A stretch of 64,000 bases of DNA from Blasia pusilla (taxonomy: Eukaryota), in contig CM114271.1 of NCBI GenBank assembly GCA_050084515.1, forward strand, positions 2,232,001 through 2,296,000. Direction: 5' to 3'. The translations under genes were made by a program, and so were the position numbers. This document shows, one piece after another, positions 1-64,000 of this stretch. Positions within the stretch are counted from its first letter, which is position 1. The number at the start of each line of letters is the position of its first letter. Under the pieces are notes generated by a model, which did not search any database, had not been told where the DNA came from, and worked only from the letters and a program-made list of their open reading frames with translations.

Positions 1-1439
1 TTGGACCACAAGATGGATGGATTTCTCAAGTCTTCGAAAGTGTGGGGTGATAAATAACATCAATACCTTTCCAGATTCGTTCTCTCTCCTCCTCGTCACT
101 TCTCGAATGATCATATTTTGTGGTTGGTCCTCCTAATTTGGGTGCATGTATTTCACGCCAATTGTTTTTATTTTTGTTTTTATTCTTGTGCTTTTCTTGC
201 CTCACGTGTGCATTGGTGAGTTTTGGCCATTTTCTTTATCGTTAGTTGGATTATGTAAAGGAGAACAACGAAAAGAGTAGTAGTAGTAATTATTATGATC
301 ACCATTATTATAATGATATTGTGTGTGTTATAATAATAACATGATGAGGCTTTTGCCTTGTTGGATTCTTCCATTTCTTTATGACCAATCATGGATGGCT
401 TGGGCGTTTGTCCTTGCCATGTCTTGGAGTGTAGGGAAGTACACTAGGACAATCCTTGCATCCACGTTGGGGTAGTGACCATATCACTTTGATGATGATG
501 TAAAAATTTCGTTTGGTGAAATGATTAGTGTGCACCTTGAAGAATCCCTCTAGTAAAAGTGATACAATCAGCCCCATGCATTTGGATTTAGTGGATTGGG
601 GGGTAAAGTGTGGTTAGGGGAGTTTCCTCTTCTTTTTCTTTTTCTTTTTTCTTTCTTTCTTTCTCATGCAGATTGCGTTGTGGTGATGTAGTCGATTTTC
701 ATGCCCTTTTGTTGTTGGATAGAAGCTGAATTGGGCCAATCTTCTTGGTGATGTTGTCCATATTTGATAGATAGGCATGGAGAGTGGTGCAAAATATTTG
801 ATAGATATGCATGAAGATTCCAACTGAATTCCAATGTTAACATTTCCAAAAAAGAAATCTTGCCCACCATTGCAAAATTGACTACACCTCTCCTACAAAG
901 ACACATGTTCTCCATTCACCCTAGAGAAAAATCAAGAATACATTATCTTAATATAATAGATGTTGGTTGCCTTTACAATTCAACACATGCTAATGCTACT
1001 AAAGATGATTCTCTTAACATCCCTAAAAGGTGAACTAAAAGATGTTATTTTGGGAGGACGAAATTGAAGTTTACTACTTGTCCAAAATGATTTTTGGAAA
1101 CTACTTGAGTGTTTAAGTTGAATCAATATAATATTATGAATGTATGGGCTCGGCATGTTCATGAGTACAATCCTTCAAACTCGATTATTTTATGGTTAAA
1201 TTTCATATATCTTGATCATATATAACAAAATTTTTTGAGCATCCAAGCATTTCGAGTTCTTTAATAATTAGGGGTGAATAATGATTTTGGATCTTTGAAT
1301 CTTGTTTCTTTCTTGTTGGATGAGTTCTCCCATCTCAATTTTGTGCTATCATTTCTCTTCCATTTCACTCCGCCATCATACTCTTCCCCTATCCTTTATA
1401 CCAAAGTCCCAAGAAACATTCCAAAAGGAAAGTGAATTT

Positions 1440-1865
1440 GACTTAACGATTAGGAGAAGCGAGATTTTAACTCCGACATTCTCATATGGAGAAAAAAGTT
1501 CATCATATGAAAATGAACCTTTGGGATTAGAAACCCCAAAAACACAAGAACAAGAATTAAAAACAAGAAGTAGTAAAAGTTTAACCCCCACATTCTCCCC
1601 CACCCAAGAAAGTTTCTTGCTTGAGGTTCCACCTTTGGCTTAAAAACCAAAACAATGGAGGGCAAAAAAAAGACTAACAAACACTAAATTAGAAGAAGTA
1701 AGATCTTAACTAACCCCCTCCCCCATATTCTCCCCTTAAGGAGGTTGCTTACTTGAGCTTTAACCTTATGGTTTAGAAGCCGAAAATAGAAATTTAAACT
1801 AATAAATAATAAATGAAAAGAAGTGAGATTTTAACTCCCACATTCTCCCTCACCGAAAGAAGTGT
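1440..1865. repeat. Degenerate ~120-bp tandem repeat
   Basis: TTAAC.CC.ACATTCTC-like motif recurs at ~1467, 1581, 1710 and 1831. Confidence 0.6.
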
Positions 1866-4800
1866 CGTACGTGACGTTTAACCCTTTGGGTTAGAGAGCG
1901 TAATGAGCAAATTTATTTTATTTATATATATATAGTCGCGCCTCCACTGCTGTTTGCCGTTTTGGGTGGCGTTCCCCAAACAGAAAGATTCCTGGGAAGA
2001 TTCTATGATTCGACACCTGGAACTGTGGACGACAACTGAGAAACGCCAATTCCGTCCGTCCCTTTTTGGTCGTGCGTTGGGAATAGGTGACCGTCCATCA
2101 CGTGTGTACCGGGCCCTGTACGTCTGTATGTCCTGACGTGCAGTCAGACATTTCTTGTCGCTTTGGTGACGGTAGCCCCCCATTACCACCGTCAGTTTCG
2201 TCACTGTGCCTCTTCCCTCTGATCTGACCTGACCTGACCAGAGCAGACCTGACTCGACTAGGCCGGGCGCGGCGAATGGACGTCGACTCCTGTAAACTCT
2301 GTAACTCCTTAGAGTTAACTGATAACTGATAAGTGGCGAGTTCCTACGGTCAACGGTTAACGACACGTCGTGCGCTCTGGCCTTACTTGGTTCCGTCAAC
2401 CGAACCCGCAGTTTACGTCCGTCCGGTAGCGCATGGAATATCTTTGGGTATCCACCGGTTTCCACCGGTTCCAAGTCCCTAACGCCAAGGGCACGTCGGC
2501 TTCGATGATCCCCCCACCCCTCAATGGGACGCCCTTACGGCCCTACGGCGGCCCCGTGTTGTCATCTGGCGTATCGCCTGTATAGCGAACGGGGCACGGT
2601 GAGAGGTATCCGTTAGTTTGTTACGGCGATCGTCATAAACACTCCATTTGTAAAATGTGTTCTATGGGAAACTTTATGGATATCTTTTCTCGTATGGTGA
2701 GTGCTTTGAGTGGCACTAATATGGGGTCTCGAGGGCTATTATAAATGGGATTCTCCTCTATGAGCATATTTCCATGTAAGATGGATTTTGGAGAGTCGAA
2801 ATTTTCATCAAACAAGTAGGACCACTCGAACAAGAGTTTTAAAGATTCCATGGCAAGAGCAACAACCCATCATTTTGAGGGTGGGAACACAACAACAACC
2901 CCTTGGACTCAACAAATGTCATTTTCCATGTGTATTTCATACCCTCCACATCTATATACCAAATAGTTGGTGCCGGTGCTATGCACGAATGGTATAAAAA
3001 GCATCCGATCTATCCCTTGTTGTCTCCCTCTCTTGAAAGGACACTTGTCAACACCGTGAAAATCCTTAGAGGACATGTGTCAACTCCTAAGGAGGGTTTC
3101 CTCTAACCCCGTTCTCTTCTCACTTTACAAATTGGAGGATGCAATTTTTTGTAGTTGCTCTTTGCGGTCCCTACACACACTCTCCTTTTTTTCCTCCTCG
3201 TCTAAGCTATCCACATGTTCAATAATTATTTTCTCTCCCACTCCTCTGGTTTGTTTATATTCCTTCAAGACTCCTTTAACACGAGTTTATGCTCGTGTTA
3301 ACTAGGGGTAACATAGAGATCATTGGTAGAGTAACATTGCTAAATAGGGATCTGTGCATGGCACGGTCCCTCACGTATTCTTACTAGTATTGTATATCAT
3401 GCAATGCACCGTCAAGAACCAAGGACTAGAATTCATACCGTGGTTTGTTAGCACACAAATAAGCTGCCAATTTTGTCACGAGGACAACAATTGGAATTAG
3501 AATCCAATAGCACCACCTCATGGGATGAAACAAAGGATGGAATTTCCCCTACAATGCATTGATAAAAAAAAATGACCTGATAAAAAAATTTACAATGATA
3601 TGGAAAATGTGATGAAAAATGAAAAACATTATGACAATGGAAATACACAACAACAAAAATAGAAAAAAATGGAATGAATGACACATGGCATTCGTGCAAC
3701 ATCTTATATCTCTCTAGGGGTAATTTTAGTAATAACAATATAGATTTGTATGGTATGACGAAGCCATAGTTTGACTTGCAAGCCCATGCATTCTATGAAA
3801 TTGTATCCAACAAATGTTATAGATTCCCCATACCAATCTAATTTTTTTTAAATGATGCAAAGAGAGAATTTCTATGCCTAGTTTCACAATAACCTATTTT
3901 TTTATTCCCAAAAAAGAAAAGAAAATTTGTATTGTCCTTGATCCAAGTGTGGACTACCCATGCAAGGCAAATTTGAGGAAAATTTCCTCATACTTTCCGT
4001 AAAGTGATTTAAATGTTTTGAATATGATTAATTTATTAGGGGCTCTTGTGGGAGTTTCACTTTTGTAACTATAGATATGTTATGTGATGTCATTGCAAAT
4101 ATCATTTTAATGTCTTAAGACGTCTCGCTTGATCTTAGTGGTCTTTTATTTTTCTCTTGTTTAAATCCTCTTGGTGTTTGGTATATGAGATATCCAAACT
4201 TTCTTTCATGTTGATTACCTCTATCACAAGTGGATAATTCAGTTTCTCTTACATTAACTTTGGTTGCGATTTTTTATGGACGTGTAACTTTTGTTCTTAT
4301 TCAAGTTCAAGGTCCGGGGAGTATTTTTCTTTGAGCAAGACTAAGGTTTTCCTGACTTTTTATAAAAGTCTACAATTTTCCCCAAATTCAGCCTACTTTT
4401 ACAGAAAGTACAAAACAAAAATTTTATACTTTCCGCAAAAAAATCATAATTTTAACCTGCCAACTATACTCACAATCCCAACTCTCCCTAGATATTAGTC
4501 CCATTCCACCCGCTAAATGGGCTTTTAATGGACTTTTTTTCTCATCAATATTGCATCCAACTGCTTATTTCAAGGGAGAATCTACAATTGTGGCTGGCGA
4601 AAATCCCACATAATCCTTAACAAAATATTCCCCATTCTAACTAGCAACCGAATACAACATGTTTTAAAAAAAGTAAAAAAAATGAAATCAAATATAACAG
4701 AAAAAAAAGAAATAAATATGCACATGATTAACCACGATTAACCAAATATTCTCTAGCGAGCGTGGTCTGCGGGTAGAACCAACTCTGACCGGAGGCGGTT

Positions 4801-5795
4801 TGGCGCAGGCGCACCGCACCGCACCGGCGGTTTCGAACTGTGGGACGACGCGCCGTTTAGGGACGACGCACATAGCTTTCCGTGAGGCGCGCGGACGGCG
4901 CTCTGTATCCGGCCCCTTTTCTCTGCTTGAGGAGGGGAGCCGAGGACTACACTACTACTGCACCGGAACCTTTAAGCAAAAGGGATACCGCTCTACGGGC
5001 CCGTGTCAATAACGATAGCCTTCCGTAGATCCCGTTCGAGGTAGTCGATTGCTCTCCTACTTAACCCAAGCCCCCACTTACCAAAACACATAAGAGTTCC
5101 CTTGGAGGCGTTTCCCATTTTTTGGGAATTTTAATCCATCTATATTTCCATATTATTAAGGGTTGATGATTTTCGAGAAAACTTTTTCCACAAGATGGAC
5201 AATTTAATTAGATTTTTTGGGCGCCATGATTATTTAGGACATGCAAAGTCCAAGATTTACACCACTTAAATGAAAACATGAGACCCTTGCATGACTCTAG
5301 AAAGAAAATGGTGTTGGGATGGTAAGAGGAGCTTTAAACTTTGGGTTTGAGTTGAGTCCCAATATATATTGTCGACCTCAATCCCCTTATTTGTGCATTT
5401 CAAATGGGTTTGGAAGCACAATCAATGGATATAGTCGAGCTTTACAACTCCCTCTTGGAGTCATGGTGGGTTTAAGGTTCTACTGTTTGAGTGTATATGA
5501 TCAAAATGGAGAATGAGAATTTTCTAAGACTAGTACCAACATTTTGTAAAGTCGATTGATATTGATAGAAAACATATATGACTTCTGTTATCAAAAGAAT
5601 ATGATTTCCAAATGGTACATCGACTCGTCATACTCAACCAAAATGTATATTGGTTGAGTCATGACCTGAATCAAGGAGGTGCACAATAGCTTGCACAATA
5701 GGGGCTAGAGAGCAAGGTCAGATCTTACATTAAGCAAGACGATTAAGGTGGGATGGGAGACATGGATCACCTCCTTATAATGGATTCACGAGTAT

Positions 5796-5977
5796 TTGTA
5801 AAATATCTTCCACGAGGTCAGAGGACAACCTAAAGAGGTCAAAGATAACTTGCTGAAGACTAGAATAACCTTAGAGAGTAGCTTTTCCCCTTGTAAAATG
5901 TCTTCCGCGAGGTCAAAAGACAACCTCAAGAGGTCAAAGATAACTTGCTGAATAACCTAAGAGACTTGCTTTTCCCC
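5796..5977. repeat. ~90-bp tandem duplication
   Basis: TGTAAAAT.TCTTCC.CGAGGTCA...GAGGTCAAAGATAACTTGCTGAA...GCTTTTCCCC occurs twice. Confidence 0.85.
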
Positions 5978-8900
5978 TTGGAGGAAGAATCAAAGAAGCA
6001 GCCTCCGGATCCTAAACTGCCATCGCTCATTCCTCCCACGAAAGCCTCGTAAGAAAAGAGAACCCTAAATATGGAACAATAAGAAAAGAAAGCCTTGACG
6101 AAAAAAAAGGGTGATAGAAAACTCATCCGGACTTTGAAAAAAATTTCGATAATCGAATACTTGAAGGCTACAACCCGCAAATAAAAACTCAACCTCTAGA
6201 GAGACGGGAGAGGTCGTCCTTTGCATTCGTATCTGTTTAACCGGCTGGAATGAAAAAAACTTCGATAATTCCCGCACGGTTTTGTAGAGACCGGAAATGT
6301 ACCGGTTGACAGGCAAAAACTCCCGGGACCCTGGTTCGACCTTCGGAGAGCAAAGTCCATACCTCACAAGCACAAGTCTCAAGTTGTAGTAACGATCGTC
6401 ACCTGCTGCTGCAGCAGCAACAAATGGCGGATGAACTCGCAGGGATCCGGGAAAGGCAAGCGCGCGAGCATTGAAAGTTCAGGAGCGACACTCGACAGGA
6501 AATTTTTTTTTTTTTAAAACGGACTGAGGTGCTCACGACGATGAACAGATGCGAATTCGCAAGCAGATGCATATTCGCTGACATGTGTCACAGTTGATTT
6601 ACGTACCTTCGAAGTCTCACGGATCGTTCGGAAGACTCTTCCCTGATTCTACTTCCTTACTTCCTTCTTCCTTCCTTCCTTCCTTCCTCCCTACAAAACA
6701 ATATTCTGCCTGGACACGACGACGACTTCTGGAAAGCCGTAGGGTGCGTTGCGGAGGTCTCTTCGCTCTCCCATGGATGCTGTTCGTCAGCTCCGGAGTC
6801 CGGACCTCGACTTCGTTCGTTCAATCGAGGACACCATGGGCCCCCACCGGCTCTGGCGCCTCGATTATCGTCGTCGTCGTCTTCGTGGCACATCCAATGC
6901 TTCGCGGCCATAGCTGCGCCGGTCTATCGCTCCGCTTTGCGTCCTCGTGCTTTGGCGGTCAGTGTGGCGATCGCCGTTCATCACTTGCCGGTTTCCGTTC
7001 CACCGGCGGCAACGGTACCTTTAGAGCGCACCTTTAGCGTGCCGGCAGCTCGACAGGGTTTGGGGCTACTGCGCACGACTGAAAGCTCACGGAGTCACGG
7101 ATTCCCGCAGTGCAGAGTTGACGACAGAAGTAGCGAAGAACTAACCGGACTGCGTCCAGCGATCAACGCAGTCCGGTGGGCGTACGTAAGAGAGTCAAGA
7201 GGACAGGTCTCAAATCATATCCCATACATAGTCTCGGACGTGCATGTTTACGGTTTTGTGCCACAAATGGTGGGTATCCACCATTGGGCCGGTTGTGGTT
7301 TTCACGTATTCGATTCTTTGAGTTCTTTTTTTTAATTCGGATGGGTTTTCCATTGCACGTTTTTTATCAAATCCTCTTTTCTTTTCATACAAATCTCTTA
7401 TCATAAATCAAACCAAAAACATCTCACATAAACAAATATATCTCGAATGGGTAAGGGCATTTCACATCCCCTACCTCCCTCCAAGAGACACCCAATCTGA
7501 CATAGGGATGGCCCACTCTTCTAGGTCCTTGACCTTAAAATGGAGACTATCCATTCTTATGTTTGCAAGGTGTTGTATTGATGAGCTACCTCCCCAACTT
7601 TATATGGCCATACAAACTAAAACATCCATCCGGGAGTCCAATCTAGATGTCCATAATTGAACCTGACATAAGGAGGTGCATGTCTATCTCCTGTGACACT
7701 CCAAACACAAATAGTAGAAAATTGTAAAAAATAATTTGAATATGGATGTCTAGAAAATGAGATGTCATAATATCCATTCTCTTATGGAAAAATTAGAAAC
7801 ATTCCATTAGTAGGTTTCAAATTAGTATTTGGATGTTGGAAAACTTTGATTTCTAATTATTATTTGAAAATTTTTTATTAGTAGGAAGAGGATGACAATC
7901 ATGGGATACCATAACTTCATGTCGTGTCATGAAATTACGGTAGTGGTCATACTCCCAAATTTGGGATTTCTTCAAAGGCATATAATTATGTTTTAGTGTC
8001 GTTTACAATCAATGAAAATATGGGAGATGGTTGTTGAGCCCAAGATAGTACATGAATAGAGAAGAGAGGTCCACACACATGTCCATCCTTGCTTGTAATT
8101 AGGTTGGTTAGTTTGTGGTTAATTTACCCTATTGAGTAACCATACACATCTATTCTCTAGAAGCGTTGTAGACAACATGTCCACAGAAAATCTCGACAGG
8201 ATTTCAAAAGAGCTTACAATATGACACAAGTAGAACTCCTTCGAATTAAGAGGCCATGCAAATGAGAATTGGGTGCTCGACCCAATATCCCTTATGACAC
8301 ATAACCCTTTATGTTCCTCCAAGTTTGTAGGAACAAGCCCTAGGAATCACTTTGATGCAAGAAGTCAAAGGTTTCCTAGATTGATCAATAACTTCTCCGA
8401 GTGACAGATATCGCACTCCTTTAGATCTAGACTCAATCTCTAATAGCAGTTCTTAGTTCCAAATCAATATGCTCAAAGTTCTCCATGATGAAATACACTT
8501 ATCAAATTGACAATATGGCCTGTTAGGTTTTTGGATTCTAGCCATCGCATGTCCACCATTGAAAAAATACGGGTAGCAAAATATGAAGTGAGAGGATTCC
8601 AAATATTTGCAACCCTCTCACTCCAATTCTTCAGTAGGATCAATTCATTAATCCTATTGCAAAAATTGCACCCAAGTTGCGAGATGTCTTTGAAGTTGGC
8701 ACTTGAAGGCTAGCGTCTCTCTCTTTAATAATCAAGCAACTAAAATAGTTGAAGGTATATGATGTCCTATTTGTACAAGTATGTTCTTACCACCGGCTCT
8801 AGTGCTACCTTTTCTATAGTATCGCCACCTAATATATTATGCACCATATCTTAGCCCAAAATATGGGCATGTCTAATTTGCGGACAATAAGTGAGTTAAA

Positions 8901-9243
8901 TCATCAACTTGATCAAGGTCTTGTTGCTACCCTTGCCACTAAGACACAAGTAGTGTCCCAATGGTGTCAATTGAGGATTAAGATAAGTGACATCTGAAGC
9001 ATTTGTTATACCCATACACATTGCTATCATCATCCATACACTCATAAAAGAAGACACCATATCTAATCATAGAATCCATACATCTTTGTGATTGCTAAGA
9101 GGAAAAAATTTGGATGGTCATATGGAGTATTATGGACCCATTGTTGATCACCTTCTTATCATCAATGTCGTTCGAGTAATTATATATCTACAACTATCTA
9201 TCTTATGTACATGTGAGACATATTTATTATTTCTCTTAAGGAA

Positions 9244-9525
9244 CATGGTTGCATAAGAACCAATAAGTCCATCCTTAAGACAAACATGCACGGACAAGTC
9301 CGGATATGTTTGGAGTCATGGATTGCAAGAGATGGGGGCCACACTTATTGCTCGTGATAAGATATAGGGCAAGGGAGCAAGGGGGAAGGGGGAAGGGAAT
9401 GGAGGTAGGAGGAGGAAGCAATGAGTACGCACAGAACACAAAGGCGATGAGGGGGAGTTGGGGCCCATATGAACAAGTCCTTCCATAGGACGGATAGACA
9501 TGGACTTTGTCCACATGCAACCTTT
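9244..9525. mobile_element. hAT-type MITE
   Basis: TIR CATGGTTGCA...TGCAACCTTT; 8-bp TSD TTAAGGAA / TCAAGGAA. Confidence 0.8.
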
Positions 9526-9735
9526 TCAAGGAATCCAAGCAAGACGTTGAGTCAAACATACCATGTACTACTCTCATAAATATCCATCACCTAGTCCTAG
9601 TATGGTGGCCGCACTTCTGGCTAATTCACACAACATACAATGCAAGCCTATAGATATCCTAGCCAAACTTAGGTCAAGTGCTCCATCAATGTTGAAAAGG
9701 TGACAGGACACCCATAGTACTTCCAAAATATACTA

Positions 9736-9870
9736 TGTTGTGCGCATACATATCGCTACACAACATACATCGCTGGTCGCATCTACACCACACAACGCCG
9801 ATCTTCCTCACACAAGGGTTGATCCACACATGTATAAAAATCAACTCATACATATACATGGAGATCACAC
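9736..9870 (-). repeat. Left terminus of element 1: inverted copy of repeat A (17917-18052)
   Basis: The reverse complement GTGTGATCTCCATGTATATGTATGAG...GTATGCGCACAACA aligns over ~135 bp with 17918-18052. Confidence 0.93.
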
Positions 9871-10559
9871 CTCGGGCCAGCCCCCCCCCCCTCCAACGTG
9901 GTAGGACCGGACGTGGTGGAAGGTCAACGTGGTGACAAGGCTACCAAGTGGGGGTGGATGTGGTGGAGCTGAGTACGTGGTAGGAGTGGAACCATACCAG
10001 GTTGAGTCAGGTTACAGGCCGCGTGTGGGGATAGGCGGAGAGGTTTGCGCGACATGATGTTTTCGGGCATGACGAGGATTTGCGAAAATTGACGATGGAG
10101 TGTCAGTGCGCATGATGCCGACGGGTTGTCCGCATCTGTTGACGGGAGGATCGACCCGTTGGTTGAGGAGAGTGTCGTGTTGCAGAGGTTGCCGTGTCAC
10201 ATGAGGGAATGCGTGTTGACGATGCAGTAGGTTGGAGGGCGTGATCAGGTTACCCATTCGAGTCCTTTTTCGCACTTGTCGTGTGTGATTGAGAGTGTTG
10301 GATATCGGGTAGTAGCTGGTACTAGGTGGGTGCAATGATGGTGACGAGTGTAGATTCTGTTCATGTGTAGCATGTTGGTGGATATACGGCGGTTGCCACA
10401 TAGGGGTCGCATGTATGACCGGAGAGTGTCGCTAGGTTAGGTGAGTAAGTTGGGAGGCTTATGGTGAGCCCGAGTGTCGAGGGTGCATGAGGTCGGGTAT
10501 GTCATCACGAGACTGATGTTAGCATAGGTGAGCTAGTGAGGAGTGTGGGAGACTCTCAG

Positions 10560-12200
10560 TGAGTCTGAGTGCTTGAGCGGATGAGATAGGGTTTGTCATC
10601 ACGGCGTTCTTCCAGGGTTCAGAAGAACAAGGTAGTGCAAGCAGTGGTAGTGGTGTGACACGGAGTGGAGTGAGATACCGAGGGGTTACCAGTGAGGAGC
10701 TACCTTGACATCCATCCGTGGTTGGATCGTCATCACTAGACAATGGGTCTGGTGACAAGATCGCACACAGAGACAGTAGTACTTAGCAAGAGATGGACGA
10801 CATGGGCCATCGGGGCATGCGTCGTTTCTTGAGTGTAGTGGGCACCATCGACTTAGATGATTTTATCGAGGAGTTCGACACATGGTGCAACTTTGAGGAG
10901 ATACGGACTCTGACATGGTTCAACCCTTTCATGGCATGGAAGGGGTTGTTCCAGCACTTGGAGGGTTCTCTGATGGATGACTACATGGAGTTTTGATCAC
11001 TATATTCAGTAGAGATCGATGCCTGGAGGATGTATTGGGCTCTAGGGTATGTGTCCAATAGTGGTCGCGAGGCATATGATGGCATTGTGAGAGGAGAGAG
11101 ACCCACACCATCAGCTCGGAGACTAGATGGAGAGGAGGGCAGTGAGATAGGCAATGTGGTAGAGGCCTCTGGTGGTAGAGGGCCACCCAGCTTCAGGCAT
11201 ATGATGGCACAGAAGTGGAGTTCTTTTGACAGATTGGGGAAGAGCTAGATAGGCGTGTGGTAGAGGACGACAAGTCAAGAGTCTGGTGGATTTTCAGCGA
11301 CGATCGGGTGAGAGTCTGAGAGAGGCATTCACACGCATGAGGAGGTTGATCATTGCTACGTATGGAGTGACTAAGGCACAGTTAGTCCAGTATTGGTATG
11401 GGGTTCTGGATCGAGAACTACGGAGGAGAGTCCGAGATGCGGTGTTGATTCACACAACGAAGCCCACATTGAAGGTGGTCTTTGAGTTGTCTGAGCATAT
11501 TGAGCTCAACATGAGTGAGGAGCAAGTAGTGACCGCTGGATTTTCTCGAGAGTTGACGGGTCCACGAGCGCCGGTGACCCCACAGGTGCCACAGCGAGCA
11601 CCAGTACCACGGGAGCGGGCCAATGTGCCCAGAGAGCAGGGCGGGTACCGTGAGCCTATGAGACATGACCCGTACCTACATATGTTGCCCAACAGGGACC
11701 AATGTGGTCTTGTTGGAGGTGTGGAGGGGCCCATAGGCAGAGAGACTGCCCACAGCATGGGAGAGGACCACAAGCGCCTCCGATTGCTCAAGAGCCACAG
11801 AGGATGGCCCCACCACAACACTCGTGTGACTATTGCCACAGATATGGTCACACTAGGGATAGGTGTTTTGACCTTCGCCGAGAGGCACGTCCAGAGGTAG
11901 GCCAAGGGCTTGGGGGCGGTCGTCCTGGAGGAGGTTGGGGAGTTCTTCCTGGACGTGGTGGTAGGGGACCACCACCAGCCAGAGGAGATGGAGCAGGAGC
12001 ACCAGAGCCGACTCTTCTCTCACGCATCGATCAGTTGGAGTAGAGGATTGCTGCCATGATGATGATGCAGCTTAGGGAAGGCACGGAGCTGCGAGCAACT
12101 AGTGTGACTCCAACTTCTACCTCTTACCCTGACCCGGGTGAGGATCTCACCATTATGGGGTTTATGTGTAGTGCAGCCTAGGTTGAAGCAGCTGTAGTGA
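10560..12200 (+). pseudogene. gag: gag of element 1 with two Zn knuckles
   Basis: Motifs GVTRSGVRYR and DFQRRSGESLREAFTRMRRL, plus knuckles CWRCGGAHRQRDC and CDYCHRYGHTRDRC (ORFs 10793, 11286, 11702). Boundaries approximate. Confidence 0.8.
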
Positions 12201-12709
12201 TGACTCAGGGGGTTGCGAGAGGCACCGAGCCATCGAGAGGAGTTGAGATTGACCCACTAGAGGGGACCGATGGGCGGCAGGCCAGGGTTCCATGGTCATT
12301 CACATTGTCGGAGGCACTACACACACCATCGATGGTGCCTTGACAACCAGCGGTGCCTATAGCTCAGGCATGTGCGTCGACGTCACAAGGAATGGGAGTG
12401 ACAACTCCTATGCCGGCTCGAGTGCAGTCAGTGTCGACCATAGTGTTGGAGGTGGCCACCAGAGTGAGTCAGACTCCACTATTTTCCGCCATAGAGTTGG
12501 CAATGTTAGGAGTTGGACCAGCTGAGGTGTTCCGGCTGGCCGCCACGTTGTGTGAGCGTGGAGAGGTGACTGCTTCTTGTTCAGAAGTAGTTGAGGGGGT
12601 GGTGGACTTGCCCTCAAATTTGGTGCTCGGGACGTTCCCCACAGAGTCGTGGCATGCGGCGGCGACGAAGTTGGTAGACATGCCAGCTTGACCAGCCATA
12701 GAGCGAGCA

Positions 12710-13130
12710 GTGGTGACACCTGGAGTAGTCTTACTGGATAACCGAGCTCGAGTATTTCGCTTGGTTAATCCGACGGGGATAGCATACCACCTGCAGCGCG
12801 TCCTACTTGATTCGGGAGCGCAACCCTTGATGTTAGGGAAGGCGGCGTGTTTAGCATTGGGGTTACAGAAGGCAGACATTGAGCCTTGTCCCTTCCAGAT
12901 ATAGACCTCAATTGGGGGCGTGTCACCCACGCAGTATATGACTCGACAGGAGATAGTTGTTAGAGTCCAGCCAGAGCATGCAACGGATAGTGCTATGGTG
13001 CGCACATGTGCGATTACGACACCAACTGAGTCGTACAATGTGTTGGTGGGTAGTACAGTGTTATATCCCCTAGGATTCATCCTTGACTTCTGGGAGGAGA
13101 CCATTGCTTATCGGCCAGGGTGGCGGTCAA
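12710..13130 (+). pseudogene. retroviral-type aspartic protease of element 1
   Basis: Catalytic RVLLDSGAQ near 12800 and a C-terminal YNVLVG motif. Confidence 0.85.
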
Positions 13131-13524
13131 GTAACGGCCGGATGAGTCAGTTACCCGTGCAGTTTGCGAGACGAGGTGATCGATCACGGGACGAGTCTGT
13201 GACCACGTTGGCAACTTTCACACGTAGTGTTAGCTGGCCAGGAGAATTGTTGGAGGGGAACGCACATGCAGAGGATGTCCCAGTAGCGGATAGTCCCACG
13301 GAGAGACAGGCCATGGCGGGTGTCTCTTCCCATGTTGGCGAGACCTCTTCACCATTGTGGGGTAAGACTCGAGAGCTACAGAGGAGTGCCGACGACCTTG
13401 TGAGGCAGGCGTGGAGTCATGCTTTTATCCCGGAGCAGCGAGAGTCACGTGGCGATCGGGCTCTTGGAGTGGAGACGTTGACCCCACTGGATACCGCACC
13501 CATTGTGTGGCAATGCCCAAAGGA

Positions 13525-14490
13525 GGGTGTTAGGGTGTTAGATCTCTTTGGAGGGATTAGCACCGGATTGGTTGCAGTATTGCAGGCGGGCATATGGGTG
13601 CATCAGTACCTTTATGTGGAGAGAGATGAGACCCCGCGGCGAGTATCATTACGTCACGTGGCAAGATTGGTCTAGAGGTATCTTGAGTTGTTGCCGGTAT
13701 CTGCAATACGGGGATATCAGCATACACTACCCGCCGACATCTCTTTGGTGGGGGTGCAGGATCTGGACAGAGTTGGCACCATTCATTTGGTGATTGCTGG
13801 ATGGCCATGTCAGGGTCATTCATCAGTTGGCCGAGGATTTGGATTGCAGGATCCGAGGTCAGGGATGTTTTGGGAGATGTTTTGCGAGTAGTACGACATT
13901 TGGAGGGGAGTCAGACATGTTCTCCAACATACATTTTGGAGAACGTGCCGTTGTTGGAAGACACTCGTGCACGTGTGATGATGAGTGTGCATCAGGTGAG
14001 GTCCTGGTTGGGACCTGATGTGTTGCTAGATGCGGCGAGAGTTGGATCACGTGCCCATCGTCCACGACTGTGGTGGACGAACCTGATACCATCAGAGGTA
14101 CTGAGTTGAGCATACGATGGAGTCCAGAGAGCACCACATCTCATAGTGGATGCTATTTTGGGCTCAGGGCAACGATCTCAAGTGGTGACACGGGATGATA
14201 GACCACCGTTGGCCATGGCCAATAGGGTGGGGGAGTTGAGGGCAGCCTTACCTACGTTGGTGAGCTTCCCAACATCCCATACCTTTCATTAGGGAGGGCC
14301 AGGCATGATTTGGGATGAGATGACCGGAGCATTGGAGGAGCCTACAGCAGATGAGGGCGAGCGCGCCATGGGGTTCGTTACCGATACTACAGCGGTGCTA
14401 GGGATGATTGAGGCATCCTGGAGACAGGTGTTGGGGCAGGAAATGGACCTCAACTGTCTCACATGGATAGTCAGCCTAGGTATGGCTGAG
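13525..14490 (+). pseudogene. C5 DNA cytosine methyltransferase domain (DNMT3-like) within pol of element 1
   Basis: Ordered motifs: I VLDLFGGISTG, II YLYVE, IV IAGWPCQGHS, VI YILENV, VIII AHRPRLWWTNL, IX ERAMGF, X LGQEMD. Interrupted by stops and frameshifts. Confidence 0.9.
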
Positions 14491-14861
14491 CAGAGATGGA
14501 TGCAAGTGTCATCCATGCCGTCACGTCCACGAGTTGGACCATTGCCTACAGGGTCTGTACAGGCATTGGCTGGGGGCGAGACGAGGAGAGATAGGTACCC
14601 ATGGACTTCCTGGGAGGTTGTTCGAGCAGAGAGTGCGAAGGCGGCTAGAGTAGCACATGTTCATTTTTTCGGATGTAGAGCATGGTGTATGAGGTCAGAG
14701 TGGAGTGGCTGTTGCGGAGGTGGCTAGGGTTGCAACATAGCAACCAAAGCCGGAGGCTGTGTCCTCTCCAAGTGAGGTCACGATGGAGACTTGGGAGCCT
14801 ATGATAGGTCTCAAGTTGATAGGAGGAGAGCGACGGTGAGTTCATAGGTTTCTGAGAGGGC

Positions 14862-16210
14862 ATGTGTTTGCGCACCACGGGTACGCTGAAGGGTCTCGGG
14901 ATACGGATTGAGTTGGCTAGTGATACGCTGATCTTTCGTCGATCCTACAGGTATTCTGATATGGAGCGAGCCTTGATTCAGAGCAAGAGTCAGGACTTGT
15001 TGGAGGCAGGACTTGTGGAGTTATCACATGGGGAGTATGCATCTGCCACAATCATGCCGGCCAAGAAGGATATGTATGGCAATTGGACGGATAGGCGGAT
15101 GTGTGGAGATTACCGTCCTATCGACCGACAGACGAGGTCAGATCAGTACGCCATGCCTACTCCTGAGGAGATCTTTGATGCGGTAGGGCATGCAAAGATC
15201 TTTAGTACTTTAGATCTCCAAGCTGGCTATCATCAGCTTCCTATCAGGTTGGAGGACAGGGACAAGACAACATTCTGGGGGATAGATCGGTTCGAGAGAG
15301 ATTGCTCGTATCAGTGACGGTTCTTACCATTTGGGTTGAAGAACGCGCTTGCAGAGAGTTATGGATAGGATTCTAGCTGGCTTGGATTTTGTACGATGTT
15401 ACATAGATGATATTCTTATCTTCAATTCCACGATTGAGGAGCAAGAGTGACACCTAGAGGAGGTGTTCTGGCGATTGCAGTTACATGGACTGAAGTTACA
15501 TCCAGGCAAGTGCAGATTCTTTCAGGAGCAGATTGAGTACTTGGGACACACCATATACCCGAGTGGGTTAGGCGTTCAGCACACGAAGGTAGAGGCTATT
15601 GCGCAGATTCCACGCCCTACAAATGTGAGTCAAGTCTGAGCATTTCTTGGACTGGCGAACTTCTATCAACGGTATGTCAAGGGTTTTAGTGCGATAGCAA
15701 AGTCTTTGACCTTGTTGACGAGACTTGATCAGGTTTGGTTGTGGGGAAATGATCAGGGGCGAGCATTTCAAGAGCTCAAGGATAGGTTGACGTCCTCACC
15801 CATTTTACAGAGACCGGTTAGGGGTTGCCTATTCCAGTTACATACGGATTCGAGCATGTTGGGTCTAGGAGCACTGCTTACTCAGAGGGATGACGAGGAG
15901 AGGGAGTTCGTTGTGGCTTACGCGAGCCGATCGAACAACATTGCAGAGTCGAAGTACAGCTCCTACGAGGGAGAGTGCTTGGATGCAATGTGGGTTGTGG
16001 CACATTTCATATGCTATTTATTTGGAAACCCTTTCACACTTATCATTGATCATCAGCCGTTGAGGTAGTTGATGGAGTCTGACAAGCTTACGGGAAAACT
16101 TGCCAGATGGGCTCTATTACTACAGGAGTATGAGTTTGAGGTGGTTCATAGGCCAGGTCGGCTGAACCAGGATGCGGATGGGTTGAGTTGTAACCCATGT
16201 CCGAGTCAGA
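14862..16210 (+). pseudogene. reverse transcriptase and RNase H of element 1
   Basis: RT motifs RMCGDYRP, FSTLDLQAGYHQ, LPFGLKNA and CYIDD (~15397-15411). RNase H motifs FQLHTD, YEGECL, IDHQPL, NQDADGLS. Confidence 0.93.
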
Positions 16211-16559
16211 GAGACAACACAGGAGCTCGATGGCACGGAGAGAGTGATGAGGAGATGATGCCCGGTTGGCATGCATCTGCCTATCTTTGTTGGTTGACTA
16301 TGGCAAGTCAGCCACATGTGATGACTCCAGTGGTGGGGTTGGATGATGAGTCTTTGGATCCAGAGGTCAATGAGGAGGCGACAGGTGGTCGTGATATCCA
16401 TGACGACATGGAGGTTGTGGAGTTCTTGCGCACTGGCATCATAGCGAGCACAGTGAGTGCTAGGGAGCGGGATCGGATCCTACAGAGAGCCAGGAGGTTC
16501 AGGTGGGAGGGGACTCACATTTTGCGGGTATGGGGAGATGGTAGGATACGAGTGGTACC

Positions 16560-17833
16560 TCATCCTTCCCAGCGAGCACGTGTAGTGCGACATACCCATG
16601 AGGAGTTGGGACATTTGGAGTAAAGCGTACTTACAGCTAACTCCAGATTCAGTATTGGTGGCGCGGCATGCATACTGGGGTACAGTAGTTTGTGGCCAGA
16701 TGTATGGTATATGATAGAGTGCGAGCATCCTTCAATGCTCCCACTCCGCAGTTACATCCCTTGCCGATTATGGGTTTAGGTTATCGGTGGAGTTTAGACT
16801 TTGCGGGACCTTTGTCATTGACGGGGCGTCATCATAGATACGTGTTGGTCATGGTGGAGCATTTCTCCAAGTGGATAGAGTTGGTGGCACTATCGGACAA
16901 GGCGATCGAGGGAACAACTTATGTGTTTCTAGATCGTGTGCTTAGTCACTTTGGTGCACCGGCGGAGGTGTTGACTGACCAGGGTACGGAGTTTAGAGGA
17001 GAGTTTCAAGCATTATAGATCAGGCGCTGATAGATCACCGCACCACGTCCAAAGATCATCCTGAGGCGGATGGGTTGGCGGAGAGAGTGGTACAGACGGT
17101 GAAGAGAGGATTTCGCAAGTATGGCTTGCAACGGGGACAGTTGAGGGAGTGGGACCTACAGTTGTCATGGTTGGCTATGGGTTATCGCTTTAGTCGGCAG
17201 GCATCCTTGGCGTCATTTTCACCGTACTTTTTGCTCTTTGGGAGAGAGCCAAATTTACCTGTAGCGATTCGACGTGACATGGAAGAGGTATTAGATCTTG
17301 ATGATCAAGATGTGTGGGTACAAGCATGTTCTCAGAGGGCGGAGGTTATTCGTAGAGTTATGCCTATGGCCTTTGAGAACTTAGCTATTGCTCACCATAG
17401 AGATACATTGAGGTACACGACCATTTGTGGAGGAGATTATCGTCTAGGGATTAGGAGGTTTCATCCTAGAGACTACGTGTATTTATAGCAGGCGACATCC
17501 ACGACGCTAGATGTCATTGCAGGGCGCACGATCCTATGTGTGCGCGAGGTATTATCGACCGGAGTCCTCATGTTGGAGGGACGGGATGGTATGGTTTGGA
17601 AGGATCATGTGCGCAATTGTGTGCCATGTCATCTTCCGAACGTAGATGGGACAGTGGATCCGAGCTTGGAAGTGGTACCTACAGACTTGAGGTGTATGTT
17701 GTGTGGATCTGCGAGGGGTGCAGCCACCATGTTGGTATGTGATGGTTGTTCTCGAGGATGGCATATGTCATGTATGACCCCCCCCCCCCTCTTGATGTAG
17801 TTCCCACAGAACGATGGATTTGTCTGAGATGTG
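16560..17833 (+). pseudogene. DDE integrase with C-terminal PHD finger of element 1
   Basis: HHCC-type HEELGH...C region, core WSLDFAGP / LTDQGTEF / GLAERVV, then C4HC3 PHD CMLC...CDGC...WHMSC...WICLRC (17692-17833). Confidence 0.9.
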
Positions 17834-17916
17834 TACAGGGTAGTAGGTCATGTCAGAGAGATGTGATATTTTCTATCTGGAGTTGGAGGGATCCAACTGC
17901 CAACTAGGGGGGCGGT

Positions 17917-18254
17917 TGTGTGATCTCCATGTATATGTATGAGTTGATTTTTGTACATGTGTGGATCAATCCGTGTGTGGGGAAGATCGGTATTTTGTGG
18001 TGTAGATGTGACCAGCAATGTATGTTGTGTAGCGATATGTATGCGCATGACAACTGTCACATCTGAGTAGCTGATAGGCCGAGATCTATCGTGGATAGAG
18101 CGTAGGAGCCAACAGACTATCTTGAGTGTAACTTTGTCCCACGGTGTCGAATGAGGTTGAGGATAGGTCCATTATGTCAGGAACGACGTTCCTAACACAA
18201 TATCCACGCTCTATCCACGATAGATCTCGGCCTATCGGCTACTCAGAAGTGACA
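17917..18254 (+). repeat. 3' region of element 1: A (17917-18052), AC spacer, B (18055-18103), 102-bp spacer, inverted B (18206-18254)
   Basis: The 49-bp B arms match as an inverted repeat with 2 mismatches. Junction reads CATGACA-AC-TGTCAC. Confidence 0.93.
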
Positions 18255-19158
18255 ACTATCACGTTCGTATAAACAAGAGGATGCTCGATGGTAATCACGT
18301 ACTCTCAAAATAATGGGTCATATTATAACATCCAATGTGATGAGTAAAATCAGATGCAACCTCTGCATCATTGGCGGATGGCCTCCTCCCTAAATAATCG
18401 CATACTTGAATGTGTCCTGATTTTGTGCACTAGCGAAGTTCTAAAATTCTATGGGCATAACGTTCCAAAATAACTCGTTATGTTGAGAACATGTTTGCAT
18501 CCGCACATTAGGGTCATTGAGATTCAACACCCCACAAATATCCTCATGGATTGTCATAGGTGAATTGGGCATTCATTCATAGAGCAAAAAGTAAGTTGAA
18601 AAGGATAAGTCATGGTAAATGAGACATAGGATGAGATAATATTGAGGCCTTAGAGGGGTCTTGTACTTCTCCATTTTGAGAGGTCATATGTAACCTGCTC
18701 TTAGAAGATGACCTACGAGCGTCGGTCACCCTTTCTTTTATGCGGAGTGATAATCTCAGAGAGGTTAATCCTCTCATCCTTTGTATGTAGCCACTTGGGC
18801 CTATACGATTTGAGGGTTAGTTGGCAGTTGGATAGGTGTTGGTCTTGTGAGAGGATCAATGTATAGTTGGTAGGGATTTAGTACCTTGAGTACTCCTGGT
18901 CACTTGTGACTTGTTAGGAGGAAGTTACTTGTGTGCATAGTTCATCCATGGAAGTGCCCAAGGGGCTTACCTTGAATGAGGTTCATTTGGAGCTTATCTT
19001 CTATAGTACAGATCTATATTAAGATCTGTAATACAATGCAACTTGCATGTATTGAACCTAGAGTCTCTCTTGTAGAGTGGGATAAGATTGATCAGAGATC
19101 ACACATTGAGAATTCATCGCATATTATTTCTTATTGCTACTATCGTGTGTATCATTGA

Positions 19159-19491
19159 CATGGTTGCTCCAAAATAGACAAGTGCATCCCTAGAACGAAC
19201 ATGGACGAATAAGTTTGGACACATGGAAATGGATTGCAAAAAGTGGAGCCCAAAGTTTATAGTTCATGGTGGAAGGCAAGGCAAGGGCGGGTGGGGAAAT
19301 AAGGGGGGAGGGAGTGGAGGTTGGAGGTAGGAGGAGGAAGAAACAAGAAAGTGCGGATCACAAAAGCAAGTGGGGGGATGAGAAAGAAGGGGGAGATTGG
19401 GCCCACACAAAAAATTCCTTCTCTGGGATGGACATGAGTCCATGGACATTGACATCTCCATAGACATGGATTTTGTCCATATGCAACCTTG
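19159..19491. mobile_element. hAT-type MITE (same family as 9244-9525)
   Basis: TIR CATGGTTGC...GCAACCTTG; perfect 8-bp TSD ATCATTGA (19151-19158 and 19492-19499). Confidence 0.87.
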
Positions 19492-20024
19492 ATCATTGAG
19501 TGTATGCTTGGATGAGGCCTAGTTGATCGCATATTTTATCAATTTCATATTTATAATAGGATTGCCCATTAATTTATGTGTTTGGATTTATAATTAAATG
19601 GATCTTAGATTTTTGAGCATGACATCCGATGGATGTTGGAAACGCTATCTATTTGTACGTAAATATGAGAGATGCTTGCCTACTAGACCTATAGGCTATT
19701 GCGAACCATAGCCAACCTTCTAAGTGACTTTTGTTCAAAGTGTACTTCTGAAAATCCTTGTTCACCATGTGAACAACTTGCTCCGCTAGACCATCCACCT
19801 AAGGATGATCTATGCTACTCCATCAATTGCTCTGTCTAGTAATGAAACCAACTCTGTGTACTTTTTCGGATGCATAGACAACATACATTGCTATCACCAT
19901 CCATACATCCATAAATACAAAATACCACACTCATTCATGATATCTACACACATAGATGATTGTGTACCAAAATATCTACAATGAAATAGTAAGTTCCTTA
20001 ACATGGCTCCAAATGAGCCGAAAA

Positions 20025-20190
20025 CTCTTACGAGGCTTTTGTGGGAGGAAGGAGCGATGGTGATTCTTGAAGTGGAGGTTGCCTCTTTGATTCTTCCTCC
20101 CACATGCCTCCATGTTCTTACAAGGCTTTCGTGGGAGGAATGAGCAATGGCAATTCTTGATCTGGAAGTTTCCTCTTTGATTATTCTTTC
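20025..20190. repeat. Tandem pair of a ~75-bp dispersed repeat, with an inverted copy at 5980-6053
   Basis: CTTAC.AGGCTTT.GTGGGAGGAA.GAGC.ATGG...CTCTTTGATT occurs twice; its reverse complement is at 5980-6053. Confidence 0.75.
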
Positions 20191-21221
20191 AACTATGCAA
20201 AATCTAACTTCGAACCTCTTGTTTTAATTCATACTAGTATCATGCATGTGTTATGCATGGACGAGGGAAAAATTTTCCTAGCACCCCTTAAGTCTTTAGC
20301 CCTTTTTATTGAACTACTCTTACAATATAGCATGTGTCAACAATAGAAAATCTTTCAAAAGATATGTGTCAACAGTAGAGGAGGGTTTCTCCAACCCCAC
20401 CATATGTTAAAATTAAAATTTTAAAAATTTATTTGACCCAAAAGTTTTATTTTTTCTGAAACGTGTCGTGCGAATCCACATCGTCATACAACATACATCG
20501 CTGACATACCATATTCACATACATACATAACATAGACGAGAGCATCCACAAACACAAGTGTACCACGACTGAAATCCGTGTAAGACCTACTGTCATAAAA
20601 CACGTATAGAATCACATACAATCGAGCCAAACCCACTCCACAATGGAAGAATCCAGGTCGAAGCTTGTGGGAGCCACCATAGCCAAGAGCTCTACTCACT
20701 ACCAAGGCTAACTCCCAACGCAATAGGCTCAAATCAAAGAACTAACTGTTCTTTGAGTGCACTCCACACTATATCCTCCAACCTAAGAGTGGGCTCTACT
20801 GGAAAAGTTATCCTCAACTAAGTAACCCCCAACCTTATGTATAAAACCGCATCTCTACCTAGACACTACGGCCCTACATAAGGTATGGCCTCTACTAGCA
20901 CACTATACTCTACGACATAATCCGTATGGTCATGACAGCTGTCGTGCAAATCCACATCGTCATACAATATACGTCGTTGACATACCATACTCACATACAT
21001 ACATAACATAGAAGAGAGCATCCACAAACATAAGTATACCACAACTCGCCCCCCTTACTGGCGGTTAGATCCCTCTAACTCCCAAGTAGCCCTATACATC
21101 TACTACATGCTATACACCTTCGTGGGTGCACGAATCAGAAGGCCGGATGCTAGGTTGCCCCATCGTAAGTCGCACATCTGTAATCCATATCATGCAAAGA
21201 TCAAGTCATCTACCTCTCCTA

Positions 21222-22165
21222 AATACATCAAGGACAAACCCACCTTCCAGTAGGAACAACATCCATACGTGGAGTCAAACACATCATGTGCCAACCCCTA
21301 GAACACCGATCACACACCAACATACGGGTTGCGTTACCAACAGACCCACACAACATGCACCTCAAGCTAGCACGTATCATGGCTAAGCTTGGGTCAACAG
21401 TACCATCTACATTTGGAATATGACATGGCGCACAATTACGTACGTGGTCCTTCCAAAAAACTCCATCACGACCCTCCAACATGAGAACTCCAGAAGCTAA
21501 CACCTCGTGCACTCGTAAAATAGTGCGGCCTGCCGTCACATCCAACGTTGTTGGTGCAATCTGCTGCAAATAGACATAGTCCCCCACATGGAACCTACAA
21601 ATCGATGGTCGATAACCTCCACCCCGAATGGTTGCATTCCGCAACGTATCCCTGTGTTGAGCAATGGCGAGGTTCTCAAAGGCTGTTGGCATAACTCTCC
21701 AAAAGAGCTCTGCCCGCTGAGAACACACTCTCATCCACATCTCTGGGTCATCAAGGTTCACCACCTCACTGGACTTCCGACAATTCTTCTTTGGCAAGTC
21801 CGGATCTTGGCCATATAACGTAAAAATAAGGTGAGAAGGAAGCCAAGGATGCTTGGCGATCGACCTATACCCCATGGCTAACCATGGCAACCGAATATCC
21901 CAGTCTCAAGATGCCCCTTCTGTAGGCCATACTTGCGCAATGCCCTCTTCACCGTCTGAACCACACGCTCAGCCAAACCATCCGCCTCTGGATGATCTCG
22001 AGACGTGGTCCGATGATCAATCAACGCCTTGTCATACATGACCTGAAACTCACCCTGAAACTCTGTACCCTGGTCGGTCAGCACTTTAGCTTGTGCACCA
22101 AAATGACTAAGCACTCTATCAAGAAACGCATACGTCGTTCCCTCACTTGCCTTGTCAGGTAATGC
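21222..22165 (-). pseudogene. integrase core, C-terminus and PHD finger of element 2
   Basis: LTDQGTEF...GLAERVV; PHD CMLCGSVGNATRMLVCDRCSRGWHMMC...WVCP*C. Confidence 0.9.
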
Positions 22166-22980
22166 TACCTCCGATAGTAGTTTGCCAATCCCATGAATGC
22201 CCGAACTCTACTCACATCTGTCGGACGCGGAATAAGTGCAATAGCGTCCACCTTTGCTTGCTGAACTCCCAAACCACCTGGATAGATCACATGACCCAAG
22301 TACTCAACATCCTCATGGAAGAACTTACACTTTCCTGGATGCAAACGTAGACCATGAGCTTTCAACCGCTCAAACACAATCTACAAATGTATCTGATGCT
22401 CCTCCACCATGTTACTGAACACCAAGATATCATCAATGTAACATCGAACAAAATCCAACCCTGCTAGGATCCTGTCCATCACTCTCTGAAACTCGGCAGG
22501 TGCATTCTTCAACCCAAAGGGTAAGAATTTCCATTGGTACAAACAATCCTTGCCATGAGAGTTGACACCCCAAAATGTTGTCTTGGCCTTGTCACTCTCT
22601 CGAATCGGCAATTCATGGTATCCTGCCAGAAGATCCAAAGTATTGAAAATCTTTGCCTGTCCCACCACATCAAAGATCTCCTCAGGTGTAGGCATGGCAT
22701 ACCTATCGGCCTTGGTTTGCCGATTGATAGGACGGTAATCTCCACACATCCGCATATCCGTCTAGTTGCCATGCATATCCTTTTTAGTAGGCATAACAGT
22801 GGCTTATGCATACTCTCCATGCGACAAATCCACTAATCTAGCCTCCAAAAGGTCCAACGTCCTACTCTGAATCAGGTCCCTCTCCATATCACTATATCGG
22901 TAGGGACGACGAAAGATTGGCATATCATTAGCCAAATCAATCCGTATATCGGGTCCAACCAAAACACCCAACTCCTTCAT
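22165..22980 (-). pseudogene. reverse transcriptase of element 2
   Basis: RMCGDYRP, LPFGLKNAP, CYIDD, EYLGH, GLANYYRR. Confidence 0.93.
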
Positions 22981-23369
22981 GCTAAAGGCAAAACAACTCT
23001 TATAAGCATATAGGAACTCTGTCAAGCGTCGTTTCTCACCTCCCGTAAGCTTGGGCCCAAGTAATGGCTCCCAAGTCTCCTCCACTGATACACTAGAGGG
23101 AGAGGACAATGCCATTGGTCGCACATAACCCCTCACAAGATGGTACACCCTTAGCTACACCATCAGCTGAGCAAATAACTCCTCCACCAGCATGAGCAAC
23201 CAACTCCACATGCCCAGCCATTACATCCCATTTACTCCAAGGATGCAAAATACTACTCTCCTCGCCCCCAACCGATGCCTCTACCGTCGCGGTAGCCATC
23301 GAGCTCATCACAAGGGGTGGAAGACCCACAGACATAGTCCGAAGTCGACGCTGCTCGGCCATACCAAGA

Positions 23370-24330
23370 CTCAAAATCCAAGTCAAACAATTCAGGTCCA
23401 TGGCCTAACCCAACACATGAGGTCGTGAAGCCTCAGAAATGGAAGCAACCGCTGTCACACTAGTAGCAAATCCCATTGCACGCTCTCTCTCATCAGTGTT
23501 AGGCTCCACCAACTATCGCACATGAGAATCCCATACAAGCCCGGGACCACCTTCCCTGTAGGTATGTGACGAGGGAAAACTCACAAATGTGGGTAGTGCC
23601 ATCCTAGGCTGGCCCACACGGTTCACCACTGCCATGGGTGACCGATCAATAACCCTCACCACCTGAGAAAGTCGCCCAGTATCCAAGATACTATCCATTG
23701 TAAGGCAAGGTTCCCACTGCACTGCATCATATGCTCGACGTAGAACCTCCCTAGGCAACAAGTTTGTCCACCACAAGCGTGGACGATGTGCACGCGAGCC
23801 AACTTGCGCTGCATCCAACAACACCGCTGGTCCAATCCAAGACCGCACCTCATGAACACTTGCCATCATCCGGATCCGAGTGTCACCAACAATGGAACAT
23901 TCTCCAGAATGTAAGATGGAGCACGTGCTTGATGAACCTGAAGATGTCGTAACACCCGTAACATCTCCCAAAATAATCGAGACCTAGGGTCGTGTAATCC
24001 CTCAATACGACCAGTACGTGTATGACCCTGACATGGCCATCTCGCAATCACCAAATCCACAGGACCAACCCTCTCAAGGTCCTGCGCCCCCAACAATGCA
24101 ATGTGTGACGGCAAAGCATGCTGGTATCCACGAATAGCTAATGGCGGCAACAACTCAGGATATCTCCGCATCAACTGACCAATATGTCGGGATGAGACTC
24201 TCTGGGCCGTCTCATCTTGCTCCACATACACGTATCTCCGCACAAGAATACCGGCCTGCAACATTGCAGCCAAACTAGTGCTAATTCCACCAAAGAGATC
24301 TAACACACAAATGCCCTCCAAATGGATCTT
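23370..24330 (-). pseudogene. C5 DNA cytosine methyltransferase domain of element 2
   Basis: VLDLFGGIS, YVYVE, DLVIARWPCQG, YILENV, AHRPRLWWTNL, ERAMGF and LGQAMD in order. Confidence 0.9.
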
Positions 24331-24682
24331 CGCCATACAATGGGTGTAGTATCCAAAGGGGATAACCCAACTGGACCAGAAGTAGGAGTCCGCCATGGGG
24401 ACTCCTCTTCCTCGTGAGGTATAACAGCCTCACACCAAGCCTCCTGCACTAGGCGATCAGCCTCCTGCCATAGTGCACCGCCTGAACTCCAAAGTAGCAC
24501 ATACAACGATGAGGATGCCACAATTTTGTAGCCACTGCTACAAAACTAGGGACCTCCTCTACCTCCTCATGTACAAGAGAATCTACAGCAGAAACATTAT
24601 CCTCCAAAAAGTCTCATGGCCAAGTGACTACTCCACTAAAACCAGCCACAGATGCTAACACCGTTGGGAAAGACCCTCCTGG

Positions 24683-25105
24683 TCAAGCCCCATAAATAAA
24701 TCTCACAGGAACTTGGCTCATACGTCCATCCCCGGACTGCCAACCAGGTCTATAAGACGCTATCTTAGTCCAGTAATCCATATGAAAACCCATCGGGTAC
24801 AATATTGCTCCTCCAACTAGTACATCATACGACTCGGCTGATGTGACCACTATAGGTACTCCCAACCGGGAGCTATCAGTCGCATGATGTGGTCTCAACT
24901 GTACAGAAAACTTCTCCCATGTCATGAATTGAGACCTATCATTGGCTCCTCCAAGTGATGTTTGAATCTGGAATGGGCAAGGCTCAAGCTCTGACCTCCG
25001 AATACCCAAACCAATACATGCCGCCTTTCCCAACATCAAAGGTTGGGCACCAGAGTCTAACAAGACTCTATCTAGTCTATACACCTGTCCTGTAGTACTC
25101 AACAA
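24683..25105 (-). pseudogene. aspartic protease of element 2
   Basis: RVLLDSGAQ...YDVLVGG. Confidence 0.85.
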
Positions 25106-25559
25106 TCAGAATATCCCACTCCGGTTGTCCAACATACATACACCAAGTGTAAGCCTCTTACAATCAATGGCTGGCTGGGCTGGTAATGCATCCATCTTTG
25201 CCGCTGCTGCCTACCAAGTAGCACTAGTACTCAATGCTACACCTGACATAGAGGGTCGCTCCACCACAACACCATCATCCACCTCAGCACATGTAGCAGT
25301 AACACCCCCACGTTCACACAACGTGGCTGCTAGCTGAAATACATGAGCTAAGTCAACTCCTAAAGCCATCACCGTGGGCAGAAAAACAATGGGAATCCTA
25401 ACACCGAAGTTGCCATCCACAATATCAAGATGGATGCTACATCCATGTCTACTACACGCGATGTAGATGCCTCAGTCCCCACTGTAGGCTCAATAGGCTG
25501 CGTAGGAACCATGGATGGAGTCCTAAGCACCTTAGACAACAAGAATGATTGGGGAAGCC

Positions 25560-27208
25560 CAGCCTACCTCCCAGCCTCACCCCTCTGTGGGTCCAACTCC
25601 ACAGTAGCACCAAGTAGCTCTGACGCTCGAGTGGCCTCTCGTAACTGCAGCTGATGCCTTAACCTGTGGTGCACTCGCCATATAAGAGAGATGATCCCCT
25701 CCATAAGAGGTGGAAGCCCCTGCTCCCGAACCTGCTCTATCCTGGATACCAGCCATAGTAGCCAACTTCTGCTCCAACTGCTAAATCTTGGCAGCCATAG
25801 CTGACTCTGTCGTAGTGGTAGGGGTAGCCACCGTAGGCTCTCCAACCACAAGTCCACCTCTACCACCTCTACCACCTCGACCTCTCGGAGCTACTCCACC
25901 ACGGCCGCGGCCTGATCTCAACTCTGGATGAAGATCAAAGCAACGCTCTCGAGGATGACCTGGTCTCCCGCAATGATCACACTGAGTTGGGGCCGACTGA
26001 GGCCCATCCTCCAAAGTCCGTCTCCCATCCTCTTGGGGACAAAACCTCTTAACATGATCACCTCCACACGTCCAACATGACTGTCCTTGCTGCGGGGCAG
26101 CAAATGAAGGCAATGGTCTCTGCGCAAGTGTCCCTCTAGGACCTGACTAAGGTTGTGTGTACCCCCCACCACTCCCACTACTACTACTACCACCACCACT
26201 ACTACGAGAATGTGAGGTGGACTGCTTAACACGAGAAGTAGTAGTTGTATCCCTACTGAATGTGGATGTCACCACTCTCTCCTCCACTATGTTAAGCTCA
26301 ATCGTCTCAGATAGAGCAAACACATGGGTCAATGTGGATGAATCATCACTCATAAGAGTAGCATCACGTACCCTGTGGCGCAACTCTTTGTCCAAGATCC
26401 CATACCAAAACTGGACTGCCTAAGCCTCAGTCACATCCTGGGTAACTGAAATCAAGCGTCGCATACGAATGTAAGCCTCACGAAGACTCTCACCAGTCTT
26501 TCGCTCAAATTCCTGAAGACTTCTCAACTTCTCTGTCTTCACTCCTTGATAGTTCTTCTTCAACCTCTTGAAGAACTCTGCAACCGGGTTGAACGATGGT
26601 GGGGCACTAGTACCTCCACTAGTACCCCCACTAGTACCTCCATGGGTACCTCCACTGGTACCCCCACTCCGGCTCGTACTCGTACCACTCAACGTCGGGT
26701 TGGCTGGCATAGTAGGAGCACTACTACCAATACCACCATGGGTGATAGACACATAGCCTGGAGACCAATATTGTCTCCACGCCTCAATCTCAGCACCATG
26801 GTCCTTCCTAAACTCATGGTAATCATCCATGGGTGGTCCCTCCAAGTGCTGAAACAACCCCTTCCAAGCCAAGAAGGGTGTAAAAAATGTGGCGTTTTGC
26901 AACATTTGCATATCACACCACGTATCAAACTCCTGCATGAAGTTCTCCAACTCAATGGTGCCCACTGCACCCGAGTATCGTCGTGGGCCCTTCATGGCCC
27001 CATATATCCCGTCCATGTCCCAAATCAATGGAACTGCAACACTCGATAACAACGTAGAAGACTCGGTGTTTGGAACGCCCTCGTCCTCCTCTTCTTCAAT
27101 CGTCGGAAGTGGAAAAGGTAGCCGATACCTCAATCCACTCCGTGTGAAACCACCAGTGTCCGCACCACGGTCCCCAACCAGACCACCAGACAGCTCCGTG
27201 ATGACCAA
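25560..27208 (-). pseudogene. gag: gag of element 2
   Basis: ORF 26420-27208 (GGFTRSGLRYR...FERKTGESLREAYIRMRRL) and knuckles CWTCGGDHVKRFC and CDHCGRPGHPRERC. Confidence 0.82.
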
Positions 27209-29226
27209 CGCCGATGCCGCACCACCATCAAAAAGTAACCAAGTGACGTCGATGCCGCTGTACTATTCTAGCTCTACTAGCTATGGATGTAGGCAACCTA
27301 ACCTGTCATCACCACAAGAAGCCCCCCACGGTCTACTGGTCATCACTCCAGCCTCACTATTGGTAGCATACAGGAGTAACACTACTCTGGAAATCAGCGT
27401 CAACCCTAACAATGGGCGCGCAAGCAAGAAGCATCGATGGAGGGGATCCAAATACAGGATGTCCAACGACAATCCTCCAATCACAAATGGAAATCAAGGT
27501 AACACAATCCACCAAACGTGGCGCCCCCTGAATCCACAGAACCCACCACACAATTCTAACGTAATAGCTACTCCGCCGCGGGTCGATGACGTGCTAGTCG
27601 GACTCGCAGCACCTGAAAATATCACATGCATGGAGAGGCTACACCATACTATGCGTTAGAGGTCCATCAACCAAAAACCTGAGATGCATAAAACGCCTAA
27701 CACATCTCCAAACAACACCAAATGAGCTACACCAGTGTGTACACTAGCATAGTTAAGAACTTAGCAGTTAAGCGTCTTCTAGGCAGAATAGCCCAAAGAT
27801 GGGTGATCAGTTATGCAACACTCAAATCAAAAATCTTGCAAAAAATGCCTCACGCCCAAGCAAGCAAGTTTGCTTGCTTGCTCCTTACTCCGCCTCTCAC
27901 GCCCTCACGCCCACTCGCCCACTCGCCCCGAGCTACCACAAGTTGCCTCGAAGCCTCGAAGTCTCGAAATGCTTGAGACTTACCCCTATCGCCACGCTTT
28001 GTCATGCTTCGCTATGGAGAGAGGCCCAACCAGGGCACCCCCAACGGGATAGGCATCTCCAACAATAGACGAATCACCAACCAACCAGCCCCTCCGATCT
28101 GCTGTCCACCATAGCCAGACCTTGAGCTAGTCCGCAAAATTTTGATCAGCAATTACTCCACAAATCCTTGACCAAAATTGAATCTATTTCAACCAAAATT
28201 CAATTGATCACCATAGCTATCTCTCCACAAAGAATCAGCTTCAACCAAGCTCTGTACTTTGAGCTAAAAATCAGACAAACTTGCTGTCCATACACCTCCG
28301 AAATTGCAAATCCGACAGCGCTTCTGCCCAGATTCATGCACGCAAAAATCCGCAAGGCTCCACACACTCAAGCAGATAGCTTCACATGAGATCACAATAC
28401 AAGTAGCAATAGGAACCTCTCACCCGATCTGGATGAACTTCAACAGAGCTTCCGCACTCCAAGCTCTCCACATCAGAAAACCGCCGAATACGAACCAGAA
28501 TCTTCAATCCTTGATAACTTCCAACTCCCTTGACGGAATCCGGTGATCTAAAGCGCGGTGGAAAGCTCTCAGCAAGGCGCTTCTTTCCCAACCAACCACG
28601 CACCAGATTCCCACCTCCAACATAGGCCAAAAGCCACGAACATCCACTGTTGATTACACAATCAGCCCTAACAAGATCCTATTGATCAACAATCGAAGCT
28701 ACCATCGATCTACTCTAGTTCTTTGAATGAAATCCGTATAAGACCTACTGTCATAAAACACGTATAGAATCACATACAATCGAGCCAAACCCACTCCACT
28801 ATGGGAGAATCCCTGTCGAAGCTTGCGGGAGCCACCATAGCCAAGAGCTCTACTCACTACCAAGGCTAACTTCCAACGCAACAGGCTCAACTCAAAAAAC
28901 TTATTGTTCTTTGAGTGCACTCCACACTATATCCTCCAACCTAAGAGCGGGCCCTACTGGAAAAGCCACCCTCAACGGAGTAACCCCCAACCCTATGTAT
29001 GAAATCGCATCTCTACCTAGACACTACGGCCCTACATAAGGTATGGCCTCTACTAGCATACTATACTCTACGACATAATCCGTATGGTCATGATAAACGT
29101 AACTTAAAAAATCCTTCCCAATCAAGCTTGAAAATTCTTTAAGAGAATCACAAAATATTTTTTAATGATGTGGAAAAAAAATTTGATTGAAGAAGTCTTG
29201 AGAAAAAATAAAAGATATTCTTATTA

Positions 29227-29760
29227 TCTATATTATTATTGGAAAATGCCTCTTCATTTTGTAAGCTCCTCTCCTCTTGATACTTGGCATTTTCAGCCAA
29301 TGGGATCATTTGCATTATGGGCCAATAAGATTCTCAAAATTGATTTAAATGACATTTGAAAACTGTGAGATTTAATTAGGAGACGTATTATAAACATGTA
29401 CATTCCACAGGCTTATACCAGTTATTATTGTTGGAGAGAGCCGTTTCATTTTGCAAACTCCTCTCCTCTTGACACTTGGTACTTTCATCCAATAAGATTT
29501 CTTGTCTTCTAAGCCAATATGATCGCTCGGAATTGACTTTAAATGGCACTTGAGAATTTTGAGAGTTAATTTTTTTAAGAAATAATTTAAACTTGTGTAT
29601 CCGATGAGCTTACACTAGTTATTATTATTGTAGAGTTCTCTTTGGGTTCTAAAGACCTCTCCTAGTGCCCTTTTGATTTTTCAAACACCTCTCCTCGTGA
29701 CATATGGTATGTTTAGCCAATTAGGTATGTACATGTGCCTTTGGATAATTTAGAATTAAT
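29227..29760 (+). repeat. Head-to-tail array of three ~195-bp Helitron-like units
   Basis: First unit starts A|TCTATATTATTA. Units share CTCCTCTTGA(C/T)ACTTGG...CCAAT, and the first two end ...TATACCAG and ...TACACTAG. Confidence 0.55.
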
Positions 29761-30213
29761 TTTGGTCCTTTAGGGATTAATGGTAGGTAATTCAAATTAC
29801 CTATCATTAGCTCCTGTAGTGAAGGGAATGGATACCTACTAGGTTTTTTAATAAATAAATAAAGGTAAAAAAAATATAAAGAGGAGGGAGACTTGGGGAA
29901 ATTGGTAAGGAGACTTGAATTTTTTTAAATCTCTAAAGATAGTTTGAAGATTAAAAAAAAACTAAACCTATATCTTTTCTTTTCCCTATTAGTTTCGTCT
30001 AGGGTAATATTAAAATTACTTCAAGTGGGAGGCTTATCAAGAAAAAGGCTATCTCAAATAATATGATGATGTGATATCTACTCACTACTACTGCACAAGT
30101 AAGATTACCATGCAATGCACAAACCATTTGATTAGAACGTTAGATTTAAACATTGGTACACCTCATGGTACTCCCCTTATTTTAAGTTAGCAAAGTTATA
30201 TGGGAGTGGCTGG

Positions 30214-31007
<794 letters not shown>

Positions 31008-31150
31008 TTTGCCACCATAGAGTACAAGAGTAGCCAAAAGCCACTTGTTGGTGAAAGGGGTGTTGCTAATAATAATATAGATTTGCAATCCCAAATATAT
31101 GGGATTGCAAATCCATCTCATATACTAGGATGGATTCGCAAAAACCCCCA

Positions 31151-31364
31151 TCTATATTATTATAGGAGAGTGCATTCTTGATTTGCAAACATCTCTCTGC
31201 TTGATACTTGGCAACTAGGCAACAAAAAACTATTTCACATGCTACGGGCAGCAAGAAAAAATTTGAAATTGTGTGTAACATCATTAATCTCTTCCCTTCA
31301 TGGGCTATACACTAACTCTTCAAACACTTTTTAATTTTCCATGCATCACGAGTTACACACTAAT
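31151..31364 (+). mobile_element. Non-autonomous Helitron-like repeat
   Basis: A|TCTATATTATTA start and GGGCTATACACTAA-type end. Related copies at 38551-38739, 40442-40670 and ~61410-61571. Confidence 0.55.
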
Positions 31365-31962
31365 TCTTCAAACCTTTTTTTTTTCCGTGCATCGCACAAG
31401 CACCTTTTAAAGGCTTGACATCCTCTAACAAGTGTGAAGGTTAGTTCCTAAAAGTAGTCAATATTGTAGATTCTACATTCTGCCCTATGAAGTGGCGCAA
31501 CTAGATAGGACCCCTATCCCATAGCATTTCCCATATACTGGAGGCCTTGACACGCCTTAACAAAACCTAAACCTGCGGAAGTAAAATTCAAATTCTCCCT
31601 AAACCCGAAAGCACAATTCGAAAATGAGTCTAAACTTGGATAAAGATGGGTTCATTCCAGGGTCCGGGGAGTTTTGCCGTGACAACCGGTACATTTCCGG
31701 TCTCTACAAAACCGAGCGGCAATTTTTGAAGATTTCGTCATTCCAGCCGGCTAAACCCTCCTGAACCCTCAGTTTTTGGCTGGTAAGTGACAAATTGAAT
31801 CGGAAATTCATTCTTCTTTTCCTTAAGTTTAGTAAACCCCAAACCTATGATTAGTTTGGTTTGGAGCTCCAATCCCTAGACAGTATGGAAGGAACGCGGA
31901 GATCTTGTTCGAATTGACTCGTAAAGCAAATCTCTGAGACACAAAAGGCGCACGCAGAAGTC

Positions 31963-34900
31963 ATGGAACCTGCCATGTTCTCGGTGGCATCTATGTTCGA
32001 CAGCAACTCTGGTATGTTTTCTTTTGTGTCACAGTACTTCTTTTTCTGGCATATCTCTCACGTCGGTGTTGTTTGATTCCCCCCCGCTCAAAATGTGTCA
32101 CCTCGAAGTAATCATTTTGGCGTCCAGAGTTGACGTGCATAGATTTGTGAGCGGTCTTTTTTATTCTGTCCGCATGCGCGGATAGGGACGAACAAATTAA
32201 AGGCTGTGAAGGTGCGAATTATCGGGAAAAGACTGTGTACGGGTAATTGAAATTGCCCCAGGGGAAGCGGCTGCTCTTGTGCTCTACCGATTTAGGTCTA
32301 AGGGTTAATTCGTTCTGTTCATTCCCGAAGTGGTGGTGGTGGTGTTGTTCAGGTGATGACGAGGACGATGCGTTTGTGGAAAGAGACCACGATTTTCCCG
32401 GAGAGGTACGTTATCTACTTCCTCAATTCAGACTAGTGGTTGTCATGATCTGTTTCCCAGCTAGTTAAGGGTAGATCCAACATCACCAAAATTAACTCTA
32501 AGAGTGCAAAAGAAATCTCTTTCCGCAAGAACGTGTGGATACAGAATGTAGGGTCACATGAAAGTTGACAGTGTATCCCGGGAAGTGAAGGCTTTCAGAT
32601 ATGTGACTGTCTTCCAAGTGTTGCCATAAACTACCTTCCGCTGTGAAAGGACAGTGAAACCCTCCATCGAGCCTCAGGAACAGCCATCCTGATTCTCATG
32701 CTACGCCCATGTGTCGGTGTCTTCAAAATTGAAAATAAGATCTTTTGGAAAATTTGCCAGCCCAAGCTGAAAGTCTTGGACACTTACTAGGAGAGTCCCA
32801 TGTCATGCATAGGTACGCTGTGGACCTTAAACAAGAATTTCGAGATTTAGGCTCGCAACACTGCTCTTTTTGAATCGGAAGTATTATCATAGGGTTAGAT
32901 TGTCACGAGCATATATGAGGTTTCAGTTGATCATGGAGTTCGTTCACTAGATTGCTGGTGGTGGTAGATTCAAGCAAAATAGGAAAAAAAAACCAGGCAG
33001 TCTGGCTCTATCCTCATGCCCTTGTGAGACTACATGAAGCTTCACGCATACCCTTACCTTATGACTATACTAAAATCTCTTGTTTGACAATGTGGAAAAT
33101 GTCATTTGGTGTTGTAGGTATTACACATTCGCGAATTTTCGTTTCATCAGGTGAATGCAAATCTCCTGTGGCCAGGAGCAAGGATCTTTGCAGATTGGAT
33201 TGTTGAGCACCAAGACCTGATCAAAGGGCGACGGGTTCTTGAGCTTGGCAGGTCTCACAACTTTCCTTTTCCCTTCATGAAGCATTCACAAGTTTTCTCT
33301 GCAACCTACATGGGGAGAGGGGAAGGGCATTTGGATAAAAATTCAAACTCAAAGCAGATGTATTGATGAAGGACTTAAGTCAGCCATGAAGAGTGGTCGG
33401 AGAAATCGTTTTCTTATATCTCTTTCCCAAGAGTCTGTACTAAAATATCCAGAGAAATTAATTCCCATTCTGTAGGGATATATAGATGTCACATGGAAAG
33501 AAAATGTCCTGAATGAACAGTTAAGGAAGAATCAAGTGGTTCCACTTCTTAGAAATGATTAAATATATCGAGAGCAATGAGTCAGTTCGTCCTCTTTATC
33601 ATGAACTTCTCTCTTGAAACATGTTCATAAGGTGGTGTCTTATTTGTGTAGCAGCTCGCTACTGGTCTGACACAATTCCACCTTGGAGTAAGTGTGCTTG
33701 GCTTTAAAATCATGGATCTGAAAGAGGACCATTGCAAGAACTCTATGAAGGCCAAACGTTTATAGTGTTTTTGCTGGCCATTTCGGCAGTGTGTCCCTTT
33801 ACTCTTCCAGAACCAGACAACTCTTGAGTGGAACAAAAAAATTTGTCGCTAATGAGCATCAAAGAGAAATGCAAGGAGATACTTTCCAGCTTCAGCTCTG
33901 TGGTTGTTGTGGGTGTTTATACCTCCTCATGACCAAGTGGCCGGAAAGTGTGCTCCTGTAGCTTTGTGTTTCACATGGTCCACTCAAATAAGCATTCTAG
34001 TCATCTACTTTTATTTCATAGTCAAGTTGCAAGCTCCGTGAGTGAAAATTATCGATTAGGCACCTGTGAAGGGCTACTGCCCTGTCTTGGTCTCACTGCT
34101 AGGTCTCAGAAGCCAATTCTCTGTCAGGGGGAGATTTCGTTTCTGCAAGTCCAAGCGTCTCTTAACAATGAAAGATTTCACGGTTTGGAATGTGATGTTC
34201 ATCTGGCTGAGAATATGCAGTGGGACTGGAGCACTAGCTATCTTTTTGAGGAAACGTTATCAAATGGACATCACCACATCTGACTACGATGATAGTGATA
34301 TTGAAGACAACATCAAGTTCAACTTCCATCTAAATGATATAGCACCTATCCCACACATTAGACGTGAGTCCCTTCTCTCTTCCCACTCTGGAAGCATCTT
34401 ATAGTTCAGACGGCCACGACAAGATCCACTCAGAAGCTGATAATTGTGGATTTGAGTTGGACGTGTCCACGTGATAAATGGGGGGTTGAGTTAGAGAAAT
34501 CAGAAACTTCAGTGGAAGGGTTCTGGCTGTCCATACTTTGTGGGGACTGAAGTCTCATGTATGTTGTATGACTCGCCTCTAAGGGCAAGTCAAACTCATA
34601 CCTCACCAATTGTGCTCAGAAAATTGATTGTGATGACCTGGTAGAAATCATAGCAACCTCTTGAAATGAAATATGCATACAACTTTGCAAGACCATTAGA
34701 CCCGGAACTAGTGTCAGACCTGACAAGTTTCTCCTTGATATGAGGATCTTGAACCGCTTAGAACCAATGTGCCCATCAAGTGACTTGGTATCATTATGTA
34801 ATTTTGTTTTGGCCAGATACATGGGGTGAGGACTTCCCCGATGGAAACCCTGCCTGGGACCTGATTATTGCCAGTGACATTTTGCTCTGTAAGTAATTGT

Positions 34901-35493
34901 ACCTGTCAATTCAGTCAGATATGAGGTCTGCCATCAGGGTTATTATTTCTAGTTCAAACAAGACAAATCATAATGGCTGGAAGGAATTACTAGGTTATTG
35001 TCTATGTGTGCCTTGCTGTAATGTAGTAGAGACTTACAAGACTGTGGGATTTGCATATTGTGCAGATGTGAAGGAGTATCCCAATTTAATCAAAACTCTC
35101 TCTTTCCTTTTTAAAGGCCACATCTCCAAACAGAATGACAAGGGCATGGAGATGACTTCTCTGAGTTTATCCAAGCAGATGACAGATTCACAAGCATTAA
35201 ACAAACCCAGTTTTCCAGCTGGTGAGACACCAGATTGTCCAAAGCACAAGGAGTTAAGTAATTGTGAATCAGAAACATTGAAGGCGGGGTTCACAGAAAA
35301 TCAGCGTGGTGACCAGGTAACATCTCCCACAACATTACCTATTCCCTGCTTTTTGATGAGCTGGAGACGTAGAATACCAAAAGAAGATGAATCATTGTTC
35401 TTTGAAGGCTGTAAAAGTGCAGGATTCATGGTGAATGATTTTGGCTCAAGAGTTTATTGTATCCACCTGGATTCTCAGTCCCTGAATCCTTAA
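31963..35493 (+). CDS. Class I SAM-dependent methyltransferase, Methyltransf_16 (METTL21/23, EFM7-like) family; 6 exons
   Basis: GT-AG exons 31963-32011, 32353-32405, 33118-33251, 34221-34363, 34817-34888 and 35066-35493 join in frame. Product reads ...EFSFHQVNANLLWPGA...VLELGSGTGAL...TSDYDD...HTWG...DLIIASDILLY...SWRRRI. Confidence 0.9.
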
Positions 35494-38400
35494 TTATTTT
35501 CCTGCTCTACTTGGATGGATCCCTTCTTTCATGTCTCCTACTCATCACCATGTTCTAGAATGCATTCAGACTCCTGCTCAATGTTAGCTCTCTTGGTGGT
35601 CTGGTCACTTGGTGAATGAAGCGCATGGTTACAAATGGCTTCAAAATTTTGACACCTAGTTCCCAATCATTTGAAAATTATAATTGTTTAAATTGTCACT
35701 TATCTGCACATGTAGAAGTGTTTGGCAATTGAGGATGGCTTGTGCTAATAAAATTCCATGTTATTCCTCATAAATACAATCGCAAATAATCACTAATTTT
35801 AACAACTATTTGAGATTGAGGAGTCTCAATTAACTAATGAGTAAAAAATCTTTTGCTCTTGTGGATAGAACAACGGATATAAAGAGTACATGTTACTCCA
35901 CTTAAAGAAAGAACATTGTTTGTGGATCAAATTTATAATAGAAATTTTTATTCCATTTTGAATCTCCATTTCATTTTTCATTTGAGATTTAAACTAACAA
36001 TGTTAAACACCTACATGATGGATTGAGTCTTGCCTACAAAACATGGCCACATCCATGCAATTATATCCATCCTTCCGACATTGTAGGGGAAAAGTAGCCC
36101 CAAAGGGACCTCATGCGGAGTCAAAATAGGCGAGACTAGTTGTAAACTTGGATTTACAAGCCAAAGGGATTTGGTCTCCAATCTATCTCACCTTAACCTT
36201 TTGAACACAGATATAAGTATATCGCCATAGTAAAGAAACGATTCAACAAGCTCGCAATACCATATAATAGGTCTGACACTAGGGTTTAGAGTCATAAACA
36301 CATAAAATTTCTCAAAAGAGTAATGAGAATTTTTTATCCATATGCAAATAATCCTCAAGTTGAAGTGTTGGGGAGTTATTTAGATAGGGTTGTGTAGTAG
36401 CCATCTATATTACTAGAGAGTACCATATGTGTCCTTAGAAATTGTAGGTTGGTTTGGGACGTGAGCTAAGTTATTGGGTCAATTTCGGGGGCACTTATTG
36501 GGTAATGATTGGTAATTTACATTATTTTGAGTTAATAATACTTCATTCGGGCATCCATCAGTATTTAAATCATATATCATAGAAATCAGTCCAATCAGTT
36601 TGAGATTACAAGATTCATAATTGAAGGAGAAGTTCACCACAATAGTTCAAAAACATAATGGAAAGTCGATTCAACCACTATGGTACCAACCACACAACCA
36701 TAAAGGAATGAATGTAAGCACCACCATAAGGAAGAATCAAATCATTCCAATCTAGGTAACTCTTCGAGCTCATAATGCAACCACATTAAAGAAACCAGTG
36801 TATTTAAAGTTATAATCCTGGTTAGATTCAAGGTTGTAAGTATTTTTTCTGTGACGTTCTATCATTGCTTGTTGGCTTAGAGTTCAACCCCCACTCCTCT
36901 TTGCTTCATCACAGAACACTCCCAAACTTGAGCCTTGCATGCGAAAGTCTTCGGTTGAGTCTCAAATACTTAAGCAGTTGCATATTGTAAAGGTAGGCGA
37001 GAAGCCACCAAACACTAATCGAGACAAGTTTCCCCAAATGTGTTTCGTCTCCCTAGGAAGTCTCCTCCCAAGCCTCGACTTATCTCCCCAAGTCAATTGC
37101 TTATGTTGAATCGCGCAAATTAAATCTTCAAGGAATTAATTGTGATGCGTGTTTGACTATGCTTCATGTTTAAGCTAAGTCATCGTTCCTTGTTCATAAA
37201 CTGGAGAGGATAAGGAGGAAGCATGTCCTCCCCTGTAGGTACTTATGGGATTCTTTATGGGAATCCCAAATTTCATATTTTTCCTTCCATGCCCTTGATT
37301 TTGTCCTCAATCCAAACATTGTTTGCGACTCGTGAACCCACATTTAACTAGCAATCCTTATAAATAGTTTTGCAAGAGCTTCTTGCAAATTTTGTAACTC
37401 TCAACTTCCCAAACATATCTTGGAGCTTAAACCCACGTTTTGTGTGTCTCATAGTTACCACTCATATTGACTCTCATCGTTTGGAGTCTCATGGTTGTCT
37501 TATGTTCATCTTGTTTTGTGACTAGTCTCGTTTGTCTCTACTACTAACATGTCTCTAGCTTCTCACCCTTGACTTGGAGCTTGGCTAAAGGGTCTCTCAG
37601 CTTGTTTTCCTTGTCTTCATCCCCACTAGTACCTACGTCCCTTTCTCATCTAAGGCTAGTCTCAAGATGTGAGTCCCAAAATTCGTTCGTGTTGCTAGTC
37701 TAGGTTCTGACTTTGATGGGTCATACAAAGGTCTTTCCTTCTTGTACTCGAGATCATAACTCACTTTTCGAGTGTCCATTAACGTGGGTGCCATAGACTT
37801 ACCTATTCGCAACGCTTGTGTTGTGATTCATAACCTTCTTACTCCATTATAACATTAATATCCTTTGTTACTTATGTTCAATAATATCAAACCTTACCAA
37901 ATATGCTTCATAAGTAGGTGAGGAAGATGAGGAATATGGCAAGATCCATGGAGCACGAACGGCAAGCTAGTGTGGCTTGCTTTTTCCTCAAGCTGGAAAA
38001 CTCCACAATTACCTCACATGATCGTAAACATAAGTCAGAAGGATTGGGCTCTCTATTGGGTACCATAATATAGAGCACAACTACATAGCCATATGAAAGT
38101 AACTCATATTAAAAGAAATAGTGTAAATCTTATGTATAAAAAATGACCAATAATCATGCAGCCTAAAAATTCCAAAGAAAGGTTTCTTTTTATTATAAAA
38201 GGTTATTAAATATTTTCTTATTTTCATGTACTAATAAGGTATGTGTGCAAATCAAGAAGTAATCCTCCCTTAGTATTATAGATTACTACTACTAACATAA
38301 TGAATTATAGATTATTATTACACGAAAAATGCTCTCAAGTTCATATTACGAGAAATTTTTAACACTACCACACTGAAAAGAAAAGAACCACATAACCATA

Positions 38401-38550
38401 TGCAAAAACTCTCAACTTCATAATAAAAGCGACTCGAGGGGATTTCAATTCAAAATTCTTATTTTACTGCCATTTCCATACTTTAATTTGAAAACCCTCA
38501 AATTTTACATTCTTACTTATTTCTCTTGTAATGATAATCGGTGTTCTTCA

Positions 38551-38739
38551 TTTATATTATTGTAAGAGAATACCTTCTTGATTTTCAAACATCTATTAGA
38601 TTGACACATGGCCCTCACACAACAAGAAAACATTTCCATATTGTTGGCAGTGAGAAAAAATTTTAGGGGCAACATTAAATTCTTTTTGAATTTGTATGAA
38701 ACATGATTAATCCTATACATAGCATGGGTTGTACACTAG
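38551..38739 (+). mobile_element. Non-autonomous Helitron-like repeat
   Basis: Same family as 31151; ends CATAGCATGGGTTGTACACTAG. Confidence 0.55.
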
Positions 38740-40441
38740 CTATAATATATTTATGAAACCCATTTCAATCCTACTTGGCCTCCAAATTTTATGAGACTTT
38801 CATTTCCTAACACTAATGTTCTTATCCCCTATTTTCAAGGGGAACTCTCCAAAAGCAATCCAATTCCACATTTTAGTATGTCATACTAAAGTTATACATT
38901 TAATTCCAAAATATCCTTCTTAGATTAGAATGCATGTTATCACTAGTAGATCCATTACTAATATTTAAAAATTTAGAAAAATAATAATAATATTCATATT
39001 CATATTCATATAAGAAAATGTAGAAACAATTGAAGGGTTACTTTCTTCTTATAGCACCATATACTTTGAATTAGAATTAAAAAATACATCATAATATTTT
39101 CACTATTTAAATTTTATTTATTTATATTCTAATCCTAATCCATTTTCTCATCTTATATTACTAGTTTGAAAATAATAAATCCAATTTATATAACAAAGAG
39201 GACAAAGAAAGGTAGCAACATCCCAACGAGGGAAGAAACAAAAATTTGCAAAAAAAGAACGCAAAAAGAAAATAATAATAAGTCACCACAAAAACTAGCT
39301 CAACGAGCTATATGGTTGATAAATTTCAAACAAATGTAAGTCAGAAACAAACACTTTATGTTGATCAACGTAATTGGACAACAAGGCCAGTAGTCCCCAA
39401 TCACTATGGCTTGATGCACCAACAACAATGCTTGTGCACATTGTAATGCCACCGAGATGCATTACTAAAATAAGTAATGACAACAGAGAGAGGACTACAA
39501 GAAGGGGCAAGTTGATGATTCTCAAGAGAGTGGCGAACACATGTTTTCATGAAAGTATTAAACGACACATGTAAGTGCCCAAAAACTTCCACCGCAAAAA
39601 AAAAAAATCCATCAGTCGCATGCCTCCTTGTAAAACTTAACTCTTTGATTCTTATAGTCGCATTGGCAAAGAACTTGTAGTATGTGCATCTTGACATGCT
39701 AAATAAGAATATGTTGGATAAATAACCACCACATCACCCATTGGACGAAAGCCACTTTAAGATATAACATGATTAACTCTTCAACAAGAGGTTGCTTGCA
39801 TAGTAGAATATAACATTAGCTATTCTTATCCAACATTGTACCATGCAATACAAGCAACCAATGCTCTTGGTTTTTTGCTCATATCATGGTGTAAAAATTA
39901 CACACAAAGTTAAGAATCATATTGAGATACTTGGACAAAAAGAAAATAATCACGCATGCACTAAAAAAACATGCGTGCAATACAATAATAATCACTTTTT
40001 AAACTTAAGATGTAGCTCAGTTTAACTTCAATAAACGAATGTCTTTCTTGTCGTAACATATATCCAACTAGCCACTACAAATTAAAATTTTATCTCTTCA
40101 TTATATAGATAAATAATAATAATAACAACATAGAAAAAAATATTGCACCACAACAGAGAACAGACTACAAAATAGAATATCACGTAAAATTTTAAAAATT
40201 CATCTCTTCATTATATAGAAAAAATAAATAAAAGTTCTATCTATTCATTATAATAATAATAATAATAATAATAACATATTTAATAAATTGCACCACACTA
40301 AATCATATTCTACCATGCTAGATAAAAATTTTTATCTCTTAATTACCACCTCTAGAAATTCTTTTTAAATTTTTTACCATCTATATTATACACACATATA
40401 TGTTAATTACTTTCTTTTCGATCTGTCTCACAAGCCCCACA

Positions 40442-40670
40442 TCTATATTATTATGGGAGAGTACTATCTTGATTTGCAAATACTTACATGTTTGTTTGAC
40501 ATGTGACAATCGGATGGCAAGAAAATCTTTCATATGTTAGACAACAACAAGGTAAAAATTTGAACTTGTGTGGTGTAACATTAATCCCTTCCCTTCATGA
40601 AGGGAAGGGATTAATGTTATGAAGGGAAGGGATTAATGTTACAAAAATTCTTCAAACACTTTATTTTTTC
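40442..40670 (+). mobile_element. Non-autonomous Helitron-like repeat with a fold-back at its 3' end
   Basis: A|TCTATATTATTATGGGAGAGT start; colinear with the 31151 copy. Confidence 0.55.
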
Positions 40671-41187
40671 TTTATTAGTTATTATAAAAACAAAATAATA
40701 ACAATAACATCACAAACCCCACACCGGTTAAAGAATAAAATAATGATAATAATATTTTGGTGCTAAAGATAACCACAGTAGAGATTAGACTACCACGGTC
40801 ATAGGACACGCAACCACGTAGCCGTAGAGAAGTGAGTGAGAGTACTCCGAAATAGGAACTGTGAGTACTCGAGTACTGAGAGAGAGAGAGACAGACAGAG
40901 AGAAACGGTAAACCTCCAGGAGAGCGGAAATGCTGTCTGCGACTGGAGATGCGGCAATTTTGATCGCTCATTGGGGTTTCGCTCAATTCTGTGTGTTAGG
41001 ACGCGTTGTGGACGCGGCGAGTGTGGCATGAGTTTGGTTCGTGGTGATCGGCTTGCGGGCGCGACGATTTGCGGCGTCTGGATTTCGGTTGTGGCGTTTT
41101 TGGTTGTGGTTTGCTTGCCTTGGTGTGAAATTGCAGCGCTCGGCCGAGGGTTTGAGCGAGCGAGCGAGTGAGTGAGGGCGTAAGAAC

Positions 41188-44100
41188 ATGACTACCCGGA
41201 TTACACCGGGGGTGGGAGCGAATCTCCTGGGGCAGCATGCGGCGGAGCGGAACCAGGATGCCACAGCTTACGTCGGGAATCTGGATGCTCAGGTGAGTTG
41301 CTGGAGTTCTGTTTCGTCGACTCTTCTTGTTTTTCGGCTCGTTCCCGAGCTTCTAGCGGAAAAATGATAATGTGGACGAGGGAGCTTATGCGCAGCTGAG
41401 CCATTTTGTGTTCCCGGATTTGTTTGAGCACCTGTGAAAATCACCTCCAAATGAGAGAGTGCAAGACCGGAAGGTCCACGAAGGTCCTGCACATGGGGTG
41501 AGCGTTGAGCTGACAAGCTGATTGCACTCAGGTCTCCGAGGAGCTTCTGTGGGAATTGTTCGTGCAAGCAGGACCTGTTGGTGAGTACATGCCCAGGAAT
41601 CGGCTCATTGGGACGTCCTAATCGTGTCTTCAAGATTTAGGGTTTATCACAGTACACGGAGTTCTTCAAATTCCTGTGGATGCTTCTGTTCATTTCGATG
41701 AATTCTCCGCAGAGATACCACGACATACGGTTGCAGCATCTGGTCCAACCTATTGAGGGTTTTTGTATGCATTGCAGTGAACGTTTATGTTCCTAAAGAT
41801 CGAGTAACGAATCTTCACCAAGGTTATGGATTCGTGGAGTTTCGAAGTGAGGAAGATGCTGATTATGTGAGTAACAGTTCTTCCTCGCAAAATTGTAATT
41901 CATCTTGTGAGTTATTGGTCCCAATTTTGATGTATGCGCTTTAGCACACCACGTTGAGTCTGCTTTCCCATCTTGTAGTAGATCTCGTTCCAGTTACTTA
42001 CTGTCTGTATGCGGGTTGTTTCGCAGGCCATCAAGATTCTGAATATGATCAAGCTCTATGGGAAGCCTATTCGCGTGAACAAAGTAATCACCTACAGTCT
42101 CTCTTGTCGTCGTGTATTGACATTCGTAGTTTATCAATCTCAACTGTTTCCTCCCTTGATGTCGTTGCCTGCTGCAGTGCCATGAATTTCCCTGTTTAGG
42201 GTTCCATTTGTTGACTGGGCCTTTCGAACCTTTTGACCATTTTAACCGCTGTTGATGCAAGTTTTAAATCTAGAGATATAAATGGGTCCCTAGTCTTGAT
42301 TCAGGTTTTGGGAAGGTGGCAGGTGTTGTCAGTCATGTTAGTTGTGGTCTTCGTAGACAATAAAACCAGCTTGCTTTGTGGTTGTGATTGCAACGCTGTC
42401 ATAGTATGTCTATTATGTATCTCAATTTCCTGAAATTAGACTGACCACCGAGAGGGCCCTCCTCATAGAAGTGCTCACAAGAAGACATGTGTGCACAGGC
42501 TTCTCAAGACAAGAAGAGCTTGGATGTGGGTGCCAACCTTTTTGTAGGCAATCTGGATCCGGTATGCTTCTGGCACAATTTTTCTGCTCAAGATTTTCTA
42601 TACCTGTGGTGACTGGCCTTGTTGACCATTCAGTTCTTATGTGAATTCTCTTTTGCTTTGAGCCACTGTAGATTTTGTACAGAATTTTTGGAATGTACAT
42701 GATAGAAAAAGTGGTACTATAGAAATCAGATGACACCCTTGACTTATCTGTCCACGCTGTTCAGGACGTTGATGAAAAACTGTTATACGACACTTTCAGC
42801 GCCTTTGGTGTGATAGTCACAAACCCAAAGGTGATCTCACAAAAGATTCATTTTGATTTTACTGCGACTTTTGACTCCTGACGCTTACTTTTCTCATACT
42901 TTTAAAAGCAATATGCTTCAGTAATGAAGATGTTGAGTCACAATATCTAGTGTGTCATGATATTGTTTTAAATAACTTCTGGAGAAAATATTTTATCAGT
43001 TCTAGGCAGTGGGGTTTACTAGGGTTCTGTATGGATGGGGTTGTATCAGATTATGAGGGATCCAGACTCTGGAAACTCCCGGGGATTCGGTTTCATCAGT
43101 TATGATTCATTTGAAGCCTCAGATGCTGCCATTGAGGTAAGCCCTTTTCTGAGTAGGTGTACCGTCTATAGTCTTGGTTCTGGAGTTTACTCTGCTGTTT
43201 ATTTTGGCATGAAGTCACCACTTCAACTGTTACAGTATCAACTAATTTACTGTCAATCTAATAGACCATTGCTTTGAATCTGCTTGAGCAGGCAATGAAC
43301 GGGCAGTATCTTTGCAATCGTCCGATTACAGTGTCATATGCTTACAAGAAAGATACCAAGGGAGAAAGGCACGGCACGCCTGCAGGTTTCTCCTTGCAGA
43401 CCTTTGACCAATTCAGCCTATTTGTACCTCTTAACTTTGTTTGGTTTCAACTGCTAAGACTTCTGTGGAAACTAAGTGCTGTGGTTGTGAATGTGCTGAT
43501 GAGGCCTACTGTGTATTAATGCAGAGAGAATGCTGGCTGCCAGCAATCCAAATGCACAAAAGAACAGACCTCATACTTTGTTTGCCAGTGGCCCACCATC
43601 CTTAGTAGGACCTCCAGTACCAGGTGCTGGGCCACCACCCATCCCACCTCAATCCAATGGTAACATGGGCCCTCCCCCAGGTCTCAATGGCAACATGCTA
43701 CCTCCTCCTCCTCCATTCGGAAATGGACCACCACCCATGCCTCCCCCTCCTCCCCAGCAAGGTCCTCCATCTCAGCCTCCCCCTCCACAAGGGCCTCCAG
43801 GTCATTTTGGTGGACCACCATCACAAGGGCCCCCTCATCAGATGCCACCACCTGGTTCCGGTCCTCCTCCTTGGGGCAACCAACCTCCACAACAAGGCAT
43901 GCTACCTCAACAAGGTGGAATGCCACCCCCACCTCAGTTTAGACCCGGACCTCCACCTCCTAACATGCCACCCCCTCCTGGTCCACCCCCACATGGATAT
44001 CATGGAATGAGGCCCCCTGGCCCACCGATGGGAATGGGTGGACCTCCTCCTCCTCCACCCTGGGGGCGAGGACCCCCTCCTCAAGGTGGAATGAGGCCAC

Positions 44101-44324
44101 CACCTCCCATGCAGGGCATGCCTCCGCCTCCTATGAATCAATCAGGTCCTCCAATGCAAGGCATACCACCTCGGGGTCCACCAGGTATGCCTCCCCCGCC
44201 GCCACAAGGTATGATGCCCCCTCCACCAAGGCAACAAGGTCCTCCTCCCCCTGGTGGAGCTCCTCCTCCCCCTCCTCCACCACCCTCAGCTCCGGCACCC
44301 AATCAACAACAGCAGGTAAGGTAA
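41188..44324 (+). CDS. SF3B4: Splicing factor 3B subunit 4 (SAP49): two RRMs and a proline-rich tail; 9 exons
   Basis: Exons 41188-41292, 41532-41580, 41778-41866, 42027-42083, 42499-42561, 42765-42830, 43050-43136, 43292-43385, 43525-44324. Motifs [47 protein letters not shown]. Confidence 0.96.
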
Positions 44325-46199
44325 ATTAGAGAGAGGTCTTTGTTCAGTCGGCGTATTTTAGCACCAGACGACCTTCACACATCATTCAAGTTTTGTTTCG
44401 CATCAACCCCCTTACTTTAGCAGTAGATGATCTTTAAAAGTTAGTCAAGTTTTGTTTCCCGTAAACACCCTTCGCTATGTAGATACGAGAATTACATAGT
44501 TTTTAGTCATGGATCCAAGTGTTCTCTGAAGAATCTCTTCTGTATGTAACAGTCGTCCCAAGGTTTCAGTCATGGTAAGTGAGTCCGTTGTACCCCAATT
44601 GAAATGGATAGATTCACCACATTTGAGCATTTTTGTTTGCAGCGAGTCCAAAATGATTCTCTCACTACTTTGTTGTAGACCATGGAATTGTTCTGATGAG
44701 TAGATGGCAAGTTTTGTTACATCATAGATCTTTGTCTGGCTAGCAACTTAGTACTTATATTGTCCCCACTTTTCAACAATTTCCTAATGGATGTGCTGAA
44801 TGTCCACAACTCTGAAATCGCCAGACTTCTCCAACATGTTTGAGGCCTGACTGACTACAATGAATAGATGTGAAGTACATGATATGAACAAAAGCCGGTC
44901 GTGAGAATCTGCAGAATCAATTTGAATGTCCTTCACTTCTACAGAGCTTACTAGACCCCCAAGGCACAACTACTAAGATGTAGGCAAGAGATTGGCAGAT
45001 CAGTATTACAGCTTCCATGTTTTCTCCAAGTTCTAGCTAACTGGGGACTCCCCAACTATCCATTCCAATCCATTACGGAGACTTCAGACATACATGTGCC
45101 CACTTTTTGGACAGCATACTAAAGGTCTCTGGCTCCATGTTTTCCATGAATTGTCGTTGTTCCATGTTAGCACCAACATCAGAAAGTCTCGACACAAACA
45201 ACCCTAGTGTCAAGCCCTTTGGCTTTGTCCATGCAATCATTCTGCCCGTCAGGCAATTGAAGTCTATTGCGACTTCTAGCAAGACAATTGAAACCAAAAG
45301 AATGTTTAATCCATATAACCTACAAATTCTCTGCCTTGGTGCAAACCAAGATAGAAGATAGACCAAAAGAAGATTAAATCCATACAACCTACAAAAAGCA
45401 CAAGGGTAGTTGATTAACTACCCTTGTGCTATCTTGGAAATCACAATCTACCAACAATTGCCCCACTCAATTTACAAGCTATGTGCCTTAGTTTTAGCCA
45501 TAAATCATCTTTGTGCTGTATAGATGATCAGATTTTATTTTGATCCATAGAACCTACAAGCTCTTTGTGTTTACCATCAACCATCTTTGTGTTGCCTATG
45601 CCCTTTGGATCTTAAGACAACTTGATCTCAAAGCTTGGTGTCTAAGTGATTGCAACCTGTGAGTAGCAAGGTTATAAGAATCAAAAGAAGTGCTTGATGC
45701 AAAGGACATGAACTCTTTGACCTAGCTTGATGTTTGCGATTGATTACCAGTTGGGCAATCCAAACCAGGAAAAGGCTGAATTCAAACGATCACAAAGCTC
45801 TTTTCCTGAGTGATTGTGATTATTCATTAAGGAGGCCATCCAAATAAAAGAAGGCTTGGTCCAAACAACCATAAATGAATTTTTTCACGAAATCAAAACA
45901 AACATCCCAAAGCCTCGACCTTTCCGCATAAGAGGCATACATCGGTGGTCAACAACCAAAAAGAAAGAAATAAAGAAGGAGCCCTCCATCCAAATGACCA
46001 AAACTGAATTTCTCCATCAAATCAAGAAAAACATCCCAAAATGTGGAACTTCCTAATTATCCATCAATCAATAGGTTGACGGTAAGCATTTGTGGTTGTA
46101 ATTTCTCCTCAAAAATGAGGAATTCATAATGAAAGGTGTGGCAGTTTAACGTTTCTTGTTGGACACAATCATGGGCTAAATGAAATCTATCTTAAATGA

Positions 46200-47200
46200 A
46201 TGTCTCACCACAATTTAAAAAAATGTCAATGGTTTGAAGTAACCTGGCTTGAAGCACATTCTTGCGTGAGGATTAATTGTATAGAGGATGACTTTTTGAG
46301 CCCTTTAAATTTTCATTCAAAAGGATCTTAGAGCAATGTGATGTATGACCCTCAAGATGAACATAAAATTGGGAGAATTTGACACATCACATGGAAAATT
46401 TTTCCTTAAAGAAAGAGTTTATTCACATTGGGTTTCATCCAACTCAATTGAGAAAATACATTAATTTTTTTTTACATTTCAAGGACTAGTGCAAAACTCA
46501 TGCTATGCACTTAGTGAAATGAAATTCCATGTTATTGCCACATTGTCCCATTAATTGCAAAGTTGCACGGGAACGAACATGCTGCGGGGGTAGCCACGGC
46601 TCCCACCGGAGCCCGCCCAACCCGTAGCGGGTACCTGGGCTAGCTGAGCCCGCACTGGTTTTGTGGCCCACGGCCAGGCCCGCACATGGCGGGTTGAACC
46701 CCCGTTGGGTGGGCTCCAGGGGCGGGCTTGAGTGCAGACCGTGAGTACTCAGGCCTGCACGGACATGTGTGTCCCTGGGATGGACATAAGTCCATGGATA
46801 CGGACTTTGTCCGTGTGCAACCCTGGTTAATTGCTCATAAATGAATTTTCTTTTCTTGTCTAGATGTCATTGCCTTGGGTGTCAAGCAAGAAATCTCTTT
46901 ATAAATCAAGAGAGTTGGTATTGCTCTGGTGAGCGTAAATGTGACTCCTGATAAGAGGGTGTACTCGTGTGGAGTGTTCAATATCGCTCGGGATTAACCC
47001 ATTCCAAGGAGATCCTCAACTGAGCCATCACATGAGTGTTGAACTTGGTTTTAAATCCTCTTAAACTTGACAGGCTTCTTGCCTTCTGGAAGGTCAGTGA
47101 AGTCTATGTGCAATTGTTTTTTAGTGATCTCAACTCACTTTGAATCACTTGTGCAATTGGATCTATATTGCCCTGACATTGCCAATGTCTAAGGAGCAAT
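46200..47200 (-). pseudogene. Highly decayed Ty1/Copia RT remnant, interrupted by a MITE
   Basis: Minus strand near 47060-47155 gives IQSELRSLKNNCT*..TDLPEGKKPV, the Copia RT N-terminal signature. An LKKS-like motif lies near 46295. Confidence 0.5.
46558..46825. mobile_element. hAT-type MITE with related ends and a GC-rich interior
   Basis: TIR CAAAGTTGCAC...GTGCAACCCTG; TSD ATTAATTG / GTTAATTG. Shares the GGATGGACAT and GGACTTTGTCC subterminal motifs with the other two MITEs. Confidence 0.82.
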
Positions 47201-48096
47201 AACGCCCCCTCCATCAAAGATACACATGGGTTGCTTTTTTTGGAGACGTTTTCCTTCTTCAGCATTATAGTGAATTGGGTTCTTCTCCTAGCACTTCCTT
47301 GTGTTTCAGATGATTGCGGACGATAAGTCTATCCTGAGATTTTATCTAGGAGCGGACCAAATTTATTAAGTCATAGCACCTCAGGTTTATTGTACAAGGA
47401 TCTAGTTCTGGAGGACGAGTTGCACAACAAACTACTCCTCTGAAGATCTATCAAAAGGAAGATACATTTGACTTCATAAATTTGGTCCACTCCTAATCAC
47501 AAAACTTGCCAGTGCAGCTGCTTGTAAAGCAGTTCTCCTCATTTGTGTGTTTATTAATACTGTAACACTCCTCAGTGTCACATACACCTAGTTGTTGATT
47601 GAGAGCTACATAGGAATAGAGGCATCTAAGATTGTCCATTATCATCCTCAAAGGTTGTATTGGTATTATCTATAACGGAGATTGTGTTTCAAATACAACA
47701 TTTGGCAAGTGTGGATGTATGACATTGCTTGAAACATGTGTATGCTTGCAATCATTCATAATTAAACCATGGATAAACTTTGCACCATCTAATAGAAGCA
47801 AGCTAGCAACTTTTAGGAAAATTTCTGTCATATGATATTTATGGCACCATCATATGTTGCACCCGTTGGAGGAGGGGAACGTAGGGTTATCTATTAGCAC
47901 ACTTAACATCCGTCTAGATGTTGCACCAAAGGTCCAAAATATAGGAAAAGATCCAAGAAGAGGTGGGTTTGATGATTGGAGTCACTTAGCAACCCTATAT
48001 CATAGAGTTTGGAAGAAGATGATCTCGAGGTTCCTGTGGATTATGACATTCATGGAGAGAAAGATATAGCATATGCACGGTTGGAGGCCTTCACGC

Positions 48097-48420
48097 ATGT
48101 TTGGAGATTACCGACCTATCAATTGGTAGACCAAGTCCGATAGGTATGCCATGCCCACCCTTGAGGAGATCTTTGATGCTATTGGGCATGCAAAGGTCTT
48201 CAGTTCATTAGATCTTCGAGCCGGATACCATCAGCTGCCTATCAAATTGGAGGACAGGCAGAAAAAGATATTTTGGGGCATCTATCCTCACGGGAAGGAT
48301 TGTTTGTAGCAGTGGCGGTTCTTTCCATCCGGGTTAAAGAACGCCCCTGCTGATTTTTAGAGGGTCATGGATAGGATCTTGGCAGGTCTGGACTTTGCTA
48401 GGTGTTATATTGATGACATC
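48097..48420 (+). pseudogene. isolated RT fragment of the same family
   Basis: MFGDYRPI...YAMPT...GYHQLPI...GLKNAP...CYIDDI; closely resembles 54859-55181 of element 3. Confidence 0.85.
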
Positions 48421-48686
48421 CCCATTTGTAATCATATGCTTGGACGTGTTCCTGACACGGTGAACATCTTCCATTATTGTGGGCTTTGGATGAATGCCAT
48501 AATAAACATATTCTCATAAGTCAAGGCCAAAAATTCTAGAATTATAAATAAATATCCAATAAATACCATCACCCATGGCCATTGCTCCACAACACATTTG
48601 ATGATCTTGCTACTAGCTTTGGTGCAACAATCATCACTTGATGAATCGAAGAAGGTTGGATGTGAGTTGAGTGATCATCATGTACA

Positions 48687-51600
48687 TGTCACGATTGTTA
48701 GGATAGATCGGTCGGATCTAGAAGAGCGTCTTCACGAGTAGTGGAGGAAATGCCCAAGAGGTCGAGAATGACCTACTGAGGCCCCGGGAAACCTGAGAGA
48801 GCAGGTTTCCCCTTCGTTTCGGCTCATTTGGAGCCATATAGAAAAACTTACTATTTCGGGTAAGTTTCCATGTTAGGGATAGTTGACTTTATATTTTTGG
48901 TAAGTGGCCCTTGACCTCCTACATCAGGTCAAGAGCCAAGGAGGTGACTTGGGAGCATAGGTTACCATGGAGGGAGCTTGGGAGAGGGGAGGGGTATACC
49001 GCAAGGAGAGAGAGCTTGAGAGCTCATTCTCTCTTTGTTGAACTTCTTGGCATGAGGCGGCGGAGCTATGGTCCCTTGCCTTGTGAGTGTAACCCAAACC
49101 TCTCATTAGGAGAGTGGGTTTGGTTTGACATGAGAGAGAGTGCACACCTTTGAGAGCTATGGTGTGAGATGGTGTAGAGAGAGATTGGATCTTACTTTAC
49201 AAAGAGAGAGTGAGAGAGCTTCATGGGGGAGCTCGCTGGTCACTCGCTGTTTTTGCAGGTTGGGGACCATGTTTCCCGTTCAGCGGCTCATGGGAGTGCT
49301 CACCGGAGCAAGAGCTGCTTTGATTGTTCTTCGCATTTGCCAATTTTTCGTGTGGAAGAGTGGCGCGCGGAAGCGCTGCCTAATTTTTTACAGGGATTTA
49401 GTATGGGGGCGGGTTGCCCCATGCCGGTGCTCTTGGGAGCACCATGTAGCTTGCTGATTTGTATTTTTACAGGTTTTACATTTTTGTTGGGAGAAATCAG
49501 CGCGGAAGCGCTGCCAAATTTTGTATAGGAGAAAGAGACATTGGGCTTTACGACAATCCCCATCAGTTTTTACTGGAATATCCAATTCTGAATGTTTTTG
49601 ACTTTGTTGTAGATCGTGAAGCTGTGCACGTTGTGCAACAAACAATGTGCAATTTGGAGTTGCGAGCAAAAAGTTATGGTCAATCTTACAAAACTACCAT
49701 TGCTACGTGATTTTTAGGGTTAAATTGTTCAAACCCTAAACCAGCCGTCATAGTCGCCGTCGACGGTCAATGGTCACCGTCACCGTCACCATCACCATTC
49801 GGCCGTCACCATCAACGGTCCACCGTCCGTTGTCCACCCTTTGGTTGCCATTGCCACCATTATGGAGTGGAGGGTCTTCCATGACGTTCGTTGATTCTCT
49901 AACTTGCGTCGCCACCAAGTACTTTGTTTTTGCCGCCACCGTCATCACAGTTTCGTCATCAACCAGTGATGGTTGATGACCTCTGGTTATGGTGTTTCAG
50001 TTTTGATTTCATGCTACTATGTTGTGATTGGTAGCCGCTCGACGACGATCGAGTACCGTGCCGTGACGCCCGTAGCCGCAACGCGCCGCCGATTGCCGCG
50101 CCGTGCCGCTCGTGGCTGCACCGCACTGTCTCGATTGCAGAGCCGCACCATCATTGTGGAGCAGAGTGTGGGTTTATTTTTTATTGAGAAGGGTATGCCG
50201 TCGAGTGTCGCATCCCACCATCGAGGGCCATGCCGTTCATAGCCGTTCCGTGCCGCCTGCAACGCCGCACCGTTCCGCTGGAACCGCACTATCTATCAAG
50301 AAGTTTTGAGAAGCGTCAGTATGGGAGGAGTATGACTTGCTGATTGGAGGAGTTATTTCCACAACCAAGTTGGGGTCGAGATTTGCAGTTTCTGAGGAGA
50401 GACATCGACATGTGTTCAACTTACCCATTCCGATCCTTTACCCTGCACGTGTGAGGGATTCTAGGATTTGGGTAGTTTATTTGGGGATATTGGATATGTG
50501 AATGCTCATTTATGTATGTGGTTAAGGGACATAGACTTGTGTGGGATGTCCCGAGTTGAGAGTAGGTTGTCGATGAGATGATAGCCCGGTCGATTTGCGG
50601 CATCACGCCACGAATTGCCGCACGTTACACGTCTCGGGGAGGCAGAGTGTAGATCGAGTGCCGCATGTTTGGGATGAGTGATTGAGGGATTACTCACAAG
50701 GTTCAGAGTGATCGGGTGAGAGGGGCACGAGGGTCATTATGGAGTCCATTCAGGACTTTGAGAGGCAAGGTGGTGAACCCGAGAGTAGCTCTAGAGGTTT
50801 TACGCGGAGTGGCGCGAGGTTTCGAGGGTCTCCACATGAGGGACCACCTCGACCTCCTTTTGTGTCATCGTCAGACGAGGGGGAGGGTGTAGAGGAGTTT
50901 GTGAGCACATCGCCACACATTGTGAGTGGTCCTACCAATTGGGTGTACGAGATGGACGATCGGGGTAGAGGACCGCGTAGGTTTCCAGGTGTAGTAGGCA
51001 CGATTGAGTTGCACCATTTCATAGCAGAGTTTAGGAGTTGGTGCAACTCCCAGCGGGCCAAGAACTCTAGAGAGTTCAACCCGTTTACAGCATGGAACGG
51101 TATGTTCCAGCATTTATAGGGGGCGCCCATGGACGATTACCATGAGTTCTCTAAGAGATATGCAGGTGAGATCGAGGCGTGGAGGCACTACTATGACCCA
51201 CATTATTTGTCATGGACGGAGCCGTTCCCAGATGAGGAGGAGGAGTCAGGAGATGCTACTTCCTCTTCCACTAGTGACGTTTTAGGAGGGGTCACTCGTA
51301 CGGGAGCAGTTGCACCCTCTAGTCGGATTCGTCCCAGGTTCAACCCTGTGGTTGAGTTCTTTGTTGAGTTGAGGGCGAGATACCAAGGGGTACGGACGGA
51401 GAAGTTGCGGAGCATCAACGACTTTCAGAGGCGCTCGGGTGAGAGTTTGTGTGAGCCTTATACTCGCTTGCGCCGGTTGATCAACATCACTTAGGAGGTG
51501 ACAGAGGCTCGGGCTATCCAGTCATGGTACGCGATGCTGGACCGGACCCTATGGACACGGGTGCGGGAGGGGGTGCTTCTTATGAACACCTCCCCTACGT

Positions 51601-54600
51601 TGAGAGATGTTTTTAGGACCGCCGAGAACATTGAGCGCAACATGGCGGAGGAGAGCGTAGCCACCATGGGTTCTGGCGAGCGATCACGATTATCTGCACC
51701 ACTGTGCGGCAAAGAACGTGACTCGAGATAGGTCGATGTGGCACCACGAGCTCGGGGGAGGATACCGGGAGGCCGTGCCACGAGACCTGTGCCTTCATAT
51801 GCGGCTCAACAAAGAAGCGCCTACTATTACTTGTTGGTCATGTGGTGGAGCCCATCATCGCCGCGATTGCACTCGTCGGGTCATGGGCGTGTGCCTCACC
51901 ATGGAGGAGGAGATGGTCTTTGCACAGGAGGTTATCAGTGTGACTATTGTCGAGGTATGGTCATACACGCGCCAGGTGTTTGATTTACATCTGAGTTACG
52001 TCCGGACCAAGGGCGAGAGGGCACCACGGATCGAGTAGCCGGTCCGGGTGGGCCTAGAGATCGTGCACAGGTGGTCCCGTTGGGGGACGAGGAGCTGGAG
52101 TTGCCTAACAGGGTGGTGGAGCTACCCGTGGAGGAGGTAGAATACCACCACCTAGACGCGCCGAGGGAGATGACGGACGTGAGGCTGGGATGGTTGCTCA
52201 GATACACCAGCTACATGAGCAGATTACCGCTATGGCATTGAGGTTACCCGATGCCGGATCCGTGGCATCGACATCATATGGAGCAGCCAGAGATCTGGAG
52301 GATCCTGGATGGATGTGCGGGGTTGCCTAGATGGAGGCCGCCGCAGTTGTGACGCGTGGAGGAGCCGCAGAGTTGGATCCACAACGAGGGGAAGCCAGAA
52401 GAGAGACTAGGCTTCCTCAGTCTTTCACGTTGTCCGAAGCGATGAGGACCCCATCGATGGGTCCTCATCAAAGTTGCTGGAGAGTTGGTGATGTTGTTGG
52501 TGTGCAGGCACAGAGGGCGATGGGAGAAGCGAGTGCGAAGACTCCTATTGTTGATGCTCAGGAGGGGCATGTGTCGAGCACGTTGTTGGGGGCGACCACC
52601 GTTGTGTACCCCACTCCTTTATTTTCTGCTTCCGATGTTATGACGTTGGGCGGTACGCCCGCCGAGGCTTTTTGGCTGGACGCTTCACTATGTGAGCGCG
52701 GAATTGGAGTTCCTGCATCACGTTTAGAGGTGATTGCAGAGGAGGTGATGGACCTGCCCTTGGAGCGGATGCTCGGGCCGTCCATGTCAGATTCATGGCA
52801 GGCTGCGGCTGCTAGGATGGCGAAGATGCCCGCTAGACCCGCGATAGAGCGTGCCGTGGCTTCTCCTGGTGTTGTGTTGCTGGATAACCGACGAGAGGTC
52901 TTCCAGTTGGTGAGTCTTGGAGGTAGAGCTTTTAGTCCGCAGCGCGTCTTGTTGGATTCAGGAGCGCAACCCCTGATGTTGGGGAAAGCGTCATTCAGAG
53001 GATTGGGTTTGACAAGAGCCGATGTGGAGCGTTGTCCACTCTGGATACATACATCCTTGGGTGGAGCGAGTACCACACAGTATATCACCCGACAGGAGGT
53101 CGTGGTGAGGATTTGCCCAGGGCATCCTACAGATGAGTCTGTGGTGCGCGCCAAGGCGATAGTGACTGATGTAGAGTCCTACAACGTCTTGGTTGGTGGA
53201 GCAGTGTTATACCCGATGGGGTTTTCCCTGGATTACTAGGAGGAGTCAGCGTCCTACCGGCAGTCAGGTGATGGGCGCCTTAGCTCATTACCCGTTCGAT
53301 TCACAGGTACAATGATCGAGCAACGTCCAGGAGAGATGGCGACCTTAGCAGCATTTAGGAGTGCCATTACTTGACCTAGTGATTTGATTGAGGGACATGT
53401 CCATGCAGAGGATACTCCGTTCCTAACATTTCTATGGAGAGGAGTGTTATGGTAGCTGCATCATTCCGTGGAGGAGAGGTGCATTTGTGGGGCTCGGCCG
53501 AGAGCCGGCGATTGGCAGATGAGCACGTGCAGACCGCGTGGAGCGAGGCATTTGCACCGGAGCGTGATGGGTCTGAGGAACCCAAGGTAGCAGAGAGTGC
53601 TACGATGACACCCTTGGATACCACACCCATTGTGTGGTGTACCCGGACGAGGGTATTTGTTAGATCTCTTTGGAGGGATTAGCTCCGGGTTAGCTGTTGT
53701 TTTGCAGGCAAGAGTACAAGTACAGCAGTACCTGTATGTGGAGAGTGATGATGTTGCGAGGCGCGTCTCACTACGACATGTGGCGCACTTATGCCTACGT
53801 TTTCCCCACTTATTTTTTGCGTCCGCAGTACAGGGGTACCATAGTTCCCTACCGAGGGAACTATGCGAGAGTGGAGCGCCCCTCCCATTTGTTAGTGGAT
53901 TCCATTCTGGATCCAGGTCGTCGATCACACGCAGTGAGGCACGATGATCGACCACCGTTGACTATGGTCAACATGGTAGGCAGGCCGTGGGCAGCCTTGC
54001 CCACGTTTGTGAGTTTTCCCGCTTCCTATGCATACAAGGAGGCCGGTCCTGGCTTGGTTTGGGATGACCAAGTTCAGCGGTTGGTGGAGCCCAAGGCTGA
54101 CGAGAGAGAGCGAGCGATGGGATTTCCCATAAGAGTGACGGCAGTACCGTCAGTGTCAGAGGCATCACGACGCCACGTCTTGGGTCAAGCGATGGACCTC
54201 AACTGCTTGACATGGATCCTCAGCTTAGGAGTGGCTGAGCAGCGTCGCATGAGATCGCGACAGATCATAGCGGTTGCGTTGGTGAGCCCCATGCCTATCG
54301 AGATGGTGGAGGCAGTGGCTGGGGGCGAGACCCGAGGAGATCTACGCACCAAGGGAGATCAGGAGAGACACCCTTGGACTTCTTGGGATGTTTTGAAGGT
54401 ACGCAAGGAGATGATAGCCACAACATCGAGCGTGGTTTGAACGCTTTGCGTGGAGGAGATCAGAGTTTGCAGTTGGCTGCAGGAGAGCGGCCGAGTGTTG
54501 TTGTTCGAGACGGGATTGCACCAAAGCAACCACCGATACCCGCACCGGAGAGTCCTGCTGTAGTCACGATGGAGACTTGGGAGCCAAATATGGGCCCTAA

Positions 54601-57600
54601 GTTGACACAAGGAGAGCGGCGCCGAATACATTAGTTCCTCAGGAGTCATAGGAGCTTCTTTGGGTTTAGCATGGAGGATTTGAGTAGGCTGAAAGGACTG
54701 GAGATCCGCATTGAGTTGTCGAGTGATACGCCAATCTTGTGACAACCCTACAAGTACAGTGATAAGCAGGACTAGTGGAGATGTCGCATGGGGAGTATGC
54801 ATCTGCCACAGTCATGCCCGCTAAGAAGGATGTGCATGGCAACTGGACGGACAGGCGGATGTTTGGGGATTACCGACCTATCAATCGATAGACAAAGTCC
54901 GATAGGTATGCCATGCCCACCCCTGAGGAGATCTTTGATGCGATTGATCACGCAAAGGTCTTCAGTTCATTGGATTTGCGAGCCGGATACCATCAGCTGC
55001 CTATCAGATTGGAGGACAGGCAATCGATCGCATTTTGGGGCATCGATCCTCACGGGAAGGATTGTTTGTAGCAGTGGCGCTTCTTACCATTTGGGTTAAA
55101 GAACGCCCCGGCTGAGTTTCAGAGGGTCATGGATAGGATCTTGGCTGGTCTGGATTTTGCTAGGTGTTATATTGATGACATTGTAGTCTTTAGCGCCACG
55201 GTTGAGGAGCATGAGCAACATCTAGAGGAGGTGTTTCGACGATTGCAATTACATGGGCTGAAGCTACATCCAGGCAAGTGCAAGTTCTTCTACGACCAGA
55301 TTGAGTACTTTGGTCATATGGTATACCCAGGGGGCCTTGGTGTTCAGCAGACAAAGGTAGAGGCTATCTCAATCATTCCACGCCCTACAGATGTGAGCCA
55401 TGTTTGCGCATTCATGGGATTGGCGAACTTCTATCGGCCATACGTCAAGGGATTCAGTTCGATTGCGAAGTCGCTGACCTTGCTGACCAAGGTGGATCAC
55501 GAGTGGCATTGGGGGGTTGAGCAGGAGCGAGCATTTCAGTTTCTCAAGGACAGGTTGACATCCGCGCCCATCTTGAGGAGACCGATCAAGGGGCGTCCTT
55601 TCCAGTTGCACACAGATTGGAGCATGTTGGGGCTTGGAGCGATGCTCACCTAGCATGATGATGAGGGTAGAGAGTTCGTGGTGGCTTACACTAGCCGCTC
55701 GAACAACGTTGCAGTGGTGAAGTACACCTCGTATGAGGGTGAGTGCTTGGCTGCGGTGTGGGTTGTCGCGCATTTCAAGTGTTACTTATTCGGCAACCCC
55801 TTTACCATCATCACTGATCATCAACTGCTGAAGTGGTTGATGGAGTCCAACAAGCTTGCAGGGAAGCTTGCGATATGGGCTCTGTTGTTGCAGGAGTATT
55901 ATTTTCAGGTGGTACATAGACATGGGACTCTCAACCAAGATGCAGATGGGTTGAGTCGTAACCCATGCCCGAGTCAGCGAGATGCGATTGGAGCTCGATA
56001 GCATGGAGAGAGTGATGAGGAGTCGGTGCTAGGATGGCACTCGTCAGCCTATTTAGGCATGTTGGCTATGGAGAGCCAGAGTGTGGAGACTTCGATGGCG
56101 AGGTCTAGTGGAGAGTCCTTGGATCCGGAGGCTAGTGAGAAGACAACAAGTGGCCGACATATTCATGATGATGGAGTAGTCTTGGAGTACCTTCGTACTG
56201 GCAGCGTTGCGAGCACCGTGGATGCTAGAGAGCGGGATCGGAGCCTATAGCGGGCCAGACGATTCCGTTGGGAGGGGACACATGTTTTGAGGGTTTGGGA
56301 GGATGGTAGAGTACGCGTAGTGCCACATCCTTTGCAGAGAGCACGACTAGTGCAGCATGCCCACGAGGAGTTGGGTCACTTTGGGGTGAAGCGGACGTAC
56401 AATTTGCTCCAGATTCAGTATTGGAGGCATGCAGACTGACGTTCAGTAGTTTGTTGCCAGGTGCATGGTGTGTGATCGGGTCCGAGCATCGTTCAATGCT
56501 CCGACTCCACAGTTACATCCATTACCGATCATGGGCTTAGGGTATATATGGAGTTTGGATTTTGCAAAACCTTTTCCTTTGACGGAGCGTCACAATCGTT
56601 ATGTGTTGGTGATGGTCGAGCAAGTGGATCGAGTTGGTTGCATTGCTTGACAAAGCAAGTGAGGGAGTAGCTTATGCCTTCCTTGACAGAGTGCCGAGTC
56701 ATTATGGTGCATCGGCTGAGGTGTTGACAGACCAGGGTACCGAGTTTCGCGGTGAGTTCCAGGCCTTGTGTGATCAGGCGCTGATCGACCACCGCACGAC
56801 TTCACGAGATCATCCCGATACGGATGGATTAGCGGAGAGAGTTGTGCATACGGTGAAGAGGGGTTTACGCAAGTATGGCTTGTAGAGAGGTCACCTAGGA
56901 TATTGGGACCTCCTGTTGCCATGGTTGGCGATGGGATACAGATTCAACAAGCAGGCATCCTTAGCGTCTTTTTCACCGTACTTGCTACTTTATGGCCGAG
57001 AGCCAGATTTACCTACGGCCATTTGTCGAGATGTTGGTGAGGTGCTGGATCTTGATGACCCAGATGTATGGATGCGAGCATGTTCTTAGAGGGCTGAGTT
57101 GTTTTGGAGAGTGATGCCCATGGCGTTCGAGAACTTGGCGATTGCGCATCGAGATACGTTGAGGTATGCGACTATTCGGGGTGGTGGTTATCGACCAACT
57201 ATCCAGAGATTTCATCAGGGAGATTATGTATACTTGCAGCAGACGGCACTGACGACGTTGGATGTGACTGTAGGGCGCACTATCTTGAGAGTGCGTGACG
57301 TTTTACCATCCGATGTTCTCTTGCTGGAGGGACGCGATGGTATGGTATGGAAGGACCATGTGCGTAATTGTGCGCCATGTCACCTTGACTTGGGAGCATA
57401 GGTTACCATGGAGAGAGCTTGGGAGAGGGGAGGGGTATACCTCAAGGAGAGAGAGCTTGAGAGCTCATTCTCTCTTTGTTGAACCTCTTGGCATGAGGCG
57501 GCGGAGCTATGGTCCCCTGCCTTGTGAGTGTAACCCAAGCCTCTCATTAGGAGAGTGGGTTTGGTTTGACATGAGAGAGAGTGCACACCTTTGAGAGTAT

Positions 57601-57767
57601 GGTGTGAGATGGTGTAGAGAGAGATTGGATCTTACTTTATTGGAGATATTTTGGTACTTCTCGCCTCTGTGTATGGATGCCATGAGTTAGCATGGGATCG
57701 TGTGTGTTTGTGTGTGTGTTCAATGACAGCGATGCATGTTGTGTAGCGATGATGTATGCGCACGACA
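48687..57767 (+). mobile_element. Retroelement 3: same family type, split-direct-repeat layout with a 3' internal deletion
   Basis: TGTCACG...CACGACA ends with TSD TACA (48683-48686 and 57768-57771). 48945-49199 is repeated at 57386-57639 and followed by an A-type segment at 57640-57767. gag ~50739-52300, PR DSG ~52955, MTase ~53645-54240, RT ~54690-55440 (CYIDD), RH ~55600-55970, IN ~56350-57385. Confidence 0.92.
53645..54240 (+). pseudogene. C5-methyltransferase domain of element 3 with the catalytic centre (motifs IV-VIII) deleted
   Basis: Motif I LDLFGGISSG and YLYVE are present, then the sequence jumps at ~53855 to the post-motif-VIII region. ERAMGF and LGQAMD are retained. Confidence 0.85.
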
Positions 57768-60700
57768 TACATCATGTCACACAAGATCACAAGTCTTGGA
57801 ATCCCCAAAAATGTTATTCACCAATTTTCTTTCATGCTTAACTTATTTTCTATCACTTTTTGCCATTGTCTTATTCTTTCTCTCTATGTTCATGCTTGTG
57901 ATCTCCGCTAGCCTATTATCTCAACATTTATCTTAGTTTTTTACTATCATCATGTCTCATGCAAAGAGGAGGCCAACTGTGCTTTGGACACCCCTAAGGT
58001 TGCGTTGGATATCCAATGCATCATCGCTCGAGTTTGAGACCAAGAAGTCTTCTACAAGTGTGAGAAAATGATCTTTAGGCCCTCAATGGACTTGTGTATT
58101 GCGAGTGCCTTGAGTATTATGTAAGTATTTTGCATCTAGATGTCTTCCAAAAGTAATTCAATTTGTAGCAATGAACTCCACGATGACTCCTCTAGGAACG
58201 GTGGCAATCGTCCCCATCTATAAAATCCGCGCATCCATCCCAGATGCTTCTAATCTCTCCCTATACCATAAAACTTAACGTTATTGATCTTGCATCATGC
58301 AATTGAGATGCCATCATAGCAATCTATTGTTGTAGTTACTCCATCGAGAACGCCATCGTAGAGTCACAACCAAGATTTCCCTCGATCCATCCAAGTGGTG
58401 GGCATGTGCCTCCTCCTTGCGGAGTCCTTAGGCATACCCACCACCACGTCCACGAAGTCCCCCTCCAAGATCATTTGCACCTTAGCCTCTAGTACTAGAA
58501 ACAAAATTTGGATTTATTTTATGGCTTGACAAAGAATGACTTGTGCGCAAGAGAATCAAATTATGATTCTATTGGTTTAGTTTTGTTTTAATGAGTAAGA
58601 CTCATGTAGTATAAAAGTTTGACACAAATCTTTAGTAAGGAAAAAAGTTTTTCATTTTCAGCTCATATTTCTATCACTTATAAAATAATTAAAATGTATG
58701 TATGTTCATCTGTAAAATTATTTTTTAAACCATGTGGCATATTGAAAAAAATTTAAGATGAAGGCTTAGATTTCATCATTCATGTGACATACCTTTGAGA
58801 AAATATTGAAATAAAATTATAGCTACCTTAAGTATGAGTATGAAGACTTCTCACTACAAACACAAGTTAGCATGCTCCAGCTCGCAATGAAAATGATTGA
58901 CTAAATAATCTTGAAATATTTCTAATTTCAAAATTCAAAGACAACCTCCAATTTCTTAAGTCTTAAAGGAGAAATAACAGTTCCACTCCCTAGATAATTC
59001 CACCCCTCCATAAAATAATATCTACTCGTTCCCCTCCACTCCTCCCACCAAACTAACACCCACTAACTAAATCATTTATTATTATTATTAATTAATTAAT
59101 TAATTTCCCTCTTCCATTAAAATTCATTTTTCCTTCCCAAGATATCAAGTGTGAATTAGGGTCAAGATTTCATGCATGTTACTATTTCGTTTTATTTTCT
59201 CACTATTTTTTCCTTATGGTGCATATAGGGTTGCCAATAATAATATAAATTATAATTCGATTCACAATATATTAAATGTTTTTTTTTATATTTTTTAAAC
59301 CATTAAAACCATTAATTCTCTTTCATCATAGGAGGGATCTAAGATTTTTTTCAATTATCCAAATCATTCAAATATTTCAAGAAATTCTTCGATATAACTA
59401 TAAAAATATTTGCACTTTTTATTATTTGGATGTTGAATATCTACCTTGAAAACTAAGTAGCATTCTATTATTCCATTGATATAGGCTTTCATTGATTTTT
59501 ATAAAAGTGTAACTTGAGAATTTTCCACCAAAACCATTGTAATTAAATTCACAATATTAATCTATTTTGAGATGCATTAAGTTTCATGCCCTTTTTTTTC
59601 AATGATGAGACCTATTTTAATTTTCATACTGCATAAAAATTCTTCTTCAAATTCTATGAATTTTAGAGATCTTATTACAATTTCTCCAAAATTGTTAATT
59701 TTTAAATATTTTCTCCAATACTTTCTGCTTTTAGTTGTAGTGGATGTGGAGCTCTATTTCTTTAAAACACTCCACATAGTCTTAATCCATTCTTTTTGGC
59801 CATCAATGTTTTTCAAAAACATCAATCATTAGTTTCAATTTACAAAAAAAAATTCCACCTGAGATATTCTGCTTAAACTCCTACTCTCGATTTTTTTATT
59901 TTGTACATTTCTTTTAATAAAATTTGGTTCTAGAGAAAAAAAATTTAACAAAATGGGTGGATTTTAAAATTTTAACAATCCATTAAAATCTTGTTTAGAC
60001 TGCCCAAATTCTCCACTATTCCTGGAAAAATTTATCTATTTCTTCATTTCCCTTTCTTTTTCATTCTCGATATTTGATTTAACGTTTTTAAAAAAATCAT
60101 TTTCTACTTGATTAAGCCGCTTTTTTCTTTTCTAACCTAATTTTTTCAGTAACGAATTTTAGAAGGAAGAGATGTACACCAAGACCTATAATTATTAAAT
60201 CATTTTTTTCTAAACAATAATTTGCTACTTCTAAACATTTGCCCAACAATAAGGGCTCCATCGTATGTGGTTTCATGGCTCCATGACGGCTCAAAGAAAG
60301 AAGTATGGCAAATGAAAACCAGTTGTATTAGGGCCACTCAAAGCCGGATTGTAGAGCATTGCTACAATCCTTGTGGATAAGAGTCGTGCCTATTGCCGCG
60401 GGTGGCAACGACAAGCCAAAATTGCTTGCCATTGGTCACTCACGGCAATAGCCATATGTCCCCATGCCATTTGTTTGGGAGTCTACGAATGACATGAAGA
60501 TTGTTTAAAAATCTGGATTTGAAACTAATTTGCAGATTTATTTTCGATTACCCTTTTTTTGAGTTCCTACGAACAAGCTTTCAACAACCCTCTTACCCCC
60601 ATAAACTATGACGAATATTGAAATTCCCTAAAGTTTAGGAATGGATCGCAAATCTCTTTAGGGGAACCAACTTTTTGGAGTAGAAACTCTCGCAATCTGC

Positions 60701-62445
60701 TCAGGACCGGATCCTATTGGCACCTGTAATTAGAAGGTCCTCATGACCATGGAGGGTCTTGAGGATTTCCACACCCAAAATAATTGAACACATCCGCAGA
60801 AATTTATTTCAACACTCTCGAAAACTAATATTCCAACGTGTTCTCAAGTAACTTATAATTTATTTATTTCTTCGGGTGTATGATCTATGTATGGTTAATC
60901 CATGTGTAACTTAGAGCAGGATCCCATGGACAACCATAAAGGTAGCCATGACCTCATTTCTATGACGAAACCATTTTTCCAACAGACAACCCAAGAAAAA
61001 AGATTGGTTATTCTTAGTTTCCATTGGACATTTGTCATTGAGGTTTTCCAGGACACCGGACAATTCCTACGCCGAAAAGTTTTGGGCACACCCCCATGAC
61101 ACCTCGACCTCCCGCCCATGGGACCCGGCTCTTAGTCGCCGAGCCAATAGAATAGAGGGTGCCCATGGGAATGGCATATGATTGATGACTTCTAAAATAA
61201 TGTGCCATAGTGTGTACTATTCGGCAGGCCGTGCCATGCATGGGAGTGAAAGGACTAATCATGATGTACATAAAATCTTTTTCTTGCTTCCCATGAAGAG
61301 AATTTTTTTCTTTATTACCCGTACAATAAAAATATTTTCTTATACCCGATTGCCACGTGCCAAGAAGCAAACATGTATTTGCAAATAAATAAAACACTCT
61401 CCAATTTAAATTATTATTGGAGAGTGCCTTATAATTTGCAAACATATTGCTGCTTGACATGTGGCAATCAAATAAAAAAAATATTTCATTTATACGGATA
61501 GAAAATGATTTTTATTTCATGAGCAAGAAAAGAAACATTTATTCCCATCTGCATGATACGGGCTTCCCAGTAATAATTGGAGAGTTCTTTTTCATTTGCA
61601 CCTTTAAGGTTTAACACGTGGCAATTGGGAAAGGAAAGAAAAAGTTTAAATTTGTACACAACTTCCTTAATCCTATACACCAAGAAGATGGCCTCAACCC
61701 CCAGCAGCGATGGCCGTTCATAGGAGGGGGAGCTGTGCGACCACAGGACGCGAGCTGCGCGGTGGGGCAGGGCATTGCGCAGGAGACGCGGGAATGTGGG
61801 GGGGGAGGGGCTCTCGGTGGTGGTTTGGGTGCAGCGCATCGGAAATCGGACGTGGAGGATTGTTGTAGCTGCTGTTGTTTCATGGTGCAGCGATTGGGTG
61901 TGCTGCGATTGCACGAAGGTTGTGGTGCGGAGGTAGCGCACGAGGGTTCCCTGATCTGTGACTTCTAGTAATGTGCGCAGAAGTGGCCGCGTTTTCGCGC
62001 GTTAGGGCGATTTCTTCCATGGGCACTCTGGTTCTTGGGTGCGCTTGAAAGTTGAAACCCTTCCGTGCCTCGGGATGCAGTGCGGGTGGATTGCAGCTGC
62101 CCAGTCGCGTGCTGGACAGACGGTCGTCTCCAGAGAACGTGGGAGAAGACTGCAGTGTTGTTGTTGAATTTGATGGCAGGGTAGAGACGCGTTTGTCCGT
62201 TTGCTGTCTCCTCCCCACAGCTCACATCCCGCGTAGGGAATGATGTGGAGTTGCGGGCGTGTGGGGCATGGGATGGCGCAGTGGCGCACCGAAGGAGCTA
62301 GACACGACGAGAACAATGAACGCGAAGAGTGAGTTCCGAATGGGATGGGTTAAAAGATATTGTATTGATATCCCAGTCACAAAAAATACACATCGAATTT
62401 TTGCGTAGAATGTCCTACGACTAAAATGCCTGCAATCCGGTGAGG

Positions 62446-63135
62446 TCAGGTGACGACCTCTGCCATTCTCTTCAAGTCGGCTTCACTCAACCTCTGATGC
62501 ATCAATTGCGCATCACCGTTCGGTGGCGTCAGTAGTGGAACCTCATCTTGGTCATTCTTGCCGCTTGAATGATCATGGCCATTTTCAGTTTCAGAGCCAG
62601 TGGGATCTTCAGCTGAAGGCGTGACTGTCGTCACCTGAAGACCCTCGGGCAGCAAACAATTGCAAAACCTACCTATCCTCGCAAGCCTGTTCACCCAGCC
62701 AGGAATGTCCTTGCCAGTTAACCTACAGCATATATCATTCGAGAAGTGGTTGCAGTTCTTTGAAATCAGATGGTAAGTGTCTCCGTTATACTGGTCGGCG
62801 CAGGCCTCCATGAACTTATGGCATTCCTCGTGTGTCATGTCCGTAGTCCCTAACAAGACGCTACTGCGAAAAGTAAATCCTGGACAATGGCGCGGATCGA
62901 CTTCAAATACTCCGCTGGTAGGGAAGTCGTGCGCACCGAAAGCATACTCCACATCATGCACTTCAATTCCCGAGTGGAAAATCCCGAGCCCAAACCAATA
63001 GCAATAGTCATTCATCGGCGTCAGATCGTAGACATTGAGATAGATGGGCACGCGAGTTTTGCCACTGCTTGGGGAGGAGCCCGACGCCGGGACAACAGCA
63101 CTTCCTCGCATTCTCTCCAGTCGAGTGTTTGTCAT
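62446..63135 (-). CDS. PPPDE/DeSI-like deSUMOylase/deubiquitinase, single coding exon
   Basis: LNVYDLT, GIFHSGIEVH (catalytic His), YHLISKNCNHFS (catalytic Cys), IPGWVNRLA. The start may be the second ATG near 63111. Confidence 0.93.
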   Translation of the reverse strand: MTNTRLERMRGSAVVPASGSSPSSGKTRVPIYLNVYDLTPMNDYCYWFGLGIFHSGIEVHDVEYAFGAHDFPTSGVFEVDPRHCPGFTFRSSVLLGTTDMTHEECHKFMEACADQYNGDTYHLISKNCNHFSNDICCRLTGKDIPGWVNRLARIGRFCNCLLPEGLQVTTVTPSAEDPTGSETENGHDHSSGKNDQDEVPLLTPPNGDAQLMHQRLSEADLKRMAEVVT

Positions 63136-63459
63136 TACCGACCGTCGATTGCTGCGCGGACTCCGACCAACAACTCAACTCACGCTGCAACCGCACAATT
63201 CCAGTCATCCAGGTAGGGCTCACAGATTCACATCACACAATCAGTCAACCCAAGAAGCCTGTCTGATTCCATACTCGATTCCCACACCCTCATCGTTCAG
63301 GCCTCTCCACCGCCTCGACTATCGTTCCAACCCTCCTCACGTTACAGGAGACCAATTCAGCCCATCCAGGTGCGAGCACTCTAGGATTTTGCAGAGTCAA
63401 CCTACCCGAACAAGCTGTCCCTCTCCGATTACCCTCCCACTATCACCATCACAACCATC

Positions 63460-64000
63460 GTCGTCGTCGTCGTCGCTCACCTCCGCCTCAAGCCTCGCGA
63501 TCTCCCACGCGACTCGATTTCTTCCTCCGTCGTCCGTCCCTGCGCGTCCTCTTAACTCGTTTCCTCCATGTGCGAGATCTCCTCGCCTCCTGCTTCACTT
63601 GGCTTCCTTTCTGATGCACTCCTTCCTCCTCCTCCCGCGCTCCTGGTTTCGCCTCCGCCGCTCTACCTGCCCACCCGCGCACTTCGTTCCGCTTCTCCCC
63701 TCCCGCGCACTTCGCTTCGACTCTTCCGCTCTCCTTCTGCGCACTCCGCTTCGACTCTTCCGCTCCTCCTCCTCCTCCCCTCCCGCGCGCGCCTTCCCTT
63801 CGATTCTTTCGCTCCCCTCCTGCCCTCTTCGCTCCAATCCTCCGCTCCTCTGCGCTTCCGCGCTCTTCGCTTCGATACTCCTGCTCCCCTCCCCTCCCCT
63901 CCCCTCCTCTCCTCTCCTCTCCTGCGCACTCCACTTCGATTCTGCTTCTGCGCGATCCGTTTCGCTTCGTTTCTCAGACTCGCGCTGCTGCTGATCTTCC
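63460..64000 (-). other. GA-rich low-complexity 5' UTR/promoter region of the PPPDE gene
   Basis: CT-rich on +, CpG-rich, directly upstream of the minus-strand CDS. Confidence 0.5.

Follow-up and report, generated by a model that had tools for sequence, protein, structure and literature searches.

Three Inactivated Gypsy Retrotransposon Insertions Carrying a DNMT3-like Domain in a Bryophyte-type Genome

The window (the whole 64,000-nt stretch of DNA analysed) contains three old, inactivated insertions that most probably represent a bryophyte branch of the 'Gypsy-DNMT3' retrotransposons of streptophytes. The probability that this identity is correct and that the methyltransferase domain has been under selection is put at about 0.85 for the two jointly. 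The observation is confirmed: the elements are real members of the Gypsy-DNMT3 type, so far documented only in the alga Klebsormidium, and extend it to land plants, with catalysis and target being predicted only. No paper on DNMT-carrying retrotransposons in liverworts or mosses was found in a literature search without most subscription journals and Repbase/Dfam, and an opinion paper (PMC6338049, available text) regards transposons encoding DNA methylases as absent from land plants. Transposon-encoded cytosine methyltransferases reverse the usual view of methylation as a host weapon against transposons. The many diverged bryophyte copies bring the role of these enzymes within reach of tests, among others in annotated Marchantia polymorpha proteins, and there is RNA evidence for the family. 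They also show that the age and host range of the family go far beyond a single lineage of algae.

Layout and state of the elements

The initial annotation had reported three diverged insertions of one retrotransposon family carrying a C5 cytosine methyltransferase (C5-MTase) domain, and all three are present at the positions and on the strands that it gave. The order gag-CCHC-PR-DNMT-RT-RNaseH-INT is that of Ty3/Gypsy elements, with PF00078 and PF17917/PF17919 followed by PF00665. No tyrosine recombinase was found and the integrase core PF00665 is present instead, so the elements do not have the DIRS domain order. Domain mapping by tblastn with relatives places DNMT between protease and RT in each of them. 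The elements span ~9.7-17.8 kb (E1, + strand), 20457-29093 (E2, - strand) and 48945-57639 (E3, + strand), and all are broken by stops, frameshifts or deletion. E1 and E2 are 69% identical in nucleotides over 1022 nt of the DNMT domain and 72-76% identical in RT-INT. The open reading frames of the window that lie outside the elements were not diagnostic of the host.

In E1 the gag (10793-11666) was located by tblastn with the gag part of Marchantia protein P0008 at 52-60% identity, and the protease region (12758-13285) is 54% identical to the PR part of the same protein. The pseudogenised DNMT3-like C5-MTase domain lies at 13511-14496 and has one frameshift and four in-frame stops. It is followed by a stop site read as TAG CAA CCA in the DNMT-RT interval (14738-14746), RT (14868-15588) and RNase H (15679-16167; PF17919 1e-26, PF17917 8e-21), and integrase (16854-17522) with a C-terminal PHD finger (17675-17782; PF00665 1e-10, PF00628 5e-7). 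E2, read on the - strand, has gag at 26084-27016, protease at 24569-25105, a DNMT3-like domain with all motifs at 23348-24318 (two frameshifts, two stops), RT at 22252-23058, integrase at 21530-22207 and a PHD finger at 21228-21377 (PF00628 1.6e-9); RNase H is missing between RT and integrase. E3 has gag at 50967-51815, protease at 52904-53419, a DNMT remnant with motifs IV-VIII deleted at 53657-54245, and RT, RNase H and integrase at 54593-57264. E3 has no PHD finger, and its coding region abuts the 3' repeat directly.

The C-terminal fusion of a histone-reader-type domain to the integrase is also known from chromoviruses, but the reader there is a chromodomain and in the window elements it is a PHD finger (PF00628). 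PMC6673714 describes PHD fingers as widespread in retrotransposons.

The methyltransferase domain

The ordered motifs LFGG, PCQ, ENV, RxR and IX/X had been reported, and this reading holds: E1 and E2 contain motifs I, IV, VI, VIII and IX/X in order, and E3 lacks IV-VIII. Motif numbers follow the usual scheme for C5-MTases: I (FxGxG), IV (PCQ), VI (ENV), VIII (RxR), IX and X. E1 has motif I (LFGGIS, 13544-13561), IV (WPCQG, 13802-13816), VI (ILENVP, 13933-13950), VIII (AHRPRLWW, 14053-14076) and IX/X (GERAMGF...MDLNCLTW, 14356-14466); its in-frame stops include TAG 13673, TGA 14107 and TAG 14290, and the frameshift is near 13880. The corresponding blocks of E2 on the - strand are LFGGIS 24297-24280, WPCQG 24039-24025, ILENVP 23910-23893, AHRPRLWW 23791-23768 and MDLNCLTW 23401-23378, with frameshifts near 24330 and 23890. 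The E3 domain is in two pieces (53657-53878 and 53853-54245, + strand), with motif I at 53666-53683 and the C-terminal motifs at 54102-54215. Its deletion corresponds to residues about 122-238 of reference P0001, which hold motifs IV, VI and VIII.

In the PF00145 scan that the initial annotation had proposed, the E2 piece matches with an E value of 1.5e-7 and 31.6 bits against a cut-off of 22, and the fragmented E1 and E3 pieces, each taken alone, gave no Pfam match. Intact relatives match PF00145 at ~1e-8, with P0008, P0005, P0012 and P0011 at ~35 bits. A broad protein-cluster search with the domain returned generic PF00145 clusters only. Of 20 proteins looked up by cluster, those that received a name came from Scenedesmus, Hariotina and Closterium. 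Judged from sequence, the domain match is not due to chance. An alignment of 31 sequences shows little or no variation at the catalytic Cys (PCQ, C140), the Glu (ENV, E183) and both Arg (RxR, R223 and R225).

The domain had been described as most like DNMT3, and both the sequence profile and the predicted fold back this. A profile of 31 diverse members searched against PDB sequences gives DNMT3A as the best match (2.6e-27, three collinear stretches), with DNMT3B/3C at ~1e-25, DRM at 3e-16 to 7e-14, M.HhaI at 7e-10 and DNMT2 at 4e-5; DNMT1 is absent from these matches at E values up to 0.01. An AlphaFold model of the domain (pLDDT 91.6, pTM 0.89) was compared with the PDB by Foldseek, and all matches listed, to rank 48, are DNMT3A, 3B or 3C (E ~3e-19). 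The target TM is 0.80-0.85 for isolated MTase-domain chains and 0.41-0.56 for longer multi-domain chains. The motif order is collinear with DNMT3A and, in contrast to DRM, is not rearranged. The term 'DNMT3-like' stands for predicted closeness to DNMT3 among solved structures, which are what the comparison covers; DNMT4 and DNMT6 have no solved structure among the profile and fold matches.

The element domain shares with animal DNMT3A/3B/3C the motif order I-X, the fold and the C-terminal ExER..GF...T....R..LLG block, but it is only 20-23% identical to them and is embedded in a retroelement polyprotein. The N-terminal readers of DNMT3 are PWWP/ADD in animals and a DUF in plants (PMC12344493). 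The element domain sits between protease and RT, and no N-terminal reader of the PWWP/ADD type was found with it; the one domain resembling a reader is the PHD finger behind the integrase.

Selection and expression

Comparison of the window copies gives the DNMT domain a pN of 0.23-0.29 and a pS of 0.67-0.73, which resembles PR and RT-RH; the PR-DNMT linker, used as an internal control, has a ratio of 0.6-1.0. Over 1985 locus pairs the median dN/dS is 0.86 at dS under 0.1 and falls to 0.23, 0.16 and 0.12 at dS above 0.5, 1 and 2, values to be read with dS saturated in the deepest pairs. Protein matches served as anchors for the codon alignments of both analyses, which tilts them towards conserved codons. 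The deep comparisons show purifying selection (dN/dS 0.12-0.23), so the domain is not evolving neutrally. From the low deep values and the ~0.86 of near-identical copies it follows that selection acted on the domain while the lineage was active and that the domain decays once inserted. For comparison, a Ka/Ks under 0.2 is given for KnitGypsy-Dnmt3 of Klebsormidium nitens in the available text of PMC5890265. An uninterrupted DNMT stretch is present in two of the 80 metagenome loci, and both of these elements are broken elsewhere. None of the three observations named beforehand as counting against the initial annotation (no PF00145 match, a domain out of frame with protease and RT, neutral evolution) was made.

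RNA-seq from three runs of one study has a sense-strand depth of 7-46 over the E2 DNMT domain and of 30-70 over RT-INT. The RNA reads are mostly 95-99% like the window (1622/1645 in run X22) and carry fixed differences. Since identity is at 95-99% and the differences are fixed, the reads come from sister copies or from another strain.

The stop site between DNMT and RT

Of 70 elements, 52 have a stop codon, TAG or TAA, with CAAC(C/T) directly behind it in the DNMT-RT interval; 41 of these 52 sites are in frame with DNMT. A conserved TAG-CAA-CC in that frame closes gag-PR-DNMT in the main bryophyte subfamily, and RT-RH-INT-PHD continues in the same frame. TAG-CAA-CC is a motif known from plant viruses, and on this basis a read-through signal is proposed here. 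The E1 stop site is shifted out of the DNMT frame by a nearby indel. In Marchantia, the models P0005 and P0008 stop a short way past the domain. Loci L055-L079, which are diverged, carry a sense codon in place of the stop. The model of Klebsormidium P0307 is a single uninterrupted protein and differs in this from the main bryophyte subfamily.

These observations modify the claim that the methyltransferase lies inside pol. Its place between protease and RT stands, but since a conserved in-frame TAG/TAA separates DNMT from RT, the domain forms the C-terminal part of the gag-PR-DNMT frame in the main bryophyte subfamily.

Possible function

It is possible, and is proposed here tentatively, that the element methylates itself in cis. 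RT-INT would be made by stop-codon read-through, with the consequence within this proposal that the methyltransferase is made in Gag-like amounts. The enzyme may be packaged with the particle or act beside it, and would methylate the newly made cDNA of the element or its integration site de novo. By analogy with DNMT3A and the Symbiodinium DIRS enzymes, for which this has been shown, methylation would probably be at CG. New copies would in that case already carry the mark when they integrate.

A somewhat unlikely alternative is that the domain is conserved for a role other than DNA methylation in cis, namely RNA methylation, action in trans on host chromatin or rival elements, or use as a DNA- or chromatin-binding module that targets integration together with the PHD finger. 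The same polyprotein does contain a histone-reader-type PHD finger, and RNA methylation and host effects are offered as options by the authors of PMC5890265. The same paper contains the one published test of the Klebsormidium domain; in yeast it produced no methylation, a result that its authors call inconclusive because human DNMT3B also failed. However, 31 very diverse members retain the catalytic Cys, the ENV Glu, RxR and motif I, which binds SAM, and on sequence grounds this argues for catalysis. The predicted fold matches DNA-bound DNMT3A/B catalytic domains across the whole target length.

Relatives and common descent

The domain had been proposed to be a stable part of the polyprotein and not a one-off capture, and the recurrent domain order, the congruent DNMT and RT-RH trees and the purifying selection all agree with this. 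Metagenome contigs contain 160 relatives, 80 of which were retrieved for analysis, and the PR-DNMT-RT order was seen in 31/38 loci of at least 7 kb. Named relatives with the same order include proteins of Marchantia, Calypogeia, Sphagnum, Closterium and Klebsormidium nitens (KFL_009030040). In the partial model P0307 of K. nitens, PR is at residues 49-183, DNMT at 311-565 and RT at 677-942, followed by RH and INT. KnitGypsy-Dnmt3 shares the PR-DNMT-RT-RH-INT order (KFL_009030040) and, according to the available text of PMC5890265, the Gypsy domain set and a non-rearranged DNMT3-like domain; it differs in that its host is an alga and the window host is a bryophyte-type genome.

A single split separates the architectures A (PR-DNMT-RT) and B (RH-DNMT-INT), in the DNMT trees (99 in FastTree, SH-aLRT 93 in IQ-TREE) as well as in the RT-RH tree (100). 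In the DNMT tree the A side of this split contains both P0307 and the window copies; the Klebsormidium and bryophyte clades are separate there, each with a support of 100. The trees cover element domains only, the DNMT trees with a Symbiodinium sequence on a very long branch as outgroup. Among these element domains, the sequences indicate that the window copies and the K. nitens elements share an ancestor. In these comparisons the family groups with the charophyte KnitGypsy-Dnmt3 type and is not an invention of its own.

A separate capture of a host DNMT3 by a bryophyte Gypsy element, unconnected with the Klebsormidium elements and with the shared architecture a coincidence, is very improbable. 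Recurrent independent DNMT acquisitions have been published by de Mendoza et al. 2018, who place the Klebsormidium acquisition 'in the K. nitens lineage' (PMC5890265, available part), and trees of element domains without host DNMT3 leave some room for such a capture. However, Klebsormidium P0307, Closterium and the bryophytes have the same insertion point (PR-DNMT-RT), a single branch in both the DNMT and the RT-RH trees sets all PR-DNMT-RT elements apart, and the domain is 44% identical to the Klebsormidium element domain over the aligned part compared with 20-23% to DNMT3A/B. Split direct repeats also occur in the Klebsormidium element as described in the accessible portion of PMC5890265. 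An artefact, either a host DNMT fragment nested beside transposon pieces or an assembly chimera, might be suspected from the broken copies and from the inverted fragment of a related element next to E1, but is already refuted because the collinear order recurs in independent sources, namely the three diverged window copies, 31/38 long independent contigs and annotated proteins of five named genera.

Chlorophyte pol proteins (Scenedesmus KAF8056149.1 'pol', Haematococcus, Hariotina, Chromochloris and Cymbomonas) have the order RT-RH-DNMT-INT-PHD. They carry the same DNMT family (34-41% identity, E down to 1e-156 against the profile) and the same PHD finger after the integrase, but in them RNase H and integrase enclose the DNMT, and the trees place them across the single A/B split from the window elements. 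SymbioDIRS-Dnmt3 of Symbiodinium also has a DNMT3-type domain in a retroelement (profile match of Skav213974 at 2.9e-9), but it is a tyrosine-recombinase (DIRS) element and a distant relative, unlike the Gypsy elements of the window.

A broader synthesis, which is rather unlikely to hold in full, would have an ancient green-lineage Gypsy clade with a DNMT3-like writer and a PHD reader that has persisted in chlorophytes and bryophytes alike, the writer having changed its place once. Liverwort and moss elements would make the writer as an abundant Gag-PR-DNMT product upstream of a leaky UAG, and transcribed copies could methylate their own cDNA and possibly host DNA. If this were true, transposon-encoded DNMT3 would be a real contributor to bryophyte methylomes, which is testable in Marchantia.

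Terminal repeats

Direct terminal repeats of 255-369 nt are present in E2, E3, L006, L040, L056 and L073. A further repeat of ~110-119 nt stands on either side of the 3' copy in E2, L040, L056 and L073, so that split direct repeats of the form A1...B1-A2-B2 are found in 4/4 elements that have both A copies and downstream sequence. The 3' block of E2 (20457-21046, - strand) consists of B2 (20457-20570), A2 (20567-20935) and B1 (20933-21046), and its 5' repeat A1 (28725-29093) is 93.5% identical to A2. E3 shows A1/A2 only, with the 5' repeat at 48945-49199 being 97.6% identical to the 3' repeat at 57386-57639 (+ strand).

A terminal direct-repeat pair was not found for E1. The 130-nt inverted repeat of E1 (9741-9870 vs 18047-17918) was considered as a DIRS-like inverted terminal repeat and rejected; its right arm belongs to a neighbouring inverted fragment, since part of a related element's integrase, in inverted orientation, lies at ~18351-18605. 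An RNA-read joint ('back 8157', 29046 to 20890) lies between the two A repeats and is read as repeat cross-mapping, not as a circle junction.

The repeats of the K. nitens element are DIRS-like according to the legend of Fig. 4c in PMC5890265, and the window elements have repeats of this KnitGypsy-Dnmt3 kind when judged against that legend. The A1-B1-A2-B2 arrangement with an internal repeat downstream of the coding region is also described for PAT/Ngaro-type elements in the available part of PMC4157794. Those elements use a tyrosine recombinase, whereas the window elements encode a DDE integrase (PF00665).

Gypsy-type elements in the window

The window has three Gypsy-type retroelement copies, which were defined from stop-to-stop ORF lists, self-comparison and protein-to-DNA matches. 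E1 (about 9.7-17.8 kb, + strand), E2 (20457-29093, - strand) and E3 (48945-57639, + strand) each contain gag, a protease (PR) region, a cytosine methyltransferase (DNMT) stretch, reverse transcriptase (RT), RNase H (RH) and integrase (INT), except that E2 has no RNase H. In E2 this region is absent between RT and integrase (window 22207-22252). Pfam identified RT (PF00078, weak in E1), RNase H (PF17919, E-value 1e-26), integrase (PF00665, E-value 1e-10) and a PHD finger (PF00628, E-values 5e-7 and 1.6e-9). The PHD finger follows the integrase in E1 (17675-17782, + strand) and E2 (21228-21377, - strand) and is absent from E3; local BLAST places it after the integrase in most relatives of both domain architectures. 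E1 and E2 have diverged, with a nucleotide identity of 69% in 1022 nt of the methyltransferase stretch and of 72-76% in RT-INT. The window elements are real and belong to the known Gypsy-DNMT3 kind, which they extend to land plants.

The translations of E1 and E2 contain LFGGIS, WPCQG, ILENVP, AHRPRLWW and ERAMGF...MDLNCLTW in this order, confirming the ordered C5-methyltransferase motifs that the initial annotation had read in these two copies. It was also correct that the third copy lacks the central motifs, since the first and last parts of the E3 domain are kept and the middle is deleted. The longest E2 piece matches PF00145 above the cut-off (E-value 1.5e-7, 31.6 bits against 22), as do uninterrupted relatives among the public proteins (about 1e-8); the shorter E1 and E3 pieces alone gave no Pfam match to PF00145. 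All three copies are dead. The E1 domain has four stops and one frameshift, the E2 domain has two frameshifts and two stops, and E3 has the deletion.

Type of methyltransferase

One Marchantia protein gave 27 matches against all PDB sequences, of which the top 25 are DNMT3A, 3B or 3C (best 1.7e-8). A profile built from an alignment of 31 diverse family members matched DNMT3A along three collinear stretches (2.6e-27), and DNMT3B/3C at about 1e-25. Weaker matches were plant DRM (3e-16 to 7e-14), M.HhaI (7e-10) and DNMT2 (4e-5), and DNMT1 was absent at E-values up to 0.01. The structure of the domain is predicted with high confidence (pLDDT 91.6, pTM 0.89). In Foldseek, all matches listed through rank 48 are DNMT3A/B/C chains, with a target TM among the matches listed of 0.80-0.85 for isolated catalytic-domain chains and 0.41-0.56 for longer chains. 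The proposed resemblance to DNMT3 is therefore supported when judged against everything with a solved structure. Across the 31-sequence alignment, there is little or no variation at the catalytic Cys, the Glu of ENV and the arginines of RxR.

Relatives and domain order

A word-indexed search with an E2 piece returned 32 proteins, and those with a named source are all from Marchantia polymorpha, Calypogeia fissa or Sphagnum. A metagenome scan with a 368-aa relative of the window domain (P0001) gave 160 relatives; 80 were retained, which share 42-77% identity with P0001. The order PR-DNMT and/or DNMT-RT is collinear in 31 of the 38 loci that are at least 7 kb long, so the domain is stably placed in the polyprotein and is not a one-off capture, as had been proposed. 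The other seven loci (L055, L057, L058, L067, L070, L071, L072) form a diverged subfamily (42-48% identity) with the layout PR- DNMT(part)-, then DNMT+ RT(part)+, then RT- INT-. Since one internal rearrangement is common to all seven, this suggests a non-autonomous derivative that was copied many times.

In an exhaustive HMMER search against 1.84 billion representatives, 4268 matches had E-values up to 1e-3, of which 965 passed at 1e-10 and 269 at 1e-30. The green-lineage family is much wider than one algal lineage. Local domain mapping distinguished two architectures, A (PR-DNMT-RT-RH-INT, the window type) and B (RT-RH-DNMT-INT-PHD). The domain is full-length in 150 proteins, of which 46 are A, 63 are B and 41 are too short for a call. 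Named A members are from bryophytes, Closterium and Klebsormidium nitens (KFL_009030040); named B members are from Scenedesmus ('pol', KAF8056149.1), Haematococcus, Hariotina, Chromochloris and Cymbomonas.

In the published Gypsy element KnitGypsy-Dnmt3, the Pol ORF is described as containing a Dnmt3 domain that is not rearranged, with a Ka/Ks under 0.2 (de Mendoza et al. 2018, PMC5890265). The retrieved K. nitens protein has PR at 49-183, DNMT at 311-565 and RT at 677-942, followed by RH and INT, which is the order in the window elements. FastTree separated A from B by one split in 153 DNMT domains (support 99), and IQ-TREE (LG+C20, quick) recovered this split in 63 domains (SH-aLRT 93). The latter tree, which makes the suggested comparison with Klebsormidium retrotransposon DNMTs, has separate Klebsormidium-type, Closterium-type and bryophyte-type clades (99-100 support each), and both window copies are within the bryophyte clade. 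The sole outgroup is a very long Symbiodinium branch, and either A or B may have come first. An RT-RH tree of 98 proteins has the same single A/B split (100). Since the two trees agree in this split, the domain has travelled with the element backbone.

Selection and decay

Nei-Gojobori counts for the three window copies gave a pN of 0.23-0.29 and a pS of 0.67-0.73 in the domain. These values are near those of PR and RT-RH, and the ratios of the PR-DNMT linker are 0.6-1.0. Among 1985 pairs of 72 copies, the median dN/dS drops as divergence grows, from 0.86 (dS under 0.1) to 0.60 (0.1-0.25), 0.56 (0.25-0.5), 0.23 (0.5-1), 0.16 (1-2) and 0.12 (above 2), with deep dS saturated and the codon alignment made through protein matches. 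Neutral evolution across the family is not borne out, with medians of 0.23-0.12 at dS above 0.5. The trend is the pattern expected if the replicating lineage needs the domain while single insertions decay neutrally. The domain is a catalytically complete-looking DNMT3 fold that has been selected together with the element.

An uninterrupted domain was found in 2 of the 80 metagenome loci, and both elements are broken elsewhere. The 80 loci and the window together have 465 in-frame stops in the DNMT stretch, and at 358 of these the reference has an R, Q or W codon, including 119 CGA to TGA and 141 CAG/CAA to TAG/TAA changes. The decay is mostly of the C-to-T type, as would be expected from deamination of methylated cytosine.

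Expression and the conserved stop

In three raw RNA-seq runs from one study, E2 is covered on the sense strand with a depth of 30-70 in RT-INT and 7-46 in the DNMT bins. E1 is only weakly covered (0-4.6). Nearly all reads have no more than 95-99% identity to the window (in one run, X22, this holds for 1622 of 1645), with fixed differences; therefore, the retroelement family is transcribed, but these particular copies are not thereby shown to be.

The first stop after motif X is exactly 96 codons downstream in 26 elements (TAG in 20, TAA in 6), with RT next in the same frame and CAACCC directly after the stop in 24 of them. A direct count gave TAG/TAA+CAAC(C/T) at this place, between DNMT and RT, for 52 of the 70 elements (TAG 39, TAA 13); 41 of these 52 have it in frame with the DNMT. 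The site is about 288 nt past the MDLNCL motif in loci L001-L077. E1 has kept it as TAG CAA CCA (14738-14746), E2 has lost it through small deletions, and the diverged loci L055-L079 have the sense codon TCC. The Marchantia models P0005 and P0008 end shortly past the domain. The site resembles the plant-virus read-through context UAG-CAR-YYA, and programmed read-through may be inferred. If so, the DNMT would be the C-terminal part of an abundant gag-PR-DNMT product.

Possible role

The enzyme may act in the replication cycle, and the simplest target would be either the cDNA that the element makes or the site where it integrates, which is also the proposal of the Klebsormidium study (PMC5890265). 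The PHD finger on the integrase may bind histone tails and so guide where the element inserts. In yeast, no methylation was obtained with the Klebsormidium domain, a result that the authors of that study call inconclusive (PMC5890265) and that counts against the proposed action of the enzyme. A literature search, which did not extend to Repbase, Dfam, subscription journals or supplements, found no paper on DNMT-carrying elements in liverworts or mosses. A 2026 preprint (10.64898/2026.05.21.726589) mentions only 'streptophytes (Gypsy-DNMT3)'.

Repeats and surrounding sequence

The E2 terminal repeats A1 (28725-29093) and A2 (20567-20935) are 93.5% identical, and a repeat of about 110 nt lies on either side of A2 (B1, 20933-21046; B2, 20457-20570). 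The layout A1...B1-A2-B2 is also found in L040, L056 and L073, and thus in all four elements with both A copies and downstream sequence available; the flanking repeat is about 110-119 nt. E3 has A1/A2 only, and E1 has no detectable 3' repeat. The layout is like the split direct repeats described for PAT/Ngaro elements (PMC4157794). It also fits the figure legend for the Klebsormidium element, whose repeat structure is called 'the same as that of a DIRS retrotransposon' (PMC5890265). Despite these repeats, the elements are not members of the DIRS order because they encode a DDE integrase.

The right side of E1 adjoins inverted pieces of a related element, namely a 130-nt segment (93% identity) and integrase pieces (window 9741-9870, 17918-18047, 18351-18605, 19718-19819). 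An RT fragment at 48073-48441, just upstream of the E3 5' repeat, is 90% identical to the E3 RT (54856-55181). GC skew, computed for window 10001-18000, 20001-28000 and 50001-58000, is strong and strand-specific (+0.18 to +0.30 for + strand elements, about -0.22 to -0.24 for - strand elements). Since its sign tracks the element strand, the sense strand of the elements is G-rich and C-poor. A 273-aa open frame at 43503-44324 (+ strand) consists nearly entirely of proline- and glycine-rich repeats and could be a host-gene exon.

Follow-up and report, generated by a model that had tools for sequence, protein, structure and literature searches.

Gypsy elements with a DNMT3-like domain and DIRS-like repeats were already published by de Mendoza et al. 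in 2018 for KnitGypsy-Dnmt3 of Klebsormidium nitens, and the same paper proposed, for related cases, that the DNMT acts on cDNA in the particle; its text and readable supplements make no mention of a PHD finger, and its Fig. 4c may show one (PMC5890265). Chromoviruses have a chromatin-type domain at the integrase C-terminus, and among them Tcn1 and Tf1 prime themselves without a tRNA site; the accessible text of the survey by Neumann et al. 2019, which required a 5'/3' LTR pair, a target-site duplication (TSD) and TG...CA ends, mentions neither a PHD nor a methyltransferase (PMC6317226). LTR elements that unite a chromatin reader with DNA methyltransferases were described as EpiLTRs/DAM-LTRs, the 3' end of pol encoding a chromodomain, DAM and an enzyme related to DNMT4; in the accessible part of that work, the streptophyte Gypsy-DNMT3 is treated as a separate capture and no PHD domain is described (10.64898/2026.05.21.726589). 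The idea of an element-encoded writer dates from 2018 (PMC5890265) and that of reader-plus-writer retrotransposons from 2026 (10.64898/2026.05.21.726589). Retrotransposon PHDs have been called widespread, including those of CR1-like LINEs and Chlamydomonas REM1 (PMC6673714; also 10.1101/2021.11.30.470311), and the accessible part of a further paper adds no PHD or land-plant case (PMC12344493).

The family described here, found in a 64-kb stretch of Blasia pusilla DNA (the window), has a genuine PHD finger in the position of the chromovirus chromodomain, and it differs from chromoviruses in having this PHD instead of a chromodomain, a DNMT3-like domain and split repeats; from EpiLTRs it differs in combining a PHD with a DNMT3-like enzyme. 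In CR1-like LINEs and REM1 the PHD is encoded by ORF1 or by an antisense ORF of its own, and it lacks the fusion to a DDE integrase, with a DNMT alongside, that is seen here. With respect to KnitGypsy-Dnmt3, the DNMT of the window family is cut off from the reverse transcriptase (RT) by a conserved stop in the same frame, and in Blasia pusilla we observed great abundance, self-primer complementarity, TSDs and an internal att junction. DIRS elements have a tyrosine recombinase, no DDE integrase and no TSD, whereas the window family has rve and H2C2 domains, no recombinase match on the sense strand and a TSD of 4 bp in 27/32 copies with both ends (one further copy has a 3-bp artefact and four have none). 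The literature searched, which left most subscription papers, Repbase reports and figures outside it, yielded no account of an integrase-terminal PHD with DNMT3, of read-through, of self-priming or of circle-opened LTRs in this clade.

Three members of the family lie in the window (Table 1). Element 1 is a TSD-flanked copy whose coding part runs in the opposite orientation to its two outer ends. Element 1 had also been considered as a DIRS1-type element with inverted terminal repeats, which this internal inversion ruled out. Motif I of its DNMT lies at 13541 and the catalytic PC near 13805. Element 2 has lost RNase H (RH) and the integrase (IN) zinc finger through a deletion near 22170. Matches to Retrotrans_gag and gag-asp_proteas were weak and were seen in copy L038 and in the relative P0062, respectively. 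No chromodomain was matched in any frame of the three elements, nor in an intact RH-IN-PHD ORF.

Table 1. Positions of the three elements and their parts within the 64-kb window.
Feature	Positions	Strand	Remarks
Element 1, Gypsy-DNMT3-PHD copy	9736..18254	+	decayed
Element 1 TSD, 4 bp, ACTA	9732-9735 and 18255-18258		
Element 1 repeat B, outer end	9736..9869	-	93% to B1, inverted
Element 1 gag region, two CCHC-like knuckles, degenerate	10793..11900 (approximate)	+	translation
Element 1 aspartic protease, DSG motif	12740..13100 (approximate)	+	translation
Element 1 DNMT3-like C5 cytosine methyltransferase	13535..14480	+	broken by stops, frameshifts
Element 1 candidate read-through stop, family-conserved TAG then CAR-YYA, DNMT/RT boundary	14738..14746	+	
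Element 1 reverse transcriptase	15111..15556	+	PF00078, split over two frames
Element 1 RNase H	15742..16132	+	PF17917, PF17919
Element 1 integrase: H2C2 finger, DDE core (rve), long helix, C-terminal beta-barrel	16614..17692	+	
Element 1 C4HC3 PHD finger, integrase C-terminus	17693..17832	+	frameshift in C run 17778-17789
Element 1 polypurine tract	17906..17914	+	
Element 1 repeat B1 (5' part of U3 in model)	17919..18052	+	
Element 1 B/A junction GACA-NN-TGTC, both integrase ends abutting two bases apart	18049..18060	+	
Element 1 repeat A2 start, cut by inversion	18055..18196	+	
Element 1 repeat A start, outer end	18206..18254	-	
Element 2, A1-coding-PPT-B1-A2-B2	20464..29095	-	4-bp TSD 20460-20463, 29096-29099
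Element 2 repeat A1	28728..29095	-	93% to A2
Element 2 DNMT3-like domain	23390..24310 (approximate)	-	
Element 2 PHD finger	21225..21359	-	one stop, 21228-21230
Element 2 repeat B1, directly after PPT	20940..21043	-	
Element 2 repeat A2	20570..20937	-	
Element 2 repeat B2, outer end	20464..20567	-	
Element 3, member of the family with 76% to element 1, extending from gag to the integrase C-terminus	50700..57386 (about)	+	breaks off just before PHD

The first-pass annotation of this DNA had placed a C4HC3 PHD after the integrase of elements 1 and 2, at the chromodomain site of chromoviruses, and had named a PF00628 scan and structure prediction as ways to check it; the domain passed both. The finger of element 1 has C4HC3 spacing from a first Cys at 17693 to a last Cys at 17830-17832, and its first six and last two ligands are read in different frames because the frame changes within the run of 12 C. 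All eight ligands of element 2 (21359-21225) lie in a single frame, which a TGA interrupts once, between the last two Cys. The PF00628 model scored 33.5 bits for element 1 (E 4e-8, model positions 1-31 of 47) and 43.5 bits for element 2 (E 3e-11, positions 1-47, stop read as X) with respect to a cut-off of 24 bits, and when all six frames of the window were scanned by pattern, no PHD beyond these two came up. The predicted fold of the intact integrase C-terminus plus PHD of another copy had pLDDT 83-96 over the finger, which superposed on the PHDs of BHC80 and BAZ2A (2puy, 4q6f, 5t8r) with an rmsd of 1.1-1.4 A over ~50 residues; a structure search with the same model also returned the Ty3 and foamy-virus integrases. 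We sampled 40 further copies from the genome, chosen by score or for long open frames, plus 33 upstream stretches. The PHD was in frame with the integrase C-terminus in all 40 own copies having both anchors and in 30/33 metagenome loci, and its first six ligands were kept in 37/37 copies, the last two in 36/37 and 35/37. Between subfamilies the dN/dS of the PHD was ~0.09, a value obtained with synonymous sites near saturation and biased low because the copies had been picked on the PHD region. Judged from these substitution ratios, the PHD was under purifying selection between subfamilies, as was the DNMT.

Within the own genome, which comprises 390 Mb in 26 contigs, searches returned 11,659 and 10,660 first-look candidates, which are not copy numbers, and the 150 candidates scored per search showed 82-96% identity, besides the query's own copy. 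Outside this genome, 61 long relatives included 58 with PF00628, 56 that align to the DNMT and 53 with both; those with names come from Pleodorina, Tetrabaena, Cymbomonas, Tetradesmus and Pseudoscourfieldia, with a partial Klebsormidium protein. An RT-RH query containing no PHD matched proteins of Calypogeia and Marchantia first, with 85-86% identity, and after them those of Closterium and Klebsormidium, and 38 of the 45 matches with enough sequence had a PHD by pattern after the integrase core. From these matches, the pairing of PHD and DNMT3-like domain is clade-wide, green algae included. A tree of 159 RT sequences split 151 family members, K. nitens proteins included, from 8 outgroups with FastTree support 0.994, these outgroups being chance sequences with no REXdb reference elements among them, and it grouped the window family with liverwort proteins (support 0.929). 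We infer that the K. nitens RT proteins in the clade are KnitGypsy; the K. nitens protein GAQ92009.1 shares the domain order DNMT-RT-RH-IN and is 48% identical across RT-RH. Nothing follows the PHD in the window family, and one algal C-terminal tail had no Atlas match at >=0.9. Selgy elements were considered as PHD carriers and found unsupported, with 0 mentions of PHD in the accessible text of the chromovirus survey (PMC6317226).

The C5 methyltransferase lies between protease (PR) and RT in elements 1 and 2. Its PF00145 score was 17.5 bits in element 1, below the cut-off of 22, and 25.4 bits in element 2. For the DNMT of another copy the nearest solved relative was DNMT3A (E 6e-15), with DRM-type chains at 6e-8 or weaker; motifs I, IV, VI and VIII align to DNMT3A, and motifs I-VIII stand in order, not permuted as in DRM. 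The coding order is gag-PR-DNMT3-like, a conserved in-frame stop, and RT-RH-IN-PHD. This stop occupies one codon in 14 of 15 other element-2-type copies, any other codon being a stop in at most 5 copies. It reads TAG-CAG-CCA in the element-2 type and TAG-CAA-CCA in 12/14 element-1-type copies, including the one at 14738, while the full motif is missing by pattern in 6/16 element-2-type copies; metagenome loci have the stop at the same place in 14/15 cases, followed by CAA-CCC rather than CAR-YYA. Tobacco mosaic virus and Sireviruses use CAR-YYA to signal read-through, and no paper on this signal was found in the literature searched. Natural ORFs comprise gag+DNMT (1,254 aa), RT-RH-IN (934 aa) and RH-IN-PHD (690 aa). 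The end of the DNMT is in frame with the RT in 7/16 and 6/13 own copies and 9/11 metagenome loci, and since such counts over distant anchors are mixed, continuity in a single frame upstream of the integrase rests on the long natural ORFs. The stop is not universal, DNMT and RT sharing a single ORF in the relatives P0062, P0001 and the Klebsormidium protein P0058 (with RNase H as well in P0062 and P0058, not so in the window sub-lineage). The single polyprotein of the first-pass annotation would thus be made in the window family only by read-through.

We then considered what the PHD might read. PHDs that read H3K4me3 have an aromatic-cage Trp two residues before the His, a position taken by Gly, Ala, Leu or Pro in 56/56 long relatives and 38/38 RT-query relatives; at the level of sequence, the classic H3K4me3 cage is ruled out. 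The nearest solved PHDs by sequence (DPF2/3 PHD2, CHD4, ATXR5, KDM5A/B PHD1, BAZ2A/B and BHC80; E 1e-11 to 1e-15) are near in fold too and likewise lack the cage tryptophan, and they are mostly readers of the unmodified H3 N-terminus. A predicted complex between the PHD and host H3(1-30) scored 0.39, the best control 0.01; the mark for this score was reached by 51/78 solved and 2/108 mismatched pairs, and passing scores of at most 0.60 came from just 5/78 solved pairs and from all 4 passing mismatches. The runs shared at least 94% of contacts, with a partner pLDDT of at least 54. The complex gives weak support; similar complexes are solved, so the prediction may reproduce known structures. Unmodified H3K4, read as a chromatin tether for the integrase, is our best single guess for the target, held at a little under even confidence.

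A competing and distinctly less probable reading is that the PHD of the land-plant/charophyte sub-lineage reads histone tails no longer and owes its retention to binding something else, be it DNA, a host protein or the intasome itself. BAZ2A, DPF3 and KDM5 PHD1 have an acidic wall, used in reading unmodified H3, that the window's PHD does not: its C2-C3 loop is without an acidic residue in 37/37 own copies and 48/50 metagenome loci, and the RT-query relatives have one or none in 28 of 38 cases, many with loops rich in Lys/Arg, while 52/56 long relatives (algal where named) have at least two (Asp/Glu). Neutralisation of the acidic patch, which lies ahead of the first strand, moved the KD of BAZ2A-H3 binding from 48 to 810 uM, but PHDs binding H3 in extended or bent form also lack the wall, according to the accessible text of the same study (PMC5415848). 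The weak score of the H3 complex would suit a non-histone target, whereas retention in 37/37 copies of the Asp that follows the third Cys, and of the Trp that closes the finger, argues against it. The first-pass annotation had also pointed to animal DNMT3 with its PHD-like ADD domain, which shares a mature protein with the catalytic domain, and had proposed that reader and writer could target integration and mark new copies. In the coupled form of this idea, the PHD would read the H3K4 state and steer the element's own DNMT, new copies being targeted and marked by one machine. PHD and DNMT do share one protein in 53/61 long relatives, the DNMT lies nearer the PHD, between RNase H and integrase, in 46/62, and the PHD is of a type that reads unmethylated K4, as the ADD also does. 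In the window family, however, ~1,000 codons with RT, RNase H, integrase and the conserved stop separate the two domains, and because this stop divides gag-PR-DNMT from RT-RH-IN-PHD, the PHD is not an ADD-like module; retrotransposon polyproteins are, moreover, cut by their own protease. The PHD is kept without a DNMT in 5/62 relatives, and across the RT tree the DNMT occupies two different positions while the PHD is always at the integrase C-terminus, which argues for two separate jobs. The proposed pairing of reader and writer stands as co-occurrence across green plants and is unsupported as ADD-like coupling, which we regard as quite unlikely; PHD and DNMT probably work separately. Least credible of all, and very improbable, is that both domains are passengers without function for the element. 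Every window copy is broken and dN/dS within subfamilies is mostly 0.5-0.9, as passengers would have it, but between subfamilies the DNMT gave 0.20-0.22 in two blocks (motifs IX-X were left out, as was RNase H, for saturated synonymous sites), close to the RT and integrase core at 0.10-0.19, and the low ratio of the PHD points the same way. Retention of both domains from prasinophytes to liverworts largely refutes passengers.

As for the activity of the DNMT, C-to-T decay amounted to 6.9% at CHG, 5.9% at CG and 1.3% at CHH sites. The family copies were methylated; a host pathway explains this pattern, which does not identify the methylating agent. CpG observed/expected was 0.55-0.79 in the elements, the same as the 0.62 of the rest of the window, and so gives no sign of self-methylation. 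By analogy with the cases discussed in 2018, the DNMT most likely acts on cDNA within the particle.

The ends of the family follow the layout A-coding-B-A-B, with A1 at the 5' end and B1-A2-B2 at the 3' end. The repeat arrangement A1-ORFs-B1-A2-B2 that defines Gypsy-DNMT3 was found in element 2 and 29/42 copies, three metagenome loci with both ends were alike, and six TSD-flanked copies have the form A-coding-B. The outer ends are TGTC and GACA, and both meet internally at B1/A2, two (rarely three) bases apart, in the palindromic junction GACA-NN-TGTC. A polypurine tract (PPT) immediately precedes B1, and inspection by eye of 32 rows saw no TGG of a tRNA primer site after A1. Instead, 11-16 nt inside A are complementary to the bases by the end of A1 in 23/28 copies, while 0/280 control 22-mers had a match of at least 11 nt. 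This putative self-primer differs in sequence between the two subfamilies, the 3' end of the match lies at most 2 bases from the end of A, and a TATA-like box stands ~30 nt upstream in 16 of the 23 copies. The geometry of Tf1-type self-priming is the same as this arrangement of A and A1. Self-priming has also been predicted for Tcn1 (PMC6317226).

Stranded RNA-seq was available as three runs from a like-labelled species, which have the species label alone in common with the best genome matches and may not be from this organism. Sense reads covered 30/30 bins of one copy (5,262, 5,149 and 5,607 reads), the family being transcribed as sense full-length RNA. Reads over either end of the stretch ending ~40 nt inside B2 numbered at most 15, 4 and 10, with a depth of 130-210 in the B1/A2 bin, which is a weak test. 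A pile-up of read starts was seen at L038:9049 in two of the runs. Among indexed data, a search listed no RNA set with the family.

If reverse transcription ran in the ordinary way, primed where A1 ends and with the PPT just ahead of B1, both cDNA ends would have B+A LTRs. We lean, by a narrow preference, towards circularised cDNA opened by the integrase inside the LTR as the best explanation of the observed ends. When a CA-NN-TG junction is cut behind each CA, the overhangs are two bases long, as at a processed retroviral end. To our knowledge, circular cDNA has long been thought a dead end for LTR elements. The opening of a circle needs an unexplained asymmetry, since a closed two-LTR circle has two equal junctions and the mirror product A-B-A-coding-B was seen in 0/33 copies with a 5' end. 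An alternative that we consider improbable, yet better placed than ADD-like coupling, is replication of DIRS/PAT type, in which the RNA spans A1 to B2 and the B1-A2 joint serves as the template to rebuild the ends, with no LTR-type intermediate. DIRS elements have been described with this repeat layout (PMC5890265), no permuted copies were seen, and the A2/B2 joint is nearly uniform across copies, a uniformity that also fits inheritance through RNA. Private substitutions shared by A1 and A2, 15 in 13 copies and 16 in 7, are spread over the full extent of these repeats, and those shared by B1 and B2 are rarer (3 in 18 copies, 2 in 11) and lie in their 5' third; the latter speak against DIRS/PAT-type replication, as do the DDE integrase with no tyrosine recombinase match, the 4-bp TSDs, the PPT right before B1, the self-primer ending at the end of A1 and, as a weak test, the few reads past the A2/B2 joint.

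With the circle as the preferred origin of the ends, the observations can be arranged in a four-step model. The RNA would start in A and prime its own reverse transcription as Tf1 does. Read-through would then yield much Gag-PR-DNMT and little RT-IN-PHD, so that the particle would be rich in DNMT, which may methylate new cDNA before or at insertion; such Gag-level dosage is inapplicable to the 46/62 long relatives with the DNMT between RNase H and integrase. The cDNA would carry ordinary B+A LTRs, its two ends would be joined, and the integrase would cut the palindromic B/A junction inside the left LTR to give A...B-A-B; a one-LTR circle cut at the same junction would give A-coding-B, which recombination could give too. 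The PHD would remain on the mature integrase as its chromatin tether, with nucleosomes that lack H3K4 methylation as the most likely anchor, and in the land-plant sub-lineage this tether may be weak or use an altered surface. For this model as a whole, in a green-plant Ty3/Gypsy clade whose PHD and DNMT do separate jobs, we find the chances evenly balanced. A fuller statement seems tentative and on the doubtful side: that an ancient green-plant LTR lineage has its att sites inside the LTR, opens circular cDNA at GACA-NN-TGTC, sends methylated arrivals through a Gag-level DNMT3 made by read-through, and aims its integrase by the PHD at chromatin without H3K4 methylation, with algal members adding an adenine-type methyltransferase behind the PHD.

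In conclusion, the window layout would probably fail a survey such as that of Neumann et al., because an LTR pair with TSD and TG...CA ends was required there (PMC6317226). LTR finders would probably miss the family, so that repeat catalogues of bryophytes and counts of DNMT3 genes may be wrong; one Marchantia gene model contains this DNMT together with an RT. Given ~10,000 first-look candidates and elements of 9-10 kb, the family's share of the 390-Mb genome may be large. The end structure bears on the old question of whether a DDE retro-integrase uses a circle junction in vivo, and the contrast between acidic PHDs in algae and neutral or basic ones in land plants lends itself to the study of a change in reader specificity. 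If true, an integrase-borne PHD, retained together with a DNMT3 all the way from prasinophyte algae to liverworts, would be a third way in which retrotransposons deal with host chromatin, beside chromodomains and methyl-CpG domains.

Comparison of the family with its relatives revealed two sites for the DNMT. It lies upstream of RT in the family studied here and in Marchantia, Klebsormidium and Closterium; in 46 of 62 relatives, whose named members are chlorophytes, it is placed between RNase H and integrase. Relatives with the RNase H-DNMT-integrase order form a single clade (53 tips, support 0.987). DNMT motif IV is EC, not PC, in 19 of 56 relatives.

At least 250 residues follow the PHD finger in 36 relatives (including the proteins P0004, P0020, P0041 and P0048), and FxGxG-like and SPPF/SPWF motifs were seen in the three tails inspected. 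MethyltransfD12 matches in these tails were weak (E 0.004-0.04) and below the cut-off, and the Atlas leads for the tail were N6-methylase clusters (score 0.87). In algal members, the integrase-PHD segment may thus be flanked by two methyltransferases, one of C5 and one of adenine type.

Several family copies have an inverted interior or A/B ends in inverted orientation (window 9870-18205, in element 1; L041, L051, L054, L057, L061, L068 and L072). Such rearrangements may be due to integrase activity at the internal junction or to auto-integration. Six copies flanked by target-site duplications end at B1, giving A-coding-B (L023, L024, L041, L043, L051 and L058); these could derive from one-LTR circles that were cut open at the junction, or else from subsequent B1/B2 recombination. 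In repeat A of the copy L038 (9066-9091), the primer-binding sequence has a second, local copy immediately 5' of the self-primer; the self-primer could pair with this copy as well, giving a hairpin that is possibly a switch or a relic.

Element 3 is flanked by a direct repeat unlike A or B, which replaces its PHD region, and part of its RT is duplicated nearby. Loose ends of mapped RNA from the like-labelled species resemble sequence 3' of window position 57639. The dispersed AT-rich repeats share a 45-64-bp end motif and are MITE- or Helitron-like.

Repeats and open reading frames in the window
Feature	Position	Remarks
Direct repeat around element 3	48945-49199, 57386-57639	255 bp, 98%
Duplicate of part of element 3 RT	48094-48419	90%
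Dispersed AT-rich repeat family	29221-29635, 31136-31302, 38241-38663, 40426-40599, 61399-61488	
Perfect tandem repeat	30556-30771	unit ~50 or 100 bp
Several long overlapping ORFs	61035-63994	both strands
Imperfect palindrome	61279-61531	250 bp

Finally, two annotated Marchantia polymorpha genes (P0122 and P0130) contain the family DNMT together with RT and RNase H; these genes may inflate DNMT3 counts or may be domesticated pieces.

Follow-up and report, generated by a model that had tools for sequence, protein, structure and literature searches.

In a family of Ty3/gypsy-type retroelements from the liverwort Blasia pusilla, the two ends at which copies are inserted also meet head to head inside the element's own terminal repeat, separated by a spacer of two nucleotides. 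This junction lies within the LTR that reverse transcription should define, in its U3 part, and it is this placement that is new. The elements were studied in a 64,000-nt stretch of contig CM114271.1 (termed the window, to which all coordinates refer), whose copies el1, el2 and el3 were compared alongside 80 related loci from metagenome contigs, here termed relatives.

The elements are ∼8.5–9 kb long and encode gag, protease, a C5-DNA-methylase, RT, RNase H, a DDE integrase and a PHD finger. Pfam domains RVT_1, RT_RNaseH_2/RT_RNaseH and rve were matched in el1, el2 and el3, with matches to PHD and DNA_methylase too, and a tblastn map confirmed the pol order RT, RNase H, rve integrase. No match to the tyrosine recombinase family (Phage_integrase) was found in the scanned subset of open reading frames from el1, el2, el3 and five long relatives; with the rve domain present, this upholds the DDE type that a preliminary description of the window had assumed for the integrase.

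Two junctions were read directly in the window, catgacaactgtcaca at 18046-18061 and catgacagctgtcgtg at 20931-20946, with the letters and positions of the preliminary description. They parse as CATGACA-AC-TGTCACA in el1 and CATGACA-GC-TGTCGTG in el2, where the end of a segment that we term block A (∼100–137 bp, ending ...CAYGACA) meets the start of block B (∼340–510 bp, starting TGTCAYG...). For el2 the motif stands and its orientation is corrected: the element lies on the minus strand, so that the plus strand reads start of B (reverse complement), GC, end of A (reverse complement). The window holds six occurrences of GACANNTGTC where 1.5 would be expected, a count reached in 0 of 100 shuffles. 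Position is a stronger argument for the motif than this count, since both motifs fall exactly at the boundary between A end and B start. The outer termini of el1, el2 and el3 are the two halves of the motif without the spacer, each adjoining a 4-bp target duplication. What had been described, a pair of integration ends lying end to end across a 2-nt spacer missing at the true termini, is confirmed as real and general. The survey of spacer length across families that had been suggested covered 20 junctions from four subfamilies, every one with a spacer of exactly 2 nt (18 junction-bearing metagenome loci, el1 and el2; two of these loci, L068 and L072, are alike in their flanks and may represent a single insertion). 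Among these 20 the spacer is GC in eight, AC in seven, AT in four and GT in one; every variant is R-Y, one or two transitions away from GC. The ancestral spacer was most likely GC, making the palindrome GACAGCTGTC, and the GACAGCTGTC core of the el2 junction is a perfect 10-bp palindrome.

Features of the window copies are collected in Table 1. The copy that the preliminary description called element 1, el1, is an aberrant fold-back copy and not the standard form, with the order inverted A, 5′-shortened body, polypurine tract, A, AC, B(1..∼150) and inverted B(49..1), and its target duplication brackets the pair of inverted A and inverted B. The inverted A is 93% identical to the internal A (compared over 17918-18047), begins 2 nt inward of the natural start of A and runs on into the shortened body. 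No second copy with an inverted A at its 5′ end was found among the 80 metagenome loci, and el1 is a single case. Autointegration (an inversion circle) was considered as its origin and rejected: the segment order that it predicts, worked through on paper, mismatches el1. The insertion interrupts the integrase gene of el0, an older copy on the minus strand whose integrase reading frame is rejoined across the el1 flanks (9529-9708 and 18294-18590). The window is full of such nested elements.

In el2 an internal deletion removes RNase H and the integrase N-terminus. The third copy, el3, runs B1 (48687-49199), body, an integrase cut after ..CAPCHL, the distal part of B2 (57386-57639, 97.6% identical to 48945-49199) and A2 (57640-57767); its deletion took the PHD finger, polypurine tract, A1, junction and 5′ part of B2. 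The breakpoints of the deletions in el3 and in the relative L058 were considered as marks of RNA 5′ ends, a reading that we dropped, as a mis-jump in el3's own reverse transcription leaves its complete B1 unexplained. The solo B-A unit has flanks CTGG and TTTG, which match at only two of four positions.

Table 1. Retroelement features in the 64,000-nt window
Feature	Position	Strand	Basis
el0, integrase C-terminal part of an older, decayed copy interrupted by el1	9529..9735, other half 18259-18590	-	tblastn map
el1, aberrant fold-back retroelement copy	9736..18254	+	repeat alignments, flank comparison
el1 target duplication ACTA	left 9732..9735, right 18255-18258	.	flank comparison
el1 left terminus, inverted block A, first letters TGTTGTGCGC (reverse complement of A end)	9736..9870	-	
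el1 polypurine tract AGGGGGGCGG, adjoining block A	17906..17915	+	
el1 internal block A, last letters ...GCGCATGACA	17916..18052	+	
el1 junction: A end CATGACA, spacer AC (18053-18054), B start TGTCACA	18046..18061	+	
el1 block B, first ∼150 nt; aligns with B start of the solo B-A unit at 30214	18055..18205	+	
el1 right terminus, inverted B(1..49), last letters ...GTGACA	18206..18254	-	
el2, split-repeat form B1-body-A1-GC-B2-A2	20464..29095	-	repeat alignments
el2 target duplication AACG	20460-20463 and 29096-29099		
el2 block A2, element's right terminus, 92% to A1	20464..20569	-	
el2 block B2, with TATA-like box and U5 hairpin	20570..20937	-	
el2 junction, element orientation ...CACGACA, GC (20938-20939), TGTCATG...	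20931..20946	-	
el2 block A1 (internal copy)	20940..21046	-	
el2 polypurine tract GTAAGGGGGGCGA (element orientation), adjoining A1	21047..21060	-	
el2 leader TTCAAAGAACTAG, adjoining B1, candidate primer-binding region	28715..28727	-	
el2 block B1, element's left terminus, 93.5% identical to B2, without adjacent A	28728..29095	-	
Solo B-A unit, TGTCAC...GCACGACA, el1 subfamily, internal (TG)n run	30214..31007	+	
el3, third copy, different subfamily, target duplication TACA	48687..57767	+	

Integrated copies start with B (TGTCAYG), end with A (CAYGACA) and are flanked by 4-bp target duplications. These match at 4/4 positions in nine of ten complete metagenome copies and at 3/4 in the other; with el1, el2 and el3, all 4/4, the full match holds in 12 of 13 complete copies, and the TG...CA ends and 4-bp duplication proposed earlier are borne out. 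At the 5′ side the order is flank|B followed by the leader in all 15 distinct ends (17 loci representing 13 sites, plus el2 and el3); neither A nor B-A-NN-B was found at any of the 15, and with B only at the 5′ end none of these copies has two complete direct LTRs at its ends. The 42 distinct 3′ ends divide into B-body-A (24 sites), B-body-A-NN-B-A (14 sites and el2) and fold-back copies (two sites and el1). The preliminary description had set against its own reading the case that other copies lack the junction and carry conventional LTRs: the junction is indeed absent from the 24 3′ ends that stop at the first A, and the conventional LTRs were seen at none of the 15 5′ ends. The layout is common to four subfamilies and to contigs from many samples, and every copy examined is degenerate.

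On a star-like tree the three forms (I, II and III) are intermingled, with 9 label changes against 9.8 in shuffles; they are outcomes, not lineages. In form II the B2|A2 joint, ...TTTTCA|GTTGTGG, consists of the B end as it stands before the leader and the A start as it stands after the polypurine tract, an identity that holds in nine distinct sites, el2 included through the variant ...GGATTTCA|GTCGTGG. At one site (L037/L038) a 19-nt filler lies exactly at this joint. A segment of 821 bp between B2 and A2 in L010/L019 was a further candidate for captured filler and proved to be a separate repeat present in many loci; it was dropped as an argument for end joining. The fold-back relatives (L001, L033/L034) carry the B end, the leader motif and the reverse complement of B(166..1), stopping at the reverse-complemented B start. 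DNA contig joints linking termini (18253-9740; 20937-20470; 29095-20470) were set aside as single low-depth paralogue contigs; they hold 7–10 odd letters between the termini, a misfit to a clean junction.

What places the junction inside the LTR is the position of two further signals. A polypurine tract, CTAGGGGGG(C/T)GA, adjoins the first A upstream in about 50 loci as well as in el1 and el2, and a conserved leader that pairs with U5 adjoins B downstream. In L062 this pairing extends over 23 contiguous bp, at -30.3 kcal/mol against -14.8 in shuffles; in el3 it is formed from different sequences, CAAAGAGAGAG with CTCTCTCTTTG, at -27.8 against -18.1. It is found in el2 too, where the leader is complementary to B positions 194-205 (TAGTTCTTTGAT), with equivalent pairing in relatives (RNA duplex energies were compared with 20 shuffles, the el2 leader being 6 nt short in that computation). 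The decayed copies L003, L017, L025, L041, L048 and L049 gave no significant pairing (z between -0.2 and +1.1). For a tRNA-iMet-type primer site, sought as a 12-nt motif with up to three mismatches, there were 37 matches where 51 would be expected, and none of them lies where the site should be; a TGG-type tRNA site is absent directly after B. The leader is termed a candidate primer-binding region, for which self-priming is offered as an analogy. With the polypurine tract immediately upstream of A and the leader that pairs with U5 immediately downstream of B, A-NN-B is the expected LTR product of reverse transcription, and the integrase sites are internal to it. The junction is thus not a relic of a circle beside conventional LTRs, as had been supposed; it is the other joint, of B end and A start, that speaks for end joining or a circle.

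Another account of the window is that of an ordinary LTR retrotransposon whose LTR is B-A (TG...CA), with the junction and the missing 5′ A as accidents such as an inserted solo LTR, truncated 5′ LTRs, nesting or assembly error. A B-A unit bounded by TG...CA does occur alone at 30214-31007, and the window is rich in nested elements. This account is nevertheless very hard to credit and is already contradicted by the present data: A is missing from every distinct 5′ end, the spacer is always 2 nt and not a 4-bp duplication, target duplications bracket the entire B...A unit, the polypurine tract precedes A and not B, and the identical layout recurs in four subfamilies and in contigs of many samples.

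Transcripts also run through the junction. Three stranded RNA runs gave sense depths of 110/143/111 for the 5′ part of B2, junction, A1, 3′ UTR and integrase end (bin 20788-21451), and of 10/14/13 for distal B2, A2 and flank (bin 20124-20787); sense transcripts thus cross an el2-type junction, the reads being 90–99% alike and from paralogues. In each of two runs 23–25 RNA molecules have a common boundary at 28934 (B position 162); from the TATA-like box the start is predicted further downstream, at about B 194 in el2. If this boundary were a poly(A) site, no R would remain; it may alternatively be an alignment break.

We consider it probable that integrase cuts the internal palindrome and inserts the element ‘inside-out’, A-NN-B being the LTR and the inserted copy a circularly permuted cDNA; the cutting itself we infer from the architecture. 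The linear cDNA would be [A-NN-B]-body-[A-NN-B], with the junction within U3. Integrase would ignore the cDNA tips and cut the palindrome on the 3′ side of each CA, with a 2-nt stagger like that of ordinary 3′ processing, and the B start and A end would then be inserted into a target with a 4-bp stagger; since the cut would fall inside the LTR, the inserted copy would be a circular permutation of the cDNA. With the B start from the 5′ LTR and the A end from the 3′ LTR, or with a 1-LTR circle cut at its junction, the product would be B-body-A. If the 5′ LTR junction supplied both ends, the natural cDNA tips would have to be joined, before integration (as a 2-LTR circle) or after it (by end joining), and the product would be B-body-A-NN-B-A, whose B|A joint would correspond to U5 end|U3 start, as from joining natural cDNA ends. 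The origin of this form would accordingly involve end joining or a circle, and a preference for the 5′ junction. It alone keeps a 3′ copy of B (R/U5), and therefore it alone could found the next generation. The fold-back copies, el1 and the two further sites, would be fold-back cDNAs processed likewise; a DNA strand ending in a leader copy and priming on its own U5 would give exactly the joints of L001 and L033/L034.

If a 2-LTR circle were cut at random, B-A-NN-B-body-A and B-body-A-NN-B-A should be equally frequent, and the former was observed at none of 15 5′ ends. Under inside-out integration this might follow if the 5′ LTR became double-stranded first, which is conjecture. The same count weighs against a second account, in which a 2-LTR circle is always the intermediate and is opened at one junction, B-body-A-NN-B-A is the sole primary product, B-body-A copies are A1 × A2 deletions and solo B-A units come from B1 × B2 recombination: such a circle has two equivalent junctions, and cutting at the other would give the missing form. 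A1/A2 and B1/B2 are direct repeats able to recombine, a solo B-A unit is present, only the junction-bearing form retains 3′ R/U5, the copy forms intermingle in the tree, filler is present in one B|A joint, and retroviral integrases have been reported to cleave palindromic LTR-LTR junctions (PMC1905944, PMC1180852), all of which this account would accommodate. B-body-A copies could indeed also form after integration through A1 × A2 recombination; such copies, however, L006 (0.023) and L002 (0.025) for example, are among those with the shortest terminal branches and need not be old, and the circle is itself hypothetical. We judge this account unlikely.

A third account, which we rate as quite improbable, borrows the replication of DIRS/Ngaro-like elements with a swapped enzyme: template jumps of RT on the internal A-NN-B would close a cDNA circle, which the DDE integrase would merely open. 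The order B1-body-A1-B2-A2 is the layout A1-body-B1-A2-B2 of DIRS-order elements, and el1 is similar to the form with inverted termini and an internal complementary region. If a unit-length circle made by RT were opened at its junction, however, the outcome would be B-body-A only and never the B|A form; 4-bp target duplications are present and tyrosine recombinase was not found in the reading frames scanned; and the polypurine tract that precedes A, the leader that follows B and pairs with U5, and the fold-back joints all agree with ordinary strand transfers of the LTR type.

The preliminary reading of the junction, as a circular intermediate resolved by integrase, is thus supported in part. 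A wider claim, which we regard as possible and a little short of probable, is that the whole liverwort lineage with its relatives moved its att sites from the LTR tips into a U3 palindrome, so that every heritable insertion would need joined cDNA ends, circular or end-joined DNA would be obligatory, and the elements would converge on a split-repeat architecture.

Elsewhere, this architecture is known from elements with another enzyme, tyrosine recombinase. Split direct repeats and internal end joints are taken as signs of the DIRS order and of circular intermediates; here they occur with a DDE integrase and target duplications, and therefore the architecture alone fails to identify the enzyme. 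Software for finding LTRs expects two complete TG...CA LTRs beside a duplication and will miss or mis-annotate the family: B-body-A copies have no terminal repeat, and in B-body-A-NN-B-A the B1 and B2 blocks would be called LTRs without duplication. If integrase does work on the palindrome, the family would be a natural system for the debated question of whether circular or end-joined retroelement DNA feeds integration, and would allow the part of host end joining in retrotransposition to be studied. Few retroelements are on record as carrying a DNA methylase of their own; with its C5-DNA-methylase and PHD cargo the family adds examples from bryophytes. No published description of this family or layout was found in a search of main texts in a collection with few subscription journals, and the available parts of PMC5784723 do not mention either.

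The family resembles other Ty3/gypsy elements in its gag-PR-RT-RNase H-integrase order, its RVT_1, RT_RNaseH_2 and rve domains, its polypurine tract, TG...CA ends and short target duplication, and in the C5-DNA-methylase of pol, as in KnitGypsy-Dnmt3 of Klebsormidium, a DNMT-carrying Ty3/gypsy (Metaviridae) element (PMC5890265). Unlike those, liverwort-type copies lack two complete flanking LTRs and have their integration ends inside the LTR, with only B, the distal part, at the 5′ end and A or A-NN-B-A at the 3′ end; the duplication is of 4 bp, a PHD finger comes after the integrase and no tRNA-type primer site was found.

Tyrosine-recombinase retroelements of the DIRS order with split direct repeats include Ngaro, PAT and VIPER, as well as TOC1 of Chlamydomonas, and the order is typically without target-site duplication. 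The layout of SymbioDIRS is given as ‘A-coding region-B-A-B’ (PMC5890265). Our elements share the X1-body-Y1-X2-Y2 termini and the internal joint of element ends (el2 and 14 distinct loci), and el1, with inverted termini and an internal complementary joint, is like DIRS1; they differ in the DDE (rve) integrase with no tyrosine recombinase detected, the 4-bp duplications and the LTR-type polypurine tract and U5-leader.

Retroviral 2-LTR junctions have 4 nt between CA and TG and arise only in a by-product circle. Integrase cleavage of the palindromic LTR-LTR junction in such circles is described for HIV-1 (PMC1905944, PMC4372172) and foamy virus (PMC1180852). The present junctions likewise consist of abutted CA...TG ends forming a palindrome, on which a DDE integrase would act, and circular or end-joined DNA would likewise be the source of integration-competent ends. 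Unlike in retroviruses, the CA-NN-TG junction is inherited with the element, within U3, and integrase appears to act there regularly.

Bacterial insertion sequences of the IS3, IS30 and IS256 families are DNA-only elements that transpose via circles with abutted inverted repeats, the spacer coming from the donor flank. With these our family shares a DDE enzyme and abutted ends a few bp apart, here a putative substrate; it differs from them in that the junction is copied via RNA and reverse transcription, as RT, RNase H and sense transcripts over the junction attest, and in that its spacer is constant.

The window carries three Ty3/gypsy-type retroelement copies (el1, el2 and el3) of ~8.5–9 kb, with mutual DNA identity of just 70–76%, together with fragments. 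Pfam domains RVT_1, RT_RNaseH_2/RT_RNaseH, rve, a C-terminal PHD finger and a C-5 cytosine DNA methylase were identified, and a tblastn map gave the gene order gag-PR-DNMT-RT-RH-IN-PHD; no tyrosine recombinase was found in the scanned ORFs and five long relatives. The nearest annotated proteins are from Marchantia polymorpha, Calypogeia fissa and Sphagnum, pointing to a liverwort-like host, and all window copies carry stops and frameshifts. Each element is an island of 50–55% GC against a background of ~40% (10001–18000, 20001–28000, 50001–58000), with strong sense-strand GC skew (+0.18 to +0.30; negative for the minus-strand el2).

Retroelement copies, terminal repeat blocks (A, B) and selected domains in the window; 1 and 2 denote first and second (3′-side) block copies in element orientation
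Feature	Position	Strand	Remarks
el1	9736-18254		target duplication ACTA; aberrant layout
el2	20464-29095	-	order B1, leader, body, polypurine tract, A1, GC, B2, A2
el2 B1	29095 to 28728	-	leader then body downstream
el2 polypurine tract		-	GTAAGGGGGGCGA; directly before A1
el2 A1	21046 to 20940	-	GC spacer then B2
el2 B2	20937 to 20570	-	
el2 A2	20569 to 20464	-	
el3	48687-57767		target duplication TACA; B1, body, truncated integrase, distal B2, A2
Solo B-A unit	30214-31007		
C-5 cytosine DNA methylase domain (PF00145)	23516-24429, 13523-14661, 53609-54440	-, +, +	in pol between protease and RT; motifs DLFGGIS, WPCQ, ENV
PHD finger	21231-21360, 17690-17790		after integrase

The preliminary description had noted two att-like ends abutted with a 2-nt spacer. 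Read directly from the window sequence, these motifs, catgacaactgtcaca at 18046–18061 and catgacagctgtcgtg at 20931–20946, are real and hold across the family, each being the exact boundary between block A (~100–137 bp, 3′ end ...CAYGACA) and block B (~340–510 bp, 5′ start TGTCAYG). The pattern GACANNTGTC occurs six times in the window against 1.5 expected (at least six in 0/100 shuffles), but position at the A/B boundary is a stronger argument than this count. The spacer of the junction, A-NN-B, is constant at 2 nt in 20/20 cases (el1, el2 and 18 related loci, two of which, L068 and L072, are similarly flanked and possibly represent a single insertion). Its letters are GC (8), AC (7), AT (4) and GT (1); every spacer is purine-pyrimidine and, where not GC itself, one or two transitions away from it, so the ancestral junction was probably the perfect palindrome GACAGCTGTC, whose centre lies in CAG/CTG contexts in which deamination may be expected.

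The layout is clearest in el2, which is bounded by AACG on either side and has B1/B2 and A1/A2 identities of 93.5% and 91.6%. In el3 the integrase is cut after ...CAPCHL and runs straight into the distal half of B2 (97.6% identical to B1), followed by A2, and the junction region is deleted. An isolated RT fragment (48094–48441; 90% to el3 54856–55181) lies just upstream of el3, outside its target duplication. The el1 copy interrupts the integrase gene of an older copy on the minus strand. On the left it ends in an inverted A, 93% identical to the internal A; this inverted A starts 2 nt inside the natural A start and is joined to a 5′-shortened body; its right part reads polypurine tract, A, AC, B(1..~150), inverted B(49..1). 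No second example of such an inverted-A end was found among the 80 related loci described below. To the left of el1 and in the stretch separating it from el2 are two pairs of direct matches (65–90%; 9243–9509 with 19158–19451, and 9018–9048 with 19885–19915), non-colinear and with A-like minus-orientation pieces among them; they are remains of older copies. The solo B-A unit contains a perfect (TG)n run of ~217 bp (30556–30772), and block A of el3 and of the metagenome copies has shorter GT-rich runs in the corresponding position. The GC-rich end of the window (62001–64000; 55%, negative GC skew) is possibly a further minus-strand copy running off it.

With the integrase C-terminus as query, metagenome contigs yielded 80 loci, in which A ends ~446 nt past the integrase match. 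Loci with a common flank were merged, and those without a readable 3′ end were left out, either because the sequence ends too early (L005, L007, L009, L022, L024, L026, L028, L041, L043–L046, L053, L059, L063, L070, L071) or as too decayed or interrupted (L031, L051, L061). Three 3′ layouts were distinguished: form I, A with flank directly after (24 distinct sites); form II, A-NN-B-A and then flank (14 distinct sites); and form III, A-NN-B, a leader motif, inverted B(166..1) and then flank (two sites, L001 and L033/L034). One further site runs from the junction to the contig end (L027) and one is a deletion copy like el3 (L058). Many copies end at the first A and lack the junction, a correction to the preliminary description. 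A divergent subfamily (63–69% identity in the query region) has the same forms, and the three forms I, II and III are intermixed in a tree built from the 3′ region (9 changes of the form I label against 9.8 in shuffles); they are alternative results of a single process rather than lineages. An unclassified short mobile element, a non-coding repeat of ~821 bp starting TGTCGCAACC (L010 1592–2412, L019 1738–2558), is inserted in A2 of one copy and occurs in >20 loci at 68–79% identity.

The 5′ ends of 17 loci (13 distinct sites), as well as those of el2 and el3, read flank|TGTCATGACC...B...TTTTCA|CTCAAAGAAC, and in all of these A before or after B1, or a second B, is absent. Target duplications match 4/4 in nine of ten complete metagenome copies and 3/4 in the other, forms I and II both being represented. 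The abutted ends and 4-bp duplication of the preliminary description are thereby borne out, and its integrase action at the junction is probable.

The junction is nevertheless part of a larger unit. A purine run CTAGGGGGG(C/T)GA adjoins the first A in ~50 loci, el1 and el2, while no purine-rich stretch precedes B2. Directly 3′ of B1 is a conserved leader whose first 13–24 nt repeat, in inverted orientation, one arm of a hairpin located in B's distal half, and a TATA(A) box lies ~30 nt upstream of this arm. Leader–U5 pairing in L062 has 23 contiguous pairs (−30.3 kcal/mol against −14.8 for shuffled leaders); el3 reaches −27.8 against −18.1 through a different sequence, CAAAGAGAGAG with CTCTCTCTTTG in place of CAAAGAACT with AGTTCTTTG. 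The pairing is not significant in several decayed copies. No tRNA-type TGG primer site was found, and the leader presumably resembles the self-priming leader of Tf1. In ordinary LTRs, the polypurine tract marks the start of U3 and the primer region the end of U5; with the tract before A and the leader after B, reverse transcription should yield A-NN-B as the LTR, and the junction, internal as first described, falls within its U3. Internal deletions recur in which the integrase/PHD region is joined to distal B (el3 at 57386; L058 ~149 nt past the match) or exactly to the A start (L050, ~44 nt past the match); their right breakpoints are at or close to reverse-transcription landmarks, namely the predicted RNA start and the plus-strand origin.

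RNA reads from three stranded runs with the same species label are sense-oriented on both families. Depth is 110/143/111 at 20788–21451 (B2 5′ part, junction, A1, 3′ UTR, integrase end), 94/116/81 in the next coding bin and just 10/14/13 at 20124–20787 (distal B2, A2, flank); transcripts therefore cross the junction, and most stop short of A2. Nearly all reads show 90–99% identity and so come from paralogues. A shared edge at 28934 (B position 162; 23–25 molecules in each of two runs), upstream of the predicted transcript start (about B 194), is either a poly(A) site, leaving no R, or an alignment break. The 40 nt at 19984–20023 attract 98–212 reads in each run. These reads have long loose ends to either side whose letters match el3 block B (48790–48857), which suggests that the el3 subfamily is transcribed much more strongly than el1 or el2.

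From this structure we infer a mechanism in which the cDNA would be (A-NN-B)-leader-body-polypurine tract-(A-NN-B). Integrase would recognise the junction palindrome and nick after CA on each strand, the 2-nt stagger corresponding to the dinucleotide taken off in ordinary 3′ processing, and would insert the B start and the A end into a target cut with a 4-bp stagger. Form I would arise from ends of different LTRs, or from one junction of a 1-LTR circle. It may instead be a later product of A1/A2 recombination; some of the shortest tree branches belong to form I copies, which is compatible with either origin.

Form II would take both ends from the 5′ LTR junction, with the natural tips being joined either as a 2-LTR circle before integration or by end joining afterwards. 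Its B2|A2 joint, ...TTTTCA|GTTGTGG, is the natural B end plus the natural A start with no added letters at nine distinct sites including el2 (there the subfamily variant ...GGATTTCA|GTCGTGG), and one site has a 19-nt filler exactly at the joint. The joint looks like the U5|U3 joint of joined cDNA tips; the preliminary description is corrected in that the evidence for end joining lies here and not in A-NN-B. If a 2-LTR circle were cut at random, B-A-NN-B-body-A should be no rarer than form II, yet this layout was seen at 0/15 5′ ends; were it as common as form II (~1/3 of ends), 15 successive misses would have a probability in the order of 0.001 by simple arithmetic. The 5′ LTR may turn double-stranded long before the 3′ LTR; alternatively, B-A-NN-B-body-A may be lost faster through B/B recombination.

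The same cutting of junctions, acting on fold-back cDNAs, would give form III and el1. In form III, B-end and CTCAAAGAACTATG are followed by B(166..1) in reverse complement. Fold-back of a leader-copy-ended DNA strand onto its own U5 arm, followed by self-copying, would give exactly this, with the copy terminating at the reverse-complemented B start, the place at which cutting of a regenerated junction would be expected. For el1, a broken end within the 5′ UTR would have been the joining partner of the natural A start (minus 2 nt). Only forms II and III keep a 3′ copy of B, and only these would be transcribable into replicable RNA.

Our coverage of the literature, incomplete and without supplements, yielded no description of these elements or of a split layout with integrase, PMC5784723 included. 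Elements of the DIRS order have split direct repeats in the same layout as B1-body-A1-NN-B2-A2, one being given in a legend as ‘A-coding region-B-A-B’ (PMC5890265); the elements described here differ from them in their rve integrase and target duplications. For HIV-1 and foamy virus, integrase is reported to cleave palindromic LTR-LTR junctions (PMC1905944, PMC1180852, PMC4372172). The retroviral junction is present in circles only, unlike A-NN-B. KnitGypsy-Dnmt3 shares the DNMT cargo, and the text on it describes its termini simply as LTR Gypsy termini (PMC5890265).

Follow-up and report, generated by a model that had tools for sequence, protein, structure and literature searches.

Organization of the element

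The window analysed here, a 64,000-nucleotide stretch of the Blasia pusilla contig CM114271.1, contains on its minus strand (positions 20464-29095) a dead copy, with an internal deletion, of a retrotransposon of the Ty3/Gypsy lineage belonging to a family of bryophyte-type genomes. Read in sense, along the minus strand, its order is CGTT-B(29095-28729)-PBS-gag-PR-DNMT-RT-(1.2 kb deletion)-IN-PHD-PPT-A(21046-20940)-GC-B(20937-20571)-A(20570-20464)-CGTT. Its features are listed below; copies 1 and 3 are two further copies in the window, and L054 is a near-intact relative.

29096-29099, minus: 4-bp target site duplication (TSD), 5' copy, CGTT in sense; sequence, same as 20460-20463
28729-29095, minus: B1, 5' repeat, starting TATCATGACC.. 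(TATCA) and ending ..GGATTTC, with no A after it; 93.5% identical to B2
28715-28728, minus: PBS-like ATTCAAAGAACTAG directly after B1, complement of AGTTCTTTGA in mid-B2; sequence, with family-wide complementarity and covariation
27263-28714, minus: long untranslated leader; no long sense ORF, RNA depth 6-38
26420-27262, minus: gag-like ORF piece, 280 aa; no Pfam family, assigned from its place in the element and its resemblance to gag of copies 1 and 3
25781-26146, minus: ORF piece with two CCHC zinc knuckles, CWTCGGDHVKRFC and CDHCGRPGHPRERC; translation, no Pfam match at E ≤ 0.01
24683-25105, minus: aspartic protease piece (LLDSGAQ); translation, L054 counterpart matching Asp_protease_2 at 2e-4, under the cut-off
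23513-24429, minus: C5 cytosine DNA methyltransferase (Dnmt3-like) in two frame pieces; PF00145, 1.5e-7
22381-23154, minus: reverse transcriptase (RT) pieces; PF00078, 3.1e-19
22166-22173, minus: site of an internal deletion of about 1.2 kb; copy 1 positions 15668-16882 lack a counterpart here
21228-22207, minus: integrase core remnant, integrase C-terminal region and PHD finger; rve 2.5e-5 (under the cut-off), PHD 1.6e-9
21047-21054, minus: polypurine tract (PPT) GGGGGGCG; sequence
20940-21046, minus: A1, internal A copy, ending ..CACGACA; 91.6% identical to A2
20938-20939, minus: 2-bp spacer GC in the head-to-tail joint gACA-GC-TGTc; sequence
20571-20937, minus: B2, 3' B copy, starting TGTCA (TGTCATGACC..); blastn and sequence
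20734-20743, minus: AGTTCTTTGA within B2, complementary to the PBS-like sequence and presumed to act as self-primer; sequence, relatives having the complement at the same position
20464-20570, minus: A2, terminal A copy, ending ..CACGACA; blastn and sequence
20460-20463, minus: 4-bp TSD, 3' copy; sequence

When the window was compared with itself by blastn, B aligned at 20567-20935 and 28725-29093 (369 nt) and A at 20464-20570 and 20940-21046 (107 nt), in agreement with a separate repeat search; given their lengths and identities, both repeats are far beyond chance. A single A makes the B/A border ambiguous by 1 nt, and the first two bases are TA in the 5' B versus TG in the 3' B. The TSD is real, reading AACG on the plus strand (29099-29096 and 20463-20460), with the 3' flank tcag following CGTT. 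The initial annotation had placed the B...A-B-A repeats correctly to within 1 nt, and repeat alignment, boundary reading and domains confirm its combination of this layout with a DDE integrase and a 4-bp TSD. It had also described a 5' end devoid of A, which was borne out: the sequence next to the 5' B is PBS-like and not A.

The Pfam search of the 10 ORF pieces of the element detected the methyltransferase, RT and PHD domains and the sub-threshold integrase core listed above, and 6 of the 10 pieces had no Pfam family. The reading frame is broken into pieces and about 1.2 kb is missing, which indicates that the copy is dead. Relative to copy 1, the blastn gap (at 22170-22172) has removed the end of RT, RNase H and the integrase N-terminus, and RNA reads of relatives leave the copy as loose ends at 22166 and 22169. 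L054 retains DNA_methylase, RVT_1, RT_RNaseH, Integrase_H2C2, rve and PHD in this order, and a domain search found no tyrosine recombinase (Phage_integrase domain) in it. The solved structure nearest to its Pol is Ty3 Gag-Pol (7q5b, E 4.4e-98), and those nearest to its methyltransferase are DNMT3A/B (E 1e-5). The coding order of the family is gag, protease, Dnmt3-like C5 methyltransferase, RT, RNase H, DDE integrase and PHD finger. The integrase/PHD region has 202 homologues, many with rve plus PHD. Named homologues come from the liverworts Marchantia polymorpha and Calypogeia fissa and one moss, Sphagnum fallax.

Terminal forms, priming signals and transcription of the family

Distinct ends of related copies were counted on metagenome contigs, covering 80 loci and the window. 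Among 43 distinct 3' ends, 17 read PPT-A-NN-B-A, 19 carry a single A, 4 are unclear and 3 are of other kinds, and all 18 distinct 5' ends consist of B only, with A before or after it in none. The B...A-B-A layout is a family trait rather than a one-off. Form I, to which the 20464-29095 copy belongs, is B-PBS-internal-PPT-A-NN-B-A, and its 17 relatives have 53-84% protein identity to the query; copy 3 has the same layout, with a 5' B lacking A and a 3' B followed by A. Form II is B-PBS-internal-PPT-A and contains no repeats at all. Single-A relatives, which had been overlooked in the initial annotation, are about as numerous as Form I.

The termini of the family are TGTCA at the start of B and TGACA at the end of A, and the internal joint is TGACA-NN-TGTCA; the motif [TC][GA]ACA-NN-T[GA]TCA lies 98-118 nt downstream of the PPT in 22 of the 80 loci. 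A perfect 4-bp TSD was found in 8 of 11 distinct elements having both termini, both in Form I (CGTT in the present copy, AAGG in L025, CATA in L051, TTTG in L076 and ATCA in copy 3) and in Form II (ACTA in L005, TACA in L017 and TGTG in L060). The B2-A2 joint of Form I is uniform (..TTTTC followed by A(G/A)TTGTGG), irregular only in L012 and L056. The spacer NN is more variable than its surroundings, being GC in 8, AC in 3, AT in 1 and TC in 1 of the 13 main-subfamily Form I copies. The majority sequences of the 13 A1 and 13 A2 copies are the same in all 100 shared columns, and identities of the A and B pairs inside elements are similar (91.6/93.5% in the present copy, 94/92% in L025 and 87/87% in L076). 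Judged from these sequences, A2 appears to be renewed each cycle. Median divergence from the subfamily majority was 7.0% for Form II (n = 15) and 5.1% for Form I (n = 12), a comparison of low power (Mann-Whitney p 0.56), and Form II supplies the two copies with the lowest divergence. Form II does not look like simple old decay, and is equally explicable by post-insertion deletion between A1 and A2.

The G-run PPT adjoins A and in most relatives lies about 177 nt beyond the end of the ORF. Of 13 elements tested, 6 contain in mid-B an exact reverse complement, at least 11 nt long, of the PBS that follows the 5' B; by our own estimate, chance would give about 0.002 such matches per element. Three lineages carry three different PBS/mid-B pairs (ACTCAAAGAACTAT, AATCACCAAAAGT and ACAAAGAGAGA), which amounts to compensatory covariation. 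Complementarity to mid-B together with covariation between lineages indicates a putative self-priming of the Tf1 type. From the placing of PBS and PPT, the LTR that they delimit is A-NN-B, and the integrated copies are a rotated version.

Two stranded RNA runs reveal that the family is transcribed in sense. The reads stem from other copies, being at least 99% alike to this one in only 17 of 3942 and 22 of 3763 cases, and a pile-up of 31 of 104 molecules begins at 28934 (position 162 of B), which may mark either a 5' or a 3' RNA end. With reads placed competitively between both A and both B copies, depth in 300-nt bins was 113/181 for PPT plus A1, 36/53 for B2 and 4.8/7.4 for A2 plus flank in the two runs; from this drop across B2 and A2, most transcripts appear to stop short of A2.

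Possible origin of the split repeats

The best explanation, which we put forward tentatively, is a decayed Ty3/Gypsy copy with an A-NN-B LTR whose integrase cuts the joints, with a joined-end intermediate for Form I; the mechanism would probably be integrase cutting of a joined-LTR intermediate. Reverse transcription would be classical, the minus strand being primed beside the B end by a mid-B RNA stretch paired with the PBS, as in Tf1, and the plus strand beginning at the G-run PPT directly before A, so that the RT-made LTR would be A-NN-B and the linear cDNA [A-NN-B]-internal-[A-NN-B]. The integrase would then use as ends not those of the LTR but TGACA-NN-TGTCA, the head-to-tail joint some 110 nt into the LTR, a joint which resembles two processed integrase ends overlapped via 2-nt overhangs. 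Cutting both LTR joints, or the one joint of a 1-LTR circle, would yield Form II. Form I alone keeps a whole LTR and the 3' R and would therefore alone be able to found the next generation. It would require an intermediate whose right cDNA end (the B end) is joined to the left end (the A start), a step that we infer and that could come from LTR-LTR circularisation or an end-to-end RT jump, after which integrase would cut the joint adjoining the PBS. The methyltransferase and PHD finger are putative passenger modules, with chromatin or methylation at copies or close by as their probable target.

Under a symmetric circle model, B-A-NN-B...A, the mirror form, should be as frequent as Form I; the 18 distinct 5' ends, and the 80 loci and the window as a whole, yielded no case of it, so that asymmetry must be assumed. 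The uniform B2-A2 joint would be more in keeping with a step that is templated or enzymatically exact than with sloppy end-joining, and the variability of the NN spacer is unexplained by the joined-LTR model.

Asymmetry arises naturally in an alternative that we consider unlikely, in which end regeneration of the PAT/Ngaro/DIRS type is combined with a DDE integrase. The outer portions of the element would be missing from the genomic RNA, the internal A-NN-B would serve as a bridge or template completing the (single-stranded) cDNA ends, like the DIRS internal complementary region (ICR), and the completed molecule, ending in TGTCA/TGACA, would be inserted by integrase. The absence of the mirror form matches this scheme, as do the layout, which with letters swapped is exactly the A1...B1-A2-B2 of split-direct-repeat elements, the two termini lying head to tail in the internal joint, and RNA seemingly without A2 coverage. 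For DIRS-1, the ICR is reported to be experimentally required to reconstitute full-length elements, and the cDNA to be linear and single-stranded (PMC7192593). However, the family has the full classical signal set (a PPT preceding A and, following B, a PBS that covaries and self-primes), which the DIRS scheme does not need; its RT/RNase H is nearest to Ty3, L054 has no tyrosine recombinase, and the bridging steps would all be conjectural, none having been observed. The initial annotation had proposed Gypsy-like enzymes and DDE integration with DIRS-like end regeneration; the enzymes and the integration stand, but the regeneration is not supported, the priming signals being those of a classical LTR retrotransposon.

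It is improbable that A2 is inherited via RNA, with a transcript running through B2 and A2 and the minus strand started from the A2 end or beyond by a non-classical primer; the cDNA would be B...A-NN-B-A from the start and integrase would merely trim normal ends. Templated copying would give the uniform joint of 15 of 17 Form I copies, and the last approximately 42 nt of A could, from sequence, form a hairpin (TGTCAGCGA...TCGCACGACA). RNA depth over A2 is low yet above zero, but that of A2 plus flank is 20-30 times below A1, and some of it comes from A1-NN-B reads of other subfamilies; 31 loose ends at 20464 (X23) run on as NN+TGTCAC... Separately inherited copies should diverge, yet A1 and A2 have no position-specific differences. 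The left end would need a primer ending exactly before B, but none is visible and the sequence before B2 is not purine-rich, and the covarying PBS beside B would be left without a role.

A one-off rearrangement of an ordinary Gypsy element with two B+A LTRs, its 5' A lost and an extra A gained by local duplication or nesting, would suit an old and damaged copy (repeats 92-93% alike, broken frames and a 1.2 kb deletion) but has virtually no probability left, refuted as it is by the census of related ends, in which 17 distinct relatives and copy 3 share the layout, no relative has B+A at the 5' end and the PPT-A and B-PBS adjacencies are conserved. Two complete B+A LTRs in most copies, the outcome that the initial annotation had set against its own reading, did not appear (0/18 5' ends with A and 17/43 3' ends of Form I).

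Comparison with known systems

The hybrid is not as novel as initially supposed, since a combination of Gypsy, Dnmt3 and DIRS-type repeats already appears in de Mendoza et al. (2018, Nat Commun 9:1341, PMC5890265; Fig. 4c legend), where KnitGypsy-Dnmt3 of Klebsormidium nitens has Gypsy domains, Dnmt3 in Pol and a 'structure of repeats the same as a DIRS retrotransposon'. The main text of that paper makes no mention of a PHD finger, TSDs, terminal motifs, the internal joint, priming or a single-A form, and a 2026 preprint treats 'streptophytes (Gypsy-DNMT3)' as already described. In these sources, the split-repeat Gypsy layout was noted once, in a green alga, without explanation. By description, KnitGypsy-Dnmt3 shares with the Blasia family a Gypsy-type Pol and a Dnmt3-related methyltransferase inside the polyprotein. 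Its host is a charophyte alga, whereas the named relatives of the present family are from liverworts and a moss.

With PAT, Ngaro and TOC1 (DIRS order), the family shares split direct repeats, A1...B1-A2-B2, with an internal stretch holding both termini. To our knowledge, elements of this type make no target duplications. They encode a tyrosine recombinase, whereas the present family has a DDE integrase (H2C2 plus rve) and, in L054, no Phage_integrase domain; it also differs in its 4-bp TSDs, TG..CA termini, Ty3-like RT/RNase H and classically placed PPT and PBS. With the self-priming chromoviruses Tf1/sushi and Tcn1, it shares a PBS complementary to its own 5' LTR region and not to a tRNA; most plant Tcn1 elements, from moss and club-moss, are described as lacking tRNA PBSs and predicted to self-prime (Neumann et al. 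2019, PMC6317226). Compared with these, it has a PHD finger where the chromodomain stands at the integrase C-terminus, a methyltransferase between protease and RT, and split terminal repeats.

The Troyka group, named in the initial annotation as possibly having split repeats, is instead defined by 3-bp TSDs and 5'-CG..CG-3' termini in animals, and its abstract and introduction do not mention split repeats (Kojima 2025, J Gen Virol, PMC12440569). A Gypsy-like lineage and non-canonical ends are common to both, but 4-bp TSDs and TG..CA termini set the present family apart, and on TSD length and termini as defined there membership in Troyka is rejected.

In circle junctions of bacterial insertion sequences of the IS3, IS30 and IS256 types and in the palindromic junction of retroviral 2-LTR circles, two transposase or integrase ends meet head to tail across a few base pairs of spacer and form a substrate of a DDE enzyme. 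Those junctions exist only in extrachromosomal intermediates, whereas in the present family the joint lies permanently inside the integrated element and is, by analogy, a candidate integrase substrate.

Split direct repeats in the target element and its family

The target element, at 20464-29095 of the window with its sense on the minus strand, had been read in an initial annotation as a DDE-integrase retroelement with split direct repeats (B...A-B-A), a 4-bp target site duplication (TSD), and a 5' end lacking A. BLASTN of the window against itself aligned 20567-20935 with 28725-29093 as the B pair (93.5% over 369 nt) and 20464-20570 with 20940-21046 as the A pair (91.6% over 107 nt). Together with a reading of the sense strand, these alignments bore out the split layout and the repeat positions, and both the 4-bp duplication and the 5' end without A are real.

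Features of the target element in sense order
5' flank, minus strand: ..aCGTT, read from the sequence
29095-28729, minus strand: B1, starts TATCATGACC
Directly after B1, minus strand: sequence resembling a primer-binding site (PBS), ATTCAAAGAACTAG
After the PBS-like sequence, minus strand: leader, 1.45 kb
Coding region, minus strand: gag-like ORF, CCHC knuckles, protease (LLDSGAQ), DNMT, RT, integrase remnant, and PHD finger, in this order
21054-21047, minus strand: polypurine tract (PPT), GGGGGGCG
21046-20940, minus strand: A1, ends CACGACA
Between A1 and B2, minus strand: spacer GC
20937-20571, minus strand: B2, starts TGTCATGACC
20570-20464, minus strand: A2, ends CACGACA, followed by CGTT and then flank

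This arrangement, B-PBS-internal-PPT-A-NN-B-A with NN as the 2-nt spacer, is referred to here as Form I, and B-PBS-internal-PPT-A is referred to as Form II. The reading frames of the target are broken. Among its 10 ORF pieces, PHD, RVT_1, and DNA_methylase exceeded the Pfam cutoffs, rve fell below its cutoff, and six pieces had no Pfam match. Relative to copy 1, a family member in the same window, about 1.2 kb covering the RT end, RNase H, and the integrase N terminus is absent at 22170-22172. The target copy is dead and, for its family, ordinary. Within the final ~42 nt of A (20464-20505, and likewise in A1) lies an imperfect inverted repeat, TGTCAGCGA ... TCGCACGACA, so that A holds a second TGTCA oriented as at the start of B.

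The window contains two further decayed copies on the plus strand, approximately 75% identical to the target, plus an RT fragment. Copy 1 (9885-18052) retains RNase H and the integrase N terminus and ends with the PPT (GGGGGGCG) and then A (17917-18052, ending GCATGACA), with nothing after it; no B on either side and no similarity to the leader were found for it in the window, and it is Form II-like. At its 5' border, 9741-9885 holds an A in inverted orientation, 93% alike to 17918-18047, and after it a C11 run that would be an inverted PPT; this stretch may be a fragment of an oppositely oriented 3' end or a snap-back product. Directly past the A of copy 1, an element of about 200 bp (18055-18254) with terminal inverted repeats of 48 to 53 nt (TGTCACATCTGAGTAGC...) and AC on both flanks looks like a MITE. 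Copy 3 (48928-57767) has a 5' B (48928-49196) followed by a PBS-like sequence and a 3' B (57386-57639, 97.6% identical to the 5' B) followed by A (57640-57767). It is flanked by a 7-nt match, TACATCA (48921-48927 and 57768-57774), and a deletion running from the integrase C terminus over PHD, the PPT, and A1 has taken the initial 17 nt of B as well; what is left fits the family layout. The isolated RT fragment (48094-48420) is 90% identical to copy 3 (54856-55181) and lies ~500 nt upstream of the 5' B of that copy. A (TG)n microsatellite of about 216 nt occupies 30556-30771, and a plus-strand A-like sequence at 30896-31006, ending GCACGACA and 81% alike to the A of copy 1, may be a solo B-A or the remnant of another copy's 3' end.

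An alignment of the integrase-PHD region was used to collect relatives from metagenome contigs. Of the 600 candidate stretches, 550 passed confirmation, and the 80 best served as loci. The family is thus abundant in bryophyte-type genomes, with these 550 stretches coming from one metagenome scan and very many pieces present in the contigs of DNA runs. Enough sequence past the ORF was available in 53 of the 80 loci, which gave 43 distinct 3' ends after near-identical ones were merged. Form I ends (PPT-A-NN-B-A) made up 17 of the 43, or 16 if L022 and L051, which have common flanks, are one insertion. Form II ends, in which PPT-A is followed by unrelated sequence, made up 19, a partial or unrecognizable A was present in 4, and the remaining 3 (L007/L010, L054, and L074) had other arrangements. 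The 5' B was visible in 19 loci and two window copies, representing 18 distinct 5' ends, and stood alone each time, with A neither before nor after it in any of the 18. The split direct repeats of the PAT/Ngaro type (A1...B1-A2-B2) are therefore present in the target and in 17 of 43 related 3' ends, and the layout is a family trait. Two complete, identical B+A LTRs at both ends, as in typical Gypsy elements, were not what most copies in the census had, because related 5' ends are B only and 3' ends are A-NN-B-A or A only. A one-off rearrangement of the target copy, with next to no probability left to it, is excluded by this census.

Two loci were considered and rejected as evidence for standard LTRs or derived forms. 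In L054, PPT-A-NN-B is not followed by A, and B continues into the PBS and leader; two B copies were probably collapsed in the assembly of a multicopy element. In L032/L041, the ORF end is joined to approximately position 177 of B and then to A, which was rejected as a propagated derivative without A1, being one locus seen twice (same flanks, two assemblies).

Coding content and integration

L054 is a nearly intact relative with two long ORFs in one frame and a single stop between them. The first ORF contains a weak aspartic protease match (Asp_protease_2) and DNA_methylase, and the second contains RVT_1, RT_RNaseH, Integrase_H2C2, rve, and PHD. The Pol order of Gypsy elements, protease-RT-RNase H-integrase, is thus present in L054 and, in pieces, in the target, and in both the DNMT (PF00145) sits between protease and RT in the polyprotein. 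The DDE integrase domains rve and Integrase_H2C2 are present, and no tyrosine recombinase (PF00589) was found at an E value of ≤0.01 in the two ORFs of L054 or in the 10 ORF pieces of the target. The best match of the L054 Pol among solved structures was the Ty3 Gag-Pol (7q5b; E value, 4.4e-98), followed by the Ty3 RT (4ol8; 8.2e-75), with caulimovirus and retroviruses far weaker. By these matches, RT/RNase H and integrase appear closest to those of Gypsy-type elements among solved structures. The solved structures closest to the methyltransferase part of L054 were DNMT3A/3B/3C, with E values of about 1e-5. Named homologues of the protease-DNMT and integrase-PHD parts came from Marchantia polymorpha, Calypogeia fissa, and Sphagnum fallax, where they are annotated as "hypothetical" or "PHD-type domain" proteins, and many more homologues are unnamed; a protein atlas search returned generic DNA methylase clusters only. 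The lone in-frame stop of L054 (5083-5085) splits gag-PR-DNMT (1,369 amino acids) from RT-RH-IN-PHD (1,047 amino acids) and may either be programmed for read-through or stem from one mutation. Predicted proteins of relatives (P0001 and P0002) likewise end near this position.

Both termini are visible in 11 distinct elements, of which 8 have a perfect 4-bp TSD and three (L006, L061, and L068) have none.

Target site duplications of Form I and Form II elements
Form I: target, CGTT; L025, AAGG; L051/L022, CATA; L075/L076, TTTG; copy 3, ATCA (within the 7-nt match)
Form II: L005, ACTA; L017, TACA; L060, TGTG

The termini are 5'-TGTCA...TGACA-3', in agreement with the TG..CA ends and 4- to 6-bp TSDs of Gypsy elements. 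Inside Form I, the end of A1 adjoins the start of B2 as TGACA-NN-TGTCA, where NN is GC in the target, and a degenerate version of this joint occurs 98 to 118 nt past the PPT in 22 of the 80 loci. The NN spacer is more variable than its surroundings. TSDs, termini, and joint are those of DDE-type integration of a molecule beginning at B and finishing at A.

Priming, transcripts, and regeneration of the ends

In most loci, a run of at least five G's (six in most copies) lies ~177 nt past the ORF end, directly before A. As in Gypsy elements, the PPT adjoins A1 and the PBS adjoins B1. No tRNA-type PBS follows the 5' B; the sequence there has its exact reverse complement in the middle of B, and in the target, it pairs with AGTTCTTTGA in the 3' B.

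Exact complements between the PBS and B
14 nt, mid-B: L025, L055
13 nt, mid-B: L076, L068
11 nt, mid-B: copy 3, L047
9 nt, mid-B: L005
8 nt, other position in B, probably chance: L067

Of 13 elements, 6 thus have exact complements of 11 to 14 nt, which share one position in B and covary between lineages, and five decayed copies had no exact complement of at least 8 nt between PBS and B. By our own estimate, ~0.002 exact matches of at least 11 nt per element are expected by chance. Three lineages have three different sequence pairs, which indicates compensatory change. Priming in the family is predicted from these pairs to be self-priming of the Tf1 type, a mechanism known from that element. 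Self-priming has been predicted for most plant Tcn1 elements, found in moss and club-moss (PMC6317226). L007 (3361-3878) and L010 (1412-1929) contain a complete PPT-A-NN-B followed by an inverted B(1-180), which begins exactly at the PBS-complementary stretch and finishes at the TGTCA terminus. They were rejected as evidence for standard LTRs, since the arrangement looks like an aberrant snap-back product; it would be expected if plus-strand synthesis continued into a long self-primer and looks like a fossil of aberrant self-priming.

When the LTR is taken to run from just past the PPT to just before the PBS, the PPT before A and the PBS after B define the reverse-transcribed LTR as A-NN-B. 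Form I (B...A-NN-B-A) would then correspond to the expected [A-NN-B]...[A-NN-B] minus the left A-NN and with an A added at the right.

In the main subfamily, the majority sequence of 13 A1 copies matches that of 13 A2 copies in each of the 100 columns they share, and the divergence of A pairs within elements is about equal to that of B pairs, which indicates that both pairs are LTR-like, i.e., identical at insertion. A nearest-neighbor test says little about the pairing of A1 with A2, since all copies lie close to one master sequence; among 36 A copies, only 9 had their own partner as the nearest. In 15 of 17 Form I copies, the B2|A2 joint uniformly reads ..TTTTC|A(G/A)TTGTGG. The G/A at the second base of A2, common to six copies, was rejected as a sign of separate A2 inheritance, as the site mutates recurrently: L032 and L041, which have common flanks and represent one insertion in two assemblies, differ there.

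Two DNA runs (contigs) and two stranded RNA runs (raw reads; X22 and X23) with the same species label were mapped to 20300-29300 at ≥85% likeness. In total, 179,918 and 4,448 DNA contig pieces and 3,942 and 3,763 RNA reads mapped. Only 17 and 22 RNA reads were ≥99% alike, which indicates that the RNA stems from relatives and not from the target copy. Nearly all RNA came from one strand (first mate on plus), the sense strand under the usual library chemistry.

RNA depth in 300-nt bins, with the two A copies competing for reads, as do the two B copies
5' B: X22, 60; X23, 88
Leader: X22, 16-38; X23, 6-18
Integrase-PHD: X22, 150; X23, 165
PPT+A1: X22, 113; X23, 181
B2: X22, 36; X23, 53
A2+flank: X22, 4.8; X23, 7.4

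Loose read ends at 20464 run on as NN plus TGTCAC, so part of the low A2 RNA belongs to A1-NN-B of other subfamilies. Given this and the fall in depth over B2 and A2, most transcripts seem to end inside B2, like those of ordinary LTR elements, and to lack A2. That A2 is nevertheless templated and inherited through read-through RNA is improbable. In X22, 31 of 104 RNA molecules begin at 28934, position 162 of the 5' B, which may mark either a 5' or a 3' end of the RNA; it lies 18 nt upstream of a hairpin holding the primer stretch, and X23 lists no such pileup. Some DNA contigs connect A1 with A2 positions (20498->20977 and similar), with only 20 to 26 letters on the shorter side of the joint, too few to separate the two forms. 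A few RNA reads (4 and 3 in the two runs) connect 26930 directly with 21609, leaving out 5.3 kb between gag and the integrase C terminus without GT..AG ends, and probably represent an expressed deletion derivative.

The family is a tractable case for end regeneration, with the PPT, the covarying self-primer, the internal joint, and two integrated forms readable from sequence and RNA in available data. Direct observations comprise both integrated forms, their TSDs and termini, the joint, where PPT and PBS lie, and sense RNA. The explanation preferred here, tentatively and as a little short of probable, is that Forms I and II arise from the cutting of joints in an LTR-LTR or circle intermediate. 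Form II would result directly from cuts at both LTR joints of linear cDNA, or from a cut in a 1-LTR circle at its only joint. Form I would require the end of B to be joined to the start of A, i.e., an LTR-LTR joint, which could form by circularization or by an end-to-end jump of RT; cutting of the joined molecule at the joint adjoining the PBS would then give Form I. TGACA-NN-TGTCA has the appearance of two processed integrase ends overlapping by 2-nt overhangs, and it resembles the circle junctions of IS elements. Several points speak against it. Symmetric cutting should also give a mirror form, which did not occur among 18 distinct 5' ends, a precise step is suggested by the uniformity of the B|A joint, and the variability of the NN spacer is left unexplained by joint cutting. 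Form II could also come from a later A1-A2 deletion; however, in a comparison of low power, it is not measurably older than Form I (median divergence, 7.0% versus 5.1%; P = 0.56) and includes the two youngest copies. The initial annotation had proposed DIRS-like end regeneration, and bridging of incomplete cDNA on the internal joint, in the manner of DIRS/PAT elements, is an unlikely alternative to joint cutting; in favor of such bridging is the experimental requirement of the ICR in DIRS-1 (PMC7192593).

An extension of joint cutting, doubtful yet worth stating, is a lineage of DDE-integrase retrotransposons whose integrase ends have moved inside the LTR, and in which productive integration would proceed through a joined-end intermediate cut by integrase, as at IS3/IS30 circle junctions. 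If so, the family would be a living intermediate between LTR-type and DIRS/PAT-type architectures, and split direct repeats would stem from where the ends are cut, not from the use of a tyrosine recombinase.

Comparison with known systems

Split direct repeats are treated as a tyrosine-recombinase signature, and annotation pipelines seek two identical LTRs. The family described here has the split layout together with a DDE integrase, 4-bp TSDs, and classical PPT and PBS signals; the integration enzyme cannot be inferred from repeat layout alone, and LTR finders will miss, truncate, or misclassify elements with split repeats. One Marchantia preprint mentions many retrotransposons of "unknown types."

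The family shares its split direct repeats (A1...B1-A2-B2) with PAT and Ngaro. It differs from the DIRS order (DIRS1, PAT, Ngaro, and TOC1) in having a DDE integrase in place of a tyrosine recombinase and in its 4-bp TSDs, since to our knowledge the DIRS order makes no target site duplication. Like Tf1/sushi and Tcn1 elements, it has a PBS that complements 5' LTR/RNA sequence of the element itself, with priming predicted here from sequence; unlike these chromoviruses, it carries a PHD finger at the integrase C terminus and no chromodomain. The presence of DNMT and PHD modules is relevant to the interplay of transposons with host methylation.

The initial annotation was partly supported: the layout stood, and its suggestions of a link to Troyka and of a novel combination did not. 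Troyka elements, described from animals, have 3-bp TSDs and CG..CG termini (PMC12440569), unlike the 4-bp TSDs and TG..CA termini of the present family. The combination of Gypsy, Dnmt3, and DIRS-like repeats is already in print for Klebsormidium nitens, from which de Mendoza et al. 2018 (PMC5890265) describe KnitGypsy-Dnmt3, a Gypsy element with Dnmt3-related DNMTs in its Pol; the legend to Fig. 4c of that paper reports the repeat structure of a DIRS retrotransposon with Gypsy-typical domains. The present family resembles it in the Dnmt3-related DNMT inside a Gypsy Pol and, by the published description, in the DIRS-like repeat arrangement. PHD, target sites, and chromodomain gave no match in term searches of the main text of PMC5890265, and K. 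nitens was not named among the protein homologue matches. A 2026 preprint lists "streptophytes (Gypsy-DNMT3)" among known cases in one line, and these two sources, as far as the parts consulted go, were the only literature found that deals with split repeats in DDE elements or with bryophyte Gypsy elements carrying DNMT/PHD. In light of the K. nitens legend and the preprint, the target is a bryophyte-side addition to an architecture already in print. The present analysis adds the TSDs and terminal sequences, the joint inside Form I, the predicted self-priming, the form with a single A, and the profile of RNA depth. The family architecture is a real, unexplained, and testable oddity.
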